This document shows positions 1-64,000 of a DNA stretch of 64,000 nucleotides, one piece after another; the first letter of the stretch is position 1; the number at the start of each line of letters is the position of its first letter. The position numbers and the translations under genes are program-made. Under the pieces are notes generated by a model, which had not been told where the DNA came from, did not search any database, and saw only the letters and a program-made list of their open reading frames with translations. The stretch is from assembly GCA_963976655.1 (NCBI GenBank), contig CAXBLB010000010.1:32725-96724 (forward strand), read 5' to 3'. Source of the DNA: an uncultured Halieaceae bacterium. Lineage in GTDB: Bacteria > Pseudomonadota > Gammaproteobacteria > Pseudomonadales > Halieaceae.

Positions 1-534
1 GACGTCATCCTGGTGGAGACAGTGGGCGTGGGGCAATCCGAGTACCAGGTGGCCAACATGGTGGATTTTTTCCTGGTACTCATGCTGCCCGGCGGTGGCG
101 ACGAGCTACAGGGCATCAAGAAAGGCATCATGGAGTTGGCGGACGCTCTGGTGATCAACAAGGCAGACGGGGAAAGCGCCAATCTGGCCACGTTGACCGA
201 GCGGCAGTACACCAGCGCCATGCACCTGCTGCGCCACACCAGTTTCTGGACCCCACGCGTTATGACCTGCTCCGCGCTCACCGGCGTGAATATTGATGCG
301 TTGTGGGGAATGCTGGTGGACTACTACTTTCAATCGCTTGAGCAGGGCGCCTTTGCTGCCAAGCGTGCGCAGCAGAACCGCGACTGGATGCACCAGTTGG
401 TGAATGAGATGTTACTGCTGAAGCTCTCGCAGAACAGCGCAATCAAGAACCTTCTGCCGGAACTTGAACGCGCCGTGGAGAACCAGGAGACGACCGCTTA
501 CGCGGCCGCCAGACGGATCATGGAGTTGTTTTAG
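1..534 (+). CDS. meaB: Methylmalonyl-CoA mutase-associated GTPase MeaB/ArgK, 5'-truncated by the window edge
   Basis: DVILVETVGVGQSE (switch/Walker B), GDELQGIKKGIMELAD and NKAD G4 motif typical of MeaB; frame is open from position 1. Confidence 0.9.
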   Translation, partial: DVILVETVGVGQSEYQVANMVDFFLVLMLPGGGDELQGIKKGIMELADALVINKADGESANLATLTERQYTSAMHLLRHTSFWTPRVMTCSALTGVNIDALWGMLVDYYFQSLEQGAFAAKRAQQNRDWMHQLVNEMLLLKLSQNSAIKNLLPELERAVENQETTAYAAARRIMELF

Positions 535-847
535 CAGGTGCTGGCGAATCCTGTTCGGGTGCAGGCGTTGTTTGCTTCTCGTTCAGGTTCTCATCCAGTG
601 CATCGGCGGTATCGCGCATGACAGCCTGCGTTTCCCGTTTGCTCTCCTGCATGATCTTTCGGGCCTCTTCGCGGCTCTCCTCGAGCCGTTCAGTCATCTC
701 CTCGGCGGTCTCTTCCACCTCGGTCAGCGCCTCCTGGTAGGTCTCGTCAACTTCTTCGCCTGCTTCTTCCATCGGCCCTTCGTTGAAATCACACGCAGTC
801 AAGGCGGTGACGACGGTAGCGGCGTACAATAGCTTGGTAAGACGCAT
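518..847 (-). CDS. Small acidic helical lipoprotein, probably stress-associated
   Basis: Signal peptide with lipobox LTAC, then EGPMEEAGEEVDE and an E/A-rich helical tail; RBS AGGGAG upstream. Confidence 0.7.
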   Translation of the reverse strand: MRLTKLLYAATVVTALTACDFNEGPMEEAGEEVDETYQEALTEVEETAEEMTERLEESREEARKIMQESKRETQAVMRDTADALDENLNEKQTTPAPEQDSPAPAKTTP

Positions 848-929
848 GAGTATTCTCCCTGTCGAATAAATCTTTCAGTGCCGGTGCCGGCCGGCACCGC
901 CGACCGCAATTGCCGTCAACCTGCGCATG

Positions 930-1508
930 TCACTGCCGGTTGCTCGCCACGAAAGGCCAGTTGACCATTTTCCAGAAGGCGTCGAGGTAGGCGCCTCTGT
1001 CGTTGCGGTGATCCAGATAGTAAGCGTGCTCCCAGACATCCACGGTCAGCAGTGGCTTTTTGGAGCCGTCGCGCACCGGCGTATCGGCATCGTCGGTGTT
1101 TACAATCTCAAGCTCGCCACTCGCGTTTTGTACCAGCCATGTCCAGCCGGAGCCGAAATTCGACTTAGCTTTGGCCGTGAACTTGTCCCTGAACTCCTGC
1201 ACGGAGCCAAAGGCAGCTTTGAGATCATCCGCTAGCGGTCCTCCCGGTTCTCCGCCACCGTCCGGGCTCAGGCAGTGCCAGAAAAACGTGTGATTCCACA
1301 CCTGTGCCGCATTGTTGAATACGCCGCCTGATTGCGTGCGAATCAACTCTTCCAGAGGCATATCGAGATCCTTCTTCTCCAGCGCCTTGTTCAGCTTTTT
1401 CACATAGCCGGCGTGATGCTTGCCGTAGTGATAGTCCAGAGTCTCCTTCGACATGTGCGGTTGCAGTGCATCCCGGGGGTACGGTAGATCGGGTAATTCA
1501 ATAGACAT
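930..1508 (-). CDS. sodB: Superoxide dismutase, Fe-type
   Basis: LPDLPY, HYGKHH, FNNAAQVWNHTFFW and DVWEHAYY metal-ligand motifs. Confidence 0.95.
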   Translation of the reverse strand: MSIELPDLPYPRDALQPHMSKETLDYHYGKHHAGYVKKLNKALEKKDLDMPLEELIRTQSGGVFNNAAQVWNHTFFWHCLSPDGGGEPGGPLADDLKAAFGSVQEFRDKFTAKAKSNFGSGWTWLVQNASGELEIVNTDDADTPVRDGSKKPLLTVDVWEHAYYLDHRNDRGAYLDAFWKMVNWPFVASNRQ

Positions 1509-1666
1509 GTGCGGTTCCTTGTATCATCAGACATATTCAGGGTTGAACATTGCTGGCCGGGTGCAGTTATGGCCTTCTACCATAGCACGCTGCCCTGCCA
1601 CTTGCTGTTTGTCATTGCAAACGATGACACCGGGGTGATCAGTGCCCACCGCCGGCAGGGTAGAAC

Positions 1667-2044
1667 TCAGGCAGCATCCTGTAGCCGATGCTTGAGCCAG
1701 TCGATATCGAGCTTGAGCGGATTGTCGATATATTTCTGTGGATTTTCGTTGATGTCCCGCAGATAGTCGGTCGACACCTTCCAGTCAATATCAGGCGCGT
1801 CCTTCCCCCGCGAAACAAGCTCCAGACGCTGGTTGTTGGCGCGAATCGTATAGTAGTCGTGGGGTGCATCCGGATCACTGGAGTAAACAGCCACACCGAA
1901 CTTCCTGCCCGCCGCCTGTTTGTCCATCATCGAAACGATATCCTTGATCAGCGGCTTGTCTCGCAGAGACACCAGAGCGTCGTTGATCACCTCCAGTGCT
2001 CCGAGAAAGAGAGCGTAGCTGTCATTGCTGGTATCGTTACTCAT
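1667..2044 (-). CDS. Hypothetical protein, about 125 aa, possible SCP2-like fold
   Basis: ATG at 2044 preceded by strong RBS AGAGGAGG; lies downstream of a perfect sigma54 promoter; fold guess is from the YYTIRANNQRLELVSRG..PDIDWKVS pattern only. Confidence 0.7.
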   Translation of the reverse strand: MSNDTSNDSYALFLGALEVINDALVSLRDKPLIKDIVSMMDKQAAGRKFGVAVYSSDPDAPHDYYTIRANNQRLELVSRGKDAPDIDWKVSTDYLRDINENPQKYIDNPLKLDIDWLKHRLQDAA

Positions 2045-2197
2045 GAATTTCCTCCTCTGCACTTCAATGCGTTCCACTCTGCTAAAAGCCAGCGGCGTAC
2101 ACGAGCCGGTGTCGAGGAACACTATTGGCTAACAGTTCCCCTGGTGGTAACCATAACCGACAACGATCTGGCTTTTTGACAGCAGTGGTGCATGTAC

Positions 2198-2213
2198 TGC
2201 AAGTGGCGTGCCA
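2198..2213 (-). promoter_or_regulatory. Sigma54 (-24/-12) promoter
   Basis: Minus strand reads TGGCACGCCACTTGCA, a perfect match to TGGCAC-N5-TTGCW; points to the 1667-2044 gene; a sigma54 activator gene is nearby. Confidence 0.8.
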
Positions 2214-2410
2214 GTGCCTTGAACGACGCGCTAGCGCCGGGCCACGGCCTGCCGCTTCGCGCAGGGCCTGCCAGCTCAACGCGCCGTACTGGAAGAATTT
2301 GCAGGTGCGGTGGTATTTTTTGCATGATGCGGCAGGAAAGCTGCCATTAGTGGTGTGGCGCAGATGCAAACAGCGCCGACTTATAGCTCTGATGGGCGCG
2401 CAATGGCGGC

Positions 2411-2426
2411 TGGCATGAATAGTGCT
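2411..2426 (+). promoter_or_regulatory. Probable sigma54 (-24/-12) promoter
   Basis: TGGCATGAATAGTGCT has GG-N10-GC with 2 mismatches to consensus, about 60 nt upstream of ORF 2488. Confidence 0.55.
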
Positions 2427-2487
2427 TTTTAAGGGTGAATGGTGATCTGCAAGAAGCGAGAGGCATTGGCAAGGACGGTCAGGTTAG

Positions 2488-2754
2488 ATGAGTGAGGAAG
2501 ATTTCCGAACAGGCGTAGTATGGTCCCGCATGTCGCGCCTGCTATCACTGCGCGGGCTGCGGGGCCAGCAGCTGGGTACAGTGGGGTGGTGTGCGGTCAA
2601 TCTGTCCACCGGACGAATTGAGGCGGTGGAACTGCGCACTACCTGGCAGACTCTCACGATCCCCTGGCATCGGGTCACGCTGAATGGAGACGATGCAGAT
2701 CTCAGGTTGTTGGCGGAAAATGAGTCAGCTGGATCTCAAAAATCGTCGGACTGA
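2488..2754 (+). CDS. Small PRC-barrel-like protein
   Basis: G..LGTV..AVNLSTGRIEAVEL...LTIPWHRVTL resembles the PRC-barrel pattern; start uncertain (2488 or 2530). Confidence 0.5.
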   Translation: MSEEDFRTGVVWSRMSRLLSLRGLRGQQLGTVGWCAVNLSTGRIEAVELRTTWQTLTIPWHRVTLNGDDADLRLLAENESAGSQKSSD

Positions 2755-4100
2755 GACTCTTTGGCGTATTCTTTCAAGCGGTTGTAGAGTGTTTTCAGGC
2801 TGATCCCGAGGATATCGGCGGCGGCCTGCTTGTCGTCGCCAGTGTGCTCGAGCGTAGAGGTGATCAGGCGGTGCTCCATCTCGGCGATGCTCGTGCCGAC
2901 AGGTACTGCGATGAGCACATCGTCATGCTCCAGGCTGGCGGACTGATTGTCGATGGCAGACCGTAGTTCGTGATCTATAACCTCTTCCGACAGAATATAG
3001 GCGCGTTCAACCAGGTGCTTGAGTTCGCGTACATTACCAGGCCATGAGTGACGCCTCAGGGCGTCGAGAGCGGCCTCGGAAAAAGCCAGGGAGGTGGCGT
3101 GCTTCTCGTTCAATTCCCGCAGAAAGTGCTGTGCCAGGCCTTCAATATCCGCACCGCGACGTCGCAGTGGCGGCACCTTGAGAGGAAACTGCGCCAGGCG
3201 GTAGTAAACGTCTTCGCGCAATGAGCCTTCCCGCACCGCGTCTTCGGGCGAGCGGTTGCAGGCAGAGATGATCCTCACGTCGACATCAATGTCTGTGTCC
3301 GCTCCGAGCCGGCGCAGTTTACGGCTTTCCAGTACGCGCAACAGCTTTGCCTGCAGGTCGATGTTCATCTCGGAAAACTCGTCCAGCAGCAAAGTGCCTC
3401 CCGATGCCCGCTCGAAGTGGCCCTGATGCCTTCGGGCGGCGCCGCTGAAAGCGCCTTTCTCGTGTCCGAACAGTTCGCTTTCGGCCAGGTTTTCAGGCAC
3501 TGCGGCACAGTTGAATGCCACAAAGGGCCCATCGTGTCGCGCCGAGAGCATGTGCAGTGTTTGCGCTACAAGCTCCTTTCCTGTGCCACTCTCGCCCATC
3601 ACCATGACACTCGCCTCGCTCTGCGCCACTTTGCGCAACTGGCGGTACAGCTTGCGCATGCCTCGCGAGCTGCCGCGCAACATGCCGAACTGATCGATGC
3701 CACAATCGCTGGAGGTGGCCGGTTTACATTGCTCACTCGCAAATTCAGCCGCCATATCCTTCAGCAGTGGTCGAATGTTTGCCGGCTCAAGGGGCTTGCA
3801 GAAATAGTAGCTTGCACCACGCCTTATGGCGTCATCGGCAACTCCCGGTTCGTCCACGCTGACCATTACAAACAGCTCAGTGCTTTCCGACAGACTGGCT
3901 TCTGAGGGTGCAAAAACAGCGTGGTTGTCCGGGCAGTCGAGGTCCAGAAAAATCAGGTCAAACTGTTCCAGCGGCCCGCTTTCACTAGCCTGCTCAAGGC
4001 CGCCCGCGACCAATGTTTTGAAGCCGCAGGACTCGACAACCTCGGCCAGTTGTTGTGCATGCTCTGCATCTGTGTCAAGGATCAGGCATTGGGGTTTCAA
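2736..4100 (-). CDS. Sigma54-dependent response regulator (NtrC/AtoC family: receiver, AAA+, Fis HTH)
   Basis: Receiver with FLDL phospho-Asp; GESGTGKE Walker A; GAFSGA loop; WPGNVREL; C-terminal AADILGISLKTLYNRL; TTG start. Confidence 0.93.
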   Translation of the reverse strand: MKPQCLILDTDAEHAQQLAEVVESCGFKTLVAGGLEQASESGPLEQFDLIFLDLDCPDNHAVFAPSEASLSESTELFVMVSVDEPGVADDAIRRGASYYFCKPLEPANIRPLLKDMAAEFASEQCKPATSSDCGIDQFGMLRGSSRGMRKLYRQLRKVAQSEASVMVMGESGTGKELVAQTLHMLSARHDGPFVAFNCAAVPENLAESELFGHEKGAFSGAARRHQGHFERASGGTLLLDEFSEMNIDLQAKLLRVLESRKLRRLGADTDIDVDVRIISACNRSPEDAVREGSLREDVYYRLAQFPLKVPPLRRRGADIEGLAQHFLRELNEKHATSLAFSEAALDALRRHSWPGNVRELKHLVERAYILSEEVIDHELRSAIDNQSASLEHDDVLIAVPVGTSIAEMEHRLITSTLEHTGDDKQAAADILGISLKTLYNRLKEYAKESQSDDF

Positions 4101-4250
4101 TTTGGGGTTCCCCCGAGAGTCATCAAAAGCGTGCTGTACGAAGCCGGCGTATTATTCATATTCAGCGCGCCGGATGCAATCTCTGTGCTGCCACCGAGGA
4201 GGCGCCGAAGCCTCACCCGGATGGTTGCGCCGTGTGGCAAGCGGGCGCGC

Positions 4251-5300
4251 TCACAGGCCGTACAGCCCGCGATATTCCGGGTCTTTCCCGGCGATCATTT
4301 CCGCAAGATCCACCATAACCCGGCATTGTTTCCAGGATGCATCGTCCTGCATCTTGCCCTCGACCATTACCGCGCCAGAACCGTCCGGCAACGCTTCCAG
4401 CACCCGACGGGCCCAGGCAACTTCATCGGGCGGCGGGCTGAACACACGCTTGGCGATATCAATTTGACTCGGGTGCAGCGACCAGGCACCTACGCAGCCC
4501 ATGAGAAACGCATTGCGAAACTGGTCTTCACAGCCCATCGGATCGTCGATCGCGCCGAAAGGACCGTAGAAGGGCAGTGCGCCCACAGCCACACACGCAT
4601 CCACCATGCGCGCCATCGTGTAGTGCCAGAGATCCTGTTGGTGCGTGGAACGTGGCGCGTCGGGCTCCGCCGGATCGGGATCGTTGCGCACCAGATAGCC
4701 CGGATGCCCCCCACCGATTCGGGTGGTTTTCATGCGGCGCGAGGCGGCCAGATCAGCGGGGCCCAGGCTCATGCCCTGAATGCGCGGGCTGGCGGCGGCG
4801 ATCTCTTCCACATTGGCAACACCCAGTGCGGTTTCCAGCAGACAATGCAGCAGTATCGGACGCTGTATTTGCCCGCGCGCCTCGAGTTGCGCCAGTAGCT
4901 GGTCGGCGTAGTGGACATCCCAGGGGCCCTGTATTTTGGGCAGCATGATGACATCGACCTTGTCACCAACCTCGGTCACGATACGGGTCACATCGTCGAG
5001 GAACCAGGGGCTGTCCAGGCTGTTCACACGCGTCCATAGCTGGGTATCGCCAAAATCATTGTCGCGCGCAACAGCAATGAACCCTTCACGCGCAGCTTCC
5101 TTGTTGTCGATGGCGATGGCGTCTTCCAGATTCCCGAGAATGATATCGACTTTGGCAGCAATACCCGGCGCTTTCTCTACCATTTTTGGGTTACTGGGAT
5201 CAAAGAAGTGGATCATGCGCGATGGCCTGACGGGTATGTCTTTCACGGGCTCGGGCGCGCCGATTGCCAGGGGGCGGAAAAAATCTCGTGGACTACGCAT
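4251..5300 (-). CDS. mcl: Malyl-CoA/beta-methylmalyl-CoA lyase, Chloroflexus-type (CitE superfamily)
   Basis: [49 protein letters not shown] and GKMQDDA match Chloroflexus aurantiacus Mcl as remembered; ATG at 5300 has a GGAG RBS. Confidence 0.85.
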
Positions 5301-5330
5301 GTCTGTGCTCCTGAAGCTCAAAAAACCGGA

Positions 5331-6305
5331 TCAATGGCTGTCAGCGCCGAGACGCTGACGATAATGGATATAGCAGTCAAAGGGGTCGCTGTCCTGTTCC
5401 GAGAGGGATGCCAGCAGATTTTTTTCGCCGCCCAGGCGGGCAATGCCCGCGCTGCCAAACTCGCTGCCCAGACGCTTGATGATCCAGCGAGCCTGGTGTT
5501 CGAGGCGTTTGGCTGCGACCGTGCCGCGCTCGATGAGTGAGGTGTGATGACTGTCAAGCGCATCAACCAGTGCTTCAATGCCGGTGTGCTGCGTGGCGCT
5601 GGTCGCCAGCACCGGTACCCGCCAGTTGCCATCGGCATGTTCCGTGGCCAGCGCAGCGGTGAATTCTGCCAGTGTGCGATCGGCTACCGCTCCCATATCG
5701 TACTTGTTCACCACCAGTACATGCGGTACTTCGAGAATTCCCGCTTTCAGCAACTGAATGCTGTCACCCGAGCCGGGCTGGGCGACGAAACAGGTTGTAT
5801 CACATAGCATGGAGACGTCTATCTCGCGTTGGCCCACGCCCACGGTCTCAACCAGTACCACATCGAAAGCCGTGAGCATCAACTGGCCCATCGGCCAGAC
5901 CTCGGCGCTCAGCCCGCCGAACTCGCCGCGGCTGGAGAGGGAGCGGATAAAGACTCCATCGTCCTGTGCGACCGCGTGCATTCTCAGGCGGTCGCCCAGC
6001 AATGCGCCCCCACTGATCGGGCTGGACGGGTCGACTGCCAGCACGCCGACGGTGCGACCTCGCTCACGCCACACCTGAATCAGTGCCGCGGTCAACGATG
6101 ATTTTCCCACGCCCGGTGGCCCGGTGATCCCGATCATGTGACTCTCCACCGGAATACCTCCGGCACGCACCGCATCGAGCAACTGCTGCGAGCTCTCCCG
6201 CTGTGCCGGTAGCCGGTTGTCCAGAATATTCAGCGCTCGCGCTAACGCGGCCCTGTCCCCGTGACGAATACGCGTCGCAAGCTCGGCGGTGGAGTGGTTC
6301 GACAT
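5331..6305 (-). CDS. meaB: Second MeaB-family GTPase, probable chaperone of the adjacent ethylmalonyl-CoA mutase
   Basis: GITGPPGVGKSS P-loop, AVDPSS, GALLGDRLRM, VETVGVGQ, VNKYD. Confidence 0.85.
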   Translation of the reverse strand: MSNHSTAELATRIRHGDRAALARALNILDNRLPAQRESSQQLLDAVRAGGIPVESHMIGITGPPGVGKSSLTAALIQVWRERGRTVGVLAVDPSSPISGGALLGDRLRMHAVAQDDGVFIRSLSSRGEFGGLSAEVWPMGQLMLTAFDVVLVETVGVGQREIDVSMLCDTTCFVAQPGSGDSIQLLKAGILEVPHVLVVNKYDMGAVADRTLAEFTAALATEHADGNWRVPVLATSATQHTGIEALVDALDSHHTSLIERGTVAAKRLEHQARWIIKRLGSEFGSAGIARLGGEKNLLASLSEQDSDPFDCYIHYRQRLGADSH

Positions 6306-6311
6306 GCTCGA

Positions 6312-8315
6312 CTAGCGGTCTGTGGCCAAGCCGCTGGCTTGTCGAATCACGTCGACAATGGTGTGCATGATGGCGTTCATATCCACATCTTTTGGCGTGA
6401 ATACCGCTTTCACGCCCTGGGAGCGCAGCGCTTCGGCATCGCTTTCAGGGATGATCCCGCCGATGACAATGGGCACCTCATCGGCATGAATGGCAGCCAG
6501 CTCCTTGCGGATATCTTCCACCAGGGCGAGATGGCTGCCGGACAGTACCGACAGCCCTATGAGGTGCACGCCTTCCTCCAGGGCGGCCCTGGCGATCTGT
6601 GCGGGCGTGAGACGTATCCCCTCGTAGACAATTTCAAAACCCGCGTCGCGCCCCTTGACTGCTATTTGCTCGGCGCCATTGCTGTGCCCATCAAGGCCGG
6701 GTTTGCCGATCAGCAGGCGCAGGGGACGACCGAGTTCCTCGCCCGTTGCGCTCACCCGCGCGCGCAGGACCTGCAACGGCTCACTGTCGTCCCCTTTGGA
6801 GCCCGCGATAGTGTCCACGCCGGTGGGTGCGCGGTATTCGCCGAAGACCTCGCGCAGCACTTCGCTCCATTCGCCGGTGGTCACACCCACACGGGCGCAG
6901 GCTATTGAAGCGGGCATGATGTTGTTACCGTCCAGGGCTGCGGCGCGCAGTTGCTTGAGTGCCTGATCGACATCGGCCTGCTCACGGGTTGCCCGAAACG
7001 CGCGCAGCGATGCAATCTGCTCCTCTTCGGCGCGCGCATCCACCCGCATGATGCCGGCATCAGTGCCTGCCGTCAGGGGAGATTCGGTCGTTTGCTGGTA
7101 ACAGTTGACGCCAACGATTTTCAGTTCGCCCAGCTCGATGTCGCGGAGCCGCTCGCTATGGCTGTGCACAAGTTCGCGCTTGACGTAGCCGCTGTCGATA
7201 CACTCAACCATGCCGCCACGTTCCGCCACGCGTGCCATTTCCGCTTCAGCGCCTGCCATCAGTTCCTGCACTTTAGCTTCTATCACCGGTGAGCCATCGA
7301 ATATGTCGCCGTACTCGAGCAAGTCTGTTTCCAGCGCCAGCACCTGTTGCATACGCAGCGCCCACTGTTGATCCCAGGGGCGCGGGAGCCCGAGCGCCTC
7401 GTTCCACGCCGGAAGCTGAATGGCGCGTGCGCGGGCATTTTTTGACAGTGTAACGGAGAGCATTTCCAGCACGATCCGCTGTACGTTGTTTTCCGGCTGG
7501 GATTCCGTGAGGCCCAGGGAATTGACCTGAACTCCGTAGCGAAAACGCCTCAGTTTCGGGTCTTCGACGCCGTAGCGTTCCGCTACCAGCGCGTTCCACA
7601 TGCGGGTGAACGCACGCAGCTTGCAGGTTTCCTCGATAAAGCGAATACCCGCATTCACAAAGAAGGAGATTCGACCCACCACGTTGTGGAAGCTCTCGGG
7701 ATCGATCTGGCCGGAGGCCTGTGCCGCGTCCAGAATGGCGGTGGCGGTGCACAGCGCATAGGCAAGTTCCTGCGTTGGCGTGGCACCCGCCTCCTGCAGA
7801 TGATAGCTGCAGATATTCGTGGGATTCCATTTGGGGATATTCTGTACAGTGTAGGCGATAAGGTCTGTGCTCAAACGCACAGAAGGCGCCGGCGGAAATA
7901 TGTAAGTCCCGCGCGACAGGTATTCTTTCAATATGTCGTTCTGCGTGGTTCCCTGGAGCTGGCTGGGATCCACTCCCTGCCGCTCGGCAACCGCGACATA
8001 CAGTGCGAGCAGCCAGGGGGCGGTGGCATTGATGGTCATGGACGTGTTCATCTGAGCCAGCGGTATCTGGTCGAAAAGCGCCTGCATGTCGCCGATGTGG
8101 CTGATGGGCACGCCTACCTTGCCCACTTCACCGCGAGCCAGTGGGTGATCGGAGTCATAACCTGTCTGGGTGGGCAGATCGAAGGCCACGGAGAGCCCGG
8201 TTTGACCCTTGCCAAGGTTCGTGCGGTAGAGTGCGTTGGATGCCCTGGCTGATGAGTGCCCGGAGTAGGTGCGCATCAACCAGGGTTGTTCGCGTTGGGG
8301 TGAATCCTGGTTCAC
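6312..8315 (-). CDS. ecm: Ethylmalonyl-CoA mutase (MeaA/Ecm), B12-dependent
   Basis: WLMRTYSGHS, LSVAFDLPTQTGYD, MNTSMTINATAPWL, QVNSLGLTE, and B12 motif GKPGLDGHSNGAE (MeaA-type); GTG at 8315 with an RBS just after the upstream stop. Confidence 0.9.
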   Translation of the reverse strand: MNQDSPQREQPWLMRTYSGHSSARASNALYRTNLGKGQTGLSVAFDLPTQTGYDSDHPLARGEVGKVGVPISHIGDMQALFDQIPLAQMNTSMTINATAPWLLALYVAVAERQGVDPSQLQGTTQNDILKEYLSRGTYIFPPAPSVRLSTDLIAYTVQNIPKWNPTNICSYHLQEAGATPTQELAYALCTATAILDAAQASGQIDPESFHNVVGRISFFVNAGIRFIEETCKLRAFTRMWNALVAERYGVEDPKLRRFRYGVQVNSLGLTESQPENNVQRIVLEMLSVTLSKNARARAIQLPAWNEALGLPRPWDQQWALRMQQVLALETDLLEYGDIFDGSPVIEAKVQELMAGAEAEMARVAERGGMVECIDSGYVKRELVHSHSERLRDIELGELKIVGVNCYQQTTESPLTAGTDAGIMRVDARAEEEQIASLRAFRATREQADVDQALKQLRAAALDGNNIMPASIACARVGVTTGEWSEVLREVFGEYRAPTGVDTIAGSKGDDSEPLQVLRARVSATGEELGRPLRLLIGKPGLDGHSNGAEQIAVKGRDAGFEIVYEGIRLTPAQIARAALEEGVHLIGLSVLSGSHLALVEDIRKELAAIHADEVPIVIGGIIPESDAEALRSQGVKAVFTPKDVDMNAIMHTIVDVIRQASGLATDR

Positions 8316-8325
8316 GGTGTTTCCC

Positions 8326-9501
8326 TCACGCTGGGCGGCGCCGGATGAGGAGGCGCCGTTCAATTTCGAAGATTTTGTCTGCGAGCTTCTCTTTACCCAG
8401 GCCCCGTTTGGAGTCTTCCTTGATAAAAAGATCTTCGCCATGCTTTTCAAGGGCGGCGGCGGCAGACAGATTTTTGACACCTATCAACTGCATGCTCACC
8501 ATCCCGAGCTGTTCTGCGCCGGGCACATCGTCGACCGCGAGAATGCGGCTGAGGGCGCCGATCGTATCGCCGGCGAATGCGGGTTGCGTGTGATAGCCCT
8601 CGTTGAAGCCGAGTTCCCAGAGAGCGTTCTCACTCACGTCGCGGCTCGCCAGACCCTCCAGCCAGGCAAACACCAGGCCACCGTAGACGATGGGTTCGCC
8701 GCTCATCTTCCCTGAAAGCCCGCTTGAGAACACGCGATCAAAGTGCAGCGGATGTGAGTTGCCCACCATATAGGTCAGTGCCATATGTTCTTCAGTGATG
8801 GTACGGCCATTGGCGTGCACGATAATCTCACCGGGCCGATAATCCTCAAACCAGGTATTGGGGCCGGTGAGCCCCGTGTGCACGGCACCCGCCGGCGGCT
8901 TGGGCAATTCCACCTGTGGCTCTGAAACCAGCGGAAATTCCACCTGCAGGGCGGCCGCAGGGGTTGTGGGTGGGCGATCGCCGCGCCAGGCGACAAAAAT
9001 CTTGCGCTCGTATTGCAGCACGATTTCGTCGCGCTGGTTGATAGAAACAGTCAGTATGCGCACGATGCCCGGCTTGTCCGGCCCCCGGTCCTTTCTTTCC
9101 AGCACACGGGTGAAGGCGCGCAGCGTGTCGCCGGCATACACCGGGCGCAGGAACTGCACCTGATAGTAACCGAGGTTGGCGATCGCCTTCTCGGAATCGT
9201 TCTGCACGCCGAGTGAGAGCGTGACGTTGAACACCATCTGCGGGCTGGCTGGAAGGTCGGCGAAACCCAGGGCCCGGGCATACTGCGCATTCAGGTATAG
9301 CGGGTTCGCCTGCATGAAGGTGCGCGCGAAGTCGAGCATATTGCTGGCAGTGAAAGTAAAGCCGCGAGGGTGTTCGAATTCCTGTCCCGGTTGCAGCTCG
9401 TCGAGGTAGCGACCGTACTGCGGGTGGCGCACCTTGCCGAGATCTATCGGCACATCCGGTGCGCGCTCTGCCTGTTCTCCCGGAGACAGCTTGATCTTCA
9501 T
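8326..9501 (-). CDS. mch: Double-MaoC (hotdog) hydratase, probable mesaconyl-CoA hydratase
   Basis: Two MaoC domains, IANLGY motif, TITEEHM resembling Mch TIEEAEHM, and position between mcd and ecm; ATG at 9501 follows a GGAG RBS. Confidence 0.7.
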   Translation of the reverse strand: MKIKLSPGEQAERAPDVPIDLGKVRHPQYGRYLDELQPGQEFEHPRGFTFTASNMLDFARTFMQANPLYLNAQYARALGFADLPASPQMVFNVTLSLGVQNDSEKAIANLGYYQVQFLRPVYAGDTLRAFTRVLERKDRGPDKPGIVRILTVSINQRDEIVLQYERKIFVAWRGDRPPTTPAAALQVEFPLVSEPQVELPKPPAGAVHTGLTGPNTWFEDYRPGEIIVHANGRTITEEHMALTYMVGNSHPLHFDRVFSSGLSGKMSGEPIVYGGLVFAWLEGLASRDVSENALWELGFNEGYHTQPAFAGDTIGALSRILAVDDVPGAEQLGMVSMQLIGVKNLSAAAALEKHGEDLFIKEDSKRGLGKEKLADKIFEIERRLLIRRRPA

Positions 9502-9512
9502 GCCATGTCTCC

Positions 9513-11195
9513 TCAGGCCGCCTGTTCGATTAACGCCCGGGTGATCACCTTGAGGGCCAGGGTTTCCTCGGCTCCCTCGAAGATGGACAGTACCCGCGCA
9601 TCCGCGTAGTAGCGACTCACGGGAGTCTCTTCGGCGTAGCCCATTCCCCCGTGAATCTGCAGCGCTTCGCGTGTCAGCCACTCGGCCGCGCGCCCGGCAA
9701 ACAGTTTGGCGGCGCTGGCTTCCATATCCCCGTCGCCCTTGTCCATCATGTCGGCTACGTCGTAGGTGATCTGGCGGCAGGCCAGAATCATCGCGGCCAT
9801 GCGTGCCAGCTTGACTCGAGTGAGCTGGTACTCGCCTATGGCCTGGCCGAACACAACGCGTTCGCTCGCGTAGGAAATCGCCCGCTCGAAGGCCGCTCGC
9901 ATCACTCCCACGGCGCGGGCCGCGGTCTGGATACGCCCTCCCGCAAAACCGGCCATTGCGGCGTAGAAGCCTTTGCCTTCGCCCTCCGGGCCACCCAGCA
10001 TATTTGCATCGGGCACAAAAAAATCATCGAAAAACAACTCAAAGGAATGCATGCCGCGATAGCCGATGGTTGCAATCGCCCGCCCGCTCAGCTTCCCGCC
10101 ATCCTCCTGGTTCACGCTGAGGGTGTGACCGCTACTGCTGGGCTTTTCCACCAGGAACATCGACAGACCGCGATGGCCGAGGCTCATATCCTGATCAGTG
10201 CGCGCTAGCACCATCAGCACGCCAGCCTTGCCGGCGAAAGTGCACCAGGTCTTGGCTCCATTGAGTAGCCAGCCGCCTTCGGCTGGGGTGGCTTTGAGGC
10301 GCACGCCCGCTACATCGGAACCGTAGTTGGGCTCGGTGACGGCCACCGCACAGAGCGGCTCGCCCACGGCGAGCTGCGGCAACCAGTGCCGCTTCTGCTC
10401 TTCCGTGCCGCCCTTGAGCAGGGCGCGCGCAAGAATCTCGGGGCGGGTTATCAGGCTGCCGGCCGCTCCCAGCGAGCCGCGGGACAGCTCTTCGGTCACC
10501 ACGATCATACCGAGAGTGTCTTCCTTGTCGTCCGCCTGCAGGCCACCGTAACTTTCGGGAATGGACAGCCCGAACAGGCCCATTTCCTTGAGCGGTTCAA
10601 GAATTGCGTCCGGTATGTCGAGATCCTCACGATGCACTTGTTCGGCCAGCGGCGCGACAACATCGTCCGCGAAGCGCCGGAAGGTGTCGCGCATCATGCT
10701 GTGGTGTTCGCCGAGCAGATCCGGACCGAGGTCGCCGTTGCGTTCGAGTATCTGTTGCCCCAGTAATTCCATGCTGTCGGCTGCGAGCTGCGCCTCGAGA
10801 AATGCGCTCGCGGGGCCGGCATCGGTAAGCTTGGCAATCTCATCGAGGGTGGTGCCATAGGCTGTCGGGCGCAGCCGCAGGCGGGCCAGGCTGGAGGATA
10901 CCGCTTCGGCGCAGAACAGCATGGCCAGACGCTCCACGAAGGCGTCCGGCTTGCTGGCCTGCAAACGTCTCGCGTGGTCGAGCAGAAACCGCGCCGCGGT
11001 GCATTCCGACCAGCTTACGGCGAGTTCGTAGGAGGCGAGCTGCTGGGCGTCGAGCAGTGCAGGGGAGACCTTGCCGTCCTGCAGGCTAGCCGCGCGAATA
11101 TGTGCCGCCGCGGCATCCAGCAGCGCATGGGCACTCGACAGTAGGGAGCCGGCCGAATCGAGCGGAAGCCCTTGTTCCGGGGAGACCTGGGTCAT
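9513..11195 (-). CDS. mcd: Methylsuccinyl-CoA dehydrogenase (long acyl-CoA dehydrogenase)
   Basis: ACAD motifs TEPNYGSD, IGYRGM, QIHGGMG, IFEGAEE; N-terminal extension of about 170 aa typical of Mcd; sits in the ecm operon. Confidence 0.8.
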   Translation of the reverse strand: MTQVSPEQGLPLDSAGSLLSSAHALLDAAAAHIRAASLQDGKVSPALLDAQQLASYELAVSWSECTAARFLLDHARRLQASKPDAFVERLAMLFCAEAVSSSLARLRLRPTAYGTTLDEIAKLTDAGPASAFLEAQLAADSMELLGQQILERNGDLGPDLLGEHHSMMRDTFRRFADDVVAPLAEQVHREDLDIPDAILEPLKEMGLFGLSIPESYGGLQADDKEDTLGMIVVTEELSRGSLGAAGSLITRPEILARALLKGGTEEQKRHWLPQLAVGEPLCAVAVTEPNYGSDVAGVRLKATPAEGGWLLNGAKTWCTFAGKAGVLMVLARTDQDMSLGHRGLSMFLVEKPSSSGHTLSVNQEDGGKLSGRAIATIGYRGMHSFELFFDDFFVPDANMLGGPEGEGKGFYAAMAGFAGGRIQTAARAVGVMRAAFERAISYASERVVFGQAIGEYQLTRVKLARMAAMILACRQITYDVADMMDKGDGDMEASAAKLFAGRAAEWLTREALQIHGGMGYAEETPVSRYYADARVLSIFEGAEETLALKVITRALIEQAA

Positions 11196-11440
11196 GCTGA
11201 GTCCTGTTGTCAGTAAAAAGCGCGGGAATCGTTGCCAATCGCTGGCAGGCGCGCCACCGTCTGGTTTAACGATTCAAACCGTCAATTTTATAGCGTGGCA
11301 CCGGCTTTAACAACCAGACACAGCCAGCGGTGCCCGAGCAAAACCTCGCAGCCAGCGTCACTGGCTTGCCGTTGGTGTTGTGCGGGCGGTATCCTTGCTG
11401 GCGTTTTTACGCGCCAGCCAGACTCACCCGAGGAAACTGC

Positions 11441-12313
11441 ATGAAAATCAGACCGCGTCGCTCCCTGTTGTATATGCCCGGTTCCAATCCCAGAGCGCTG
11501 GAAAAGGCGCGCACACTGGATGCCGATGGCCTTATTCTCGACATGGAAGACTCTGTTGCCCCCGACGCCAAGCAACTGGCCCGTGAGCAAATCGGCGCGG
11601 CGCTCGAGGCCGGCGGCTATGGCTACCGTGAACTCATGGTACGCATCAACGCTCTCGCAACAAGCTGGGGAAGCGATGACATTGCCGCGATAGCCGCCTT
11701 TCCGACCCAGCCGGATGCCGTACTGATTCCCAAGATCGATACGGCGACCGATGTGCAGGACGCGATAGCAGCGCTGGACGCAGCCGGCTGTCCCGCAAGT
11801 GTCGATGTATGGATCATGGCTGAAACGCCGGCTTGCATTCTCAACATCGCCGAGGTGGCCAGGGCGCATCCGCGCTTGAAAGGCATGGTGATGGGCACTT
11901 CCGATTTGTCCAAGGATACGCGTGTACGCCACACGCCTGACCGCCTGGGCTTTATCAGCGCATTGAATCTGTGTGTCTATGCGGCGCGGGCCAATGGGCT
12001 GGATATTATTGACGGCGTGCAGCTTGATCTGGAGGACGATGCGTTGCTGGAAAAGTCCTGTGAGCAGGGCAGGGATCTCGGCTTCGATGGCAAAAGCCTC
12101 ATTCATCCGCGCCAGATCGCCGCCGCCAACGCGGTATTTGCGCCGAACGAGGACGAGGTTGCCGCGGCGCGCGAAATTATCGCTGCATTTGAGGCCGCCC
12201 AGGCCGAAGGCAAGGGCGTGGTGGTTGTCAAAGGGCGCCTGGTGGAAAATCTGCACGTTGAAATGGCGCAGCGCCAGCTCGCGCTCGCCGAGGCCGTAGA
12301 GCGCTCGCGCTAG
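11441..12313 (+). CDS. mcl2: (3S)-malyl-CoA thioesterase Mcl2 (CitE family)
   Basis: RSLLYMPGSN.RALEKA, DMEDSV, MVMGTSDL, GRDLGFDGKSLIHP and VENLH resemble Rhodobacter Mcl2; ATG at 11441 follows an AGGA RBS. Confidence 0.75.
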   Translation: MKIRPRRSLLYMPGSNPRALEKARTLDADGLILDMEDSVAPDAKQLAREQIGAALEAGGYGYRELMVRINALATSWGSDDIAAIAAFPTQPDAVLIPKIDTATDVQDAIAALDAAGCPASVDVWIMAETPACILNIAEVARAHPRLKGMVMGTSDLSKDTRVRHTPDRLGFISALNLCVYAARANGLDIIDGVQLDLEDDALLEKSCEQGRDLGFDGKSLIHPRQIAAANAVFAPNEDEVAAAREIIAAFEAAQAEGKGVVVVKGRLVENLHVEMAQRQLALAEAVERSR

Positions 12314-12376
12314 AGCCTCCCGGGGCGCCCCGGCGTGGTGGCACCGGCAGGGCCTCTGCCAAACTACGGGCGTCTT

Positions 12377-12893
12377 CTAGAGGTGTAGCGCGCGCAACGC
12401 CGGATCGGGCACACTGCAGTTCCACAAGCTGTTAAACAGTTCCAGGTACTGCTGCGCCCTGGCACGTGAATCCGGTTCGAAGAAGGCGCCGCTGGCGGCG
12501 CCCCCGGGGAGCGCAAGCACGCCGCTACGATCCCGGATCACGCAGTTTTCACCGTTCCATTGCGGGTGTTCGTCCAGTCTCTGTATATGCACCTTGCTCG
12601 GCAGGCGCCGCGACAGTTCCAGTAGCCGGTGGCCGCGAGTCACGATGCCCTGAATATCGCTTACCAGGATGCGGATGTCTGATTGCCGGCTGTCGCGGGC
12701 GAGGGCGCTCAGCGCGTCGGCAAGCCCCGCGGTATCGAAAGCCGTGTGATCGAGCTGGGGGCTCAGAATGCACACATGCCTGCGCGCGCTTGCGCACAGG
12801 GCGATAGCGTACTCATCAAAAGGTTGCGGGAAGTCGATGCCGTTGACGTAGTTTTGTTTGTCGCTGTCTGCGATATTCTCGGGTTCTGTCTCG

Positions 12894-12904
<11 letters not shown>
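12377..12904 (-). CDS. Conserved hypothetical protein downstream of roxA, possible degenerate PLD-like fold
   Basis: Overlaps the roxA stop; ARRHVCILSPQLD...IRILVSD...RDRSG pattern; no HKD motif. Confidence 0.65.
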
Positions 12905-16081
<3,177 letters not shown>

Positions 16082-16085
<4 letters not shown>

Positions 16086-17182
16086 ACAGACTCCGTGGAT
16101 GCAATGGTACCGCCGCCGAGGCAGCGGTCTCCAAGATAGAACACCACGGATTGCCCCGGGGTGACGGCTCGCTGGGGTGCGCCGAACTCGACGCGATAGC
16201 CGTGTGCGGCGTTTTGCGACAGCGTGCAGGGCTGGTCCGCCTGGCGGTAGCGCACCTTCGCAGTACATTCGAGTGGCAGCCCGGGCGGCTCTCCGGCCAC
16301 CCAGTAACAATCTTCGGTTAGCAGACGCTGGCTGAACAGCGCGGGGTGTTCGTTGCCCTGTACGACGCGCAGTATATTGTGCTCGAGATCCTTGCCCGCC
16401 ACGTACCAGGGTTCTTCCGAAGCATCCCGCCTGCCGCCGATGCCCAACCCCTGACGCTGACCAATAGTATGGTACATGAGGCCCTGGTGACGACCCAGAA
16501 GTTCGCCTTCGAGACTGCGAATATCTCCGGGCTGCGCCGGAAGATACTCGCGCAGGAAATCCGCGAAGCGTCGTTCGCCAATAAAGCAGATACCGGTGGA
16601 GTCCTTCTTGCGCGCGGTCACAAAATGTTGCTTTGCCGCCAGCGTGCGCACCGCTGGCTTGGCCAGTTCGCCTACCGGAAACAGCGCCTTGGCAAGCTCC
16701 GTGTGACCCACGGCGTGGAGGAAGTAGCTCTGATCCTTGTTGGCATCAAGGCCCTTGAGCAACGCGGCCCTGCCGTGCGCTTCGCCGCGCCGCACGTAGT
16801 GTCCCGTGGCGATGCAGTCTGCGCCGAGCTGTAGCGCATAATCGAGAAACGCCCGAAACTTGATTTCCCTGTTGCACAGGATGTCGGGATTCGGTGTGCG
16901 CCCCGCGCGGTATTCCGCGAGAAAATGCTCGAAAACATTGTCCCAGTACTCTGCCGCGAAGTTCGCTGCGTGCAGTTTTATATCGAGTGCGTCGGCTACC
17001 GCCCGGGCGTCGGCAAAATCGTCTTTTGCGGTGCAGTACTCGGTGCCGTCATCCTCCTCCCAGTTCTTCATGAACAGGCCTTCCACCTGGTAGCCCTGTT
17101 CTTTCAGCAGCAGCGCGGCCACGGAGGAATCGACACCTCCGGACATGCCGATAATGACTTTCGTGGCGGAATTCAGGCTCAT
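16082..17182 (-). CDS. mnmA: tRNA-specific 2-thiouridylase
   Basis: [50 protein letters not shown]. Confidence 0.97.
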
Positions 17183-17631
17183 GACGTGTGAATCAGATCC
17201 AGCGGGTAGCAGATGCCCTCGCGGTGTCGCTCGATGGATGCGGTGACCAGAGGGCTGCGCATTCTAGCAGAATTCGCCCGAATATCCGCGTAGTCCAGCC
17301 AGTGAACCGCCAGAATATCGGGGTCGATCACAGGGTTTGCAAGCAGTTGCACAGGGCTGCCCAGAAAGGTTGTGCGATGGTAGGTTTCGCCACTGCCGGG
17401 CGCCGTGTAGAGCGCGATACCAATAACGCCACTGAGCGCTATCAGCCAACCGGTTTCCTCACGGGTTTCCCGCAGCGCGGCCTCCAGCAGCGATTCGCCG
17501 CTTTCCAGATGTCCGGCGGGCTGGTTGAATACCCTTGCGCCGGTCCGCTTGTCGCGCTCCTCCACCATCAGGTAACGCCCGTCCTGTTCCACCACGCAGG
17601 CGACGGTCGTGTGGGCTGACCATGCACGCAT
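17179..17631 (-). CDS. nudJ: NUDIX hydrolase (NudJ/YmfB family)
   Basis: [26 protein letters not shown] Nudix box; conserved position between rluE and mnmA. Confidence 0.85.
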
Positions 17632-17632
17632 C

Positions 17633-18241
17633 TCAGTGCTGCCTTCGCCCGCCGCGCCGCCCCGTTGCGGCGGGCCTGGCTGGCAGGTGAACTTCAAGCG
17701 CGCGGCTTTCCCCGGGCGCGAGGCCATCCAGCGACCAGTCGCCGATGCGCGTGCGCACCAGCCTGAGCGTGGGGTAGCCAAGTGCAGCTGTCATTCGCCT
17801 TACCTGGCGGTTGCGGCCCTCGCGCAAACTCAACTCGAGCCAGCTATCGGGAATCTGCTTCCGCTGGCGAATTGGTGGATGGCGCAGCCAGAGCTGCGGG
17901 GGTGGAATCGCCCGTACGCGCGCGGGCAGGGTGGGTCCGTCCTTGAGCAGAATACCGTTGGCAAGCGTTGCCAGGTCGCTCGGACCCGGCGTACCTTCCA
18001 CCTGAACGAGATAGGTTTTCCAGTGTTTGTGGCGGGGGTTGGCAATGCGCTGCTGCAGAGCGCCGTCATCGGTGAGCAGCAACAGGCCCTCTGAATCGTA
18101 ATCGAGGCGACCCGCCACGCGAAAGCTGGGTGCGCGCAGATAATCTGCCAGTGTGGACCGGCCCGCGCCGTCAGTGAACTGGCTGAGGACCCTGAAAGGC
18201 TTGTTGAACAGCAGGATGCTCGCCATCTGAAATGCGTCCAT
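17633..18241 (-). CDS. rluE: 23S rRNA pseudouridine synthase E
   Basis: FNKPFRVLSQF, AGRLDYDSEGLLLLT, EGRNRQVRRMTA. Confidence 0.88.
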   Translation of the reverse strand: MDAFQMASILLFNKPFRVLSQFTDGAGRSTLADYLRAPSFRVAGRLDYDSEGLLLLTDDGALQQRIANPRHKHWKTYLVQVEGTPGPSDLATLANGILLKDGPTLPARVRAIPPPQLWLRHPPIRQRKQIPDSWLELSLREGRNRQVRRMTAALGYPTLRLVRTRIGDWSLDGLAPGESRALEVHLPARPAATGRRGGRRQH

Positions 18242-18370
18242 AGTTTAAGAAAAATCGCCGGCGAGCGGGTCGGCTCCCGGGTCCGGCATGCTACACTGGA
18301 TACCGCTTTCCCCGGGGCCCACACAGCGGTGCCCCTGATTCCAGAAAAACCCGCAGCTACGGAGTAGATT

Positions 18371-19624
<1,254 letters not shown>

Positions 19625-19647
19625 CGGCCGGCTCCCAGCCACACAGC

Positions 19648-19677
19648 GGGCTCGTGGCGACACGGGCCCTTTTTTTT
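19648..19677 (+). terminator. Rho-independent terminator of icd
   Basis: GGGCTCGTG-GCGA-CACGGGCCC stem-loop followed by 8 T. Confidence 0.88.
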
Positions 19678-19770
19678 GCCGGCGGCGCGGCCGCCTTTTC
19701 CCCTCCGGGAAATCTCGTATAATGAAGGCATGCAATTGATCCCCTGCGAAAAAGCGAACAGAGAAAGACC

Positions 19771-20127
19771 GTGGAACTGATCCCCCGAGGCATTCCGTGG
19801 CGTATGAGTGACGAGAAGGAGGATTCCGCGGGTGGTTTGGCACTCGAAGAGTCCCGACCGGAACTCGAGCGCCCGCCGCTGTTCAAAGTGGTATTGATCA
19901 ACGACGACTACACGCCGATGGAGTTTGTCGTGGAAGTGCTGGAGATTTTTTTCCGCATGAACCGCGAACAGGCGACCCATGTTATGCTCACAGTGCATAC
20001 TCAGGGCAAGGGCGTCTGCGGCATTTTTACGCGGGACATCGCCGAAACCAAGTCGGCCCAGGTAAATCAGTACGCCCGTGAACATGAACATCCCCTGCTG
20101 TGCGAGATCGAAGCATCCGAAGGCTAG
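19771..20127 (+). CDS. clpS: ATP-dependent Clp protease adaptor ClpS
   Basis: [34 protein letters not shown]; start may be 19804. Confidence 0.95.
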
Positions 20128-20142
20128 GGGAGAGGGGGAAGC

Positions 20143-22425
20143 ATGCTTAGCAAGGATCTGGAACAGACGCTCAACGACGCCTTTCGTGGCGCCCGGGCCA
20201 AACGCCACGAGTTCATGACGGTAGAGCATCTGCTGCTGGCGCTGCTCGACAACAACGATGCGATTCGGGTGTTGAAAGCCTGCGGCGCCGACATTGGCAG
20301 TTTGCGCGGTGACCTGATCGAATTTGTCGATGCGACGACGCCCCTGATTCCCGAGGAAGACAGCGAGCGCGACACTCAGCCCACGCTGGGCTTTCAGCGC
20401 GTTCTGCAGCGCGCGGTGTTTCATGTGCAATCCTCGGGCAAGAGCGAGGTAACAGGTGCAAACGTACTGGTAGCCATCTTCAGCGAGCAGGAGAGCCAGG
20501 CGGTATTTTTCCTGAAGACCCAGAGTGTTGCCCGCCTGGACGTGGTGAACTACATGACCCACGGCATCTCGAAAGTGGGCAATGACGGCGAATCCGCTGA
20601 AGGCCCGCAGGCCAGCTCCGAGGAGCCGGTAGGCGAAGAGGGCGAGGCCAGCCCGCTGGAAAGCTTTGCCACCAATCTGAACACCGAGGCCCTGGCAGGG
20701 AATATAGACCCGCTGATCGGGCGCATCGACGAAGTCGAGCGTGTTGCCCAGATACTCGCTCGCAGACGCAAGAACAACCCGCTGCTGGTGGGGGAGTCCG
20801 GGGTGGGTAAAACCGCGATCGTGGAGGGCCTGGCCAAGAAGATCGTGGACGGCGAAGTGCCGGATGTACTCAAGGATAGCGAGGTTTTCTCACTTGATCT
20901 GGGGGCTCTGCTCGCGGGCACCAAGTATCGCGGGGATTTCGAGAAGCGTTTCAAGAACCTGCTGGCGGAGCTGAAGAAGCGCGACAAGGCCATCCTGTTC
21001 ATTGACGAAGTGCATACCATTATTGGCGCAGGGGCGGCTTCTGGCGGTGTGATGGATGCCAGCAACCTGCTCAAGCCCTTGCTCAGTTCGGGAAAATTGC
21101 GCTGTATAGGCTCCACGACGTTCCAGGAATACCGCGGTATTTTTGACAAGGACAAGGCGCTCAGTCGTCGCTTCCAGAAAATTGATGTAATGGAGCCCAG
21201 CGTCGACGACGCCTACAAGATACTCAAGGGCCTGAAATCGCGCTTTGAAGAACACCATGGCCTGCGCTACACAGACAAGGCGCTGCGCGTGGCCACCGAC
21301 CTCTCGGCGCGCTACATTACTGACCGGTTCCTGCCCGACAAGGCTATTGATGTGATCGACGAGGCGGGCGCGTATCAGCAGCTGCAGCCGGTGTCGAAAC
21401 GCAAGAAGGTCATCGGCGTCGGCGATATCGAAACAGTGATTGCAAAGATTGCGCGGATTCCCCCGAAAACTGTCAGTAGCGACGACAAGGAAACACTGCA
21501 AAAGCTCGAAAAGAATCTGCAGATGGTGGTGTTCGGTCAGGATGCCGCGATCAGCAATCTCGCCACCTCCATCAAGCTGGCGCGAGCGGGCCTGCGCAGT
21601 GGCGACAAACCCATCGGTTCTTTCCTGCTGGCCGGCCCGACCGGCGTGGGTAAGACGGAAGTCACGCGGCAACTCGCGCGGATACTCGGCCTTGAGCTGA
21701 TCCGCTTTGATATGTCCGAGTATATGGAGCGCCACACCGTATCGCGGCTGATCGGCGCGCCGCCCGGCTACATTGGTTTTGACCAGGGCGGGCTGCTCAC
21801 TGATGCGGTAACAAAACATCCGCATGCGGTAGTACTGCTGGATGAAATTGAAAAGGCCCACCCGGAAGTCTTCAACCTTCTGCTACAGGTAATGGACCAC
21901 GGCACTCTGACCGACAACAATGGGCGCAAGGCAGATTTCCGCAATGTCATTCTTGTCATGACCACCAACGCGGGTGCGCAGAGCATCAGCAGGCGATCCA
22001 TTGGCTTCACCCTGCAGGACCACAGCACGGACGCCCTGGAAGCCATCAATAAAACCTTCACACCGGAATTCCGCAACCGTCTGGATTCCGTGGTGCAGTT
22101 TGAGCCCCTGGGTGAAGACGTCATTCTGACCGTCGTCGACAAGTTCCTCACGGAACTGCAGAGCCAGCTCGATGAGAAACGCGTGATGCTCGTGGTTGAG
22201 GAAGATGCGCGTCTGTGGCTGGTGGAGAAGGGCTACGATATCCACATGGGTGCACGTCCCATGGAGCGCATTATCCAGGAGCACATCAAGAAGCCGCTCG
22301 CGGAACTGGTTCTGTTTGGCTCGCTGGCGCAATCTGGCGGCACTGCCAGGGTGCGTCTGGACAAGGCCGGGGACAAGCTGGAGGTAAGCGTGGAAGAGAA
22401 AGAAGAGGCGCTCGAAGAGAGCTAG
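20143..22425 (+). CDS. clpA: ATP-dependent Clp protease ATP-binding subunit ClpA
   Basis: HEFMTVEHLLLALL; two AAA modules with GESGVGKT and GPTGVGKT; follows clpS. Confidence 0.97.
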   Translation: MLSKDLEQTLNDAFRGARAKRHEFMTVEHLLLALLDNNDAIRVLKACGADIGSLRGDLIEFVDATTPLIPEEDSERDTQPTLGFQRVLQRAVFHVQSSGKSEVTGANVLVAIFSEQESQAVFFLKTQSVARLDVVNYMTHGISKVGNDGESAEGPQASSEEPVGEEGEASPLESFATNLNTEALAGNIDPLIGRIDEVERVAQILARRRKNNPLLVGESGVGKTAIVEGLAKKIVDGEVPDVLKDSEVFSLDLGALLAGTKYRGDFEKRFKNLLAELKKRDKAILFIDEVHTIIGAGAASGGVMDASNLLKPLLSSGKLRCIGSTTFQEYRGIFDKDKALSRRFQKIDVMEPSVDDAYKILKGLKSRFEEHHGLRYTDKALRVATDLSARYITDRFLPDKAIDVIDEAGAYQQLQPVSKRKKVIGVGDIETVIAKIARIPPKTVSSDDKETLQKLEKNLQMVVFGQDAAISNLATSIKLARAGLRSGDKPIGSFLLAGPTGVGKTEVTRQLARILGLELIRFDMSEYMERHTVSRLIGAPPGYIGFDQGGLLTDAVTKHPHAVVLLDEIEKAHPEVFNLLLQVMDHGTLTDNNGRKADFRNVILVMTTNAGAQSISRRSIGFTLQDHSTDALEAINKTFTPEFRNRLDSVVQFEPLGEDVILTVVDKFLTELQSQLDEKRVMLVVEEDARLWLVEKGYDIHMGARPMERIIQEHIKKPLAELVLFGSLAQSGGTARVRLDKAGDKLEVSVEEKEEALEES

Positions 22426-22428
22426 GGC

Positions 22429-22647
22429 CTAGCGTTCGCGGTAGGTGATACGCCCCTTGGACAGGTCGTAGGGTGTTAGTTCGACACGCACTTTGTCGCC
22501 GGTAAGAATGCGAATATAATTTTTGCGCATCTTGCCGGAGATATGCGCTGTCACCACGTGACCGTTTTCCAGCTGTACGCGAAACGTCGTGTTGGGCAGG
22601 GTGTCGATAACTTCCCCTTCCATTTCAATCTGGTCTTCTTTTGCCAT
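22429..22647 (-). CDS. infA: Translation initiation factor IF-1
   Basis: [11 protein letters not shown]...[27 protein letters not shown]. Confidence 0.98.
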
Positions 22648-22785
22648 CAGGCGGCAATCCTCCGTGGGTCAAAGTGGCGGCATTTTGCCTGATTCCTGGC
22701 ATGAGCGCTACCGCTATCTGCGGTCGAAATGCAACCGGGGAGAGGGCGCAACACCTGGCACGCAAGCGCACCCGAGCGCGGGTTA

Positions 22786-23499
22786 TCAGCGCAGCGTTGT
22801 CCAGTGGCTGTTGATATAAAGCTGGAGGGGCCGGTAATCCGTTTTGTAGGACATCTTGCGGCAGTCGCGAATCCAGTAACCCAGATACACGTAGTCTAGA
22901 CCGCGCAGGCGCGCTTCCTCTATCTGCCAGAGTATGGCGTAGGCGCCCAGGCTTCGGCGGTCCTCACCCGGTTCAAAAAAGGTGTAAATGGCGGATAGCC
23001 CGTCATCGAGTTCGTCGACAACGGCGAGCGCCACGAGCTTGCCGTTCGCTGTGTAGAAACGGTAGTAGTGCGTGCAGTCCCATACCCTGTTGAGGAAGGA
23101 CACGTACTGTTCCCGATCGGGTGGGTACATGTCGCCATCGGCATGCCGCAGGCAAATATAACGATGGTAGAGATCGAATGCCTCGTCATCGCGAATATCA
23201 TCAGTGCGGGTGACACGCAGATCCTGATTGCGCCGCATGACGCGCTTCTGGCCGCGCCGTGGCGCAAAATCCCCGACCGGAATGCGCGCCGGCACACAGG
23301 CGTCGCACTGAGAGCAGTGCGGCCGGTAAAGGTGATTGCCACTGCGCCGAAAGCCCAGTACCGAAAGTTTGCTGTATAGCGTTTTGTCGACTGCCTGACG
23401 CGGATCAACGAACAGGGTGGTGGCTTCCTGATCCTCAAGGTAACTGCAACTGTGAGGGTAGGTGGTGTATACCTTGAGGTCCCGTATGGACGACGTCAC
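22786..23499 (-). CDS. bpt: Aspartate/glutamate leucyltransferase (Bpt, ATE-like)
   Basis: HSCSYL, GFRRSG..LYRPHC..C.AC, YLGYWI..CRKMSYK; GTG overlaps the aat stop (GTGA). Confidence 0.88.
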   Translation of the reverse strand: MTSSIRDLKVYTTYPHSCSYLEDQEATTLFVDPRQAVDKTLYSKLSVLGFRRSGNHLYRPHCSQCDACVPARIPVGDFAPRRGQKRVMRRNQDLRVTRTDDIRDDEAFDLYHRYICLRHADGDMYPPDREQYVSFLNRVWDCTHYYRFYTANGKLVALAVVDELDDGLSAIYTFFEPGEDRRSLGAYAILWQIEEARLRGLDYVYLGYWIRDCRKMSYKTDYRPLQLYINSHWTTLR

Positions 23500-24209
23500 A
23501 GCAAGTCTCCACAAGTCGCTGGCAAGTGCCAGATATCAGTCGCGATTTCGATGTTGACAGTTTGGGCAAGTAGCCGCTCGAAGTCCAGTCTCGCGAGGTT
23601 TTGCGCGCCCATGCTGTTGAGATGATCGCTCTCCACCTGGCAGTCAATCAGGCTGAAACCGCCCCGGAGCAGGATATCCCTTAGCGCGACCAGCGCGACT
23701 TTCGAAGCATCGCTGCGGCGGCTGAACATGGATTCCCCAAAAAACGCTCCCCCAAGCGCGACGCCGTAGAGACCCCCGAGCAAGTTGCCCTGTGCGTCGA
23801 GGACTTCAATGCTGTGTGCGTGCCCGAGGCGCTGCAGAGCACTGTAGGCGGCAATCATATCCTCGTCGATCCAGGTGCCGAGGCCATCGCCGCGCAGTTC
23901 AGCGCAGGCCTGCATGACCGTCTTGAATTGCTGGTCCACGGCTAGATGAAAAGCGTCAGCGCGCAGGGTTCTGCGCAATGAACGGGACACATGCAGTTCC
24001 CGTGGGAACAATACCGAACGCGGGTCGGGCGTCCACCACAGCACCGGTTGTGGGCTTGCGTACCAGGGAAAAATGCCTCGCCGATAGGCGCCAAGCAGAC
24101 GCTCGGGAGTCAGTTTGCCACCCACCGCCAGCAAGCCGTTTGGGTATTCCAGCGCCTCGCTTGTCGGTGGGAAATCAGTCGTGTCGTCGAGACGCCGGAT
24201 CGCTCGCAT
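23496..24209 (-). CDS. aat: Leucyl/phenylalanyl-tRNA-protein transferase
   Basis: GLLAVGG, AYRRGIFPW, WWTPDPR, HAHSIE, FFGESMFS, DASK. Confidence 0.95.
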   Translation of the reverse strand: MRAIRRLDDTTDFPPTSEALEYPNGLLAVGGKLTPERLLGAYRRGIFPWYASPQPVLWWTPDPRSVLFPRELHVSRSLRRTLRADAFHLAVDQQFKTVMQACAELRGDGLGTWIDEDMIAAYSALQRLGHAHSIEVLDAQGNLLGGLYGVALGGAFFGESMFSRRSDASKVALVALRDILLRGGFSLIDCQVESDHLNSMGAQNLARLDFERLLAQTVNIEIATDIWHLPATCGDLL

Positions 24210-24212
24210 CAG

Positions 24213-25235
<1,023 letters not shown>

Positions 25236-25429
25236 TCAGTCGCGCGCGCTCTCTCAGGGCGTACTATGTCTATGAGGGCGCACTATGGTACTTTAAAGCC
25301 TGCGGCCGGACAAAGATCGGTGTTGGATTAAAAGAGCGATATAAGACTTTGAAATAAGTCAAATATTGCCTCACAATTGCGCCGCGCTATGAATCCGATA
25401 GCGGGCACTCGAGCCTCGGATGCCTGGCG

Positions 25430-27787
25430 GTGTGCATGGCATCGATTCCCGCGACGACATTAGGGCACAGCGTGGCGAACAGCAGCAGCTCAGACAACAT
25501 TCTCGGCCCGCGGTTACGCGAGGGCGCTTTTATCGGCGTTACCGCCATGTGCCTGTACCTGCTGCTGGCTCTGGCTAGCTACAGCGCCCGCGATCCCGGA
25601 TGGTCGGCCACGGGCTCAGATGCCTCCATCCACAATCTTGGCGGCCCTACTGGCGCGTGGCTGGCGGATGTGTCGTTTTCCCTGGTGGGCTATGCGGCCT
25701 ATCTGTTCCCGCTGCTGCTGGCCTACCGCGCACTGATCATTCTGCTGGAAAGGCACCAGTCCGCAGGTTTTGACTGGGTGACCTTTGGCATTCGCACGCT
25801 GGGGCTGGTGCTGGTGATGATCGCCGGGACCGCGCTGGCAGCCATGAATGACACTGGCGGGGGCGTACTGCCGCAGGGTGCCGGCGGCATTCTCGGACAG
25901 GCCATAGGGGATGCATTTACGCTGGCCTTCTCCGAAGTGGGCAGCCGCCTGTTGTTGCTGGCGATATTTCTTTTCGGCCTTACCATCTTTACCGACCTGA
26001 GCTGGCTGACGGTCATGGAAAAGCTCGGCGCCTGGAGCCTGGGCGCCTGGCAAACCGTGCACGGCTGGTTTCTGAATACATTGAACCGCATGCGTACGCG
26101 CCGCGAGCGTGAGCGCGCCGTAGAAGCGCGCAAGGTAGTGATCAGCGAGCACGTGGAGAAGGAGAAGAAGCGTACGCCGCCGAAGATCAAATCACTCAAT
26201 ATACCGCCCGAGAAAAGCGAGCGTGTCGAACGCGAAAAACAACAACCGCTGTTTGACGCGCCGGCCACCGGCGACCTGCCGCGTCTGGAATTACTGGACG
26301 CCCAGGAGAAGGATACCGAGCGGGGTTTCTCCAAGGAGGCGCTCGAAGGCCTGTCGAAGGTGCTCGAACTCAAGCTCGCCGATTTTGGCGTATCGGCGGA
26401 AGTGACCGCCGTTTACCCGGGCCCTGTGATCACGCGTTTCGAGATCCAGCCAGCGGCCGGCGTCAAGGTGTCGCGTATCTCTAACCTCGCCAAGGATCTT
26501 GCGCGCTCACTGGCGGTGGTCAGCGTGCGCGTGGTGGAGGTGATTCCGGGTAAATCGGTTGTGGGTATTGAGATTCCGAACGAAGATCGCCAGGTAGTGA
26601 ATTTTCGCGAGGTGTTGTCATCGAAAGCGTTTGAGCACGCCAAGTCACCGCTGACGCTCGCTCTCGGACACGATATTTCCGGGCATCCGGTAGTTGCCGA
26701 TCTGGCGAAGATGCCCCATCTACTCGTGGCGGGAACCACGGGCTCGGGGAAGTCGGTGGGCGTGAATGCCATGCTGTTGAGCCTGCTATACAAATCCGGG
26801 CCCTCGGATGTGCGGCTGATCCTGGTCGACCCGAAGATGCTTGAGCTCTCTGTCTACGACGGTATTCCTCACCTGCTCACGCCGGTAATCACAGACATGA
26901 AGGATGCAGCCAATGGCCTGCGCTGGTGCGTTGCCGAGATGGAGAGACGCTACAAGCTTATGGCGGCACTCGGGGTGCGCAATCTGGCCGGCTACAACCG
27001 CAAGGTGCTGGACGCCACCCGCGCAGGCTCGCCTATCGCCGATCCATTGTGGATACCGGATCCCATGCTTGCCCTGACAGACGAGGAACAGACGCCGCCC
27101 GACCTGGATAAACTACCGAGTATCGTTGTTGTCATCGATGAGTTCGCCGACATGATGATGATTGTCGGCAAGAAAGTGGAGCAGCTTATTGCGCGCATCG
27201 CGCAGAAAGCGCGAGCCGCCGGCATTCACCTGATTCTTGCGACACAGCGCCCCTCGGTGGATGTAATCACCGGCCTGATCAAGGCGAACATTCCGACGCG
27301 CATTGCCTTCCAGGTGTCCTCCAAGGTGGACTCGCGCACGATCCTGGACCAGGGCGGCGCCGATCAACTCCTGGGTCACGGAGACATGCTCTACCTGCCT
27401 CCGGGTAGCGGCCTGCCTGTACGCGTACACGGCGCATTCTGCAGCGATGAAGAGGTACATCGGGTGGTGGCAGACTGGCAGAAACGCGGCCAGCCTCGAT
27501 ATATAGAGGGTCTGCTGGACGAAGGTAGCGGCACGCCGGTGACGCCCGGCGAGCTACAGGCGGAATCCAGCGGTGATGATGAGGAGAGCGATGCGCTGTA
27601 CGACCAGGCGGTGCACTACGTCACCCAGAGCCGGCGTGCTTCCATCTCATCGGTACAACGTAAGCTGCGTATCGGATACAACCGCGCCGCCAGACTGATT
27701 GAAACCATGGAGATGACGGGCGTCGTCTCCGAAATGGGCACCAATGGCCAGCGCGAAGTACTGGCGCCGCCGCCACCCGAAAGCTGA
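25430..27787 (+). CDS. ftsK: DNA translocase FtsK
   Basis: 4TM N-terminus, AGTTGSGKS Walker [18 protein letters not shown], gamma domain [13 protein letters not shown]; start may be GTG at 25472. Confidence 0.96.
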
Positions 27788-27803
27788 TCACAGCGAGAAC
27801 GGC

Positions 27804-28436
27804 ATGCGAAAATATCTTCTGAGTCTGTGCCTGTGTCTGACCCTGGGGCCGTGGTTGTCCGCCGCCGCGAGTGCGAGCGAGCAGGACGGAGCAGAAGCCC
27901 TGATTGAGGCTCTCGCGGGCCTGGAGCATTTGCAGGGCAACTTCGAACAGCGGCAATTCGATACCGGAGACACATTGATTGCCGAGTCAAAGGGCCGTTT
28001 CAAGCTGTTGCGGCCGGGCTATTTCTCCTGGGAGATCACTGCCCCCGACAGCCAGATCGTGATCGCGACGCCGGAATACCTGTGGCACTACGACCGCGAC
28101 CTGGAGACGGTTACCCGACGCCCGGTAGCCTCCGGGGGCGGAACAACGCCGCTACAGATTCTGGGTGGGAACGCGCAGGCCCTGCGCCGCGATTTTCTGA
28201 TCTCACCCATTGAACCGGGTGTCTTCTTCCTCGAATCGCTCGACAGCGAAGTCGGATTCGAAACCATGACGTTGACCCTGGATAAAGGACGCCCCTCGCG
28301 CATGGATATCCGCGACAACCTCAAACAGCGAGTGGTGGTGGATTTCCTGGAACTCGACGGCAGTACCCCACTAACGCCAGAGGATTTCGCCTTCGAGCCG
28401 CCCCCCGGAGTCGATCTTTTTCATTATGACGAGTGA
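27804..28436 (+). CDS. lolA: Outer membrane lipoprotein carrier protein LolA
   Basis: Signal peptide, FEQ...G.F.L.RPG.F.W, W.YD.DLE.VT, C-terminal F.F.PP.GVD; follows ftsK. Confidence 0.9.
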
Positions 28437-29757
28437 CCTGTTTCAGGGGCCGGCGAACGCGAAGGAGGGCCCGGGTGCCTACCAGCCGCTGGCGGCGCGG
28501 GTGCGGCCCACATCCTTACACGGGTACGTCGGGCAGGATCACCTGTTGGCAGAGGGAAAGCCCCTGCGAACCGCGATCGATAGTGGGCAGTTGCATTCCA
28601 TGGTGCTCTGGGGCCCTCCGGGTACCGGTAAAACTACGCTGGCACGCCTCGCTGCAGAACGGGCCGACGCGCACTTTTTGCAATTGTCCGCGGTGCTTGG
28701 CGGCGTGCGGGACATTCGCGAAGCGATCGCCGTAGCGCAGCGTGAACGTGCGGTGGGGCGCAACACGGTGCTGTTTGTCGACGAGGTGCACCGCTTCAAC
28801 AAATCACAGCAGGATGCCTTCCTGCCCTATGTAGAGGACGGCACGCTCATATTTATCGGTGCAACCACCGAAAACCCCGCCTTTGAACTGAACAACGCTC
28901 TGCTTTCCAGAGCCCGGGTTTACAAGCTCAGATCACTGCAGCCCGAAGAGCTGGAAAGCGTGCTCCTGCAGGGGGTTGCGGGGTTGCAGCCACCAGTGAC
29001 CGTGGCCGATGGCTGTCTCGCCCGTATGGCGGCCTGCGCCGATGGCGACGCGCGCCGGGCGCTCAACCTGTTGGAGCTTGCCGCGGACATGGCCGAGCAG
29101 GGCCGGATAGACGACCAGACCCTGGACGAGGTGCTGCAGGCGTCCCTACGGCGTTTCGACAAGGGCGGTGATCAGTTTTACGATCAGATCAGCGCCCTGC
29201 ACAAGGCGGTTCGCGGCAGTTCGCCTGATGCGGCGCTGTACTGGTTCTGTCGCATGCTGGATGGCGGATGCGACCCGCTTTACCTGGCGCGCCGCGTGGT
29301 ACGCATGGCGAGTGAAGATATTGGCAACGCCGATCCGCGCGCGCTCGGGCTGGCACTGGACGCCTGGCAGGTGCAGGAACGCCTGGGAAGTCCGGAAGGG
29401 GAACTGGCGGTGGCCCAGGCCATTGTCTACCTGGCCAGTGCCGCCAAGAGCAACGCGGTATACACGGCATTCAACGCCGCCCGGGAGGATGTCGAAGCGT
29501 CTGGCACGCAGGAAGTTCCATTGCATCTGCGCAATGCCCCCACGGCGCTCGCAAAATCCCTGTCGCATGGCGCAGGCTACCGCTATGCGCATGACGAGGA
29601 GGACGGCTACGCGGCGGGCGAGAACTATTTCCCCGAGGCGCTGCGTGAACGGCGCTACTACTTCCCGGTGGCGCGCGGCCTCGAGCAGCAGATCAGCGAC
29701 AAGCTGGAGTACCTGCGCAGCAAAGACAAACACAGTACAATGCAGCGCTACGAGTAG
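28426..29757 (+). CDS. rarA: Replication-associated recombination protein A (MgsA/RarA)
   Basis: [42 protein letters not shown]. Confidence 0.95.
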
Positions 29758-29774
29758 CGCGCCCCGGCAACGTC

Positions 29775-30152
29775 ATGAAATACCTTCTATTTGTCGCCCT
29801 CGGTGGCGCATCCGGCGCAGTATCACGGCACCTCCTGGCCAACTGGGTACACGGTCTATGGGAGGGAAAGCTCCCCCTGGGCACGCTGCTGGTCAATCTG
29901 CTTGGCTCCTTCGCAATCGGCATCATCTATGTTCTGATTGTCGAAAAGGAACTGCTTCACCCCGATTGGCGAGGCGTATTGATGGTGGGATTTGTGGGCG
30001 CATTCACCACCTTCTCCACCTTCTCGCTGGAGGCAATTGGCCTGTTCGAAGCCGGCCACCCCGGCCACGCGGTGGCCTATATGTTTGCCAGCGCGGTGCT
30101 GTGTGTCGTCATGGCCGGAATCGCCATGCACCTGACGCGCGCGGTGTTGTGA
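29775..30152 (+). CDS. crcB: Fluoride efflux channel Fluc/CrcB
   Basis: ALGGASGAVSRH, GTLLVNLLGSF, GFVGAFTTFSTFS. Confidence 0.93.
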   Translation: MKYLLFVALGGASGAVSRHLLANWVHGLWEGKLPLGTLLVNLLGSFAIGIIYVLIVEKELLHPDWRGVLMVGFVGAFTTFSTFSLEAIGLFEAGHPGHAVAYMFASAVLCVVMAGIAMHLTRAVL

Positions 30153-30216
30153 CAGGCGCGCGCACGAGGCAATTGGCTGCGTATTGTTTAATCCATCCAC
30201 AAACGGGAAATAGTGC

Positions 30217-31515
30217 ATGCTGGACATCAAGACTGTCAGAAAGGACCCCGCTGCAGTGGCACAGGCGCTGGCGCGACGTGGACTGCGTTTTGATGTAGAG
30301 CAGTTCCTCGAACTGGATGCCAGACGCAAGCAGGCCGACATGGACAGCCAGAACCTGTTGGCAGAGCGCAAGAGTGCCTCGAAGAAAATCGGCGTACTGG
30401 TCAGCGAAGGTGTAAGTGTTGAAGACGCCAAGGCGCAGGTGAATGCAACGCTGGAGAAAATAGCCGGGCAACTGGACGCGCTGACCCTGCAGGCAAAGCA
30501 GGCCCAGGAAGCACTCGACAGCCTGTTGCTCGAGACGCCCAACCTGCCGGCGCAGGAGGTGCCCGATGGCGCCAGCGAAGCTGAAAATCTGGAACTGTCT
30601 CGCTGGGGTGAGCCTCCCGAGTTCGATTTTGAAGCCCTGGATCACGTAGCACTGGGTGAGGCGCTGGGCCAGCTGGATGGCGAGACCGCGGGCAAGATCA
30701 CCGGGTCGCGGTTCGTCGTCATGTACCACGGGCTCGCGAGGCTGCACCGGGCGCTGGTGCAGTTCATGCTCGATCTGCATACAGGTGAGCACGGCTATGT
30801 TGAAGTGTATGTGCCTTACATCGTCAATCGTGCTTCCTTGGTAGGCACCGGGAACCTGCCCAAATTCGAGGCGGATCTGTTTCGTTTACATGCAGATCAG
30901 CCGCTGTACCTGATTCCTACCGCGGAGGTTCCTGTTACGAATATCGCGCGGGAGAGAATTTTCGAAGCATCTGAGATGGGGGATCGCGGCCTGCGTTTTG
31001 CCGCGCACACGCCCTGTTTTCGCAGCGAGGCAGGCAGCTATGGCAAGGATGTGCGCGGCATGATTCGCCAGCATCAGTTTGAGAAGGTCGAACTGGTGCA
31101 GCTCGTGCGCCCCGCGGATTCCAGCGCGGCGCTCGAAGAGCTCACAGGCCACGCCGAAAGAGTGCTGCAGCTGCTTGGCCTGGCCTATCGCAAGGTTGCC
31201 CTGTGCGCGGGTGACCTGGGCTTTTCGGCCCGGCGCACTTACGATCTGGAAGTCTGGTTGCCGGGCCAGGCGGCCTACCGCGAAATCTCCTCCTGTTCGA
31301 GTTTTGGTGATTATCAGGCGCGGCGCATGCAGGCGCGCTGGCGCAACCCCGACACAGGGAAGCCGGAACTGCTGCATACCCTTAACGGCTCCGGCCTGGC
31401 CATTGGCCGGACTCTGGTTGCTATCATGGAGAATTACCAGCGCGCGGATGGCAGTATCAGCATCCCCGAGGTCCTGCGGGGTTATATGGGCGGCCAGTCG
31501 CTGCTCACAGCTTGA
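30217..31515 (+). CDS. serS: Serine-tRNA ligase
   Basis: [42 protein letters not shown]. Confidence 0.97.
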
Positions 31516-31581
31516 AGGTCTGTATGCCGATATTTAAAGCGGTCGTGGCACGGAAATCCGGTGGCGTGAGAGCATAACGCC

Positions 31582-32967
31582 ATGGAGTATCTGCCCCTGT
31601 GCATGCAACTCACTGGCCAGCCGGTGCTGTTGGTTGGGGGTGGAGTGGTTGCCGTGCGCAAGGCCCGGCTGCTGCTGCGCGCCGGCGCGCAACTCAGCGT
31701 GGTCGCGCCCGTCATCTGCGATGAGATGCGCGAGCTGGTGCATGCGCACAACAGTCAGTGGAAAAGTGCGGGGTATCAGGCCGAGGATCTTGCCGGTGTC
31801 AGGCTGGTGGTTGCGGCCACCAACGATGCAAATGTCAACCTGCAGGTGTCAGGGGATGCCAGCGAGCGCGGCATTCCCGTCAATGTGGTGGATGCCCCGG
31901 AATTGTGCTCGGTGATATTTCCCGCGATTGTGGATCGCAATCCCATGCTTGTGGCCATCAGCAGCAGCGGTCGCAGCCCAGTTCTGGCGCGTGCGTTGCG
32001 CCGCAACATTGAGGCCATGCTGCCGGCCGCACTTGGCCGGCTCGCCGATTTTGCCGGGGCACAGCGCGATCTGGTAAAAGAGGCGCTACCTGAAGAATCG
32101 TCACGGCGCCTGTTCTGGGAGCAGGTGCTGGAGAGCAATGTCGCCGAGTTGGTGCTCGCCGGTCGCGAGGAAGAGGCGCTCGCTTCCCTGCGCGAGAGCC
32201 TCAGGGATTCCGCGGTGTTGAAGCAGGGTGAAGTCTACCTGATCGGGGCAGGGCCCGGGGATCCCGATCTGCTGACTTTCAAGGCAGCCCGGCTGTTGCA
32301 GCGCGCCGACGTGGTCCTGTACGACCGCCTGGTGAACCCCGTGATCGTGGATATGGCGAGACGCGATGCCGAGCGGATTTACGTGGGCAAGCGGCGCGCG
32401 GAGCACACGCTGCCCCAGGACGAAATCAATCGCTTGCTGGTGGATCTGGCGAAATCCGGCAAGCGCGTGGTGCGCTTGAAGGGTGGAGATCCGTTTGTGT
32501 TTGGACGCGGCGGCGAGGAGATCGACCTGCTGGCGCGCGAGAACATTCCTTTCCAGGTTGTGCCAGGCATCACGGCGGCCAACGGAGCGGCCTGTTACGC
32601 CGGCATCCCGCTGACCCACCGTGACCATGCTCAGTCGGTACGTTTCGTTGCGGGCTACCTGAAAGGCAATAAAGTTGAGCATGACTGGACGCAATTCCAG
32701 TCAACAACGGAGACACTGGTATTTTATATGGGGCTGGTAGGTCTGCCCGTCATCTGCGAACAGCTGATGGCGCATGGCCGGAGTCCGGAGACGCCGGCCG
32801 CACTGGTGGAGCGGGCAACCTTGCCGGAGCAGCGCGTGCTGACGGGATCGCTGGTCACCTTGCCCGGGATCGTGGCACGTGAAGAGCCCTCTGCGCCCAC
32901 ACTATTGATTATCGGCGGCGTGGTGAATCTGCACGCTTCGCTGTCCTGGTTCAGTCCCGATGCCTGA
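31582..32967 (+). CDS. cysG: Siroheme synthase (multifunctional)
   Basis: N-terminal dehydrogenase/chelatase VGGGVVA; C-terminal methyltransferase GAGPGDPDLLT, RLKGGDPFVFGRGGEE. Confidence 0.95.
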   Translation: MEYLPLCMQLTGQPVLLVGGGVVAVRKARLLLRAGAQLSVVAPVICDEMRELVHAHNSQWKSAGYQAEDLAGVRLVVAATNDANVNLQVSGDASERGIPVNVVDAPELCSVIFPAIVDRNPMLVAISSSGRSPVLARALRRNIEAMLPAALGRLADFAGAQRDLVKEALPEESSRRLFWEQVLESNVAELVLAGREEEALASLRESLRDSAVLKQGEVYLIGAGPGDPDLLTFKAARLLQRADVVLYDRLVNPVIVDMARRDAERIYVGKRRAEHTLPQDEINRLLVDLAKSGKRVVRLKGGDPFVFGRGGEEIDLLARENIPFQVVPGITAANGAACYAGIPLTHRDHAQSVRFVAGYLKGNKVEHDWTQFQSTTETLVFYMGLVGLPVICEQLMAHGRSPETPAALVERATLPEQRVLTGSLVTLPGIVAREEPSAPTLLIIGGVVNLHASLSWFSPDA

Positions 32968-33024
32968 GCAGCGCCAGTGACAGCAGCACGGACTCTCTCA
33001 CTATCACACAACGGACCCCGATAA

Positions 33025-35148
33025 TTACAGAGGCTCCGGGGCTTCCTGTTTGGAGTTGTGCACGGCAAAGCGTTGCTGCTTGAGCATCAGGGCATCCGCC
33101 AGTACGTGCGCGGCCTCGAGCAGGAGTACATCGTCGGCGGCGTTTGGATCTTCAGAGAACATGAGCGGGTCTTCGAGCTCATCGCTCTCCTCACCCTCGT
33201 CTTCAAGCGCGCTCAGGAGTTCTTCACCTTTGGCCTTGCGCCGTTTGTTCTCGATCGAAAGCACCTTGCTTTCCTGATCGTCACGCAACGCAATGCGCGA
33301 TTTCTCATTCAGCGGCAACTCAGTAATCTTGCGCGTCTCCCGGGCGAGCGCCACCTGGTCTTCGAGGAAGACGAAATCCGGGTTACGCGCGCTACGGGCG
33401 TGAAACTGTTCGTTGACCGCGGGCAGGACCGTTGACAGATCGTTGTAGCTGCGATGCCTCACCGGGTTTATCTGATCCCAGCTGAGAGCGCGATCCAGGG
33501 CGCTTTCGCCGACTTCCTCGATGTTATACAGCGTTGGGAACGTGACATCCGGCACTACACCGCGATGCTGGGTGCTCTCACCCGAAATGCGGTAGAACTT
33601 GCTTTCGGTAATTTTCAGTTGTCCCTCGGTCAGCGGTATGAGGGTTTGCACAGTGCCTTTGCCAAATGAGCGGTCGCCGACGATGATTCCGCGCTGGTAA
33701 TCCTGAATGGCGCCTGCAAATATTTCCGATGCCGAGGCGCTCAGGCGATTAACCAGCACAACCAGCGGCCCGTCGTAGTAATCGCTTTTCAGTCGCTTGC
33801 CGTCGCGCCATACGCGGCGGGAGGAGTGCCGAATCTGCACAGTCGGGCCATACTCAATGAACAGGCCGGTGAGTTCGTTGGCTTCCTGCAGCGAGCCTCC
33901 ACCGTTGTTGCGCAGGTCCACGACAATACCTTCGACGTTGTCTGCCTGCAGTTCATCCAGCAACTTTCTCACGTCCCGTGTGGTGCTCTTGTAGTCCTTC
34001 TCGCCGCGCCGCATGGCATCAAAATCGATGTAGAAGGCGGGAATGGTTATTACGCCGATCTTGATGGGGTGTTCACCGTTGGGAATTTCCAGAATTTTCT
34101 TCTGTGCGGACTGTTCTTCCAGCTTCACCTTGTTGCGCACAATGGTAATGAGCTTGCGCTGATCGGAGGTTTTGGCCTTTGCCGGGATGACCTCCAGGCG
34201 AACAGTGGAATCTTTCGGCCCCCGAATGAGCTCTACGACTTCGTCAAGCCGCCAGCCGATGACGTCCTCCATGGCGCCTCCCTGGCCCTGGCCCACCGCT
34301 ACGATGCGGTCTGAAGGCTGCAATTCGCCCTGTTTGTCGGCCGGCCCCTTGGCCACCAGACGGGCCACCTTGGTGTACTCGTCCTCGGTTTGCAGCACAG
34401 CGCCAATACCTTCCAGCGAAAGGCTCATGTTGATATTGAAGTTTTCCGAGCGCCGCGGCGACAGGTAGTTGGTATGGGGGTCGTACAGCTCCGTAAGCGA
34501 ATTGGCGAAGATCTGGAAGACATCCTGGCTGTTGTACTGCCGCACCCGTGAAAGCTGGCTTTCGTAGCGCTTTTTCAGCGTAGGCGTGATTTCCTCATCC
34601 GGCTTGTCAGCCAGTCGCAGGCTCAATACCTGGTTCTTCAACTGCTTGCGCCAGCGCTCGTCAAGTTCTTCAGCAGACTTCGCCCAGGGCCGTTGCTCGG
34701 CATCCAGTTCATAGAATTCATCGCGGTTGAAGTCCATCGCGGCGATCGTCGCGGGCAGGTCGGCTATAAGGCTTTCCAGGCGCGCCTCCAGCCGCTGCTG
34801 GAAGCGATTGAAAATCACGAAACCGGCCTCCAGCTCTCCCTTGGGAAGCTGGTCGTCCATCACCAGGCGGTATTTTTCGAACTCCGCAATGTCCTCGGCC
34901 GTAAAAAACATGCGGCTGCGATCCAGGCTTTCGATGTAGCTGTCCAGATGTTGCGAGGAGAGTGCGTCCGTATAGGCCAGTGAGGCATAGTGGCGATCTT
35001 CGAGCTGGTCCAGCAACTCAACAATTGTCTCTCGCTGTCCATCGGAATAATCAATGACCGCCCAGACGGGATTGCTGAACAGGCCGCACACGATCAGAAG
35101 GGCGGCAAGGCGACGCAGGGCAGTGTTCACGGGGTTAACTGGGATCAA
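33025..35148 (-). CDS. prc: Tail-specific (carboxy-terminal) protease Prc
   Basis: DPHTNYLSP, PDZ domain, DLRNNGGGSL, S41 catalytic SASASEIFAG, FGKGTVQ. Confidence 0.93.
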   Translation of the reverse strand: MIPVNPVNTALRRLAALLIVCGLFSNPVWAVIDYSDGQRETIVELLDQLEDRHYASLAYTDALSSQHLDSYIESLDRSRMFFTAEDIAEFEKYRLVMDDQLPKGELEAGFVIFNRFQQRLEARLESLIADLPATIAAMDFNRDEFYELDAEQRPWAKSAEELDERWRKQLKNQVLSLRLADKPDEEITPTLKKRYESQLSRVRQYNSQDVFQIFANSLTELYDPHTNYLSPRRSENFNINMSLSLEGIGAVLQTEDEYTKVARLVAKGPADKQGELQPSDRIVAVGQGQGGAMEDVIGWRLDEVVELIRGPKDSTVRLEVIPAKAKTSDQRKLITIVRNKVKLEEQSAQKKILEIPNGEHPIKIGVITIPAFYIDFDAMRRGEKDYKSTTRDVRKLLDELQADNVEGIVVDLRNNGGGSLQEANELTGLFIEYGPTVQIRHSSRRVWRDGKRLKSDYYDGPLVVLVNRLSASASEIFAGAIQDYQRGIIVGDRSFGKGTVQTLIPLTEGQLKITESKFYRISGESTQHRGVVPDVTFPTLYNIEEVGESALDRALSWDQINPVRHRSYNDLSTVLPAVNEQFHARSARNPDFVFLEDQVALARETRKITELPLNEKSRIALRDDQESKVLSIENKRRKAKGEELLSALEDEGEESDELEDPLMFSEDPNAADDVLLLEAAHVLADALMLKQQRFAVHNSKQEAPEPL

Positions 35149-35485
35149 GGGACCAATACTCGGGTTGTTGAACGAAGATTATACAATTCTAGTGCCCGCC
35201 GGGGCTGCTGAAAAAGGTACTTTTATAGATTGCGTGATGGCGAAAAAGTTCGGCCTGTCACTACTGGCCATTGCACCTGGCCAGCAAATCCCCCGGCGGT
35301 CTGCACCCGGCGATTTGCCCGCGCTCCATACGGCCTCGAATTGCAACACCGTACTCTGATTATAGGTTACATATTCCCGGAGGTACACGGTCGGTTCCGT
35401 GAAGTAGATCACCTCCGGAGCGCTTGCCTGCGCGCCTTCGCCGATCCGCCGGCTGTTGCGTGCATTTGCATTGCCTGGAGTTTAA

Positions 35486-35502
35486 TGGCACATTTTGTGC
35501 CA
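35486..35502. promoter_or_regulatory. Palindrome TGGCACA-TTT-TGTGCCA; possible operator or two-way sigma54 site
   Basis: Perfect 7-bp arms; reads GG-N10-GC on both strands; about 57 nt upstream of the GST-like gene. Confidence 0.4.
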
Positions 35503-35558
35503 CATTATCCGGTGGCAAAACCGCCAATAACAGCGCCGATCCTGACGGGGCAGCTGCA

Positions 35559-36671
35559 ATGACAATGGATTACACCCTCTACGGTAGCGATCATTCCCTG
35601 TTCACGGGCAAGGTGCGGGCCTACCTGCGTTATAAGGGGTTGGCGTTTGAAGAGCGTCTGGCCACCCGGGACATCTATAAAAACGTCATATTGCCCAATA
35701 TCGGTGCACCAATTATCCCGGTGCTGGAAACGGCGGCGGGCGAGTTTGTTCAGGACACCACCGACATCATCGACTTTCTCGAGGCGCGCCATCCCGAGGC
35801 GCCGGTGTACCCGCAGGCGCCCGTACAGCGCCTGGTGGCACTGTTGCTGGAAATGTTTGGTGACGAATGGCTGATCATACCGGCCATGCATTATCGCTGG
35901 AGTGTGATTGATCAGCAGTATGAGTTTGTGATGGCGGAGTTTGGCCGTCTCAGCAACCCCGAGGCCAGTCACGCGGAGCAGGTCAGCCTTGGAGAGCGGC
36001 TGTCGAAACCTTTCAGTGGCATGCTGCCGGCCCTGGGCATTACCCCGGATACGATCCCCGGCATTGAAGCGGCCTATCTGCAGCTGCTGGATCAACTCGA
36101 GCTGCATTTCGCGCAACATGCTTTCCTGCTGGGTTCACGACCCTGCATCGGCGACTACGGCTTCATGGGGCCGTTGTATGCGCACCTTGGGCGCGACCCC
36201 GTGCCGCTGGCGATCATGAAGAAGCGGGCACCCCATGTGCACGCCTGGGTGGAACGCATGAACGACCCGCTGCCTTGCAGCGGTGAGTTTCTCGCACAGG
36301 ACGAGATTCCGGAAACCCTGATTCCCATATTACAGACTCTCTGCCTTGACCAGTTACCGGACGTGCTGGATGTCGTGGAAAGCAACAGGCGCTGGCTACA
36401 GGACAACCCGGGGGGCAGTATCCCCCGATTTCTGGGGATGCATCCGTTCACCTTTGGCGCCGCCCGGGGTGAGCGGGTTGTCAGCAGCTATGTGCAGTGG
36501 CTGTTTCAGCGCCCCTGGCGCCACTACCAGAACCTCGGCGACAGCGAGCGCGCGAGCGTCGATACCCTCCTGATGCGTATCGGGGGCCTGCCTGCGTTAC
36601 AGTGCGCGCTGCCACACTGGCTGGTGCGCTGTCCCGGACAGCTGGAGCTGGTGGAGGGCGCACCGCACTGA
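35559..36671 (+). CDS. Glutathione S-transferase-family protein (long, about 370 aa)
   Basis: LYGSDHSLFTGKVRAYLRYK, cis-Pro IIPV, DTTDII, C-domain FLLGSRPCIGDYGF. Confidence 0.8.
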   Translation: MTMDYTLYGSDHSLFTGKVRAYLRYKGLAFEERLATRDIYKNVILPNIGAPIIPVLETAAGEFVQDTTDIIDFLEARHPEAPVYPQAPVQRLVALLLEMFGDEWLIIPAMHYRWSVIDQQYEFVMAEFGRLSNPEASHAEQVSLGERLSKPFSGMLPALGITPDTIPGIEAAYLQLLDQLELHFAQHAFLLGSRPCIGDYGFMGPLYAHLGRDPVPLAIMKKRAPHVHAWVERMNDPLPCSGEFLAQDEIPETLIPILQTLCLDQLPDVLDVVESNRRWLQDNPGGSIPRFLGMHPFTFGAARGERVVSSYVQWLFQRPWRHYQNLGDSERASVDTLLMRIGGLPALQCALPHWLVRCPGQLELVEGAPH

Positions 36672-36728
36672 ACACGGCGCCGGCTGAAGCCGTCGCGCGC
36701 AACACACACCATAAAAATGGAGAAAACC

Positions 36729-37109
36729 ATGCTCGATAAAAGTGTCAAGATACTGGTGATTCTGGCAAGTACACTGCTGCTGGTGAGCGGTATACGCTGG
36801 CTCGTCGATCCCGCGGGATCGGCAGCCGGACTGGGAATGCCCTTGCTGGATGGTATTGGGAGAAGCTCCCAGATCGGCGACCTCAGTGCGTTTTTTCTTG
36901 TTGCCGGCGGCTTTGGCCTGCTGGGCGTCCTGCGGGGCAATGCCACGCTGCTGTACACGCCCGCAGCTTTGGTGGGAGCGGCCGCCGTGCTGCGTATTCT
37001 CGCCACGCTGCTGCACGATGCCGGGCTGGCCACGCAGCTGATTGCCGTCGAAGCGGTGCTGTTGGTGATATTTGTCGCAGGCGCACAGCGTGCTCAACGC
37101 ATCCCCTAA
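36729..37109 (+). CDS. Small 4-TM membrane protein (DUF4345-like)
   Basis: Four hydrophobic segments; GGAG RBS before ATG at 36729; family guess from memory. Confidence 0.6.
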   Translation: MLDKSVKILVILASTLLLVSGIRWLVDPAGSAAGLGMPLLDGIGRSSQIGDLSAFFLVAGGFGLLGVLRGNATLLYTPAALVGAAAVLRILATLLHDAGLATQLIAVEAVLLVIFVAGAQRAQRIP

Positions 37110-37145
37110 ACATGGCGGGGCGCATTGCCCGCAGGGAGAACAATA

Positions 37146-38522
37146 ATGGCTGAACCGTTTCAGGAGCAGGGTGGCGCCTCCACCATGGACCCGGGGCGTG
37201 TCCGGCGTTGGCTGACATCGAGGGTGATGACGCGGCTCTGTCGGCCAGAGCGCATGGCGCGGCTGCGGGCGAAAGCTGAGCAACGTCGCAAGCGGGCCGG
37301 GCAACGCCACGTCGTAGAAGTGTTCTATCAGCCTGACGACAGCTACAGCCATCTCCTGGCACAGGTATTACCGGCCTTTGCAGCGCGCTACGACGTGGAG
37401 CTGATATGCCACCTCGTCGCGGGGCCCGGCGGCAGAAATGTGCCCGAGCCCGAGTTGCTGACGCGCCTGTCTCGCTACGATGCACGCTGTATCGCGCCTG
37501 GCTACGGCCTCACATTTCCCGGGCGCGACGATGCGCCACCGCCGGCTGCGTTGAGCGAACTCGCGGGCAGCGTATTGGGAGGCCTCGATAATACGGCGTT
37601 CGTGGAAAACGTGGCCGCCGTGGGTCGCGCGCTCTGGTCGGAGGATGAACTGGCGATGAGCGCGCTGGCCGAGACGCTTGGCCGGGCCCCAAAGGACGCC
37701 GTGACCGCGCGATTCGAGGCCGGGAATACCCGGCGCGCGGAGCTTGGCCACTATGCAGGCGGGATGCTGTACTACGCAGGCGAGTGGTACTGGGGGGTGG
37801 ATCGCCTGTATCACCTTGAGGAGCGCCTCGCGGCACTTGGCGCCGATCGATCCCCGGGCGAGCGCCCACTGGTGCAGAGGCCGGTCATCGACGGCGGGCC
37901 GCTCAGGGATGATGGCAGCCTCACACTGGAAGTGTTTCCCTCCCTGAGAAGCCCCTACACCGCGATCAGCTTCGACCGGGCGCTCAAGCTGGCGGATGAC
38001 AGCGGAGTCACACTCAAGGTGCGGCCGGTGTTGCCCATGGTGATGCGCGGCGCGCCCATCACCCGGCAGAAGGGAATGTATATCTTCTGGGATACCGCAC
38101 GCGAGGCGCGCGCCGCGGGAGTGCCTTTCGGTCCCTGCTATGACCCCATAGGCGAACCGGTGCGACGCGCCTATGCACTGTATCCGTGGGCCTGCGAGCA
38201 GGGCAGGGGAAACGCACTGATCAGCGCCTTTCTGCATTGCGCCTTCGCACGCGGCGTCAACACCAACCGCGAGGCCGGCATGCGTGAAGTAGTGGAAGCG
38301 GCGGGCCTCGACTGGGCTGAGGCAAAAAAACACAGGCAGGACGCGACCTGGCAGGCGATGCTGGAGGCGAACCGCCTGGCGATGTACGCGGCGGGCCTCT
38401 GGGGCGTGCCGAGCTTTCGCCTGCTTGACGCCAGCGGCAGTGAGTTGCTCGCGCTGTGGGGGCAGGATCGTCTCTGGGTCCTCGCACAGGAAATTCAGCG
38501 ACAACTGGCGGCGCGCCGCTAG
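37146..38522 (+). CDS. Tandem DsbA / HCCA-isomerase (kappa-GST) domain protein
   Basis: Two thioredoxin-like repeats: FYQPDDSYSHL...WGVDRL and FPSLRSPYT...WGVPSF...WGQDRL. Confidence 0.78.
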   Translation: MAEPFQEQGGASTMDPGRVRRWLTSRVMTRLCRPERMARLRAKAEQRRKRAGQRHVVEVFYQPDDSYSHLLAQVLPAFAARYDVELICHLVAGPGGRNVPEPELLTRLSRYDARCIAPGYGLTFPGRDDAPPPAALSELAGSVLGGLDNTAFVENVAAVGRALWSEDELAMSALAETLGRAPKDAVTARFEAGNTRRAELGHYAGGMLYYAGEWYWGVDRLYHLEERLAALGADRSPGERPLVQRPVIDGGPLRDDGSLTLEVFPSLRSPYTAISFDRALKLADDSGVTLKVRPVLPMVMRGAPITRQKGMYIFWDTAREARAAGVPFGPCYDPIGEPVRRAYALYPWACEQGRGNALISAFLHCAFARGVNTNREAGMREVVEAAGLDWAEAKKHRQDATWQAMLEANRLAMYAAGLWGVPSFRLLDASGSELLALWGQDRLWVLAQEIQRQLAARR

Positions 38523-38715
38523 CGGGAATCGGGGCGACTTCCAGACAAGTGTTGCCGTTGTAAACATCGCGCAATATAGTGGGCAACCCCGCGCGGCGAC
38601 GCGACTTCCGCCGGCGCCACTTGCGTATGCAATTGAGGCAATACGGGCAACCAATCGATTTGATCAGCGCTCTAGTGAGACGCAATGAGTGAGCGCAAAG
38701 ACAGGGAGAGAAACG

Positions 38716-39894
38716 ATGGATACGCAGTTCAGCCAGGAAGATCTCGCGTTTCGGGACGCAGTCAGGACATTTCTCGATAGCGCCTGGACAGATGAACTCA
38801 AGGCCAAAATCGGCAACCTTGCCACCATGCGCGATGGCATGATCGAGTGGCAGCGCAGGCTGCACGCACAGGGCTGGGTAGCACCCAACTGGCCGGTGGA
38901 ACACGGGGGCACGGGCTGGAGCGTGACGCAGACGTTTATTTTCAACTCCGAACGGGCTGCCGCGGGCGCGCCCGATGTCATGCCGTTTGGCGTGGTCATG
39001 GTGGCCCCGGTAATCATCGCCTACGGCAATGAGGAACAGAAGGCGAAATTCCTGCCGCGCATTCTCAGCAGTGAGGACTGGTGGTGCCAGGGCTATTCAG
39101 AGCCCGGCGCAGGTTCGGATCTGGCGTCGCTGAAATGTCGCGCCGACCGCGAAGGCGACGAGTATGTCATCAACGGCAGCAAGATCTGGACGACCTACGC
39201 CCAGTACGCCAACTGGATTTTCTGCCTGGTGCGCACTGACAGTTCGGGCCGCAAGCAGGAGGGCATCACATTCCTGCTGATCGACATGAACAGCCCGGGC
39301 GTGACGGTGCGCCCGATTGACACCATTGATGGCTTTCACCACCTGAACGAAGTGTTCTTTGAAAATGTGCGCGTCCCAGTGGAAAACCGCATTGGGGAGG
39401 AGGGCAAGGGCTGGACCTATGCGAAGTCGCTGCTGGTGCACGAGCGCCTGTCGATCGCAGAGGTTGCGGATTCCAAGCGCGGGCTGAAGGAGGTGCGTGA
39501 ACTGGCGCGCCGTGAAACCGGCGGCGGGAGTTCCCTGCTCAGCGATCCGCTGTTTGCCCAGCGTCTGGTAGAGACCGAGATTAAACTGATGGCGGTGGAA
39601 TATACGGAGTTGCGCGCACTGGCGGCCATAGCGGAGGGTAAGGAGCCCGGCCCGGAATCCTCCCTGTTAAAGCTCCAGGGCACCGAGATCCAGCAGGCGG
39701 TCCAGGAGTTGCGCATGGATGTCGCAGGCTACTATAGCGGTACCCTGCAGGGCGAGCTCAGCGCCGAACAGCTTGGCCACCAGTTCGCGGACTATGCACA
39801 GAAGCAGTATTTCCGCGGCCGCGCCAGTTCGATCTACGGCGGCTCCAATGAAGTACAGAAAAATATCACCGCCAAGTACGTGCTCGGACTGTAG
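38716..39894 (+). CDS. Acyl-CoA dehydrogenase, PimC/FadE large-subunit-like
   Basis: WCQGYSEPGAGSDLASL, NEVFFENV, SIYGGSNEVQKNI. Confidence 0.88.
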   Translation: MDTQFSQEDLAFRDAVRTFLDSAWTDELKAKIGNLATMRDGMIEWQRRLHAQGWVAPNWPVEHGGTGWSVTQTFIFNSERAAAGAPDVMPFGVVMVAPVIIAYGNEEQKAKFLPRILSSEDWWCQGYSEPGAGSDLASLKCRADREGDEYVINGSKIWTTYAQYANWIFCLVRTDSSGRKQEGITFLLIDMNSPGVTVRPIDTIDGFHHLNEVFFENVRVPVENRIGEEGKGWTYAKSLLVHERLSIAEVADSKRGLKEVRELARRETGGGSSLLSDPLFAQRLVETEIKLMAVEYTELRALAAIAEGKEPGPESSLLKLQGTEIQQAVQELRMDVAGYYSGTLQGELSAEQLGHQFADYAQKQYFRGRASSIYGGSNEVQKNITAKYVLGL

Positions 39895-39904
39895 GAGACC
39901 AGCG

Positions 39905-41074
39905 ATGAACTTTAACCTGAACGAAGAGCAGATCCTGATCAAGGATAGCATCGCCCGCTTTGTCGACGAGCAGTATCCTTTCGATAAACGTAATGCCACG
40001 GTGGCCATGCAACATGGCTTTAACCCGGATCACTGGCGCCAGTTCGCGGAACTCGGCTGGCTGTCCATTCCCTTTGCTGAAACGCACGGCGGGTTTAGCG
40101 GCGGGCCGGTGGACACCATGGTGATCATGCAGGAATTTGGTCGCGGCCTGGTGGCGGAACCCTATCTGGCAACGGTGCTGTTGTTTGGGGGCCTGCTGGA
40201 GGCAGGTGCCGATGCCGAAGTACAGGAGCAGTATATTCCGCAGATTATCGCGGGAGAGTTACAGGGCGCTTTCGCCTATCTGGAGCAACAGAGCCGCTAT
40301 GCGCTGTCAGACATCGCCACCAGCGCGAGTGAACAGGACGGCGGCTGGATACTGAACGGCGAGAAAGCCGTGGTTCTCAATGGTGGCGCCGCGCAGAAGC
40401 TGATTGTGGCCGCGCGCACCGGAGACGCGCAAACAGACGAATCGGGCATTAGCCTGTTTCTGGTCGATGCGCAGGCCCCCGGCCTGGCGCGCACCAGCTA
40501 TCGCATGACAGACGGGCAGGAAGCGGCAAATATCCAGTTCAGTGATGTAGCCGCCGAGAGCGTTATCGGCGAGATTGGCCGGGGCTTTGAACTCATGCAA
40601 CCGGTGATCGACAATGCCATGCTGGCAACTTGCGCACAGGCCCTGGGCGCCATGGAATATCTGCAGCAGGCAACGCTCGAGTACTGCAAAACGCGCGAAC
40701 AGTTCGGCGTGCCGATCGGTTCTTTCCAGGCGCTGCAGCATCGGCTCGTGGATACTTTCGCGGCCTGTGAAAATACCCGCTCGCTGCTCTATCGCGCCGT
40801 GTGCGCAATGCAGGCTGACAGCGACGACGCCGCGAGAAGCCTGCTGGCGCTCAAGGTCATGGCCGGCAGGGCGGGACGCCACATTGGCGGCGAGGCTATC
40901 CAGTTGCACGGCGGTATGGGAATGACCAACGAATTGTCGGTGGGCTTCTACGTCAAACGTCTGATGATTCTCAACACGCTGTTCGGCGATGCCGATCACC
41001 ACGCGCAACGCTTTGCCGCGCTGGTCAATGCCTCAGGGTCGGCCGGCTCGGATTCGGCCGCTCAGGCGGCCTGA
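39905..41074 (+). CDS. Acyl-CoA dehydrogenase, PimD/FadE small-subunit-like (heteromeric partner)
   Basis: MNFNLNEEQ, REQFGVPIGSFQALQHR, QLHGGMGMT, LFGDADHH; lacks the canonical catalytic motif. Confidence 0.85.
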   Translation: MNFNLNEEQILIKDSIARFVDEQYPFDKRNATVAMQHGFNPDHWRQFAELGWLSIPFAETHGGFSGGPVDTMVIMQEFGRGLVAEPYLATVLLFGGLLEAGADAEVQEQYIPQIIAGELQGAFAYLEQQSRYALSDIATSASEQDGGWILNGEKAVVLNGGAAQKLIVAARTGDAQTDESGISLFLVDAQAPGLARTSYRMTDGQEAANIQFSDVAAESVIGEIGRGFELMQPVIDNAMLATCAQALGAMEYLQQATLEYCKTREQFGVPIGSFQALQHRLVDTFAACENTRSLLYRAVCAMQADSDDAARSLLALKVMAGRAGRHIGGEAIQLHGGMGMTNELSVGFYVKRLMILNTLFGDADHHAQRFAALVNASGSAGSDSAAQAA

Positions 41075-41112
41075 TCACGGGCGGCATACTGCTTGCTGAG
41101 GGCCTCGCGGAT

Positions 41113-42204
41113 TCAGACCATCTTATGGCTTGATCCGAACGGCGGGGTCAGGGTGCGGTTCACTCCGCTCTCGACATCCCCCACTCGCCACAGCGGCTCC
41201 CAGGCGCCATGCCTGTCAAGCACGTCGCGAACGCTGGAGCGCGCGCTTTCCGGCAACGCCTCAAAGTGATATCGGAGCTGTTCCAGACACCACATCCGGT
41301 AGCGTGAAGTGCGTGCCTTGCGATAGGTCACGCCGCCAACTGTGGGGCTGAAGCGCGACCTCCCTGCGGCGACTGCCTCTGCATTCGCACACAGATAGGG
41401 CAGATACACCGCGCCGATGTCGCGCAGCCAGGGGCTCCAGTCTTCGGGTATTTCGTGCAACCAGTCGGCTGTGACACTTTCCGGGCGACAGTTCCAGAGC
41501 CTCGCCACCCATTCAAACACTGCCGGGGCACGCTGTTTCATGATTTCCGCCGGCACGGGATCCTGGGAAAAGTGACGCAGGAATGGGCCGGCAAAGGCGA
41601 TATCCGCGAGGCTGGGGCTGTTGCCCAGCAGGTATGCACGTTGTTGCAGTGCCGCGTCCAGCCAGGCGAGGTTGTTCAGGTAGATAGCTTCCACCTGGCG
41701 ATGATTCGCCTCGGTGACACCATCCCCCACGGTGTAGGTACCCCGCTGACGCCGGCGTAAATACCAGCGTTTCAGCGGAGGGGGAACCGGCACACCCGCT
41801 GTCAGTTCGTCGGCCAGGTGGCGGCTTTGCAATAAGGCGCTGCCCGTGTAGTACCAGCGGAAATGCATGGCTGGACGCCATAGCCATTCATCCGCATAGT
41901 CTTCGAGTAGCAGGCAGAAAAATCGCAGTACCGGCTCCTGGGGTATTACCGGTGGCAGCGGTTGCTGTTGTTCCAGCCAGGCGATAATCGGCGTGGTGTC
42001 GGAAAGCCAGCGCCCGTCTGCGAGTTGCACCGCCGGCATTTGCGAGGTTCCCGTGGCGCGTCGCACAATGGGCATGATGCGCCGACCATGCATGGGTTCA
42101 AGGGTGTAGGCAATATTCTTTGCGCGCAGATACACTTCCAGCTTGCCGGTGAAATACGACAGGGTAGAGCCGTAAACCGTGAGCGGCGAAATTGTACCGT
42201 GCAT
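41113..42204 (-). CDS. Glutathione S-transferase-family protein (long)
   Basis: YGSTLSYFTGKLEVYLRAK, QMPAV, DTTPII, YLLGNSPSLADIAF; paralogous to 35559-36671. Confidence 0.8.
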   Translation of the reverse strand: MHGTISPLTVYGSTLSYFTGKLEVYLRAKNIAYTLEPMHGRRIMPIVRRATGTSQMPAVQLADGRWLSDTTPIIAWLEQQQPLPPVIPQEPVLRFFCLLLEDYADEWLWRPAMHFRWYYTGSALLQSRHLADELTAGVPVPPPLKRWYLRRRQRGTYTVGDGVTEANHRQVEAIYLNNLAWLDAALQQRAYLLGNSPSLADIAFAGPFLRHFSQDPVPAEIMKQRAPAVFEWVARLWNCRPESVTADWLHEIPEDWSPWLRDIGAVYLPYLCANAEAVAAGRSRFSPTVGGVTYRKARTSRYRMWCLEQLRYHFEALPESARSSVRDVLDRHGAWEPLWRVGDVESGVNRTLTPPFGSSHKMV

Positions 42205-42284
42205 GACCGGGATACCTTCTCTGGTGACAACTTTTTTCGACTACGGCTCGAGCGTCAATTCGGGTTGTGAATCCATGCGCTGGC

Positions 42285-43070
42285 TCAAGCCTCTCCCGTT
42301 AGACGCATCTGCAGACGATTCATGCCACTCACCCAGCGGTCGTAATCGGTTGCCTTGCGCTGCATATAATCCCTGACCTGCGGGTGCGTGAGGATGAGAA
42401 AGGCGTCGCGCTCGAGATGTTCCAGCACGATATCGGCCACTTCATCCGGTTCGAGCATGCCATCGGTGCTCGCGGCCTGCGTGCCCGTGTCTTCGCTGTT
42501 GGCGGTCATGGCCGTGCGCACCGCCTGGGGACACAGCACGGAGACCTTGATACCCTTGTGCGCATAGGTCATGCAAAGCCACTCGGCAAAACCCACCGCG
42601 GCGTGCTTGGTAACGCCGTAGGCGGCGCCACCAATCTGGTTCAACAAGCCAGCGGCAGAGGCGGTATTGAGGAAATATCCGCCCCCCCGCTGAAGCATGC
42701 GCGGCACCAGATGACGCGCGGCGTAGACGTGTGCCATCACATTCACATCCCAGCAGAGCTGCCATTCGTGGTTTGCGGATTGCTCGCTCGCGCCCGCACC
42801 CACCCCTGCGTTGGAGCAGAAAAGGTCAATCGGGCCGTACTCGGCTTCCGTGCGTTCAATTACGCCTGCAACTTCCTCTTCCCGCGTTACATCGGCAGTC
42901 ATCGCGGTACATTTCTCGCCCAGGAGGGTAGCCGTCTCCTGTGCCGCCGCGGAGTTGATGTCGACGGCGACGACGGCTTTTGCGCCCGCCTGGCAAAACT
43001 TTGCAGCCAGAGCCCGCCCAATGCCTCCCCCCGCGCCAGTGACGACTACGATTTGGTTATCTGGCTGCAT
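42285..43070 (-). CDS. Short-chain dehydrogenase/reductase
   Basis: TGAGGGIG, SNAG, NTASAAG, YGVTK catalytic motif. Confidence 0.9.
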   Translation of the reverse strand: MQPDNQIVVVTGAGGGIGRALAAKFCQAGAKAVVAVDINSAAAQETATLLGEKCTAMTADVTREEEVAGVIERTEAEYGPIDLFCSNAGVGAGASEQSANHEWQLCWDVNVMAHVYAARHLVPRMLQRGGGYFLNTASAAGLLNQIGGAAYGVTKHAAVGFAEWLCMTYAHKGIKVSVLCPQAVRTAMTANSEDTGTQAASTDGMLEPDEVADIVLEHLERDAFLILTHPQVRDYMQRKATDYDRWVSGMNRLQMRLTGEA

Positions 43071-43159
43071 TGTCCGTCCCCTTTGAAATATCCGCGTTGA
43101 TGATTCAGTTGCTGAAGGTCTGGGGATGGTAGTCTTCGCAACGGATAAAGTCATCTGCC

Positions 43160-43191
43160 GGTATTTGTAGCGATCAATTGCGACAAATACC
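43160..43191. promoter_or_regulatory. 32-bp imperfect inverted repeat between the divergent SDR and egtB genes
   Basis: GGTATTTGTAGCGATC|AATTGCGACAAATACC; 13 of 16 positions symmetric, outer 9 bp perfect. Confidence 0.55.
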
Positions 43192-43404
43192 AGACAACCG
43201 CAAAGCAGGGCCCTCGGTCGCAAGGCCAGTCCAGGCGTTAGGCGGGGACTCGCGCTGGTGCGATTTGGGGATAGCTGCTATGCTCTTTCCCACAAGTGCA
43301 ATAGCAGGAACAGAGAGCCGGCACATGCAACGCACGGCAAAGCAGCAACCTCAGTTCCGGGGCGCACTGGTCCCAGCTTTCACCTGCAGCTAGTTTCATT
43401 CCAC

Positions 43405-44739
43405 ATGCCCGCCAACGCATCTCCACTCGTCTCGCCAGATTCCCTGATGTCACTAGCCAGCGACTACCAGGCGGTCAGAAAGCAGTCGCTCGAATTCTGT
43501 GAGCCGCTGGCAGTAGAAGATTTCGGCTTGCAGCGGGATGCGTTCGTGAGCCCGCCCAAATGGCACCTGGCGCATACCAGCTGGTTTTTCGAAACATTCC
43601 TGCTGCAACCTTTTCTGCCACAGTATCGCGCTCTCGACGAGCGTTACGAGTATCTGTTCAACTCCTATTACAACGCAGTGGGGGAACAGTTTCCACGCGC
43701 CAGCCGGGCGCTGCTGTCGCGACCAACGGTTGCCGAAGTGCGCGAGTATCGCGCGCACGTGGACCATCACATGGCGCGTCTGCTGGCACTGGAAAATCAC
43801 CCCGACTGGCAGCTGATAGGTCAGCGCACACTGCTGGGCATCCAGCATGAAAAGCAGCACCAGGAGCTTTTTTTCACGGACTTGAAGTACTCGCTGGAGA
43901 TGAACCCGCTGGCACCGGTTCTGTGGCCGGGGCAGGCGCTCTCGGCGGAGACATCTGCGCGGCCCCCTGCGGCCGGCTGGCGCCACTTTGAAGGCGGTCT
44001 GGTCGAAGTGGGTTACGCTGGAGACGGATTCTGTTTCGACAACGAACTACCGCGACACCGGTATTATCTGGAAGCTTTCAGCCTGGCTGACAGGCTTGTC
44101 ACCAACGGCGAGTATCTCGAATTCGTCCTCGCTGGTGGCTATCAGCACTCCGAGTGGTGGCTGTCCGACGGCTGGGCGGCCGTGCAGGAAATGCAGTGGA
44201 CAGCACCGCAGTACTGGCGTCGTCGCGACGGGGAGTTTCTCGAGTTCACACTCCACGGCCTCGAACCGCTGAACCCCGCGTTGCCGGTGTGCCATGTCAG
44301 CGCCTATGAAGCAGATGCCTACGCCCGCTGGGCAGGTGCACGGCTGCCTGCCGAGCAGGAGTGGGAGTGGGCGGCAACCCTGGCACGCTCGGGTTCGGTT
44401 CCTGAAACCCCAGCCGCCGGCGCGGCGCATTATCACCCCAGTGCTGCGCCAGACACGGGCAGTCTGCGACAGCTGTTCGGCGAGTGCTGGCAGTGGACAG
44501 CAAGCGCCTACGGCGCCTATCCGGGCTATCGGCCCGCCGCCGGCGCTATCGGCGAATACAATGGCAAGTTCATGAGCAATCAGCTGGTACTGCGCGGAGG
44601 CTCCTGTGTCACGCCGGCGGAGCACGCGCGAACCAGCTATCGCAACTTCTTTTATCCACGCGACCGCTGGCAGTTCAGCGGCATTCGCCTTGCGCGCTCA
44701 GACGAAGCGGCGCGTCCACAACCGGGATTTTCTAAATGA
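43405..44739 (+). CDS. egtB: Ergothioneine sulfoxide synthase EgtB
   Basis: DinB domain WHLAHTSWFFE and HEKQHQEL iron ligands, RASR (RxxR) motif, FGE-sulfatase domain, GEYNGKFM; coupled to egtD. Confidence 0.92.
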   Translation: MPANASPLVSPDSLMSLASDYQAVRKQSLEFCEPLAVEDFGLQRDAFVSPPKWHLAHTSWFFETFLLQPFLPQYRALDERYEYLFNSYYNAVGEQFPRASRALLSRPTVAEVREYRAHVDHHMARLLALENHPDWQLIGQRTLLGIQHEKQHQELFFTDLKYSLEMNPLAPVLWPGQALSAETSARPPAAGWRHFEGGLVEVGYAGDGFCFDNELPRHRYYLEAFSLADRLVTNGEYLEFVLAGGYQHSEWWLSDGWAAVQEMQWTAPQYWRRRDGEFLEFTLHGLEPLNPALPVCHVSAYEADAYARWAGARLPAEQEWEWAATLARSGSVPETPAAGAAHYHPSAAPDTGSLRQLFGECWQWTASAYGAYPGYRPAAGAIGEYNGKFMSNQLVLRGGSCVTPAEHARTSYRNFFYPRDRWQFSGIRLARSDEAARPQPGFSK

Positions 44740-45731
44740 CACAGGCGGCAACGAAGCATGCAAGCGTGAGGTTTATCGATCAGCACCCGGCGGTGACGGT
44801 AGGCACGCAGGAGATTCTGCAGGGGCTTCGCAAACCCCAGAAAGCATTGGAACCAAAGTGGTTTTACGATGAGAAGGGTTCCAGGCTGTTTGACCAGATT
44901 ACCCGCCTGCCGGAGTATTATCCCAGCCGTACCGAGCGCCAGATACTGCAGCATTACAGCAGCGAAATCGCTACGGCTTGTGGTGGCGGCTGTGTGTTGA
45001 TTGAACCCGGAGCGGGCAACTGTGCCAAGGTGCGTATCCTGCTGGATGACCTGCGCCCAGCGGTCTATGCACCCGTGGACATCTCTGCAGACTATCTGTG
45101 GAGCGCAGCGCGCGAGCTGGGCGGTGAATACCCGTGGCTCGATGTAGTCGCCGTGTGTGCCGACTTCAATTGCGACTGGTCGTTTGTAGAGCGCTTGCCG
45201 CCTGGCAAGCGGGTCATATTCTATCCTGGTTCCACCATTGGCAATCTCGAGCCCGCGGCCGCGGCCGTGTTCCTGCGGCGTGTGCGCGCAGTGCTCGGAG
45301 AGGGCGGCGGAGCGCTGGTGGGCGTCGATCTGCATAAATCCTCCACGCGCCTGAATGCCGCATACAACGACGCCGCCGGTATCACAGCAAAATTCAATCT
45401 GAACGTATTGCAACGTTTGAACGAGATCATGGGTGCAGACTTCGATGAATCCCGTTTCCGCCATCACGCCTTCTACAACGGCGCGCGACAACGCATTGAA
45501 ATGCATCTCGTGAGCAAGGGCAGACAGAGCGTGACGCTGGGCGGTGAGCGCATCGATTTCGACGATGGCGAGAGCATTCATACCGAAAATTCCTATAAAT
45601 ACACTGTAGAGGGCTTCGCCGAACTCGCCGCCGGCGCCGGGCTGAGCCTTGAGCGCACCTGGCTGGACGAGGAGGAACTTTTCAGTGTGCACTATCTGCG
45701 GGCCGGCAATGCGCCCACGGGTGCCTCCTGA
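44736..45731 (+). CDS. egtD: L-histidine N-alpha-trimethyltransferase EgtD
   Basis: PKWFYDEKGSRLFDQITRLPEYY, EPGAG, PGSTIGN, AYND..G.TA.FN, HTENSYKY. Confidence 0.93.
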   Translation: MTQAATKHASVRFIDQHPAVTVGTQEILQGLRKPQKALEPKWFYDEKGSRLFDQITRLPEYYPSRTERQILQHYSSEIATACGGGCVLIEPGAGNCAKVRILLDDLRPAVYAPVDISADYLWSAARELGGEYPWLDVVAVCADFNCDWSFVERLPPGKRVIFYPGSTIGNLEPAAAAVFLRRVRAVLGEGGGALVGVDLHKSSTRLNAAYNDAAGITAKFNLNVLQRLNEIMGADFDESRFRHHAFYNGARQRIEMHLVSKGRQSVTLGGERIDFDDGESIHTENSYKYTVEGFAELAAGAGLSLERTWLDEEELFSVHYLRAGNAPTGAS

Positions 45732-45754
45732 CGCCTCAGTCCAAGCCTGGCGTA

Positions 45755-46486
45755 TTGACGCTGCAGTCGGTGACGCGGCGCTACGCACGTGTCAACGCAC
45801 TGGACAATGTCAGCCTGGATTTTCCCGCTGACGCCATTACCGCGGTTATCGGACGCAGCGGTTGCGGCAAATCCACGTTGCTGAAAGTGTGTAACGGGCT
45901 GGAGAGCCCCGATGCGGGGATTGTCCGCGTGTATGGCGAACCACTGGACTACGGCTCGCTTGCCCTCACCAGGCGGCGCATGGGCTACGCGGTGCAGGGA
46001 GTGGGCCTGTTTCCGCACCTCACGGCACGCGGCAACATCATACTGCTGGCGCAACTGGAGGGCTGGTCCGCGCATGCCATCGACCAGCGGCTTGAGGAAC
46101 TGATCGCGCTCACGTGCCTGGAGGCGAGTGCACTGGACCGCTATCCGCACGAATTGAGTGGCGGACAGCAGCAGCGAGTGGGTCTTTGCCGCGCACTGCT
46201 GTTGCGTCCGGCGATTCTGCTGCTGGATGAGCCCTTCGCTGCGATCGACCCGCTGACCCGGCTGGAAATTCACGAACAACTTCTCGCGTTGCACAGCCTG
46301 GAGCCTACTACGGTCGTCCTCGTCACACACGATATGGCCGAGGCCCTGCGCCTCGCGACGAATATCGTGGTGATGGCGGGCGGTCGGATTGTCGAACAGT
46401 GCGACCGCGATAGCCTGCTTTCGCGCGGTGCGGCCACTCAGCCTGAGCATCTGTTGTTGTCGATGCTGGGGGCAGCAACGACGTGA
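45755..46486 (+). CDS. ABC transporter ATP-binding subunit, OpuBA/OsmV (quaternary amine) family
   Basis: GRSGCGKST, LSGGQQQRVG, LLDEPFAAID, VTHD; start uncertain (TTG 45755 or CTG 45728). Confidence 0.88.
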   Translation: MTLQSVTRRYARVNALDNVSLDFPADAITAVIGRSGCGKSTLLKVCNGLESPDAGIVRVYGEPLDYGSLALTRRRMGYAVQGVGLFPHLTARGNIILLAQLEGWSAHAIDQRLEELIALTCLEASALDRYPHELSGGQQQRVGLCRALLLRPAILLLDEPFAAIDPLTRLEIHEQLLALHSLEPTTVVLVTHDMAEALRLATNIVVMAGGRIVEQCDRDSLLSRGAATQPEHLLLSMLGAATT

Positions 46487-47985
46487 CGCTGAGGTGCCGC
46501 GCGTGGGCTGTCCTTATGCTGATGTTGCTCATGGCGGCACACAGTCTGGCGGCACGTAGCGATGGCGCAACACCGGTACGCATCGGCTCCAAGGCCTTCA
46601 GCGAGAGTCACATTCTTGCAGAGATTGCCGCGCAGCTTCTCGAAAGTCGCGGCATCGCCGTGGAGCGAAAACTCGGGCTCGGCGGTACGCTCATCGCCTT
46701 CGAGGCGCTGCGCGGTGGTTCCGTGGATCTCTACCCGGAATACTCGGGTACTCTGACGGAAACAGTATTGGGCGCACCCGGACTCTCGCGCGAAGCTCTG
46801 CAGGCAGCGTTGGCAGCCAGGGAGCTCGAGCTCGCGGTGTTCTTCGGCTTCGACAACAGCTACGCGATTGCGGTGCCCGAGCAGCTGGCCAAAGAACTCG
46901 ACATGCAATCGATCAGTGATCTCGCGGCGCATCCACAGTTGCGTTTGAAGTTTTCGCACGAGTTCCTCAATCGAGGCGACGGCTGGCCGGCGCTGCAGGC
47001 AGCCTACGGGCTGCCGCAACGGCCCGGTGGAATTGAGCATGCGCTTGCGTATCGGGCGCTCGCCAACGGCAGCCTGGACGCCACCGATGCCTACACAACC
47101 GATGGCGAGCTCGCGGCGCATGCACTGAGGCTGCTGCAGGATGATCGCGGCTTTTTTCCGGACTACAGTGCTGCCCTGCTGATCCGCAGGGATCTGCCGC
47201 AACGCGCTCGCGAGACGTTATCCGCCCTGGCGGGACGTATCGACGCCAGTACCATGCGCCAGTTAAACCGTCGGGTCGCCAGCGAGGGTGAAACACCGGC
47301 GCGAGTGGCCGCGGAGTTTCTCGCCGACACCGGTCTGGCCGCCAAGAGGCAACTGCACGTGCCGACGCTGGCCGAACGCATTCTGGGCTACACGGCCGTG
47401 CACCTGAAACTCACGGCTATGGCGCTGCTCCTGGCCTGCGCCCTCGGGATTCCGGTGGCGCTGGCGCTGGCGCCGAGGCCTCCCGTGGCGCGCGTATTCC
47501 TGTACGTGACCGGCCTCCTGCAAACCATTCCGGCGCTGGCATTGCTGGCCCTGTTGATTCCCCTGGTGGGACTGGGACAGGTACCCGCCGTTATTGCCCT
47601 GTTCCTGTACTCGCTGTTGCCAATCGTGCGCAATACCCTCACCGGCCTGTTCAACGTCGATCCGCTGCTCAAGCAGGTCGCGCGGGGTATGGGCCTGACG
47701 CGCCGTCAGCAATTGTTACGGGTCGAGTTGCCGCTAGCCTTGCCCACCATTCTCGCGGGCGTTAAAACCGCCGCTATTATCAGTATCGGTACCGCAACGC
47801 TGGCAGCATTTGTCGGCGCAGGCGGCCTGGGCGAGCCGATCATTACCGGTCTTACGCTGAACGACCATCGTCTGATTCTGGAAGGCGCGATACCTGCCGC
47901 ATGCCTGGCAATCGCCGTTGAACTGCTTTTCGAACTACTGGAGCGCGCCAGTGTGCCAGGCCATCTGCGCGGTGCCGGCCGGTAG
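46483..47985 (+). CDS. Fused substrate-binding protein and permease, OpuAC/OsmF betaine-type ABC family
   Basis: Signal peptide, IGSKAFSE, PEYSGT, FEFLNRGDG-like HEFLNRGDG, YTTDG; C-terminal TM domain with QTIPALAL and EAA-like VARGMG. Confidence 0.88.
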   Translation: MTLRCRAWAVLMLMLLMAAHSLAARSDGATPVRIGSKAFSESHILAEIAAQLLESRGIAVERKLGLGGTLIAFEALRGGSVDLYPEYSGTLTETVLGAPGLSREALQAALAARELELAVFFGFDNSYAIAVPEQLAKELDMQSISDLAAHPQLRLKFSHEFLNRGDGWPALQAAYGLPQRPGGIEHALAYRALANGSLDATDAYTTDGELAAHALRLLQDDRGFFPDYSAALLIRRDLPQRARETLSALAGRIDASTMRQLNRRVASEGETPARVAAEFLADTGLAAKRQLHVPTLAERILGYTAVHLKLTAMALLLACALGIPVALALAPRPPVARVFLYVTGLLQTIPALALLALLIPLVGLGQVPAVIALFLYSLLPIVRNTLTGLFNVDPLLKQVARGMGLTRRQQLLRVELPLALPTILAGVKTAAIISIGTATLAAFVGAGGLGEPIITGLTLNDHRLILEGAIPAACLAIAVELLFELLERASVPGHLRGAGR

Positions 47986-48774
47986 ATGAGATTTCTCGCA
48001 TTCCCCGGCGCCTCGGGTGCAGCGGGCGATGCGCTCGGCAATACGTGCCTGGTTGAACGCGTTCAGCGGCGTCCCCGGGCTGCGCCATCCTCCGCCGGGA
48101 CAACCATCTGCCGCACCTGGTCACTCGGGGAACGCAGCGCCGGAGTGCGCTGCTGGACTGCACAGGGAGAGGAAATTCAGTGCTGTGGACACGGCTTGCT
48201 GAGTTGCGCGGCATGCTGGATGCAGGAGTGGGGCAGCGAAGGCCACCTGATCATGGGGCGCTCGGAAATTCCGTGTCGGCAGGCGAATGGCCTCTACTGG
48301 CTGGGCTTTGCGCGAGTGCGCTGCAGGGGCTCTGAGCTGCCGGCCTGGGCGCTCTCGCAGTTCGGCGCTGAGCCCATGGCAGCCGCGCTGGCCGGCCCGG
48401 AAGATGGGTACCTGATTCTGCACTGGCCCGACAATTTCCAACTCAAGCGTCTGCGAGTGCCCACGGCCGCGGTGGGTGCGAGCACCCGGCGGGCGGTCAT
48501 AGTGACCTGCAGGGATACGGATGCGGCAACAGACACCATTCACCTGCGTTACTTTGCCCCCCAATACGGCATAGTGGAAGACTCGGCGACCGGTTCAGCC
48601 ATGCGCATACTCGCAGATTACTGGGCGCAAACCTGCGGGCTGGAGGGCCTGCATGGACGGCAGGATTCACCGCGTGGCGGCGAACTCTTCAGCCGCCTGG
48701 AAGGTGAAATTGCCTGGGTGGGCGGACGCATTCGTGACCTGGACGAAACGGATAACGGTGTACCAGATACATAA
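47986..48774 (+). CDS. Divergent PhzF/DapF-fold isomerase-like protein
   Basis: EIQCCGHG (compare LCGH), RYFAPQYGIVEDSATGSA (compare EDPATGSA); ATG directly follows the upstream TAG. Confidence 0.7.
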   Translation: MRFLAFPGASGAAGDALGNTCLVERVQRRPRAAPSSAGTTICRTWSLGERSAGVRCWTAQGEEIQCCGHGLLSCAACWMQEWGSEGHLIMGRSEIPCRQANGLYWLGFARVRCRGSELPAWALSQFGAEPMAAALAGPEDGYLILHWPDNFQLKRLRVPTAAVGASTRRAVIVTCRDTDAATDTIHLRYFAPQYGIVEDSATGSAMRILADYWAQTCGLEGLHGRQDSPRGGELFSRLEGEIAWVGGRIRDLDETDNGVPDT

Positions 48775-48861
48775 TGGCATACATTATGTCAGTATAGTAT
48801 GCTCGCAGGGCAGCAGGTTTTTCACTGACAACAAACACGCATTCGTGAGCGAGGAAAGGAT

Positions 48862-49809
48862 TTGACTCAGCCCCCCATTCAGAATCGAATCACCGCCATG
48901 ACAGGCACGGACTATCCTATCGTGCAGGCTCCGATGGGTTGGATCGCGCGGGCGCAGCTGGCCTCTGCGGTGAGTAACGCAGGCGGCCTTGGCATCATAG
49001 AAACCTCGTCTGGCGAACTGGACAATATCAAGGCCGAAGTGGCCAAGATGCGCTCGCTCACGGACAGGCCGTTTGGTATGAACGTGGCGCTGTCGTTTGT
49101 CAGAGGTACCGATATTATTGATTTCGTGATTGACCAGGGCATACGCTTTGTCACCACCTCATCGGGCAGCCCGAGCGTGTGTACTGAAGCCTTTCAACAG
49201 GCAGGCATTACCGTATTCCATGTGGTGCCTACCCTGGAACTCGCCATGAAGGCTATCGATGCTGGCGTCGACGGCCTGGTGGTAGAAGGCGGGGAGGGCG
49301 GCGGCTTCAAGAATCCCAGTCCGGTCGCCACGATGGTGCTGTTGCCGCTCATCTGTTCACGGGTTGATGTGCCCGTTATCGCAGCGGGTGGTATCTGCGA
49401 CGGCGTCTCCATGGCGGCGGCATTCGCCATGGGGGCAGAAGGTGTACAGATGGGAACCCGCATGTTGAGCTGTGCCGAATCGCCCGTGCACAACAACTGG
49501 AAGCAGGCAGTGCTGGATGCCCGCGCCACGGATACGGTTTTCCTCAACAAGGCCTCGCGTCCCGCGCTGAGGGCACTGCGCACAGAACGCACTGCGGCGC
49601 TGGAACCGCTGGGCAGCTTCGACCTGATGGAGCATATGACGGATGTACTGGACCTGTATTTCGGTGGCGACATGGAAGCCGCGATTCCTTTGGCGGGGGA
49701 GGTCTGTGGCCGCATAGACAGCGTCGAGAGCGCCGCTTCCATTATCGACAGCACAATGCTCGGGTTTCGACAAACCATCGCCGAGCAGGCCGCTCGCTAC
49801 GCGGTCTAG
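48862..49809 (+). CDS. Nitronate monooxygenase / FabK-like flavin oxidoreductase
   Basis: PIVQAPMG, VEGGEGGG, PVIAAGGICDG, GVQMGTR. Confidence 0.85.
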   Translation: MTQPPIQNRITAMTGTDYPIVQAPMGWIARAQLASAVSNAGGLGIIETSSGELDNIKAEVAKMRSLTDRPFGMNVALSFVRGTDIIDFVIDQGIRFVTTSSGSPSVCTEAFQQAGITVFHVVPTLELAMKAIDAGVDGLVVEGGEGGGFKNPSPVATMVLLPLICSRVDVPVIAAGGICDGVSMAAAFAMGAEGVQMGTRMLSCAESPVHNNWKQAVLDARATDTVFLNKASRPALRALRTERTAALEPLGSFDLMEHMTDVLDLYFGGDMEAAIPLAGEVCGRIDSVESAASIIDSTMLGFRQTIAEQAARYAV

Positions 49810-49842
49810 ACATTAGCCCATGGAACAGGAGGAGCGCCTCGC

Positions 49843-50934
49843 ATGACCGAATCCCACACACTGGAAGTGAACCGTTCGGACTGGCAGAAGACCCGTCTGG
49901 TGAGCGCGCCCCTGAGCAGCGGGCTGGAAACGGGTGAAGTGTTGCTGCGCATCGACCGGCTGGCACTCACCTCGAACAATATTTCCTACGCGGCCGCGGG
50001 CGACGCCCTCGGTTACTGGGGGTTTTTTCCTGCCGAGGCGGGCTGGGGGCGGATTCCCGCGATGGGCTGGGCCGATGTACTGCGGTCTGCGCATGCGGAG
50101 ATAGAGGAGGGTGAAAGGGTCTGGGGGTTTTTCCCCTTCTCTACGCACTTGAAAATTCAGGCAGGCAAGGTTTCAGCCGAGCAGTTCCACGATGTTTCAG
50201 CGCACCGCGCGCAATACGCTCCCGTGTATGCACGCTTTGACCGCGCGCAAGCCAACCCGATCTATGATCCACTGCGCGAGGATCAGGACAGCCTGTTGCG
50301 CGGCCTGTTCATGACTTCATGGCTGGTTGAGGATTTTCTGAATGAAAAGGAGGCATTCGGTGCGCAGGCCTGCATTGTCACCAGCGCTTCCAGCAAAACG
50401 AGTATTGCGCTCGCGCACCGACTGAAAGCTCGCGGAAAACTCACGATAGTCGGCATTACTTCGCCGCACAACGTTAACTTTTGCGCGGCGCTCGGCCTGT
50501 ACGATACGGTGATGACCTACGATGCCATCGCCGGAATGGATGCCGCCGTGCCTGCCGTGGTGGTTGATATGGCCGGCAGTGCCGAAGTGCTGGGCCAGTT
50601 GCATCGTCACTATCGGGACAACCTTCGATACTCCTGCCGCGTGGGTGCGACACATTATGCCGACGCGGGCAGTGTGGAAGGTCTGCCCGGGGCCGCACCG
50701 GAATTCTTCTTCGCTCCCGGACACATTCAGACTCGCAGCGACGAATTGGGTGCGGCGGCGTTGATGCTGCGGCTTGGCACGGATTATGTGCAGTTCCGCG
50801 CTGAAAGTGACGGCTGGCTGCAAGTGAAGCGCAGTTACGGGCCGGAAGCAGTGCGCGAAACCTACCAGGCGGTGCTTGCCGGCGAGACCGAACCCAGCAC
50901 CGGGCAAATCATCTCACTCTGGCCACAGGCCTAG
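49843..50934 (+). CDS. DUF2855 family protein (MDR-like fold)
   Basis: ALTSNNISYA..G..LGYWGFFP, P.MGWA, TSASSKT; family recognised from memory. Confidence 0.7.
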   Translation: MTESHTLEVNRSDWQKTRLVSAPLSSGLETGEVLLRIDRLALTSNNISYAAAGDALGYWGFFPAEAGWGRIPAMGWADVLRSAHAEIEEGERVWGFFPFSTHLKIQAGKVSAEQFHDVSAHRAQYAPVYARFDRAQANPIYDPLREDQDSLLRGLFMTSWLVEDFLNEKEAFGAQACIVTSASSKTSIALAHRLKARGKLTIVGITSPHNVNFCAALGLYDTVMTYDAIAGMDAAVPAVVVDMAGSAEVLGQLHRHYRDNLRYSCRVGATHYADAGSVEGLPGAAPEFFFAPGHIQTRSDELGAAALMLRLGTDYVQFRAESDGWLQVKRSYGPEAVRETYQAVLAGETEPSTGQIISLWPQA

Positions 50935-51935
50935 CGAGGCTGGCGCTCTGCATCGGCAGCCTGCCCGGAAGGTTCTTTCAGTTGGCTTTCCGCGATGAGG
51001 TAACGTGGCCGGCTGCGCACTTCATCGTGAATCTTCGAGAGATAGGCGCCAATGATGCCCAGTCCAAGGGTGATCGTGCTGCCGAAGATCAGCAGTAACA
51101 GAATTACCGTGGTGAAGCCTTCCACCGCCTGACCGCTGAACTTGTTGTACAGGGTGTGCCCGGCGTGAAGCACGGCAAGTAGCGCAGACACCAGCCCGAC
51201 AATCGTCATCAGGTGTAGCGGGAGAGACGTAAAGGACGTGATCGCGGTGATCGCCAGTCGCAGGCGGGATAACAGGTTCCATTTGCCATCGCCTGCCTCC
51301 CGCTGGCCGAGCGGAAAGCCTATTTCCCGATGCCGAAAGCCCAGCCAGGCAGTGGTGCCACGAAAGAACAGATTGTAATCCCTGACATCACCCAGTGCGT
51401 TGATCACCTTGCGGTCGAGCAGTTTATAATCGGAGGCGCCGCGCATATCGTAGCCGGTAAAGCGACGAAACAGACGGTTAAACCAGGCGGATGTGAGCCT
51501 GTCCAGGCCCGGCGCGTTGCGGTCGTCGGTTTTAACCGCGTTGATCACATCCACGTCTCCGGCGAGCCACAGGGCGACCATCTGTTGCAGCATGTCCGGC
51601 GGATGTTGCAAGTCGGCATCGAGCACGACGGCCGCATCCCCCACACACGCATCAATACCCGCCATGATCGCGGCTTCCTTGCCGAAGTTGCGGGTAAAAC
51701 GGATCAGTTTGAAAGTGGCGCCATGCGGTGCCCGCGCCGCCTGTAGTATCTCCCATGTAGCGTCGGTAGAACCGTCATCCACGACAATGATCTCGCTCTG
51801 CAACGCGCACTGCGCCAGTGAATCATCGAGCATGTTGAGCAGGATAGGGATCGTCGCCTGCTCGTTGTACACTGGCAGGATGACCGACAGAATGAGTTCG
51901 TCAGGATGATCGGACATGGCTGAAGTTGCATCCAT
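50931..51935 (-). CDS. GT2 polyprenol-phosphate glycosyltransferase (GtrB/ArnC-like)
   Basis: SVILPVYNE, VDDGSTD, RNFGKEAA, DADLQHPP, two C-terminal TM helices, EVRSRPRY; start 51935 or 51917. Confidence 0.88.
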   Translation of the reverse strand: MDATSAMSDHPDELILSVILPVYNEQATIPILLNMLDDSLAQCALQSEIIVVDDGSTDATWEILQAARAPHGATFKLIRFTRNFGKEAAIMAGIDACVGDAAVVLDADLQHPPDMLQQMVALWLAGDVDVINAVKTDDRNAPGLDRLTSAWFNRLFRRFTGYDMRGASDYKLLDRKVINALGDVRDYNLFFRGTTAWLGFRHREIGFPLGQREAGDGKWNLLSRLRLAITAITSFTSLPLHLMTIVGLVSALLAVLHAGHTLYNKFSGQAVEGFTTVILLLLIFGSTITLGLGIIGAYLSKIHDEVRSRPRYLIAESQLKEPSGQAADAERQPR

Positions 51936-51961
51936 AAAAAGCACACGCGGAGCATAACACG

Positions 51962-52729
51962 ATGAATGAGAGCCACGAGCAGACACCTGGCCAAAGCGTT
52001 AGCGGAGAACACACCGCGGATGCAGCCTACGGCTCACCGGACAGGTCGGTAGCGGGGGATTACCACTTCGCTCTCGCGGACACCCTCAAAGAAGCCTGGA
52101 TCGCCACGCACGGCAACAAGCTGCGCATACTCATCGCGCTGGGCGTATTCATGCTGGTGGCCATCGGCTTCTCGCTGCTGAGCGCACTGGTATCTTTGAT
52201 ATTTGGCGCAGGTCCAGACCAGGTGACGCTGATGGAAGCGCTGGTGAATTTTCCCGTCAACGTCGCTTCTTATGGTTTTAATGGCGTGATGACCGCGGGG
52301 CTGATCGTCATCGGTGCACGGCTGTCTGTCGGTGGCAAAGCCGGCGTGCACGATCTGTTCCGCTATTTGCCCGCATTTCTGAAAGCCCTGATCACCCAGT
52401 TGCTGATGACCTTGATGATTCTTCTGGGGCTTGTGCTACTGGTACTTCCAGGCATCTATCTTGCTATTGCCTATGGTTTTGCCATTCCGCTGGCGCTGGA
52501 ACGGGGTTTGTCTCCGTGGGAGGCGATGGAGACTTCGCGCAAGGCAGTCACGCATCGCTGGTTTGCGTTTCTGGGTTTGTCGCTGGTTTGCGCGCTGCTG
52601 CTCATGCTCTCCGTTCTGACACTGGGAATCGCCTACATCTGGGTCCTTCCACTGTGCGTGCTCGCCTACGGGATAGCCTATCGAAACCTGTTCGGCCTTC
52701 CTGTCGATAACGACAATGCGCAGCTCTGA
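51962..52729 (+). CDS. Integral membrane protein of unknown function
   Basis: Several TM segments and PWEAMETSRKAV motif typical of a widespread membrane family. Confidence 0.7.
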   Translation: MNESHEQTPGQSVSGEHTADAAYGSPDRSVAGDYHFALADTLKEAWIATHGNKLRILIALGVFMLVAIGFSLLSALVSLIFGAGPDQVTLMEALVNFPVNVASYGFNGVMTAGLIVIGARLSVGGKAGVHDLFRYLPAFLKALITQLLMTLMILLGLVLLVLPGIYLAIAYGFAIPLALERGLSPWEAMETSRKAVTHRWFAFLGLSLVCALLLMLSVLTLGIAYIWVLPLCVLAYGIAYRNLFGLPVDNDNAQL

Positions 52730-52745
52730 TGGTTACCGGCGCCTT

Positions 52746-53909
52746 TCATGCGGGGTCGGCAAAAAACCGCTCGATCTCCGCCGCGTTCCACAGTGTGTCG
52801 CGTTGGCCCAGCGCGATAAGTTCGCCGATAAACTGTGGTGTGAACAGCAGATAGCTGGCCGAAGTGGCGCCCCCACCCGTGGTCGCACCGGTAGATCCCA
52901 GCAAGGTTCTGACACTGGGTGGCAGGTCGTCAATGTGTTGGGAGGAAATTTCATCCAGCGGTTCGCTCGGCGTTACCACCACATTGTCGATAGTCCTCAG
53001 CGCTGCGTCACGCTCTCGCAGAGAATCCGGCGGGAGTAAGGAAAGCAGCCGGTTGGTGCGCTCCAGTCGATCGATGTCTTCTTCAAGACTGTCCACAAAG
53101 GCGGAATTCAGCAGGTGCCCGACTATCTGCGCGATTGATGGTGAACCGGAGTCGGGCTTTTTGGAGGTAGCGCGCACCTTGCGCGCCCGATTATCACTGA
53201 CACCGACAATGAACAGTCGTTGCGCTCCCAGATGAATAGCCGGGCTCAGGGGGGAGAGCTGGCGCAGGGCGCCATCGCCAAAAAAATCGTGTTCCAGTTT
53301 AGTGGCTGGGAAGAGGGTGGGGATGGCGGATGAAGCAAGCACGTGATCGCTGTTGAGCAATGTCCGACGGCCGATTCTTCGCGGTCGCCGCCAGGGGTGG
53401 GTTTCCGCCGAGCCCTGGAAAAAGCACACTGACTCACCCGAGCTATAGCTCATGGCCGTCACGCATACGGCTTCCAGAGTACCCCGGCGCAGGTTGGTGT
53501 CGATTTGCTGGAAGCGGATATTATCTTCGATGAGGCGCCGTAGCGGGCTGTTGTCCAGAAGAGACAACGGACGACCAACCCCGACACCGCGGTTTAATAA
53601 CGACAGCGCAATGCGCAGACTGGAACGTGTCACCTCCAGCCAGCCATGCCGGTATATGCTCGATGGACGCAGGCCACGCCAGATTCCCTCGAGTTCGGCA
53701 ACTGCCTCATGAAAAGTGCCGGGATGCGCGGCCAGCACTGCCGCGTTCACGGCGCCGGCAGATGTGCCACAGATAATGGGGAAGGGATTTGGAGTGCTCA
53801 CTGGCACCAACTGGGCGAGTGCCTTGAGAGCACCAACCTGATAGGCAGCTCGGGCACCACCTCCAGAAAGCACCAGTGCATGTTTTGCAACTGAACTCAT
53901 GCCGGGCAC
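52746..53909 (-). CDS. Patatin-like phospholipase
   Basis: LSGGGARAAYQVG, GTSAG nucleophile, DGA motif; start may be 53900. Confidence 0.9.
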   Translation of the reverse strand: MPGMSSVAKHALVLSGGGARAAYQVGALKALAQLVPVSTPNPFPIICGTSAGAVNAAVLAAHPGTFHEAVAELEGIWRGLRPSSIYRHGWLEVTRSSLRIALSLLNRGVGVGRPLSLLDNSPLRRLIEDNIRFQQIDTNLRRGTLEAVCVTAMSYSSGESVCFFQGSAETHPWRRPRRIGRRTLLNSDHVLASSAIPTLFPATKLEHDFFGDGALRQLSPLSPAIHLGAQRLFIVGVSDNRARKVRATSKKPDSGSPSIAQIVGHLLNSAFVDSLEEDIDRLERTNRLLSLLPPDSLRERDAALRTIDNVVVTPSEPLDEISSQHIDDLPPSVRTLLGSTGATTGGGATSASYLLFTPQFIGELIALGQRDTLWNAAEIERFFADPA

Positions 53910-53990
53910 GGTCCGGTTTTAATTTGCGGCTTCAAAACTGTTCGGGCACAAGGGGTGTGGTGGCTACCGGCATCAGTAGCGCATGGCTTT

Positions 53991-54018
53991 ATTTAACATA
54001 ATATATATTATGCGCATA
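53991..54018 (-). other. dif: Chromosomal dif site (XerC/XerD recombination site)
   Basis: Minus strand TATGCGCATAA-TATATA-TTATGTTAAAT versus E. coli dif GGTGCGCATAA-TGTATA-TTATGTTAAAT: XerD arm identical, 25 of 28 overall; intergenic and AT-rich. Confidence 0.93.
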
Positions 54019-54233
54019 TCAGGATGTGGCGTGTGGGGTGGTCCGGGCCTTGGACTCAGGGGTTTCGGCGCTCTCACGGGCTTTACGGGCCTCCTCCAGC
54101 GATGACAGATTGTCAGCGTAACCCTGCCATGCTATGTCCGACTCTCTAGCGTTGTAAAGCGGCATGACCAGTACCTCGGGCGTCCAGCAGTGCCGGCAAT
54201 GCAATTGGTTGCAGTACGGACAGCCGTTGCGGT

Positions 54234-56294
54234 CTATCGAGCGCTGTACCAGATGGGTGACGTCCAGGCCCGCTCCTGAATAACATCCTCCATGCTGCCG
54301 TCCGTGCACTGCTCAGGCCTGACTTCCGGGGCGATCGCGTTACAGTCGTAACGGCTCCAGCGACAGCTTGGGTTCTCTATCACACGCGAGTAATACACAG
54401 CAGAGACCGACGGATCGAACTCCGCATCGCGCCACACAGCGCACAAGTTGCTAAATCCTTCGCCCGACTGCTCACAGGTGGCCGGGTTCACGCTGGCCAG
54501 TGGCTCACTGTTGCCGGCTACGTCGAAAACACGCTGCTGCATGTTGCCCTGCTCATCCACCCAGCCCTTGATGATCTGTATTTTCTGTAAGGGCGTGGAG
54601 TCTGGCGCGCTATCGCGCATCGCGCTCACAATAAACTGCGGTGCGGCGTCACTCGCCGGCGTCGCGCCGAGTTCCCCACCCATGGGTACTCCATGCGCAT
54701 AGGCCGTGGCCAGCATGTCATTGGAGCTACAGACATCGGCAGGAAAATCCCAGCCTGCAAAGAATCGTGGCAGAATTCTGGGGCCGCTGGTGCCGAAAGT
54801 TTCACGGCGCTGCATGGCAGCGAATAGCGACTCGCGCGTATTCTCCGGTGCCCAGATGCCGGCGAGCCCACCGGGGTTATAGCGGGTTACATCACCCTTG
54901 GCGATACCGCCGGGCACTTCCACGGGAGCCCGAATCCGCGAGCGTGGGGTTCTGTCCATACCGGTTGAGCCCGGATAGGCAGCCTCCTCCACCGCGCCGG
55001 CTGCTGCCGTGTGATTATCGGTGGCGGCGATAAGGCCGAGCCTGAAACTGTTGGCGCCGAGCCGTTCCTCCTCCCGCAACCCCTCAATCAGCGCGTAGCG
55101 TGCGAAACTGTAGCGGGAATGACAGCCAGTGAGACGCATTCCGCCACTGCCAAAGCCATCAGCACAGTCCTCGGCCGTGTCTTCGGGGTGTCTGAGCTTC
55201 TCGAAATCGCAGTACTCATCGGCGCCACCGAGCACACCCGAGAGACCATTGCGACATTCGGAGTCGCCCTTTACCTGCATCACTTCCGCCAGCGGTTCCA
55301 GTTCGCTGCGCAGCCTGGCCAATGCTCGCTGCTCGGGCTCGGGTCGCTGCGAGAACGAATAGGGAAAGAACATCCTGCCATTGCTCCAGTTACTGTTGTG
55401 CGGAATGGCGAGCACGTTGCAACCGGTGCCGGAATCTACGCACTGACTCTTCAGCCAGCCCCAGAGCTTTTCCGGTTGCTCGGTATCCTGCGCACTGAGA
55501 GGCACGGGCGGCACCGTGGCATTGGCGAAAATCACATTGCGATGCAGATTCGAGGCCTCCTTCGCCAGGCTGTATTCATAGGCCACAAATGAACTGAAGC
55601 TGCAGTCGGCGGAGCGATCATAGGCCTCCTCTGCGGCTCGCTGCGCCTCTAGCCAGCTGTCTTTGGTCGCAGCCAGGCAGCGGGCACCGTCACTTCCGCA
55701 AACCCTGGCGGCACGCTGTGTGCCCAGAATGGCGAACGACGCCAGCCGGATAAGCGGTTGCAGGGTATCCTCCACCGGAAGCCTGATATCGCCCCGATAC
55801 AGCCCGCACGGCAAGCTGCCATAGCCTTCCGCCCCGGGCGTGAGGCAGATTTTTACCGCCGCCATGTTTTCTGCATGGTCAGTCACCGCGGCGAAGTCCA
55901 GCGGCCTGGCAAGTTGCACCGTGGGTATCTGATCTTCGGGCTTGCGGCCATCGCTGCGCAGACGCAATGTGAGCTTGCCGCCTTGTGCGAAGCGGTAGGC
56001 ATCGTCCGGCGTCGCGATATTGCCGAAAGCCGCCGAGTCGTAAGAGACCGCCGTGTGCACATGCAGGTCGCCGAACCAGGCGTGTTTGAGCGGGTAGCTC
56101 TCAGCGCATGGCTCACGCTCCCCCGGCGCGAACGCCGGGGTTAACGGCAGTGCGCTAAAATGTGTAGGTAACGCATCGGAATCGGCCTCGAGGGTTGCAA
56201 ACTGGTAACGCACCCAGAGCACGCCCAGAAGCACCACCATGATAATTGCCAGCAGAAGATACAGCAGGACTTTCAGGGCTCGTGGCATGGGCAA
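54234..56294 (-). CDS. DUF3604 family protein (PHP-like metal-dependent hydrolase fold), N-terminally membrane-anchored
   Basis: AWFGDLHVHT, AVTDHAE, LHRNVIF, IPHNSNWS, QVKGDSE, QERAWTSPIWY. Confidence 0.85.
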   Translation of the reverse strand: MPMPRALKVLLYLLLAIIMVVLLGVLWVRYQFATLEADSDALPTHFSALPLTPAFAPGEREPCAESYPLKHAWFGDLHVHTAVSYDSAAFGNIATPDDAYRFAQGGKLTLRLRSDGRKPEDQIPTVQLARPLDFAAVTDHAENMAAVKICLTPGAEGYGSLPCGLYRGDIRLPVEDTLQPLIRLASFAILGTQRAARVCGSDGARCLAATKDSWLEAQRAAEEAYDRSADCSFSSFVAYEYSLAKEASNLHRNVIFANATVPPVPLSAQDTEQPEKLWGWLKSQCVDSGTGCNVLAIPHNSNWSNGRMFFPYSFSQRPEPEQRALARLRSELEPLAEVMQVKGDSECRNGLSGVLGGADEYCDFEKLRHPEDTAEDCADGFGSGGMRLTGCHSRYSFARYALIEGLREEERLGANSFRLGLIAATDNHTAAAGAVEEAAYPGSTGMDRTPRSRIRAPVEVPGGIAKGDVTRYNPGGLAGIWAPENTRESLFAAMQRRETFGTSGPRILPRFFAGWDFPADVCSSNDMLATAYAHGVPMGGELGATPASDAAPQFIVSAMRDSAPDSTPLQKIQIIKGWVDEQGNMQQRVFDVAGNSEPLASVNPATCEQSGEGFSNLCAVWRDAEFDPSVSAVYYSRVIENPSCRWSRYDCNAIAPEVRPEQCTDGSMEDVIQERAWTSPIWYSAR

Positions 56295-56306
56295 TCTCCG
56301 GTTCAG

Positions 56307-56726
56307 CTAGCCGTCTACAGCGGGAGGCGCCCGACGCACGGAGGCAGGCATCTGCAGCATCTCGATGCGAACCCGGGTGAATTTTCCATCCATGAATTCA
56401 TAGCTTCCGCGCAGCCGTAGGTCAATCGATTCGCCGGGCAGCATGGCAAATCCAAAAAAATCGGCTACCGGCTGCTTGGCGGTAAATCGGTCCAGAATTT
56501 CCACGGTCGCCGTATTCTCCTGAATACTGATATGCAGTGGCGTCATATTATCGTGGAACTGTGCGATCAGGCCACGATAGGTTGCCAGGAGATTCTCTGC
56601 ACCGTGCCGGGCGCCCTCTTCCGTAACCAGTTCCACATCGGCATGATAAAATTCCGCCAATGCATCCGCGTCCTCACTGTTATAGGTACTGTAATAGGAG
56701 CGCATGAATTTTTCGTTCAGGCTCAC
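56307..56726 (-). CDS. SnoaL/NTF2-like protein
   Basis: YYSTYN..D.DAL.EFY..DV pattern; GTG at 56726 starts 2 nt after the upstream stop. Confidence 0.75.
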   Translation of the reverse strand: MSLNEKFMRSYYSTYNSEDADALAEFYHADVELVTEEGARHGAENLLATYRGLIAQFHDNMTPLHISIQENTATVEILDRFTAKQPVADFFGFAMLPGESIDLRLRGSYEFMDGKFTRVRIEMLQMPASVRRAPPAVDG

Positions 56727-56727
56727 G

Positions 56728-57987
56728 CTATTGCACCTGCAACAGTTGCACATGGTTGCTGAAAACCTTTTGGTAAAGCACCGTGCCTTTCGCTATCTGT
56801 ACCGCCAGGGGCTCCTCGGAAGCCGCCGCGGAAGAATCAATCGAGATATGCCAGGTAGCTTCATCTGTGCTGTCTTGCGCGACTCGCGCACGCGGATCGA
56901 CGCCCTTCGCAATTGCCTCGAGGCCTTCGCCAAAACCTGTCTGCAACAGTGTTTGCCAGCCCAGTTGCGCGTTGTCTTCGCTGGCAATACCGGGTAACAG
57001 GCGCAGTGTTGCATGTGAGTCATCGTGCTTCTCCAGTACCATGGGCTGGTAGTCCTGCGGTTGAAACAGGGGGTGCACGCCAAGCACCGTCAGAATTCCA
57101 TCGATGCCGCCGCCCGCAACACCGGCCCATTTCGCCAGACGCTCGCCGGTTACCCAGCCACTGCCGATCATCTGGAATTCGGCGACCTTCTGTGCGGCCG
57201 TCCGGCCGTAGAGCTTTTCAATGATCATGGTCATGCCCTTGATCAGCAGGTTCACCTGCAATGCGAGCTCCTGACAAACCACCACCAACGCTGCGTGTGA
57301 GAATTGCTCAAGGTGTAACTGTTCGTGAACCTCGCCGGCGTAGTCCTGCATGCCACCGCTTTCAAGTTCCCGCTCGGGTCTCACCAGGCTTAGTTGCGCG
57401 AGTCGTGATTGTCCGAGTTCAACGGCAACGTCTGGTTCACCCAACTGTTCGGCGGAGGCGTCAATAATAACGTTCCATTCACAGTGCGGCGTGCGCTCTG
57501 CGGGCTGTCTTGGGGGCCGGTGCACTGGCCGCACGCGGGCACGCGGATTGGTGGCGATCGCCGTCGCATCGAAGGTCGGGTCTTCTATATCGTGGCACAT
57601 CGTGCGCACGGCCTCATCGCCCCTGGGCTCGGTTTCCAGCAGAGCACCGCAACTCTCCAGCCAGAAGCGGCCACTGGCAGGCGAGAACACTTCAAAACGT
57701 ACGTTGAAATACTGGTGGGAGAAACCGCATTCCAGTTGCAGGCCCTTGAAGATGGTTGCCACATCGTCACCGCCGGCAAAACCCATCGCGCGCTGCATGC
57801 GCCGTGTGTACACCGGGCTCGCCGCCATCCAGTTATCGATTGCAACTGTCTTGTACGACTCATCGCCATGGTTCATGCGCAGTGCTGCATAACCACAACG
57901 ACTGTTGAACTGCGCCGTAGCCATATACTCGCGGCCAAGCTGCGCAAGCTGTTCTCTGCTGAGATCTGCAATGGTATTCGAGGGCAT
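56728..57987 (-). CDS. Conserved protein of unknown function, similar to a mycobacterial/actinobacterial family
   Basis: W.AASPVYTRRMQ.A, DVATIFKGLQL, CGALLE.EP, MCHDIEDPTFDATA, PHCEW recalled from actinobacterial hypotheticals; GGAG RBS before ATG at 57987. Confidence 0.75.
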   Translation of the reverse strand: MPSNTIADLSREQLAQLGREYMATAQFNSRCGYAALRMNHGDESYKTVAIDNWMAASPVYTRRMQRAMGFAGGDDVATIFKGLQLECGFSHQYFNVRFEVFSPASGRFWLESCGALLETEPRGDEAVRTMCHDIEDPTFDATAIATNPRARVRPVHRPPRQPAERTPHCEWNVIIDASAEQLGEPDVAVELGQSRLAQLSLVRPERELESGGMQDYAGEVHEQLHLEQFSHAALVVVCQELALQVNLLIKGMTMIIEKLYGRTAAQKVAEFQMIGSGWVTGERLAKWAGVAGGGIDGILTVLGVHPLFQPQDYQPMVLEKHDDSHATLRLLPGIASEDNAQLGWQTLLQTGFGEGLEAIAKGVDPRARVAQDSTDEATWHISIDSSAAASEEPLAVQIAKGTVLYQKVFSNHVQLLQVQ

Positions 57988-58088
57988 CGCGGCTCCGGTT
58001 CCAGTAAGCGGTTGTGGGGTGATGTTCCGGCCTGCAACGGCGGACGATGGAAATTGCAGACTGCACAGAATGCTACCGGCCAATTGTT

Positions 58089-58102
58089 ATAGTTGCAACT
58101 AT
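58089..58102. promoter_or_regulatory. Perfect 14-bp palindrome ATAGTTGCAACTAT, candidate repressor operator
   Basis: Intergenic between divergent genes; a 12/14 copy lies at 62748-62761. Confidence 0.6.
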
Positions 58103-58226
58103 GTTTCGCTTGGTGGAGAATGTTCGGGAAACAGCCTCCCGCCCTGCTCCCGGGCGGTATATGCGGCACCCAGTCCGCGGCATCGCGCCAAATTACCCGG
58201 CACTGCCGGAAGCAATGGAGAACAGT

Positions 58227-59090
58227 GTGAAATTCTGGCAATCGCTCGCCTTCGTGGAAATGGACCAGATCGTGGAACTGGCGCAATTCTGCGAAGAGCT
58301 CGGCTTCCACGGCGTCTCCTACGGCGATCATCTGGTGACCACCAAAGCGCAGGTGGATGAATACCTCTATCGCGATTCGGGAAATATTTTCTGGAGCCCC
58401 GACACACACTGGCCCGATCCCTGGATCATGAGTGGCATTCTTGCACAGGCAACGACCACCCTGAATTTTCTCAGCACCATCTACATCCTCCCCCTGCGCG
58501 ACCCGCTGAGTGTCGCGAAAGCGCTGTCGACGGTTGCCTTTATGTCGGGCAATCGCGTGACTCTGGGCGTTGGCGTGGGGTGGCAGAAGGCCGAGTTCGA
58601 CATGGTCGGACAGGATTTCCATACACGCGGCAAACGCGCGGATGAAATGCTGGAAATCATTCCCGCTTTAGTGAGCGGTGAGATGACGGAGTTTCACGGC
58701 AGGTTCTACGAAATCCCGGCGGTAAAAATGTCGCCGGGACTCAGCCAGCCCCTGCCCATCATGGTGGGCGGGTATGCACCGGCAGCGATGCGGCGTGCCG
58801 CCCGCATGGACGGGTGGATGGCAACCTCGCATACAGAGGAGGAAGTTTACCCCCTGCTGGAATCGCTCAAGACAATTCGCAGCGAGCAGGGCACCGCCGA
58901 CAAGCCTTTCGATATCTGGACGGGGGTAAAGAATCCGGGCGACGGCACGCACGAGCGCCTCGCAGAAGCCGGCGTGACGATGGTCAACGGCTGCAACTTT
59001 CTCGATGAAAGTCAGCAGACCACGGTCTCCAGCCTGGACGACAAAAAACGCAAACTGGAGGCCTTCGCCAGGCGCTTTCTGGCAAACTGA
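58227..59090 (+). CDS. Luciferase-like monooxygenase (LLM) oxidoreductase, TIGR03619-like, probably F420-dependent
   Basis: KFWQSLAF, GDHLV, WPDPW, LPLRDP, LGVGVGW..EF, RGKRADEM, VGG; GTG at 58227 follows a GGAG RBS. Confidence 0.8.
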   Translation: MKFWQSLAFVEMDQIVELAQFCEELGFHGVSYGDHLVTTKAQVDEYLYRDSGNIFWSPDTHWPDPWIMSGILAQATTTLNFLSTIYILPLRDPLSVAKALSTVAFMSGNRVTLGVGVGWQKAEFDMVGQDFHTRGKRADEMLEIIPALVSGEMTEFHGRFYEIPAVKMSPGLSQPLPIMVGGYAPAAMRRAARMDGWMATSHTEEEVYPLLESLKTIRSEQGTADKPFDIWTGVKNPGDGTHERLAEAGVTMVNGCNFLDESQQTTVSSLDDKKRKLEAFARRFLAN

Positions 59091-59111
59091 GGCGCGCCGG
59101 CAAGGTGCAGC

Positions 59112-59585
59112 TCAGGCGGGTTTGCGCGCCATCAGCGTGGCGCAGCGAATGCTGAACACGGCATCATCCTGCTGGTTCAGCAACTGCGACGCGTAAACCA
59201 CGATGCCGCAACCGGGTTTGCTTCTGGATTCCCTCGTCTCATCCACCACGGTCACGCAACGCAAAATATCGCCGGCATAAACGGGCTTGTGCATGCGCAT
59301 ATCATCAAAGCCAAGGCTGGCCACGGCCTGCTGTGCGGCGCCATTCTGCCAGTCGACACTGGTAAGGCAGTAGATGGAAAAAATGTGTGCCGAACAGGCG
59401 GTGAGCCCACCGAACATCGATTGCCGGGCCTGTTCTTCGTCAACGTGCCAGGGCTGCGGGTCCCACTTGCGCGCAAAGGCTATGACTTCCGCTTTCTCCA
59501 CCCGATAGGAGCCGCACTCCACACGGTATCCCTCGCGGTGGTCTTCAAAGAAAAACGGCGTTTTCTGCTTGGCGTTGTTGGACAT
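59112..59585 (-). CDS. MaoC-family dehydratase
   Basis: FFEDH.EG, FARKWDPQPWHVDEE.A..S.FGGL, PVYAGD. Confidence 0.85.
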   Translation of the reverse strand: MSNNAKQKTPFFFEDHREGYRVECGSYRVEKAEVIAFARKWDPQPWHVDEEQARQSMFGGLTACSAHIFSIYCLTSVDWQNGAAQQAVASLGFDDMRMHKPVYAGDILRCVTVVDETRESRSKPGCGIVVYASQLLNQQDDAVFSIRCATLMARKPA

Positions 59586-59599
59586 CGGGGCTCGCGTGT

Positions 59600-60610
59600 T
59601 CAGGCAGATTTAGGACAGGTTGCGGCGTCGAGATAACCGGCTTTTACCATCCAGCGCAAGGTGTCGGCGAAGGTGTCACGAGGTGATCTCAAACCGAGGC
59701 CGCGGCGGTCCAGTTCTTCGGTGTTGGGAATATCGGGCCAGAGCGTCGCGTAGCGCATGGTTTCGGCCGACAGCGGTGAATCAATCTTCCTGAAACGTCG
59801 CGCAGCGTCCATCATTCTTCCCACCAGACGCAACTTCCAGCCCTGTGCGGGTATGCGTTCCAGCTGCGCGCCAGAGACGGCTTCTATCAGGTCTGCCTGT
59901 TCGGTCCAGGTGCTGTAAACCCCCGGCAGCAGGTGGCGCCCATTGCCGCCGTCTTCGATCAGGGACCTTATGAATGCGGCAAGATCGCGAACATCAATGT
60001 ACTGCATGCCGCCGTCGCCAAAAATGCGGAAGCCGTTATCGATGCGGTGTTTGATCGCCTTGCAGGAATCGGAGAACCCCGGGTCGTCCGGCCCCAGAAT
60101 GCCCCCCGGATAAACGATCGCCACCGGTGCGCCCTGCTCCTGCAGGCCGCGCAAATACAACTCCGCCTGTATCTTGCTCTGCCCGTAGGGCATGCTCGAG
60201 GGCGTGGGAGGTGCATCGGGCGTTACCTTGCTGGCATCGGGGTTAAAAATGGCAGTGATACTGGAAATACATACGATACGCGAAACACCCGCCGCCAGTG
60301 CCTCTCCGACCACGTTTTTTACACCGCCGACATTCACTGCAAACAGTTGCTCGATGGAGCCGATCTGCATCGGCGTGGCGGCGGCCGCATGTACCAGGCC
60401 TTCGCAGCCCGCAAGTGCTGCCGTGACCGAACTGCGATCGGTGACATCGCCGGTTACCATTTCGGGAGGTGTTTCGCGCAACTGCGCAAAATAGTTGTGG
60501 GCCTTGTCCGCGTTGCGCACCAGCAGGCGCACATCGTGCCCGGCATGCTGCAGCGCTCTGCAGGCATGCGAGCCTACCAGGCCGGTTCCTCCCGTAATCA
60601 GAACACGCAT
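59600..60610 (-). CDS. Extended SDR (NAD-dependent epimerase / 3beta-HSD / dihydroflavonol reductase-like)
   Basis: TGGTGLVG, HAAA, SS, YGQSK catalytic YxxxK, PG.ILGP.D. Confidence 0.85.
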   Translation of the reverse strand: MRVLITGGTGLVGSHACRALQHAGHDVRLLVRNADKAHNYFAQLRETPPEMVTGDVTDRSSVTAALAGCEGLVHAAAATPMQIGSIEQLFAVNVGGVKNVVGEALAAGVSRIVCISSITAIFNPDASKVTPDAPPTPSSMPYGQSKIQAELYLRGLQEQGAPVAIVYPGGILGPDDPGFSDSCKAIKHRIDNGFRIFGDGGMQYIDVRDLAAFIRSLIEDGGNGRHLLPGVYSTWTEQADLIEAVSGAQLERIPAQGWKLRLVGRMMDAARRFRKIDSPLSAETMRYATLWPDIPNTEELDRRGLGLRSPRDTFADTLRWMVKAGYLDAATCPKSA

Positions 60611-60617
60611 CGGTGCG

Positions 60618-60833
60618 TCATTCGACCTCGGTGACCGTGATCACATGGTTGGGACAATAGCGCGCAGCCCGCGTGACCTTGTCACGCAGGGTCTCTGGCG
60701 GGCACTCCACAAGTACGCTCACCTGCGGATAGCCGTCATCCTGTTCTACAACGTCAAACACTTCCGGGCACTCACCCAGGCACACGCTGTGACCCTGGCA
60801 GAGGTCGAGATCGACGCTGATTTTCATTGCCAT
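60618..60833 (-). CDS. [3Fe-4S] ferredoxin, Rv0763c-like P450 partner
   Basis: DLCQGHSVC (CxxHxxC) and C-terminal CP motif; directly downstream of CYP51. Confidence 0.9.
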   Translation of the reverse strand: MAMKISVDLDLCQGHSVCLGECPEVFDVVEQDDGYPQVSVLVECPPETLRDKVTRAARYCPNHVITVTEVE

Positions 60834-60846
60834 TGTATATCCCTCC

Positions 60847-62193
60847 CTACTGACGTTTCTTGTAGCGCAACCTGCAGGGAGAACTGGGCTTCAACACCAT
60901 TGCCGAGAAATCATCCTGATAGCTCTCCGAGGGCTCAACCAGATCGAATTCATAGCGCGGCAGCAATGCTGCAAAAATCGACTTGAGCTGCATCATCGCG
61001 AAGGCGTTGCCGGCGCACTTGTGCGGCCCGCCGCCAAAAGGAATGAAAGTCCAGAGATTGTCAGGCTTCGGGCGGTGTGGATCGAAGCGCTCGGGGTCCG
61101 GGAAGAAATCCGCATTGCGATGTGAACCGAAGGTTGAAATCGCGACGGTTTTACCGGCCTCTATCAGAGTGCCGTTGTAATCAATGTCCTCGATGACACG
61201 ACGCATCAGCAGTATCAGTGGTGGATGCATGCGCAGCACTTCTTCAATAAAGCGCTCAAGCCGCGGAATTTCCCTGAGTGCCTCAAGGGTGAGTGCCTGC
61301 CCGTCCTTGAACAATGTGTGCAGTTCATCCAGCACTTCCCCGGCGTAGGCTTTCTGCCGCGCGAGTTCCACCAGCGTCCAGGTGGCGGTGCCAGAGCTGG
61401 TGTGGTGACCGGCGAACATGGTGGCAATCACCAGGCCGGTGACTTCATTCTCCGTAAGGTGCGAGCCATCCTTGTAGGTACCGGACATAAACGTCTCAAG
61501 AGCGTCACCGTAATTGGTGTCACTGTTGGCGCGACGCTCCTTGATCATACCGCCGATCAGTTCCTGCAGCCGGACCAGTGCCTTGTCGCGCGCTTCGAAT
61601 ACCGGCTGCTGCATGTAAGGGTCGACAAAGGCAATCGCCTGCAGGCCCTTCTCCAGCGCGTGATACAGCTCCTTGAATTCGTCCGTCATTTTGTAGCGGA
61701 AATCGGCCCCGAGCAGACAATGGCAGGCGGTGTGCAGTGTGAGCTGCACAAACTCATCGAGAAAATCCAGCTCCCCTTCTTCGCCCCAGCCCGCGACCCA
61801 GTCTTCCACTTCCTGGGCGATGATGGCGGCGTAGTGTTGCATGTTCTGGTACCGCAGTGCGTCCACCTGAATCTTCAGCTGGGTTTTCATCCTGTCCGGC
61901 GGGGCATCGAAAATGACCCCTTTGCCAAACACCGGCACCGTTGCCTGATACGCCGCAGCCCTGCTCAACTTCTTGTCCAGTGTTTTCAGGAACGCTTCCT
62001 GCGCCTCGGGACCGCTCATCAGCACTGTTTGCTGGCCGCCCATGTTGAACTCGGCCAGTTCGCCGCATTCCGCGTTGCAACGCATGAGGAATCTGGCGAA
62101 ATTGACGCCGAATTCCTCCATGTGTCCAACCCCGGGCTTCTCGCCGCTGACTTTCGGCGGCAGGTTTAACGGCGTATCGGCTGTTTGCGACAT
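60847..62193 (-). CDS. cyp51: Cytochrome P450 CYP51B-like (sterol 14-alpha-demethylase family)
   Basis: I-helix MFAGHHTSSGTATW, EVLRMHPPL.LLMR, heme motif FGGGPHKCAG, B' region PVFGKGVIFDA; colinear with M. tuberculosis CYP51B1 as remembered. Confidence 0.9.
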   Translation of the reverse strand: MSQTADTPLNLPPKVSGEKPGVGHMEEFGVNFARFLMRCNAECGELAEFNMGGQQTVLMSGPEAQEAFLKTLDKKLSRAAAYQATVPVFGKGVIFDAPPDRMKTQLKIQVDALRYQNMQHYAAIIAQEVEDWVAGWGEEGELDFLDEFVQLTLHTACHCLLGADFRYKMTDEFKELYHALEKGLQAIAFVDPYMQQPVFEARDKALVRLQELIGGMIKERRANSDTNYGDALETFMSGTYKDGSHLTENEVTGLVIATMFAGHHTSSGTATWTLVELARQKAYAGEVLDELHTLFKDGQALTLEALREIPRLERFIEEVLRMHPPLILLMRRVIEDIDYNGTLIEAGKTVAISTFGSHRNADFFPDPERFDPHRPKPDNLWTFIPFGGGPHKCAGNAFAMMQLKSIFAALLPRYEFDLVEPSESYQDDFSAMVLKPSSPCRLRYKKRQ

Positions 62194-62194
62194 G

Positions 62195-62692
62195 CTAGCT
62201 CTCCTTGACCTGCTGAGCGGACATGACCGGCATCTCCTTGAGAATGCCTTTTTCGACGCACTCCTTGATCAGGTTCGTAATTGAGGTGTAGTCGTACATA
62301 TCCAGTTGCTCCGACCACTGATAATTGCCGCCGTACTTGAACCAGGAGGCGCCGATCACTTTCATCTCCGAGCCATCTTCGCGCACTGGCGCGCCGGGTG
62401 GAGTTTGCCACCAGGTGACAAACGCCTCGCCACGGGTCTCGTCGATAACAATCTTGTCGTAGGGGTAAGTCCAGCCCGCATAGGGATCCATGGCGGCGCC
62501 CACGCAGGTTTCGCGCACGGTTTCCCGATCGTTAAATTCGTATTTGCCATTCGGCGTATCCCAGCCGTAGGTCACATCCGGCGTGTAAAAGTCGGCCAGC
62601 GAGCGCCAGTTTCCCTCGCGCTCGGCCTTGTCGTTCACGGCCAGCCAGCGCTGCATCATCTCTTCCATTTCTTCCCGACTGTATTCAGACAT
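62195..62692 (-). CDS. NTF2/KSI-fold protein, Rv0762c-like
   Basis: RWL.N..AER.G.W..LADFYT.D.TYGW, GW.YPY..VIDE..GE, G.SWF.Y.G match remembered Rv0762c; stop is 1 nt from the cyp51 ATG. Confidence 0.8.
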   Translation of the reverse strand: MSEYSREEMEEMMQRWLAVNDKAEREGNWRSLADFYTPDVTYGWDTPNGKYEFNDRETVRETCVGAAMDPYAGWTYPYDKIVIDETRGEAFVTWWQTPPGAPVREDGSEMKVIGASWFKYGGNYQWSEQLDMYDYTSITNLIKECVEKGILKEMPVMSAQQVKES

Positions 62693-62723
62693 TTCGACTC
62701 CTGCTTGGAATTCTTGACAGACT

Positions 62724-62773
62724 GCGACAAGATACCGAATATATTTTATAGCTTCAACTATTATCGTTGTCGC
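62724..62773. promoter_or_regulatory. Operator region between the cyp51 operon and tetR
   Basis: Inverted arms GCGACAAGATA (62724-62734) and TATCGTTGTCGC (62762-62773) flank ATAGCTTCAACTAT (62748-62761); TTGACA at 62714-62719. Confidence 0.5.
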
Positions 62774-62870
62774 GATGGTGCACTGGCCCGGCGGTCGCGC
62801 GAGAGACAGACGCCCGCATATGGGCGATACTCACCCGGGACTTCTGCAACAGGCAACAGGGAGGCCGTTC

Positions 62871-63473
62871 TTGAACAGCAGCAAGCAGAGCAAGCGTCAA
62901 TTGACCCGCGAGAAGGTCATTCGGGCAACGATTGACTGCATCTATCGCGAGGGCTTTCACGCTGCCCACACCAACCGGATAACCGAGGAGGCTGGCGTTA
63001 CCTGGGGCGTTTTGCAATACAACTTTGGTGATAAAGACGGTCTGCTACAGGCCGTGCTGGAGCATATCTTCGAGGAGTTTTTCAGCACGCTGGCCAACAC
63101 ACGGCTGGACGGCGCAGATATCCGCGAGCGTCTCACCCAGCTCAGCGACAGCATATGGCAGTTGCTGAGCCGCAAGGAGTACCGGGTGAGCGTGGCGATA
63201 TTGCGCAATGCCGGCAAGGATACAGCCTCAAAAATAAACGGCCAGCGCCTCCTCAAGTTGTGGGCCGCCAGAGCTTCGGAGCTGTGGGATGAACTGCTGA
63301 AAGACGACGTTGCCGATTCGCCCATGAGCGAGACCGCAAGGCACCTGCTGTTTGCCGGACTCAGGGGGCTCGCCGACGATATCAACCCGCGGGTTCGTCT
63401 CACCCGCAACGCGTGGCAGGCGGAGCGTGAAGCGTTGGGTGACGCTATCGCCTATCTGCTTTTGCAGGACTGA
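62871..63473 (+). CDS. TetR/AcrR family transcriptional regulator
   Basis: HTH TREKVIRATIDCIYREGF...ITEEAGVTWGVLQYNFGDK; TTG at 62871 follows a GGAGG RBS; divergent from the cyp51 operon. Confidence 0.88.
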   Translation: MNSSKQSKRQLTREKVIRATIDCIYREGFHAAHTNRITEEAGVTWGVLQYNFGDKDGLLQAVLEHIFEEFFSTLANTRLDGADIRERLTQLSDSIWQLLSRKEYRVSVAILRNAGKDTASKINGQRLLKLWAARASELWDELLKDDVADSPMSETARHLLFAGLRGLADDINPRVRLTRNAWQAEREALGDAIAYLLLQD

Positions 63474-63514
63474 CTATACGCCCGGGCAAACCGAAAAACA
63501 GCACAGCGCCGGGT

Positions 63515-64000
63515 TCAGCACCGGGCCACTTCGGCGCCCTCCCCCAGGGCCGCGATCTCCTCCCCCAGCAACTTCAGAAACTGCGCGCCTACCGCACCGT
63601 CGATGACGCGGTGGTCGCAGGAAAGAGTTGCGCTGAGCATACTGGCAATTGCCGGTGCCCCGTCTTTTACCACCACCTGCTGCTGTGCCTTCCCCAGCGC
63701 GAGGATGGCGCCCATGGGCGGATTGATAATCGCCGTGAAACGCGACACGCCAAACATGCCCAGATTGGACAGCGTAAAGGAGCCGCCGCTGATGTCATCC
63801 CGTTGCAATTCTCCGGCTGCCGCCTTTGCTGACAGCGCGGCTACCGCCGCGGCAATTTCTGTGGGCGACAGGGTCTGCGCTTTGCGCAGTGTCGCCGGGT
63901 ACAGCCCGTCGTCGGTGGCGATGGCAACGGCGATATTGGCGTCCCGGAACTGGTGAATCACGTCGTCTATGAGATTGACGTTAACCCGCGGTTCCCGCAC
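63515..64000 (-). CDS. 2-oxoacid dehydrogenase E2 acyltransferase (PdhC/AcoC-like), catalytic C-terminus, 5'-truncated
   Basis: GGSFTLSNLGMFG, AIINPP..AIL, LSCDHRVIDGA. Confidence 0.9.
   Translation of the reverse strand: MREPRVNVNLIDDVIHQFRDANIAVAIATDDGLYPATLRKAQTLSPTEIAAAVAALSAKAAAGELQRDDISGGSFTLSNLGMFGVSRFTAIINPPMGAILALGKAQQQVVVKDGAPAIASMLSATLSCDHRVIDGAVGAQFLKLLGEEIAALGEGAEVARC

Follow-up and report, generated by a model that had tools for sequence, protein, structure and literature searches.

A putative ethylmalonyl-CoA pathway module conserved in marine Halieaceae, and the unlinked ccr of one strain

Genes and signals of the locus

The window analysed here, a stretch of 64,000 nucleotides from a marine Halioglobus-like bacterium, exhibits a tight operon on the reverse strand (position 4251 to 11195) with the gene order mcd-mch-ecm-meaB-mcl1 and intergenic gaps of 11, 10, 6 and 30 nt. 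A sixth gene, mcl2, of the CitE family, diverges from it (11441-12313, forward strand). The first-pass annotation of this DNA had described an mcd-mch-ecm-meaB-mcl operon with a divergent mcl2, and all six genes were confirmed in place; its gene bounds were those of maximal ORFs, which are trimmed here to the likely starts. Its proposal that the six genes represent the lower half of the ethylmalonyl-CoA (EMC) route is likewise supported by profile and PDB matches and by orthologues linked to ccr. In that route Ecm turns (2R)-ethylmalonyl-CoA into (2S)-methylsuccinyl-CoA, from which Mcd forms mesaconyl-CoA; Mch then yields beta-methylmalyl-CoA, and Mcl1 splits this into glyoxylate and propionyl-CoA. 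Mcl1 also joins glyoxylate and acetyl-CoA, and Mcl2 releases malate from the resulting malyl-CoA by hydrolysis. The enzymes of the upper steps (beta-ketothiolase, acetoacetyl-CoA reductase, crotonase) are of generic types.

The first gene, mcd (9513-11195, reverse strand, 560 aa), encodes a putative (2S)-methylsuccinyl-CoA dehydrogenase. From residue 13 onward it aligns best with a PDB entry for this very enzyme (8ciw, 604 bits) and also matches 6es9 (313 bits). The N-terminal extension (about 160 aa) is present, as are the equivalents of the arginine cluster R252, R376 and R421 and of the catalytic glutamate E535 of PdMCD (defined in PMC5798300). The A285/F287 feature of PdMCD is not found: these positions are V/V in the window Mcd and I/I in the characterised Pseudomonas migulae enzyme (PMC5798300; PMC10266731). 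The latter (8ciw) is the closest characterised Mcd; it has the extension and the three arginines in common with the window Mcd, lines its methyl pocket with branched aliphatic residues of the same kind, and shows a notable side activity on succinyl-CoA (PMC10266731). The following gene, mch (8326-9501, reverse strand, 391 aa), codes for a predicted mesaconyl-CoA hydratase with two MaoC hot-dog domains. It matches the Pfam family PF19315 "Mesaconyl-CoA hydratase" (66 bits, cut-off 26.5) and, with both halves aligned, the structures 4e3e (148 bits) and 8hgn, a beta-methylmalyl-CoA dehydratase (130 bits, residues 71-357). Mch is 68-71% identical to the product of the gene lying between mcd and ecm in ccr-containing operons, and this operon context suggests a specificity for mesaconyl-CoA.

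The mutase gene ecm (6312-8315, reverse strand) encodes a single chain of 667 aa with a fused B12 domain. Its product is orthologous to ccr-linked mutases of four or more phyla, 64-82% identical to ccr-adjacent mutases from several phyla (64-72% for those of Streptomyces, Alphaproteobacteria, Accumulibacter and Competibacteraceae) and only 37% identical to the genome's own methylmalonyl-CoA mutase (Mcm). Against the Mcm equivalog model it scores 551 bits, under the cut-off of 876, compared with 1291 bits for the true Mcm. It retains residues Y89, Q197, R207, Y243 and H244 of MCM and the DxHxxG motif; the residues that bind the carboxylate are thereby preserved. These features point to an ethylmalonyl-CoA mutase distinct from Mcm. 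Outside Halieaceae, Ecm and Ccr co-occur in all three class-level cases. Immediately downstream, meaB (5331-6305, reverse strand) encodes a probable G-protein chaperone for the adjacent B12 mutase (TIGR00750, 256 bits, cut-off 241; Pfam MeaB, 250 bits). A meaB directly after ecm is also seen in the operons of Accumulibacter, Competibacteraceae and Propionivibrio.

The last operon gene, mcl1 (4251-5300, reverse strand, 349 aa), belongs to the Pfam family HpcH_HpaI and is predicted to encode an L-malyl-CoA/beta-methylmalyl-CoA lyase of the Chloroflexus (trifunctional) type: it matches the Chloroflexus Mcl structures 4l7z/4l80 with 509 bits and 6kin with 504, and Rhodobacter Mcl1 (4l9y) with only 213. 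Lyases of this type lie beside ccr or ecm in other lineages (L175, L028 and L048). The product of mcl2 (290 aa), a CoA-ester lyase/thioesterase of the CitE/HpcH family, exhibits 144 bits to HpcH_HpaI, 144 bits to the Mcl structure 4l9y and 120 bits to CLYBL (5vxc). The only names in public databases are the generic "CoA ester lyase". The gene always stands opposite mcd in the inspected relatives, a 55% homologue accompanies mcl1 and ccr in L175, and Mcl2 is presumed to be a malyl-CoA thioesterase.

Between mcd and mcl2 lies an inverted repeat, GGTTTAACGATTCAAACC (11263-11280), a candidate operator. The window has a single copy, against 0.06 expected, and the genome has no other; together with a flanking AATTTTA, the repeat is kept in most of nine aligned relatives. 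A consensus scan predicts a sigma-70-like promoter (TTGTTA-17-TAAAAT; 11285-11313, reverse strand) 90 nt upstream of mcd. Such matches are no more frequent in this region than chance predicts, but the -10 element falls on the conserved AATTTTA block.

Relatives of the module and its distribution in Halieaceae

Outside Halieaceae, the module is closest to the proteobacterial mcd-mch-ecm-meaB-ccr operons of Ca. Competibacteraceae, Ca. Accumulibacter, Propionivibrio, Hahellaceae and gammaproteobacterial MAGs, which share with the window the order of the first four genes and the extended type of Mcd, at 63-75% identity. The fifth gene differs: it is ccr in those operons and the Chloroflexus-type mcl1 in the window, where the divergent mcl2 is added. 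The ccr gene is missing from the window locus and, in all sampled relatives, from the whole genome. The alphaproteobacterial systems of Cereibacter (Rhodobacter) sphaeroides, Methylorubrum extorquens and P. denitrificans comprise the same set of enzymes (Ccr, Epi, Ecm, Mcd, Mch, Mcl1, Mcl2, Pcc, Mcm). Compared with these, the window Mcl1 is of the Chloroflexus type (509 versus 213 bits), Mcd lacks the Ala285/Phe287 pair, the carboxylase is atypical, and the strain's Ccr is only 48-50% identical and falls in a different clade. The actinomycete operon ccr1-ecm-mml-mch-mcd (PMC4606968) is compact and carries out the same conversions in a different gene order; its Ecm is 64-67% identical to that of the window, whereas Streptomyces Mcd matches cover only the ACAD core (about 380 aa, 36-38%), the Streptomyces lyase reaches 31-34% and the primary Streptomyces ccr is 37-41% identical to the strain's Ccr. 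The earlier statement that EMC genes are usually scattered is contradicted, for Streptomyces, by this compact arrangement (ccr-ecm-mcl-mch-mcd). Gammaproteobacteria sensu GTDB already have EMC operons (Competibacteraceae, Accumulibacter, Hahellaceae and several MAGs; PMC8956781).

Beside the module, at a distance of 3.7 kb, lies a second operon encoding the beta and alpha subunits of a PCC-like carboxylase, a methylmalonyl/ethylmalonyl-CoA epimerase, Mcm and a second MeaB GTPase (meaB2). It begins to the left of the window (G000:C10:25034) and reaches into it with the 3' end of meaB2 (1-534, forward strand). The genes were placed on an ORF map of C10:18000-37000, and tblastn with the window MeaB as query matches meaB2 at C10:32332-33189 with 37% identity. 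The epimerase gene (C10:29646-30026; 137 bits, cut-off 115) is 2.7 kb left of the window start and Mcm is well above its cut-off of 876 bits; the carboxylase is PccB-like (about 300 bits to PCC beta structures), atypical and under any equivalog model. Such an operon serves to convert propionyl-CoA to succinyl-CoA. The first-pass annotation had placed ccr and the epimerase outside the window and had suggested searching for epi, pccAB and mcm; all three of the latter thus turn up directly upstream, the carboxylase in its atypical form, and ccr is on another contig.

The family-wide census covered 201 sampled Halieaceae species. Window-type Mcd is present in 44 full-length copies and four to five fragments, across five genera and in 22 of 22 species of the same genus; the operon is found in about 48 of the 201 species. 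At all 12 inspected loci of relatives the module is complete, and at nine of them the carboxylase-epimerase-Mcm operon is syntenic with it. The window operon belongs to a block of about 20 kb, comprising both operons, that has been vertically inherited in Halioglobus and allied Halieaceae genera. The PCC-like carboxylase is found in 195 of 201 genomes, module-bearing or not. Ccr was detected in a single species of the 201, that of the window itself, and in none of the 28 for which all candidates were scored. The retention of the module by some 48 species without ccr implies that its conserved role must be independent of Ccr. Those published surveys of Halieaceae genomes that could be searched report the glyoxylate cycle only and do not mention ethylmalonyl-CoA.

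The solitary ccr of the strain

The rest of the genome holds one ccr, as the first-pass annotation had suggested looking for: a solitary, unlinked gene (G000:C4:118062-119312) with 593 bits to TIGR01751 (NCBIfam cut-off 378). Its closest solved structure is AntE of antimycin biosynthesis (4y0k, 645 bits, about 67% identity). A phylogenetic analysis places it, with SH-like support of 95-99, in a clade of 28-44 ECRs, none of which is EMC-linked; this clade includes polyketide extender-unit enzymes, among them the AntE-type ECRs of actinomycete secondary metabolism, and is separate from the proteobacterial EMC-linked clade. A related Streptomyces paralogue, AllR, could not support growth on acetate (PMC4606968). 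AntE and similar extender-unit enzymes exhibit Ala/Val, a pocket widened for longer enoyl-CoAs, whereas the strain's Ccr has the small Leu/Phe pocket shared by all 69 EMC-linked Ccrs sampled (61 of 61 ecm-linked, 8 of 8 mcd-linked), and no PKS or other client genes were found flanking it. With a Ccr of EMC-like pocket, the strain possesses, from Ccr onward, the genes for a full EMC pathway (Ccr, the module with its presumed Mcl2, and epimerase, carboxylase and Mcm).

The eight closest species lack the gene and its left flank but are syntenic across the right flank, which marks a synteny breakpoint, and strain-specific ORFs adjoin ccr. The conserved inverted repeat of the operon is not found at ccr. 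The composition of the gene is typical of the genome (GC3 0.75 versus 0.73 ± 0.06), so the composition gives no sign of a recent transfer. It may be that ccr is ancient in the family and was subsequently lost many times.

Source of ethylmalonyl-CoA and role of the module

The genome encodes a complete glyoxylate shunt, with an isocitrate lyase (1066 bits, NF005074) and a malate synthase G (1258 bits). The EMC route would therefore be a second route and not, as in its classical context, a replacement for a missing shunt; a contrast of EMC instead of shunt does not hold. With the full shunt in place, the module is not an evident physiological necessity. Both coexist in Paracoccus denitrificans (PMC10370305). 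The supposed wealth of lipid-catabolic genes finds support in an abundance of acyl-CoA dehydrogenase paralogues, and the genome has many beta-oxidation paralogues in general. As for the proposed assimilation of C2 units with CO2 co-fixation, it gains from the presence of an encoded Ccr, but it leaves the existence of the operon unexplained, because the relatives keep the module without ccr and the strain's own ccr is unlinked and of another clade.

We consider it probable that the module is the lower EMC route, fed by Ccr as an extra assimilation route in this strain, and by a Ccr-free source of ethylmalonyl-CoA in its relatives. In the strain, the pathway would provide an additional, CO2-co-fixing route for carbon from acetyl-CoA, 3-hydroxybutyrate or fatty acids, and would have been assembled when a foreign ccr joined the older module. 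In the relatives, the most likely source is the ATP-dependent carboxylation of butyryl-CoA, derived from beta-oxidation, by the adjacent PCC-like carboxylase; the module would then deliver glyoxylate and propionyl-CoA, either for anaplerosis or to salvage a side product. That the operon consumes ethylmalonyl-CoA from biotin-dependent butyryl-CoA carboxylation is our best guess. Biotin carboxylases make ethylmalonyl-CoA from butyryl-CoA (PMC6717113, PMC7835884), and this carboxylation has been named as an alternative source of the compound (PMC4606968). The PCC-like carboxylase, being present with or without the module, lends no specific support to this idea. The full version of this proposal, in which Halioglobus and allied Halieaceae run a Ccr-free EMC variant through the atypical carboxylase beside epi-mcm and the window strain is a natural upgrade with a foreign Ccr, is put forward tentatively.

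A clearly less probable alternative is that the module works without Ccr in the window strain too, salvaging or assimilating ethylmalonyl-CoA from butyryl-CoA carboxylation, while ccr has another use, such as making an alkylmalonyl-CoA that goes into a lipid or secondary metabolite, or simply reducing crotonyl-CoA. The persistence of the operon without ccr in its relatives agrees with this, as do the isolated position of ccr at a synteny break, its lack of the operon's inverted repeat and its closeness to AntE, and an ECR of secondary metabolism was unable to run the EMC pathway in S. tsukubaensis (PMC4606968). The Leu/Phe pocket and the lack of flanking PKS or client genes argue against it, and the epimerase and Ecm of the same cell would accept any ethylmalonyl-CoA that Ccr makes.

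It is unlikely that the module serves the catabolism of external C5-dicarboxylates (ethylmalonate, methylsuccinate, mesaconate) activated by a CoA-transferase or ligase encoded elsewhere. Such a role would need no Ccr, the closest solved Mcd is from a Pseudomonas (PMC10266731), and the utilisation clusters for methylsuccinate in saprophytic bacteria suggest that such acids occur in the environment (PMC12290011). However, at the 12 loci the module has no conserved companion gene for a CoA-transferase, ligase or transporter, the invariant ecm-meaB pair makes sense only with ethylmalonyl-CoA as the entry point, and in the nearest outgroup operons ccr takes the place of mcl1, which indicates an EMC ancestry. 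The known methylsuccinate route also differs, using a C4-ester-specific dehydrogenase and an itaconate CoA-transferase; next to its lyase, the methylsuccinate/itaconate degradation cluster characteristically has this transferase, an MmgE/PrpD isomerase and an ACAD specific for C4 esters (PMC12290011), and the 12 loci show neither a transferase nor an MmgE/PrpD gene within or adjoining the module.

Very improbable is a partial 3-hydroxypropionate bi-cycle in which Mcl condenses glyoxylate, for instance from algal glycolate, with propionyl-CoA to beta-methylmalyl-CoA. Bi-cycle genes have been reported from marine NOR5/OM60 isolates, Mcl1 is of the Chloroflexus trifunctional type, and one Halieaceae genome (G080) contains a 1814-aa frame resembling propionyl-CoA synthase. 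Yet the window genome exhibits neither an ECR frame of Pcs size nor a second hydratase of the Mch/Meh type beside the single match, no mesaconyl-CoA transferase is found in or near the module, and Ecm and Mcd would have no role in the bi-cycle, a reversed Mcd being implausible in an aerobe. Least credible of all is a second methylmalonyl-CoA mutase, or one of other specificity, within a generic acyl-CoA degradation cluster: NCBIfam holds no Ecm-specific model and Mcm is the top-scoring one for the window mutase, and the PDB has no Ecm structure, but the scores and identities given above set this mutase apart from Mcm, and its partner genes are exactly the users of the ethylmalonyl-CoA mutase product.

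The Halieaceae, also known as the OM60/NOR5 clade, abound in coastal bacterioplankton and respond to algal blooms. In a quarter of the species sampled, a B12-dependent module of five enzymes persists in genomes where its only known input enzyme is absent. This leaves two readings: central metabolism is fed by a second natural source of ethylmalonyl-CoA, or the module has an undescribed job. "EMC pathway present" is often called in marine metagenomes from ecm, mcd or mcl alone, and inferences of CO2 co-assimilation and of B12 demand would be affected by the answer. For this question, a natural experiment is at hand in the window strain and the sister species that lack ccr. If the lower EMC route does run on a Ccr-free source in the relatives, it would be an undescribed natural variant of central carbon assimilation in abundant coastal bacterioplankton.

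Enzymes and control region of the module

The minus strand of the window carries mcd (9513-11195), mch (8326-9501), ecm (6312-8315), meaB (5331-6305) and mcl1 (4251-5300) in one operon, with mcl2 (11441-12313) divergently oriented on the plus strand. An ORF listing and profile searches bear out all six genes as called in the first-pass annotation. From mcd to mcl1 the intergenic gaps measure 11, 10, 6 and 30 nt, and a Shine-Dalgarno-like sequence precedes every trimmed start in the operon. The roles of these enzyme families are established: the steps of Ecm, Mcd, Mch and Mcl1 lead from ethylmalonyl-CoA to glyoxylate and propionyl-CoA, Mcl1 and Mcl2 form malate from glyoxylate and acetyl-CoA, and Pcc, Epi and Mcm yield succinyl-CoA.

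Starting at residue 13, the Mcd sequence aligns with solved (2S)-methylsuccinyl-CoA dehydrogenases (8ciw, 604 bits; 6es9, 313 bits), and therefore possesses the N-terminal extension defining this enzyme, in a genome with more than 30 acyl-CoA dehydrogenase paralogues. Of the residues defined on the Paracoccus enzyme (PMC5798300), it keeps the catalytic glutamate and all three arginines for the substrate carboxylate. The equivalents of Ala285/Phe287 are Val/Val, a pair resembling in type the Ile/Ile of the biochemically characterised P. migulae enzyme (PMC10266731).

The window mutase exhibits 551 bits against the NCBIfam model of methylmalonyl-CoA mutase (Mcm), under the cut-off of 876, whereas the gene at 30090-32249 of the same contig (C10) reaches 1291 bits. 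It is 37% identical to the strain's own Mcm, and 64-72% identical to ccr-adjacent mutases of Streptomyces, Rhodospirillales, Accumulibacter and Competibacteraceae. It retains the MCM residues Y89, Q197, R207, Y243 and H244, which would fit a carboxylated substrate as expected, together with the DxHxxG cobalamin motif. On orthology and this residue map, we take the window mutase to be Ecm. Close to genes for a family III CoA-transferase and a cytochrome P450, the genome also encodes a third B12-dependent acyl-CoA mutase (contig C9, 90237-93336), whose large and small subunits are split and which has a MeaB of its own. Its residues at the same five MCM positions are Val/Val/Val/Ala/Gln, so its substrate is probably a non-carboxylated acyl-CoA.

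Mch passes the Pfam mesaconyl-CoA hydratase model and aligns with 4e3e and 8hgn across both hot-dog domains. Mcl1 scores 509 bits against the Chloroflexus trifunctional type versus 213 bits against Rhodobacter Mcl1, a difference that clearly points to the former type. Other genomes share such a mosaic: in some delta-proteobacterial loci, too, a Chloroflexus-type mcl1 adjoins ccr or ecm. Mcl2 is a CitE-family protein, for which a thioesterase role is suggested.

The divergent region between mcd and mcl2 is 245 nt long. In it mcd has a sigma-70-like promoter, and the inverted repeat GGTTTAACGATTCAAACC (11263-11280) is situated shortly downstream of the -10 element. This repeat is kept in most of nine aligned relatives, is conserved across the genus and is unique in the strain's genome; it is a candidate operator. 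About a dozen further sites in the genome match the looser pattern GTTTGA-N4-TCAAAC. An orphan NtrC-type activator gene with a weak receiver domain (2736-4100) adjoins mcl1, which made sigma-54 control of the operon worth considering. This was rejected: the sole perfect -24/-12 site (TGGCACGCCACTTGC, 2199-2213, minus strand) is oriented away from the operon and precedes a small ORF (1667-2122) and sodB, and none was found upstream of mcd. The activator gene is missing between the corresponding genes of another Halieaceae genome (G175), and is thus not part of the module. No cobalamin riboswitch or other known RNA was detected in window positions 1-16000 (E ≤ 0.1). Directly after mcl2, most same-genus relatives keep genes for a DUF7931 protein and a JmjC/cupin (ROXA-like) protein (12377-14054), which show no evident link to the module; the ORF that follows (14041-15411) encodes a putative adenylosuccinate lyase.

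Proposed completion of the pathway in the window strain

The assembly of the window strain (4.33 Mb, 99.96% complete), of which the window takes up C10:32725-96724, was searched for ccr, the epimerase, a PCC-like carboxylase and Mcm, and all are present. Ccr is encoded on contig C4 (118062-119312; TIGR01751, 593 bits, cut-off 378). An operon directly left of the window encodes a biotin-dependent acyl-CoA carboxylase (C10, 25034-29637), followed by methylmalonyl-CoA epimerase (137 bits, cut-off 115), Mcm and a second MeaB, whose final 177 codons are window positions 1-534. The carboxylase is atypical. Its beta subunit (carboxyltransferase, 577 aa) scores about 300 bits to PccB structures, and its alpha subunit (biotin carboxylase/BCCP protein, 895 aa) combines a split ATP-grasp domain, a long linker and a BCCP domain. 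None of the five carboxyltransferases in the genome reaches the NCBIfam equivalog cut-offs, and no canonical PccB was recognised among them.

The first-pass annotation had proposed assimilation of C2 units by the ethylmalonyl-CoA pathway, in implied contrast to the glyoxylate shunt of most Gammaproteobacteria. The combination that would have spoken against the pathway, a complete shunt with no ccr, does not occur, ccr being present. The shunt itself is complete, with malate synthase G (1258 bits) and an isocitrate lyase of the Pseudomonas type (1066 bits), and the implied contrast with shunt-using Gammaproteobacteria fails because the strain has both routes. Paracoccus denitrificans likewise has the ethylmalonyl-CoA pathway and the glyoxylate cycle (PMC10370305). 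In the window strain, Ccr would convert crotonyl-CoA to (2S)-ethylmalonyl-CoA as input to the module, and we infer a complete ethylmalonyl-CoA pathway alongside the glyoxylate cycle.

The closest homologues of the strain's Ccr (64-71% identity) are solitary Ccr-type enzymes (ECRs) of Actinomycetota, Planctomycetota and Chloroflexota, whereas identity to the ccr products of gammaproteobacterial ethylmalonyl-CoA operons is only 57-60%. A tree of 131 Ccr sequences (a FastTree topology with some long branches, the strain's own of 0.3 included) places the enzyme in a clade of 28-44 ECRs with SH-like support of 95-99, separate from the proteobacterial pathway-linked clade. No ECR in the strain's clade has ecm or mcd within ±8 kb, and the surroundings of ccr showed no conserved genes in common with those of its closest homologues.

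The solitary ccr may have another purpose, with the module being Ccr-independent in the window strain too. The gene is unlinked to the operon, it lacks the candidate operator motif, its ancestry lies in the clade of AntE, and a Streptomyces paralogue of AllR type could not sustain the ethylmalonyl-CoA route (PMC4606968). The residues of the substrate pocket bear on the same question. The nearest solved structure is AntE of antimycin biosynthesis (645 bits), whose pocket positions Ala182 and Val350 are replaced by Leu and Phe in the strain's enzyme. This Leu/Phe pair is found in 61 of 61 ecm-linked and 8 of 8 mcd-linked Ccrs of the set, whereas Streptomyces AntE-like enzymes carry Ala/Val, Ala/Cys or Leu/Gly. 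A single regulon of ccr and operon through the inverted repeat was rejected, the exact motif being unique to the operon with no site near ccr.

The gene is located at a synteny breakpoint. Its right flank is collinear with G175 (67-86% identity); the eight closest species lack counterparts of both ccr and its left-hand ORFs. Beside ccr (C4, 114863-118028) are three strain-specific ORFs of 361, 468 and 226 aa with a GC content of 56-57%, the first two having no NCBIfam match. The idea of a compositionally foreign ccr was discarded: its GC3 of 0.75 is genome-typical and only the left neighbours are low in GC. We read the strain's ccr, from its pocket, phylogeny and location, as of the crotonyl-CoA type and gained laterally by the window species; an ancient presence of ccr followed by repeated loss is conceivable.

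The module without ccr in Halieaceae

By the public names of near-identical proteins, the window strain belongs to Halioglobus, family Halieaceae. In a census of 201 species sampled evenly across 40 genera of Halieaceae, Mcd of the window type (≥69% identity) is full-length in 44 genomes, with fragments in 4-5 more. It occurs in all 22 same-genus species and in members of four other genera. The whole module, mcl2 divergent from mcd-mch-ecm-meaB-mcl1, is present in all 12 fetched loci, nine of which have the mcm operon within reach. Ccr was found in a single family genome out of 201, the window strain's own. With the strain's Ccr as query and all candidates scored, no match at E ≤ 1e-20 was obtained in 22 module-bearing genomes, three of them complete single-contig assemblies. 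The sole match of this search is a frame resembling propionyl-CoA synthase (Pcs) in an unrelated genus (G080), which is without the module. There an ECR-like domain (G080, C1:2878365-2879243) lies within a 1814-aa open frame, whose size and architecture are presumably those of the Pcs of the 3-hydroxypropionate bi-cycle.

A second Mcd-like group (53-59% identity) was considered as a wider spread of the module and rejected; it belongs to a separate beta-oxidation-like cluster with a CoA-transferase. This acyl-CoA dehydrogenase, found in other Halieaceae genera (fetched loci L111-L117; for instance L113:5634-7334 of G080), likewise has an N-terminal extension. Its neighbours are two more acyl-CoA dehydrogenases, a family III CoA-transferase, an SDR, thiolases, an enoyl-CoA hydratase and a TetR regulator, and by sequence it is a paralogue of Mcd.

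At class level (400 species), Ccr is found in five genomes and Ecm in four; outside Halieaceae, Ecm is always accompanied by Ccr in this sample. The nearest outgroup operons (Competibacteraceae, Accumulibacter, Hahellaceae and several MAGs; 63-75% identity) have ccr as their fifth gene, at the position where Halieaceae have mcl1. Because of this shared position, the Halieaceae module would most simply descend from a ccr-containing operon that lost ccr, and it has apparently been retained without ccr in many species under selection.

Possible source of ethylmalonyl-CoA and significance

The final intermediate of even-chain beta-oxidation is butyryl-CoA. We suggest that, in the family members without ccr, a biotin carboxylase acting on butyryl-CoA would supply the module with ethylmalonyl-CoA. 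ACC, PCC and actinobacterial acyl-CoA carboxylases are known to have such an activity, as a side or main reaction (PMC6717113, PMC7835884), and butyryl-CoA carboxylation has been named as an alternative ethylmalonyl-CoA source (PMC4606968). The adjacent atypical PCC-like enzyme is the obvious candidate. It is not a module-specific partner: its alpha subunit occurs at ≥71% identity in 195 of 201 family genomes, with or without the module, so that its distribution is neutral on butyryl-CoA carboxylation.

It is possible that the module serves instead the catabolism of external C5-dicarboxylates, but no activating enzyme or transporter travelling with it was found in the 12 loci, and the known methylsuccinate route relies on different enzymes (PMC12290011). 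Participation in a partial 3-hydroxypropionate bi-cycle is unlikely: no Pcs-sized frame and no second hydratase were found in the strain's genome and no transferase in or near the module, and the bi-cycle itself needs neither Ecm nor Mcd.

An ethylmalonyl-CoA gene cluster in a gammaproteobacterium is of an already known kind, with operons reported from, or seen in, Competibacteraceae, Accumulibacter and others (PMC8956781, PMC12604563). Our literature search returned no paper connecting ethylmalonyl-CoA to Halieaceae, OM60/NOR5 or Halioglobus, and a family-wide genomic study mentions the glyoxylate cycle alone (PMC10100682). The novelty lies in the pattern: a lower ethylmalonyl-CoA module, inherited vertically and kept without Ccr in a quarter of the family, and also one species in which the module is completed by a Ccr of a foreign clade.

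Follow-up and report, generated by a model that had tools for sequence, protein, structure and literature searches.

A Chloroflexus-clade malyl-CoA lyase in the EMC-type operon of an uncultured Halieaceae bacterium

Malyl-CoA lyases of the Chloroflexus type form a cluster with pairwise identities of at least 57%, marked by a long conserved N-terminus, His32, an insertion at residues 182–220 with a long hairpin loop, and a C-terminal lid reaching to residue 348; the key residues are Arg92, Glu157, Asp184, Asp318 and Ala183, and the type is described as a hexamer acting on malyl-, β-methylmalyl- and citramalyl-CoA (Zarzycki & Kerfeld 2013, PMC3832036). Rhodobacter Mcl1 also forms citramalyl-CoA, and both assayed Mcl clades handle this ester (PMC3832036). 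Methylorubrum extorquens, an EMC user, has a Chloroflexus-related second Mcl beside a Rhodobacter-related one, and a role in the EMC pathway has been suggested for this second Mcl (PMC3832036). The clade of the enzyme, the breadth of its activities and its occurrence in an organism that uses the EMC pathway are already published. In Streptomyces, the genes of the pathway form the compact emc operon ccr1-ecm-mml-mch-mcd, and the carboxylation of butyryl-CoA is acknowledged as another way to obtain ethylmalonyl-CoA (PMC4606968). A further point of comparison is the itaconate-methylsuccinate cluster of Pseudomonas aeruginosa and Cupriavidus necator (PMC12290011).

The locus compared here with these systems lies in a 64,000-nucleotide stretch of DNA, hereafter the window, from a Halieaceae genome that is 99.96% complete. 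An intact mcl reading frame of 349 codons occupies 4251–5300 on the minus strand, with its ATG at 5300 and its stop at 4251, and a ribosome-binding site, AGGAG (5308–5312, minus strand), stands 7 nt ahead of the ATG inside the 30-nt meaB-mcl gap. The best PDB matches of its 349-aa product, a predicted malyl-CoA/β-methylmalyl-CoA lyase, are 4L7Z of Chloroflexus (509 bits) and 6KIN of Roseiflexus (504 bits); 5UGR (227 bits) and 4L9Y, Rhodobacter Mcl1 (213 bits), come next. The alignment with 4L7Z is colinear over residues 5–349 with a 2-residue loop insertion, and its identity, about 64% by hand count on the printed alignment, lies above the 57% of the Chloroflexus-type cluster. The long N-terminus, the equivalent of His32, the loop insertion and the C-terminal lid can all be traced in this alignment, so that Mcl resembles C. 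aurantiacus MCLC (4L7Z/4L80) and 6KIN over its full length. Residues H31, R91, E156, A182, D183 and D319 correspond to H32, R92, E157, A183, D184 and D318 of MCLC; this is the complete set to which catalysis, binding of the metal and the entry of propionyl-CoA are ascribed, with the alanine that admits propionyl-CoA among them (PMC3832036). Four motifs of the Chloroflexus type, from which the sequence-only reading had argued, are all present, at residues 10, 190, 221 and 315; three are identical to those of C. aurantiacus Mcl, and the second departs from it by an I in place of V. On sequence grounds, these comparisons confirm the proposal that Mcl is a Chloroflexus-clade lyase and not Rhodobacter Mcl1.

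The setting of the gene is equally characteristic. mcl is the last gene of a minus-strand run, mcd-mch-ecm-meaB-mcl, with gaps of 11, 10, 6 and 30 nt, which places the lyase inside an EMC-type operon as had been claimed. The first gene, mcd (9513–11195), encodes a putative (2S)-methylsuccinyl-C1-CoA dehydrogenase of the Pseudomonas migulae type (604 bits to PDB 8CIW vs 313 bits to Paracoccus 6ES9). It is followed by mch (8326–9501), for a divergent double hot-dog mesaconyl-C1-CoA hydratase (PF19315; best PDB matches 4E3E and 8HGN) just 30–32% identical to the Mch of Rhodobacteraceae and of 3-hydroxypropionate (3-HP) clusters; neither protein is of the Rhodobacter type. The product of ecm (6312–8315), a predicted ethylmalonyl-CoA mutase, shares 65% identity with the Streptomyces mutase encoded beside ccr and about 65% with actinobacterial and myxococcal Ecm, including that of Streptomyces humicola, as against 37% with the Mcm of this genome. 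It has Gly and Pro at the positions of His and Asn in the genome's own Mcm, a signature that reportedly separates Ecm from Mcm. The fourth gene, meaB (5331–6305), encodes a B12-mutase chaperone GTPase (TIGR00750 above cut-off). The operon is of non-alphaproteobacterial type throughout.

Divergent from mcd lies a CitE-family gene (11441–12313, plus strand) whose product is 51% identical to the Ruegeria CoA ester lyase TM1040_RS03035 and groups with it (SH-aLRT 99). This reference was identified by synteny: it adjoins mdh and a MaoC hydratase gene, presumably the position of mcl2 in Rhodobacter. The placement in the Mcl2 clade bears out the earlier view of the divergent gene as Mcl2-like, and its product is a probable malyl-CoA thioesterase. 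At the other end of the operon, just downstream of mcl, a sigma-54 response regulator gene (2736–4100, minus strand) is found at this place only in the closest relatives (L001; a fragment in L003) and is therefore not part of the operon. A second meaB, represented in the window by its 3' part (13–534, plus strand), is the last gene of a convergent carboxyltransferase-biotin carboxylase-epi-mcm-meaB cluster just upstream of the window, and these five genes lie a few kb off in most Halieaceae loci. The divergent biotin-dependent carboxylase pair conserved beside epi-mcm consists of a 647-aa carboxyltransferase and a 957-aa biotin carboxylase-carrier (G000:C10:24824-29634; L115:2825-7638, G000 being this genome); it is less than 30% identical to the genome's other carboxylases and is a candidate propionyl-/butyryl-CoA carboxylase. 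A third B12 acyl-CoA mutase, split into large and small subunits and with its own meaB, is encoded at G000:C9:90150-93333. A promoter and terminator scan gave nothing above shuffled sequences.

The phylogeny of the CitE superfamily, which the sequence-only reading had proposed as a check, separates Mcl from Rhodobacter Mcl1 by a long branch (100/100); the tree was built without a Chloroflexus sequence, and Chloroflexus was compared through PDB scores and the printed alignment. Mcl groups with lyases of Actinomycetota, Myxococcota and Binatota, to which it is 68–73% identical, apart from four lyases of 3-HP-type clusters (94/96, just under the starred threshold). Lyases of 3-HP-type clusters are 63–66% identical to Mcl, and one of them scores 605–610 bits against 4L7Z and 6KIN, vs 504–509 bits for Mcl. 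Nine alignment columns separate the Ecm-associated from the 3-HP group; at the eight that can be read in the 4L7Z alignment, Chloroflexus has the 3-HP state and Mcl the other. Ecm is encoded in all 20 actinobacterial genomes with this type of lyase, vs 61 of 201 Actinomycetota overall, a count in which kin are not independent, and in five diverse genomes that were spot-checked. Four genomes marked unpublished (G238, G512, G559 and G599) enter only the actinobacterial and gammaproteobacterial tallies; none of them is among the 20, and they carry none of the claims made here. In about 19 further actinobacteria with Ecm the lyase is Rhodobacter-like, and the two lyase clades therefore look interchangeable. 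The PDB comparison returned no member of the Ecm-associated sub-clade among solved structures, and no enzyme assay of any of its lyases was found in the literature. By the company it keeps, Mcl is native to EMC-type gene sets outside the Alphaproteobacteria and not a graft from the 3-HP bicycle. The notion of a pathway mosaic with that bicycle is not supported: the lyase belongs to a sister sub-clade that travels with Ecm, and Mcd and Mch of the operon are not of the Rhodobacter type either.

Among relatives, the six-gene layout of operon and divergent mcl2-like gene recurs in 36 loci, and Halioglobus and other Halieaceae have close homologues of Mcl. This lyase (at least 84% identity) is encoded in 31 of 151 Halieaceae genomes, the same 31 that carry this Mch, and the operon is kept in four Halieaceae genera, Halioglobus included. 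Operon genes appear fragmented in four MAG loci (L013, L023, L033 and L036), most likely through sequencing indels. Elsewhere in the Gammaproteobacteria, a Chloroflexus-clade lyase was found in 3 of 300 genomes and a Rhodobacter-like lyase in about 40. In two gammaproteobacterial loci of another family (L231 and L232; G202 and G395), a lyase of the same sub-clade (73%) follows directly after meaB, with no ecm nearby. The idea that mcl by itself was recently transferred into the operon was rejected because its GC3 of 0.68 is typical of the long-ORF mean (0.71 ± 0.06) and its position is fixed in about 50 loci. A literature search of partial coverage found no paper linking ethylmalonyl-CoA with Halieaceae.

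Taken with the neighbouring genes, Mcl very probably cleaves β-methylmalyl-CoA to glyoxylate and propionyl-CoA and, together with the Mcl2-like protein, makes malate from glyoxylate and acetyl-CoA. Upstream of this step, Ecm with MeaB would convert ethylmalonyl-CoA to methylsuccinyl-CoA, Mcd would oxidise the latter to mesaconyl-C1-CoA, and Mch would hydrate this to the β-methylmalyl-CoA that Mcl would split as a Mg2+-dependent C–C lyase. In the malate branch, Mcl would join glyoxylate to acetyl-CoA and the Mcl2-like protein would convert the resulting malyl-CoA to malate. Malate synthase G may serve as a second exit for glyoxylate, and propionyl-CoA would reach succinyl-CoA through the neighbouring carboxylase-epi-mcm cluster. 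Ethylmalonyl-CoA could be supplied by Ccr in this genome; in relatives without Ccr, the best guess is that the divergent biotin carboxylase encoded nearby carboxylates butyryl-CoA at the expense of ATP. The predicted reactions and the pairing with an Mcl2-clade gene are shared with Mcl1 and Mcl2 of Rhodobacter (Cereibacter) sphaeroides, whose Mcl1 also forms citramalyl-CoA. The Halieaceae system differs in that Mcl is of the other clade (about 39–40% identical to Ruegeria Mcl1), the genes are joined in an operon, the subtypes of Mcd and Mch are not the same, a glyoxylate shunt is also present, and Ccr was not found in relatives.

Mcl may additionally have a second task, a possibility we put forward tentatively: to act in trans as a working (S)-citramalyl-CoA lyase for a separate gene module, a function compatible with its EMC role. 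This conserved module, sdr-acad-caiB-ich without ccl, lies on another contig (G000:C5:229580-233544; L112:3581-7545), with the isocitrate lyase gene about 8 kb away, and its SDR is 77–92% conserved across genera. If the lyase is shared, the route through the module would start with the activation of methylsuccinate, mesaconate, citramalate or itaconate and lead to (S)-citramalyl-CoA, from which Mcl would release pyruvate and acetyl-CoA. The module shares Mcd(C4)-, Ict- and Ich-like genes with the P. aeruginosa and C. necator cluster (PMC12290011); in contrast to that cluster, it has an extra conserved SDR, and this genome offers neither ccl nor an MmgE/PrpD isomerase gene. The ccl and msi genes were sought for the C5 module and not found in this genome. 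The module's ACAD (64% identity), CoA-transferase (46%) and hydratase (46%) are this genome's best matches to their counterparts in a ccl-bearing Ralstonia cluster, which is arranged like the published itaconate/methylsuccinate cluster. The only PDB matches of the hydratase are 8KHG (itaconyl-CoA hydratase) and 8HUC, and an Ich-like gene is found in 33 of 36 genus members. Two relatives have an MmgE/PrpD gene within this cluster, in line with methylsuccinate use (PMC12290011). In sister genera ich is directly followed by a CitE-like gene that was not found in 40 Halioglobus genomes, and this genome has just two CitE-family genes. Both assayed Mcl clades accept citramalyl-CoA (PMC3832036), and in C. 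necator a lyase-less ict-ich operon contributes to itaconate use while the ccl genes stand in other operons (PMC13491972).

Several observations speak against this sharing. G097 and G062 have the same lyase-less module and no Chloroflexus-type Mcl, and in G097, which is 100% complete, the sole PF03328 gene is of the Mcl2 clade; the Mcl2-like paralog, or another fold, may therefore carry out the citramalyl-CoA step. Incomplete clusters are also common in the literature, with all five genes in only 36.4% of Msi clusters, and the module, whose substrates are putative, carries an extra SDR. The Mcl2-like paralog is an equal candidate for citramalyl-CoA cleavage; provided that the module operates in the manner of Pseudomonas, this step is probably performed by either of the two CitE-family proteins. 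Lyase and thioesterase activity occur together in some CitE-like enzymes (PMC6689899). A third CitE-like gene in some Halioglobus (L181, L182, L262 and L263; G010, G011, G179 and G131) was considered as the lost ccl and rejected: it forms its own clade, lies beside ACAD/MaoC genes, occurs in the ich-less G131 and is absent here. That Mcl is, in Halioglobus, the shared exit of two gene sets, each incomplete in other respects, is a more speculative extension and rather unlikely: one would be a Ccr-independent lower EMC module that is fed by butyryl-CoA carboxylation and runs beside the glyoxylate shunt, the other a methylsuccinate/itaconate module that could lose its lyase since Mcl does the same work.

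It is similarly improbable that the operon serves canonical Ccr-driven acetate assimilation across the clade, as in Rhodobacter and Streptomyces, with Ccr missed in the relatives. This genome does encode a Ccr above the TIGR01751 cut-off and, alongside it, Ecm, Mcd, Mch, Mcl, the Mcl2-like protein, Epi and Mcm; the EMC pathway is therefore formally complete here. This Ccr, the signature carboxylase of the pathway, is the only one above cut-off among 151 Halieaceae genomes, and none was found in the other 30 operon-bearing Halieaceae; just the 11 best candidates of each genome were scored, a limit that leaves room for a missed enzyme. Against this, the same search recovered the Caulobacter control and Pcs domains that match far more weakly. 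The gene itself (G000:C4:118065-119273; L113:8066-9274, minus strand) is sporadic and actinomycete-like: it has only three close relatives at 86–88%, followed by others at 77% and below, and those of its relatives that carry a name are for the most part Ccrs of actinomycetes at close to 70%, none of them from Halioglobus. With the Streptomyces Ccr encoded beside ecm it shares 39% identity. It lies beside a GSCFA-family gene and surface-polysaccharide-like genes, a close homologue lies among acyltransferase and FabH genes, and these neighbours suggest specialised metabolism; the secondary-metabolism Ccr of S. tsukubaensis is reported in the literature not to have sustained growth on acetate. 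A hidden Ccr look-alike is not apparent among the MDR genes beside mcl in L044, L045 and L047 and the one at C5:106.7 kb, which are just 22–26% identical to Ccr. This genome also encodes a full glyoxylate shunt of isocitrate lyase and malate synthase G, and icl is present in several relatives' loci too. Because Ccr was not found in the 30 relatives, canonical acetate assimilation is probably not the conserved job of the module, and the conserved unit is the lower half of the EMC pathway, probably used for something other than acetate.

The side route of the sequence-only reading, in which Mct converts mesaconyl-C1-CoA to the C4 ester, Meh adds water and Mcl then splits the product into pyruvate and acetyl-CoA, is very unlikely. 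Membership in the Chloroflexus clade does not predict it, because Rhodobacter Mcl1 makes citramalyl-CoA as well, and the C1-to-C4 conversion is unsupported because it needs Mct. With a real Mct (523 bits to PDB 8APQ) as query, nothing above 29% identity was found in this nearly complete genome, and short Mct motifs had no match in it either. The genome is rich in family III CoA-transferases, any of which might in principle shift CoA via free mesaconate. The search for mct, meh, mcr and pcs that had been recommended thus returned only a Meh/Ich-family hydratase gene, 43% identical to a Meh from a 3-HP cluster and 46% to Ich; it sits in the methylsuccinate-type cluster on another contig.

That Mcl is a remnant or working part of the 3-HP bicycle, for autotrophy or co-assimilation, is hardly credible and largely refuted by gene absence: its clade, and the mcl-mct-meh-mch-smt clusters and Pcs-sized proteins of other Halieaceae genera, would fit such a role, but this genome has no Pcs (frames bearing a Ccr-like domain reach 537 aa at most, vs 1,800-aa frames in positive controls) and no Mcr-sized SDR (longest frame 676 aa, Mcr being sought by frame length only), its best SmtA/B matches are 30–34% identical, and its Mcl falls in a different sub-clade from 3-HP-cluster lyases. 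Partial 3-HP clusters with mcl, mch, smt-like, mct and meh genes occur at L234, L235 and L236 (G076, G117 and G182, of other Halieaceae genera), and one with mcl, mch and smt-like genes at L233 (G323, another gammaproteobacterium); in G076 and G323 a Rhodobacter-like Mcl is encoded in tandem with the cluster's own, and Pcs-sized proteins are found in at least 10 members of the family.

Set against the described systems, the Halieaceae operon differs from Chloroflexus in the sister sub-clade of its lyase, in a genome without mct, smtAB, mcr and pcs, and in a lyase predicted to run in the EMC direction. It resembles M. extorquens in the proposed assignment of a Chloroflexus-related Mcl to the EMC pathway, and differs in that this is the only Mcl and is part of the operon. 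It is compact like the Streptomyces emc operon, with ecm, a lyase gene, mch and mcd, and differs from it in having meaB and no ccr. A Chloroflexus-like Mcl is therefore no marker of the 3-HP bicycle: a sister branch, apparently never assayed, serves EMC-type gene sets across several phyla. If Mcl replaces Ccl, some lyase-less itaconate/methylsuccinate clusters would be explained, and if Mcl is a shared exit, all three of its activities would have a physiological use outside the 3-HP bicycle. Should the lower EMC reactions proceed without Ccr in a widespread marine group, the module would escape surveys in which ccr is the marker, and its entry enzyme would be one other than Ccr.

Follow-up and report, generated by a model that had tools for sequence, protein, structure and literature searches.

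Why should a bacterium that makes its own ergothioneine keep a betaine-type importer in the same operon as the biosynthetic genes? The question is raised by a stretch of 64,000 nucleotides from an uncultured Halieaceae bacterium (GCA_963976655.1 CAXBLB010000010.1:32725-96724), referred to here as the window, in which five genes follow one another on the + strand at 43405-48774: egtB, egtD, an ABC ATPase, a binding-domain/permease fusion and a PhzF-like gene. The answer that we favor, with a probability of roughly 0.55, is that the five-gene unit constitutes a module for ergothioneine that includes a dedicated uptake system, the histidine-betaine cargo being suggested by the gene context. The features on which the argument draws are the following.

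43405..44739, + strand: egtB, type II (cysteine-dependent) hercynine sulfoxide synthase (TIGR03440, 548 bits against a cut-off of 360)
44736..45731, + strand: egtD, L-histidine N-alpha-trimethyltransferase, which makes hercynine (TIGR03438, 396 bits against 290.9; PF10017, 366 bits)
45755..46486, + strand: ABC-transporter ATPase, nucleotide-binding domain only, 243 aa (PF00005; TTG start)
46483..47985, + strand: periplasmic betaine-type binding domain fused to a five-helix permease, 500 aa (OpuAC + BPD_transp_1)
46483-46551, + strand: signal or anchor peptide of the fusion protein, residues 1-23
46573-47325, + strand: OpuAC domain of the fusion protein, residues 31-281
47446-47952, + strand: BPD_transp_1 permease domain of the fusion protein, residues 322-490
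47986..48774, + strand: PhzF-fold protein of an egtB-linked subfamily, 262 aa (PF02567, 51 bits against a cut-off of 27)
48769..48789, + strand: perfect 8-bp AT-rich inverted repeat, ACATAATG N5 CATTATGT, spanning the stop codon of the last gene
48800..48822, + strand: terminator-like hairpin and T-run, from a consensus scan only, the likely 3' end of the unit

A first-pass annotation of this DNA had described the five genes as one coupled unit, and this was borne out, since all five open reading frames are in place and the junctions can be read directly from the sequence. The egtB and egtD genes overlap in ATGA (44736-44739), the egtD stop codon is followed after a gap of 23 nt by the TTG start of the ATPase at 45755, the ATPase and fusion genes overlap in GTGA (46483-46486), and the TAG of the fusion gene (47983-47985) is followed immediately by the ATG of the PhzF-like gene at 47986. 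A consensus scan detected no sigma-70-like promoter inside the five-gene unit, and no riboswitch or known RNA element was found within 42900-49100. A 15-nt palindrome at 43160-43191 was examined and set aside, since the three closest relatives do not keep it as a palindrome and it may fall within an SDR coding region. It is also to be noted that a second in-frame ATG of egtB, at 43447, is a possible start.

With regard to biosynthesis, Pfam found both the DinB_2 and the FGE-sulfatase domains in the EgtB protein, which scored 452 bits over its full length against the Chloracidobacterium thermophilum EgtB (6o6l/6qki), compared with 140 bits against the Mycobacterium EgtB (4x8b). It also keeps the FNSYY Tyr pair, presumably catalytic in the Chloracidobacterium enzyme, and in these respects looks like an ordinary member of the family. 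By family membership, therefore, the EgtB of the window is classed as a cysteine-using type II enzyme; the C. thermophilum EgtB is itself of type II, with hercynine and L-cysteine as substrates (PMC13645936). On the same ground, EgtD would convert histidine to hercynine by trimethylation, and EgtB would then combine hercynine with free cysteine and O2 into hercynyl-cysteine sulfoxide. Because a type II EgtB uses free cysteine, EgtA and EgtC would be dispensable. The first-pass annotation had reported neither egtC nor egtE in the window and had called the late steps unexplained. The first statement was found to hold for the whole source genome (99.96% complete), in which neither EgtC nor EgtE was found, the best score against the EgtE profile (TIGR04343) being 90 bits against a cut-off of 400. 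The second holds only in part: the absence of egtC is explained by the type of EgtB, whereas the EgtE step still has no assigned gene.

In the transporter, ABC_tran is the sole specific Pfam domain of the ATPase, the best NCBIfam match is to the ProV subfamily (TIGR01186) and lies under its cut-off, and no CBS or other regulatory C-terminal domain was detected with Pfam or NCBIfam. A hydropathy scan located five TM segments downstream of the binding domain in the fusion protein. This architecture assigns the pair to the type-I ABC importers, presumably with two ATPase and two fusion subunits, and with the binding domain predicted to be tethered in the periplasm ahead of the five-helix permease. 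Transport in the opposite direction was also considered, since ergothioneine is released by mycobacteria and other producers, and no organism has a known exporter for it (PMC12689799); an unrelated MFS carrier that replaces the ABC system in some genomes (see below) could run in either direction. However, ABC systems that rely on a binding domain and have a BPD_transp_1 permease work as importers, and a tethered periplasmic binding domain would be useless for export, so that a role as the producer's secretion pump is highly improbable.

Among solved structures, the top match of the binding domain was Streptococcus pneumoniae EgtUC (SpEgtUC; 156 bits), and the domain belongs to the OpuAC (AfProX/OpuBC/EgtU) group of binding proteins, in agreement with the earlier assignment to the family of EgtU. 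The characterized systems, namely S. pneumoniae SPD_1642-1643, Listeria monocytogenes BilE and Helicobacter pylori EgtUV, are likewise two-gene type-I importers made of an ATPase and a permease-OpuAC fusion. The order of domains is nonetheless reversed, as had been noted in the first pass: in EgtUBC, six TM helices come first (residues 1-230) and the binding domain last (PMC9732360), whereas in the Halieaceae fusion the OpuAC domain (31-281) precedes a permease domain (322-490) with five TM helices. The two also differ in setting. EgtU has been characterized as an uptake route in bacteria that are unable to synthesize ergothioneine, and its homologues are nearly all from Firmicutes (PMC9732360), unlike the Halieaceae importer, which is found in ergothioneine producers and within the biosynthetic operon.

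The association of the transporter with EgtB was then followed in a census of 151 Halieaceae genomes with a completeness of at least 90%, of which 105 encode EgtB. An orthologue of the fused permease was present in 53 of these 105 and in none of the 46 genomes that lack EgtB (Fisher p=2e-11). In 50 of the 53 the permease gene lies within 6 kb of egtB, with a gap of 12-27 nt where the two are direct neighbors. The egt/ABC clusters occur in three gene orders, and the labels on the EgtB tree require at least 25 changes; the linkage thus survives rearrangement, although block gain or loss of the whole cluster may partly account for the co-inheritance. Independent pairings were also found outside the Halieaceae, in KSB1 (EgtD 377 bits), Gemmatimonadales (EgtD 332 bits) and Longimicrobiales. 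A linkage unique to the source genome, which the first-pass annotation had named as grounds for refutation, is therefore not what was observed. In 16 of the 105 EgtB+ genomes, for example in clusters of the Haliea or Halioglobus japonicus type, the unrelated MFS transporter adjoins egtB, and it never occurs together with the ABC system (p=1.1e-5); occupying the same place in the cluster, it probably does the same job as the ABC importer. Of the 105 EgtB+ genomes, 39 have neither transporter and 58 have no PhzF-like gene, and both the transporters and the PhzF-like gene are accordingly regarded as accessory.

These distributions bear on another explanation, in which glycine betaine, proline betaine or DMSP would be the cargo of an ordinary osmoprotectant importer that does not act on histidine betaines and shares an operon with egtBD only through a common stress response. 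Such an importer should serve regardless of EgtB, yet it is confined to EgtB+ genomes; its pairing with EgtD/EgtB recurs in four other phyla; and it is mutually exclusive with the MFS carrier at the same cluster position. The ATPase, moreover, is devoid of the osmosensing CBS tail, and ordinary betaines could be handled by the three BCCT carriers that the source genome encodes. On the other hand, the fusion protein contains the only OpuAC domain in the source genome, so that redundancy offers no argument against a general betaine role of this sole Opu-type ABC system. Close homologues in Burkholderiales are also found without egt context. At these loci, which are of high GC and in which the open reading frames were chosen by third-position GC, the neighbors are a two-component system, an MFS carrier, a peptidase M3, a molybdopterin oxidoreductase and a transhydrogenase; being unrelated, they were discarded as a source of clues to the substrate.

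Further agreement with the osmoprotectant explanation was seen in the binding pocket. The residues predicted to form an aromatic cage for a trimethylammonium group (Tyr87, Tyr127, Tyr204 and Tyr228, with Asn125) and a carboxylate clamp (Lys37/Thr90/Arg164) together suggest that the ligand is an alpha-N-trimethyl amino acid. Every cage and clamp residue of SpEgtUC and of Archaeoglobus fulgidus ProX (AfProX) is conserved in the Halieaceae pocket (compared with PMC9732360), E160 and D166 are also kept, and the equivalent of EgtU Glu375 is conserved; as cage, clamp and Glu375 are common to EgtU and the glycine-betaine binders, none of them discriminates between the two. The pocket signature of the fusion protein reads KAF-GT-Y-T-F-N-Y-E-R-D-Y-Y, and Phe39 stands, as in AfProX, where EgtU has its invariant Gly244, which makes room for a water chain round the thioimidazole (PMC9732360). 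Similarly, the ‘Y-to-F switch’ of EgtU (Phe293/Tyr337) does not occur here, Tyr87/Phe123 being the AfProX state. Single changes in SpEgtUC weaken ergothioneine binding about 100-fold (G244F), about 10-fold (F293Y) and about 30-fold (I243A). A residue-by-residue alignment placed the four-Tyr cage, the Phe after the Lys-x pair and the Lys/Thr/Arg clamp of AfProX all in the fusion protein, a pocket near-identical to that of AfProX (four-Tyr cage, Phe at Gly244, same clamp; PMC9732360) that departs from it only at Pro to Ala38 and Asp to Asn125. The matching segments GSKPF/GSKAF, GLGGT, YxEYxGT and GFxDxY/GFDNSY are near-identical, and the N-terminal half of the binding domain scored 65 bits against AfProX and 57 bits against EgtUC. 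AfProX, which binds glycine and proline betaine (PDB 1sw1/1sw2), is however a stand-alone osmoprotectant binding protein, whereas the Halieaceae domain is fused to a permease and co-inherited with egtB.

The distal end of the pocket offers a different view. When members of the clade with and without egt linkage were compared, the unlinked Burkholderiales proteins (KRF..N) differed from the egt-linked ones exactly at the two positions that in SpEgtUC contact the thione sulfur. Small residues occupy both in the egt-linked members, Ala38 and Gly68 of the fusion protein standing where the unlinked proteins have Arg and Asn, a difference that argues against the osmoprotectant explanation. In H. pylori EgtUC (Pro/Gly; Ka 5e5 M-1), a small residue and a Gly likewise occupy these thione-contact positions. 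Taken with the genomic distribution, we consider the osmoprotectant explanation rather unlikely, although from sequence the cargo is undecided between hercynine or ergothioneine and a small betaine. With the pocket in the glycine-betaine state at the two ergothioneine-specificity determinants so far published, the argument for salvage of ergothioneine or hercynine is drawn entirely from gene context. The make-and-salvage reading of the first pass thus stands with respect to the tightly packed unit, the EgtU-group importer and the family-wide linkage, but the ergothioneine-specific pocket residues of EgtU are missing.

In the favored interpretation, the cargo would be a histidine betaine, i.e., hercynine, ergothioneine or both. 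The cell would recover it when it had leaked out or been oxidized, or collect it from sea water, and the costly synthesis, at three SAM per molecule, would be spared. A narrower form of this idea restricts the cargo to hercynine: spent ergothioneine would end up as hercynine, which is a marker of ergothioneine oxidation (PMC12922746), and this would be re-imported and re-sulfurized by EgtB. That the transporter is never found without EgtB in the Halieaceae census agrees with such a cycle, as do its pairing with EgtD alone at loci in other phyla and the absence of the sulfur-recognition features of EgtU from the pocket. PhzF-EgtB-MFS clusters devoid of egtD were examined as possible proof of hercynine import, but their genome was found to have egtD on another contig, and these organisms therefore need not depend on imported hercynine. 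Restriction of the cargo to hercynine is, on balance, unlikely.

The fifth gene had been left without an identity in the first pass, and is here assigned to the PhzF fold. Its AlphaFold model (pLDDT 91.9) found the best structural match in 1s7j (TM 0.77; Foldseek E=5e-19), and a DapF-like two-domain fold is common to PhzF itself (trans-2,3-dihydro-3-hydroxyanthranilate isomerase) and to the family members 1s7j, 4dun and YddE. The subfamily is nonetheless distinct. No acidic residue aligns with the catalytic Glu45 of the SET motif of PhzF, T-x-C-x-x-W being found instead, and SET is present in 0 of about 96 relatives of the egtB-linked protein; the CGH and ED..TGS motifs are kept, and additional Cys and Trp residues are conserved in the subfamily (GNxC, T-x-C-x-x-W, C56 and CC-GHG). 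The generic PhzF paralogue of the source genome retains the SET Glu. Moreover, PhzF combines its catalytic Glu with a place in the phenazine (phz) operon, whereas the Halieaceae protein has neither and lies beside egtB, which it adjoins in 47/47 census genomes and in 79/80 wider loci. Against a role in the pathway stand its absence from 58 EgtB+ genomes and the statistical independence of its presence from that of the ABC system (odds ratio 0.94). In favor of one, a second PhzF gene, of canonical type, was found 3' of egtD in all four species (4/4) of another genus.

To our knowledge, the widespread pathway that consists of egtBD only has no gene assigned to its C-S lyase step, and the egtB-linked PhzF-fold protein, by virtue of its position, offers a concrete candidate. 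That it performs or assists a late step of ergothioneine synthesis is put forward tentatively. In the version that we prefer, it would cleave the cysteine C-S bond of the sulfoxide independently of PLP, a reaction catalyzed in mycobacteria by the PLP-dependent hercynyl-cysteine sulfoxide lyase EgtE; EgtE is of an unrelated fold, and the PhzF-like protein has no PLP motif. Enzymes of the PhzF/DapF fold abstract C-alpha protons or catalyze concerted hydrogen shifts, and among relatives with the DapF fold, trans-3-hydroxyproline dehydratase performs a beta-elimination, a chemistry and a precedent that make a PLP-independent lyase plausible. Otherwise, C-S cleavage would fall to an unspecific PLP beta-lyase, as must hold in the 58 EgtB+ genomes without the PhzF-like gene. 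EgtE was found in none of the 151 genomes at E<=1e-40, in a search that had no positive control, the control genomes also being without a match; subject to this same limit, no genome lacking the PhzF-like gene carried EgtE instead. Nor was a PLP enzyme found in the flanks of four egt clusters carrying neither add-on. A more far-reaching scheme, in which the PhzF-like protein is a new dedicated PLP-independent lyase that replaces EgtE, PhzF-EgtB-EgtD make up a full three-gene pathway, and the interchangeable ABC and MFS transporters represent a second, independently evolved class of hercynine/ergothioneine carriers employed by producers, is conceivable but doubtful as a whole.

The known bacterial ergothioneine importers come from organisms that do not make the compound, whereas here producers across much of a marine family carry a different betaine-type importer in the biosynthetic operon itself. 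By its pocket, this importer would be annotated as glycine-betaine-binding. Should it carry hercynine or ergothioneine, the ability to recognize histidine betaines arose at least twice, and annotation by pocket residues alone misleads for this group; such producers would also recycle an expensive antioxidant, which bears on the fluxes of ergothioneine and hercynine in sea water. A literature search retrieved no paper on the pairing of egtB with an ABC importer or with PhzF. Each cluster type is represented among cultured strains, for example Congregibacter brevis (IMCC45268), C. variabilis (IMCC43200), Luminiphilus syltensis NOR5-1B, Haliea salexigens and Parahalioglobus pacificus.

The first-pass observation of a five-gene unit was confirmed. 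The five open reading frames between 43405 and 48774 were assigned with Pfam and NCBIfam as follows:

43405-44739, + strand: EgtB (TIGR03440, 548 bits against a cut-off of 360)
44736-45731, + strand: EgtD (TIGR03438, 396 bits against a cut-off of 290.9)
45755-46486, + strand: ABC ATPase, 243 amino acids, without a regulatory tail
46483-47985, + strand: binding domain/permease fusion, 500 amino acids (OpuAC at residues 31-281, BPD_transp_1 at 322-490)
47986-48774, + strand: PhzF-family protein, 262 amino acids (PF02567, 51 bits)

The close packing claimed at first pass was likewise read directly from the sequence: egtB and egtD share an ATGA (44736-44739), the ATPase and fusion genes share a GTGA (46483-46486), and the TAG of the fusion gene abuts the ATG of the PhzF-like gene (47985/47986), while a 23-nt gap separates egtD from the TTG start of the ATPase gene at 45755. 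No promoter-like site was found inside the unit by sequence scan, Rfam gave no match over the region, and a terminator-like hairpin lies 3' of the unit at 48800-48822. The closest loci belong to Halioglobus-like Halieaceae; the flanking genes, namely an SDR and a GST-like gene upstream on the opposite strand and a nitronate monooxygenase-like gene and DUF2855 downstream, are common to the nearest relatives only. Two repeats were also seen. A perfect, AT-rich inverted repeat, ACATAATG N5 CATTATGT (48769-48789), extends across the PhzF-like gene's stop codon in surroundings of 60% GC, and may serve as a protein-binding site or belong to the terminator. An imperfect 15-nt palindrome, GGTATTTGTAGCGAT / ATTGCGACAAATACC (43160-43191), lies between the SDR gene and egtB, may fall inside the SDR coding sequence, and is not kept in palindromic form in the closest relatives.

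The EgtB of the window matched the Chloracidobacterium thermophilum enzyme at 452 bits but mycobacterial EgtB at only 140 bits. The former is a structurally characterised type II enzyme that joins hercynine directly to L-cysteine (PMC13645936); given this resemblance, EgtA and EgtC are not expected. In the assembly, which is 99.96% complete, neither EgtC (best match 25 bits) nor EgtE (best TIGR04343 match 90 bits, cut-off 400) was found. The absence of egtC and egtE reported for the window thus holds genome-wide, but the late steps it was said to leave unexplained reduce to one, since a type II EgtB accounts for the lack of egtC and not for that of EgtE. EgtE was found in 0 of the 151 Halieaceae genomes sampled (at E<=1e-40, a search in which the control genomes gave no match either), which leaves the C-S lyase step without an assigned gene across the family.

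A genome count, proposed at first pass, showed that the linkage is not restricted to one genome. Among 151 species-representative Halieaceae genomes of at least 90% completeness, EgtB was found in 105; an orthologue of the fusion permease was found in 53, all of them EgtB-positive (53/53), and in none of the 46 EgtB-negative genomes (Fisher p=2e-11). The permease gene lies within 6 kb of egtB in 50 of the 53, the other three being on a contig other than that of egtB in fragmented assemblies, and where it is directly 5' of egtB the gap is 12-27 nt. The commonest gene order is ATPase-permease-PhzF-egtB-egtD, and ATPase-permease-egtB-egtD is also seen; the window order, egtB-egtD-ATPase-permease-PhzF, is a circular permutation seen in its own small clade, and a single further genus has the same egtBD-first arrangement with no PhzF gene. 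When the add-on genes are placed on an EgtB tree built from 102 loci, their distribution requires no fewer than 25 gains or losses, so that their association with egt has been kept or rebuilt many times. One 4.9-kb contig binned as Bacteroidia (JBLFXU010000271.1) carries a Halieaceae-type permease-PhzF-EgtB-EgtD cluster, falls among Halieaceae on this tree, and is probably mis-binned.

A different, uncharacterised carrier, of the MFS_1 family, was found 3' of egtD in 16 of the 105 EgtB-positive genomes (e.g., L090:10113-11393 and G096:C16:170168-171418, a fetched locus and a census genome, respectively). The ABC system and the MFS gene never occur together at the cluster of any one genome, against about 7.6 such genomes expected by chance (p=1.1e-5). 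Occupation of one slot by two unrelated carriers is what would be expected if they were alternative solutions to a single pathway-tied transport task. The MFS protein matches the SfMCT lactate carrier best in NCBIfam, though weakly, and is a candidate for carrying hercynine/ergothioneine in either direction. Around these clusters, a divergent 93-aa DUF427 (PF04248) gene was noted upstream of PhzF-EgtB-MFS loci (L083:6500-6781, also L084-L086), and in one genome (G003:C9:32945-34201) egtB has three in-frame stop codons and is likely a pseudogene, with the MFS gene still 3'.

The pairing recurs in other phyla. Members of the same fused-transporter clade adjoin bona fide EgtD in a KSB1 genome (377 bits) and a Gemmatimonadales genome (332 bits), and EgtB plus EgtD in a Longimicrobiales genome. 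In a Planctomycetota genome the neighbor is a 566-aa fusion of a class-I methyltransferase and an EgtD-like Methyltransf_33 (L048:3426-5126), which at 188 bits is under the EgtD cut-off and may produce some other betaine. The KSB1 locus has a DisA-type diadenylate cyclase (DAC) gene immediately 5' of egtD-ATPase-permease (L014:3332-3937); cyclic di-AMP controls osmolyte uptake in other bacteria, and the adjacency may be a coincidence.

As for the transporter itself, a hydropathy scan of the fusion placed an N-terminal signal/anchor at residues 1-23 and, C-terminal to the binding domain, five TM segments; this fits a binding domain in the periplasm that is attached to a five-helix permease core through the outward-facing N-terminus of that core. 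The N-terminal position of the binding domain noted at first pass was thus verified, OpuAC preceding BPD_transp_1; this is the reverse of EgtUBC, in which six helices are followed by the binding domain (PMC9732360). Judged by its sequence, the system would share its mode of action with EgtU/EgtUV and other fused Opu systems. The best solved-structure match of the full-length binding domain was S. pneumoniae EgtUC (156 bits, vs 147 for choline-binder-derived sensors and 136 for AfProX), whereas its N-terminal half matched AfProX best (65 vs 57 bits for EgtUC). Published contacts (PMC9732360, PMC12922746) were mapped onto the alignment. The cage (Tyr127, Tyr204, Tyr228, Asn125), the carboxylate clamp (Lys37, Thr90, Arg164) and the Glu160/Arg164/Asp166 triad are all kept. 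The ergothioneine determinants named by the EgtU authors are an invariant Gly244 and the pair Phe293 and Tyr337 (PMC9732360); the window domain has Phe39 and Tyr87/Phe123 there, in both cases the AfProX state, and so differs from EgtU in domain order, Gly244 and the Phe/Tyr switch. In SpEgtUC, ergothioneine affinity is lowered ~100-fold by G244F and ~10-fold by F293Y; of the thione-contact positions Ile243/Thr274, which are Ala38/Gly68 here, I243A lowers it ~30-fold and T274G leaves it unchanged (PMC9732360, PMC12922746). H. pylori EgtUC, with Pro/Gly at 243/274, still transports ergothioneine (Ka 5e5 M-1; PMC12922746). The domain is, by its pocket residues, an AfProX-like binder of an N-trimethyl carboxylate, and micromolar histidine-betaine binding would be compatible with the pocket, though not predicted by it. 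Cage and clamp are kept in 106 homologues within the transporter clade. Where its egt-linked members have K-[T/A/S/I/P]-F and Gly, an unlinked Burkholderiales group has K-R-F and Asn, so that the two differ exactly at positions lining the distal pocket. The genome has no further OpuAC domain, and three BCCT carriers.

Together, EgtD and a type II EgtB would convert histidine, SAM, cysteine and O2 to hercynyl-cysteine sulfoxide, and the ATPase and fusion would form, by family, a binding-domain-dependent importer of a trimethylammonium carboxylate. Co-inheritance, linkage that survives rearrangement, cross-phylum recurrence and the mutually exclusive MFS alternative suggest that this cargo is hercynine and/or ergothioneine, recaptured or scavenged; we place the probability of a histidine betaine slightly above even, at roughly 0.55. 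The first-pass proposal of combined synthesis and salvage is thus favored by the unit and its linkage, but opposed by a pocket in the AfProX state at both ergothioneine determinants. OCTN1 and EgtU were described in 2025 as the only known ergothioneine uptake systems, with no exporter identified (PMC12689799), and in our literature search no publication described an importer encoded within egt operons.

Of the leads from this unit, the PhzF-fold partner is the most novel. Its homologues, most of them from Halieaceae and other Cellvibrionales, all belong to PF02567. A confident AlphaFold model (pLDDT 91.9, 21-sequence input) was structurally closest to PhzF-family proteins of unknown function (1s7j, TM 0.77; 4dun), next to PhzF itself and YddE, and thirdly to DapF-type epimerases/racemases, among them racemases of O-ureidoserine and histidine. 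The protein retains the CGH and ED..TGS motifs but lacks the SET-motif catalytic Glu, and a SET motif was found in 0 of ~96 relatives. GNxC, T-x-C-x-x-W, one further Cys and CC-GHG are common to the 21 aligned members, although CxxW is not universal among the ~96. A generic paralogue elsewhere in the genome (contig C12:126249-126830) has NLAETAF, LCGHATLA and EDPVTGSA intact and no egt gene nearby. Among 80 loci fetched with the subfamily profile, egtB is immediately downstream in 79, and the exception lacks the subfamily signature. Census scores were bimodal (subfamily at least 158 bits, generic paralogues at most 110), and all 47 genomes with the subfamily have it adjoining egtB (47/47), independently of the ABC system (odds ratio 0.94). 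The protein is not indispensable, since 58 EgtB-positive genomes lack it. It may, tentatively, act on a pathway intermediate, the most attractive and equally tentative version being PLP-independent elimination of the cysteine moiety of the sulfoxide. A full-text literature search found no paper joining PhzF to ergothioneine. A second, separate association of the PhzF family with egt is seen in another genus, where all four sampled species (L172:8712-9545, L186, L187, L188) have a canonical PhzF/YddE-type gene, with SET intact and 209 bits to PF02567, directly 3' of egtB-egtD; this adjacency could be genus-level synteny.
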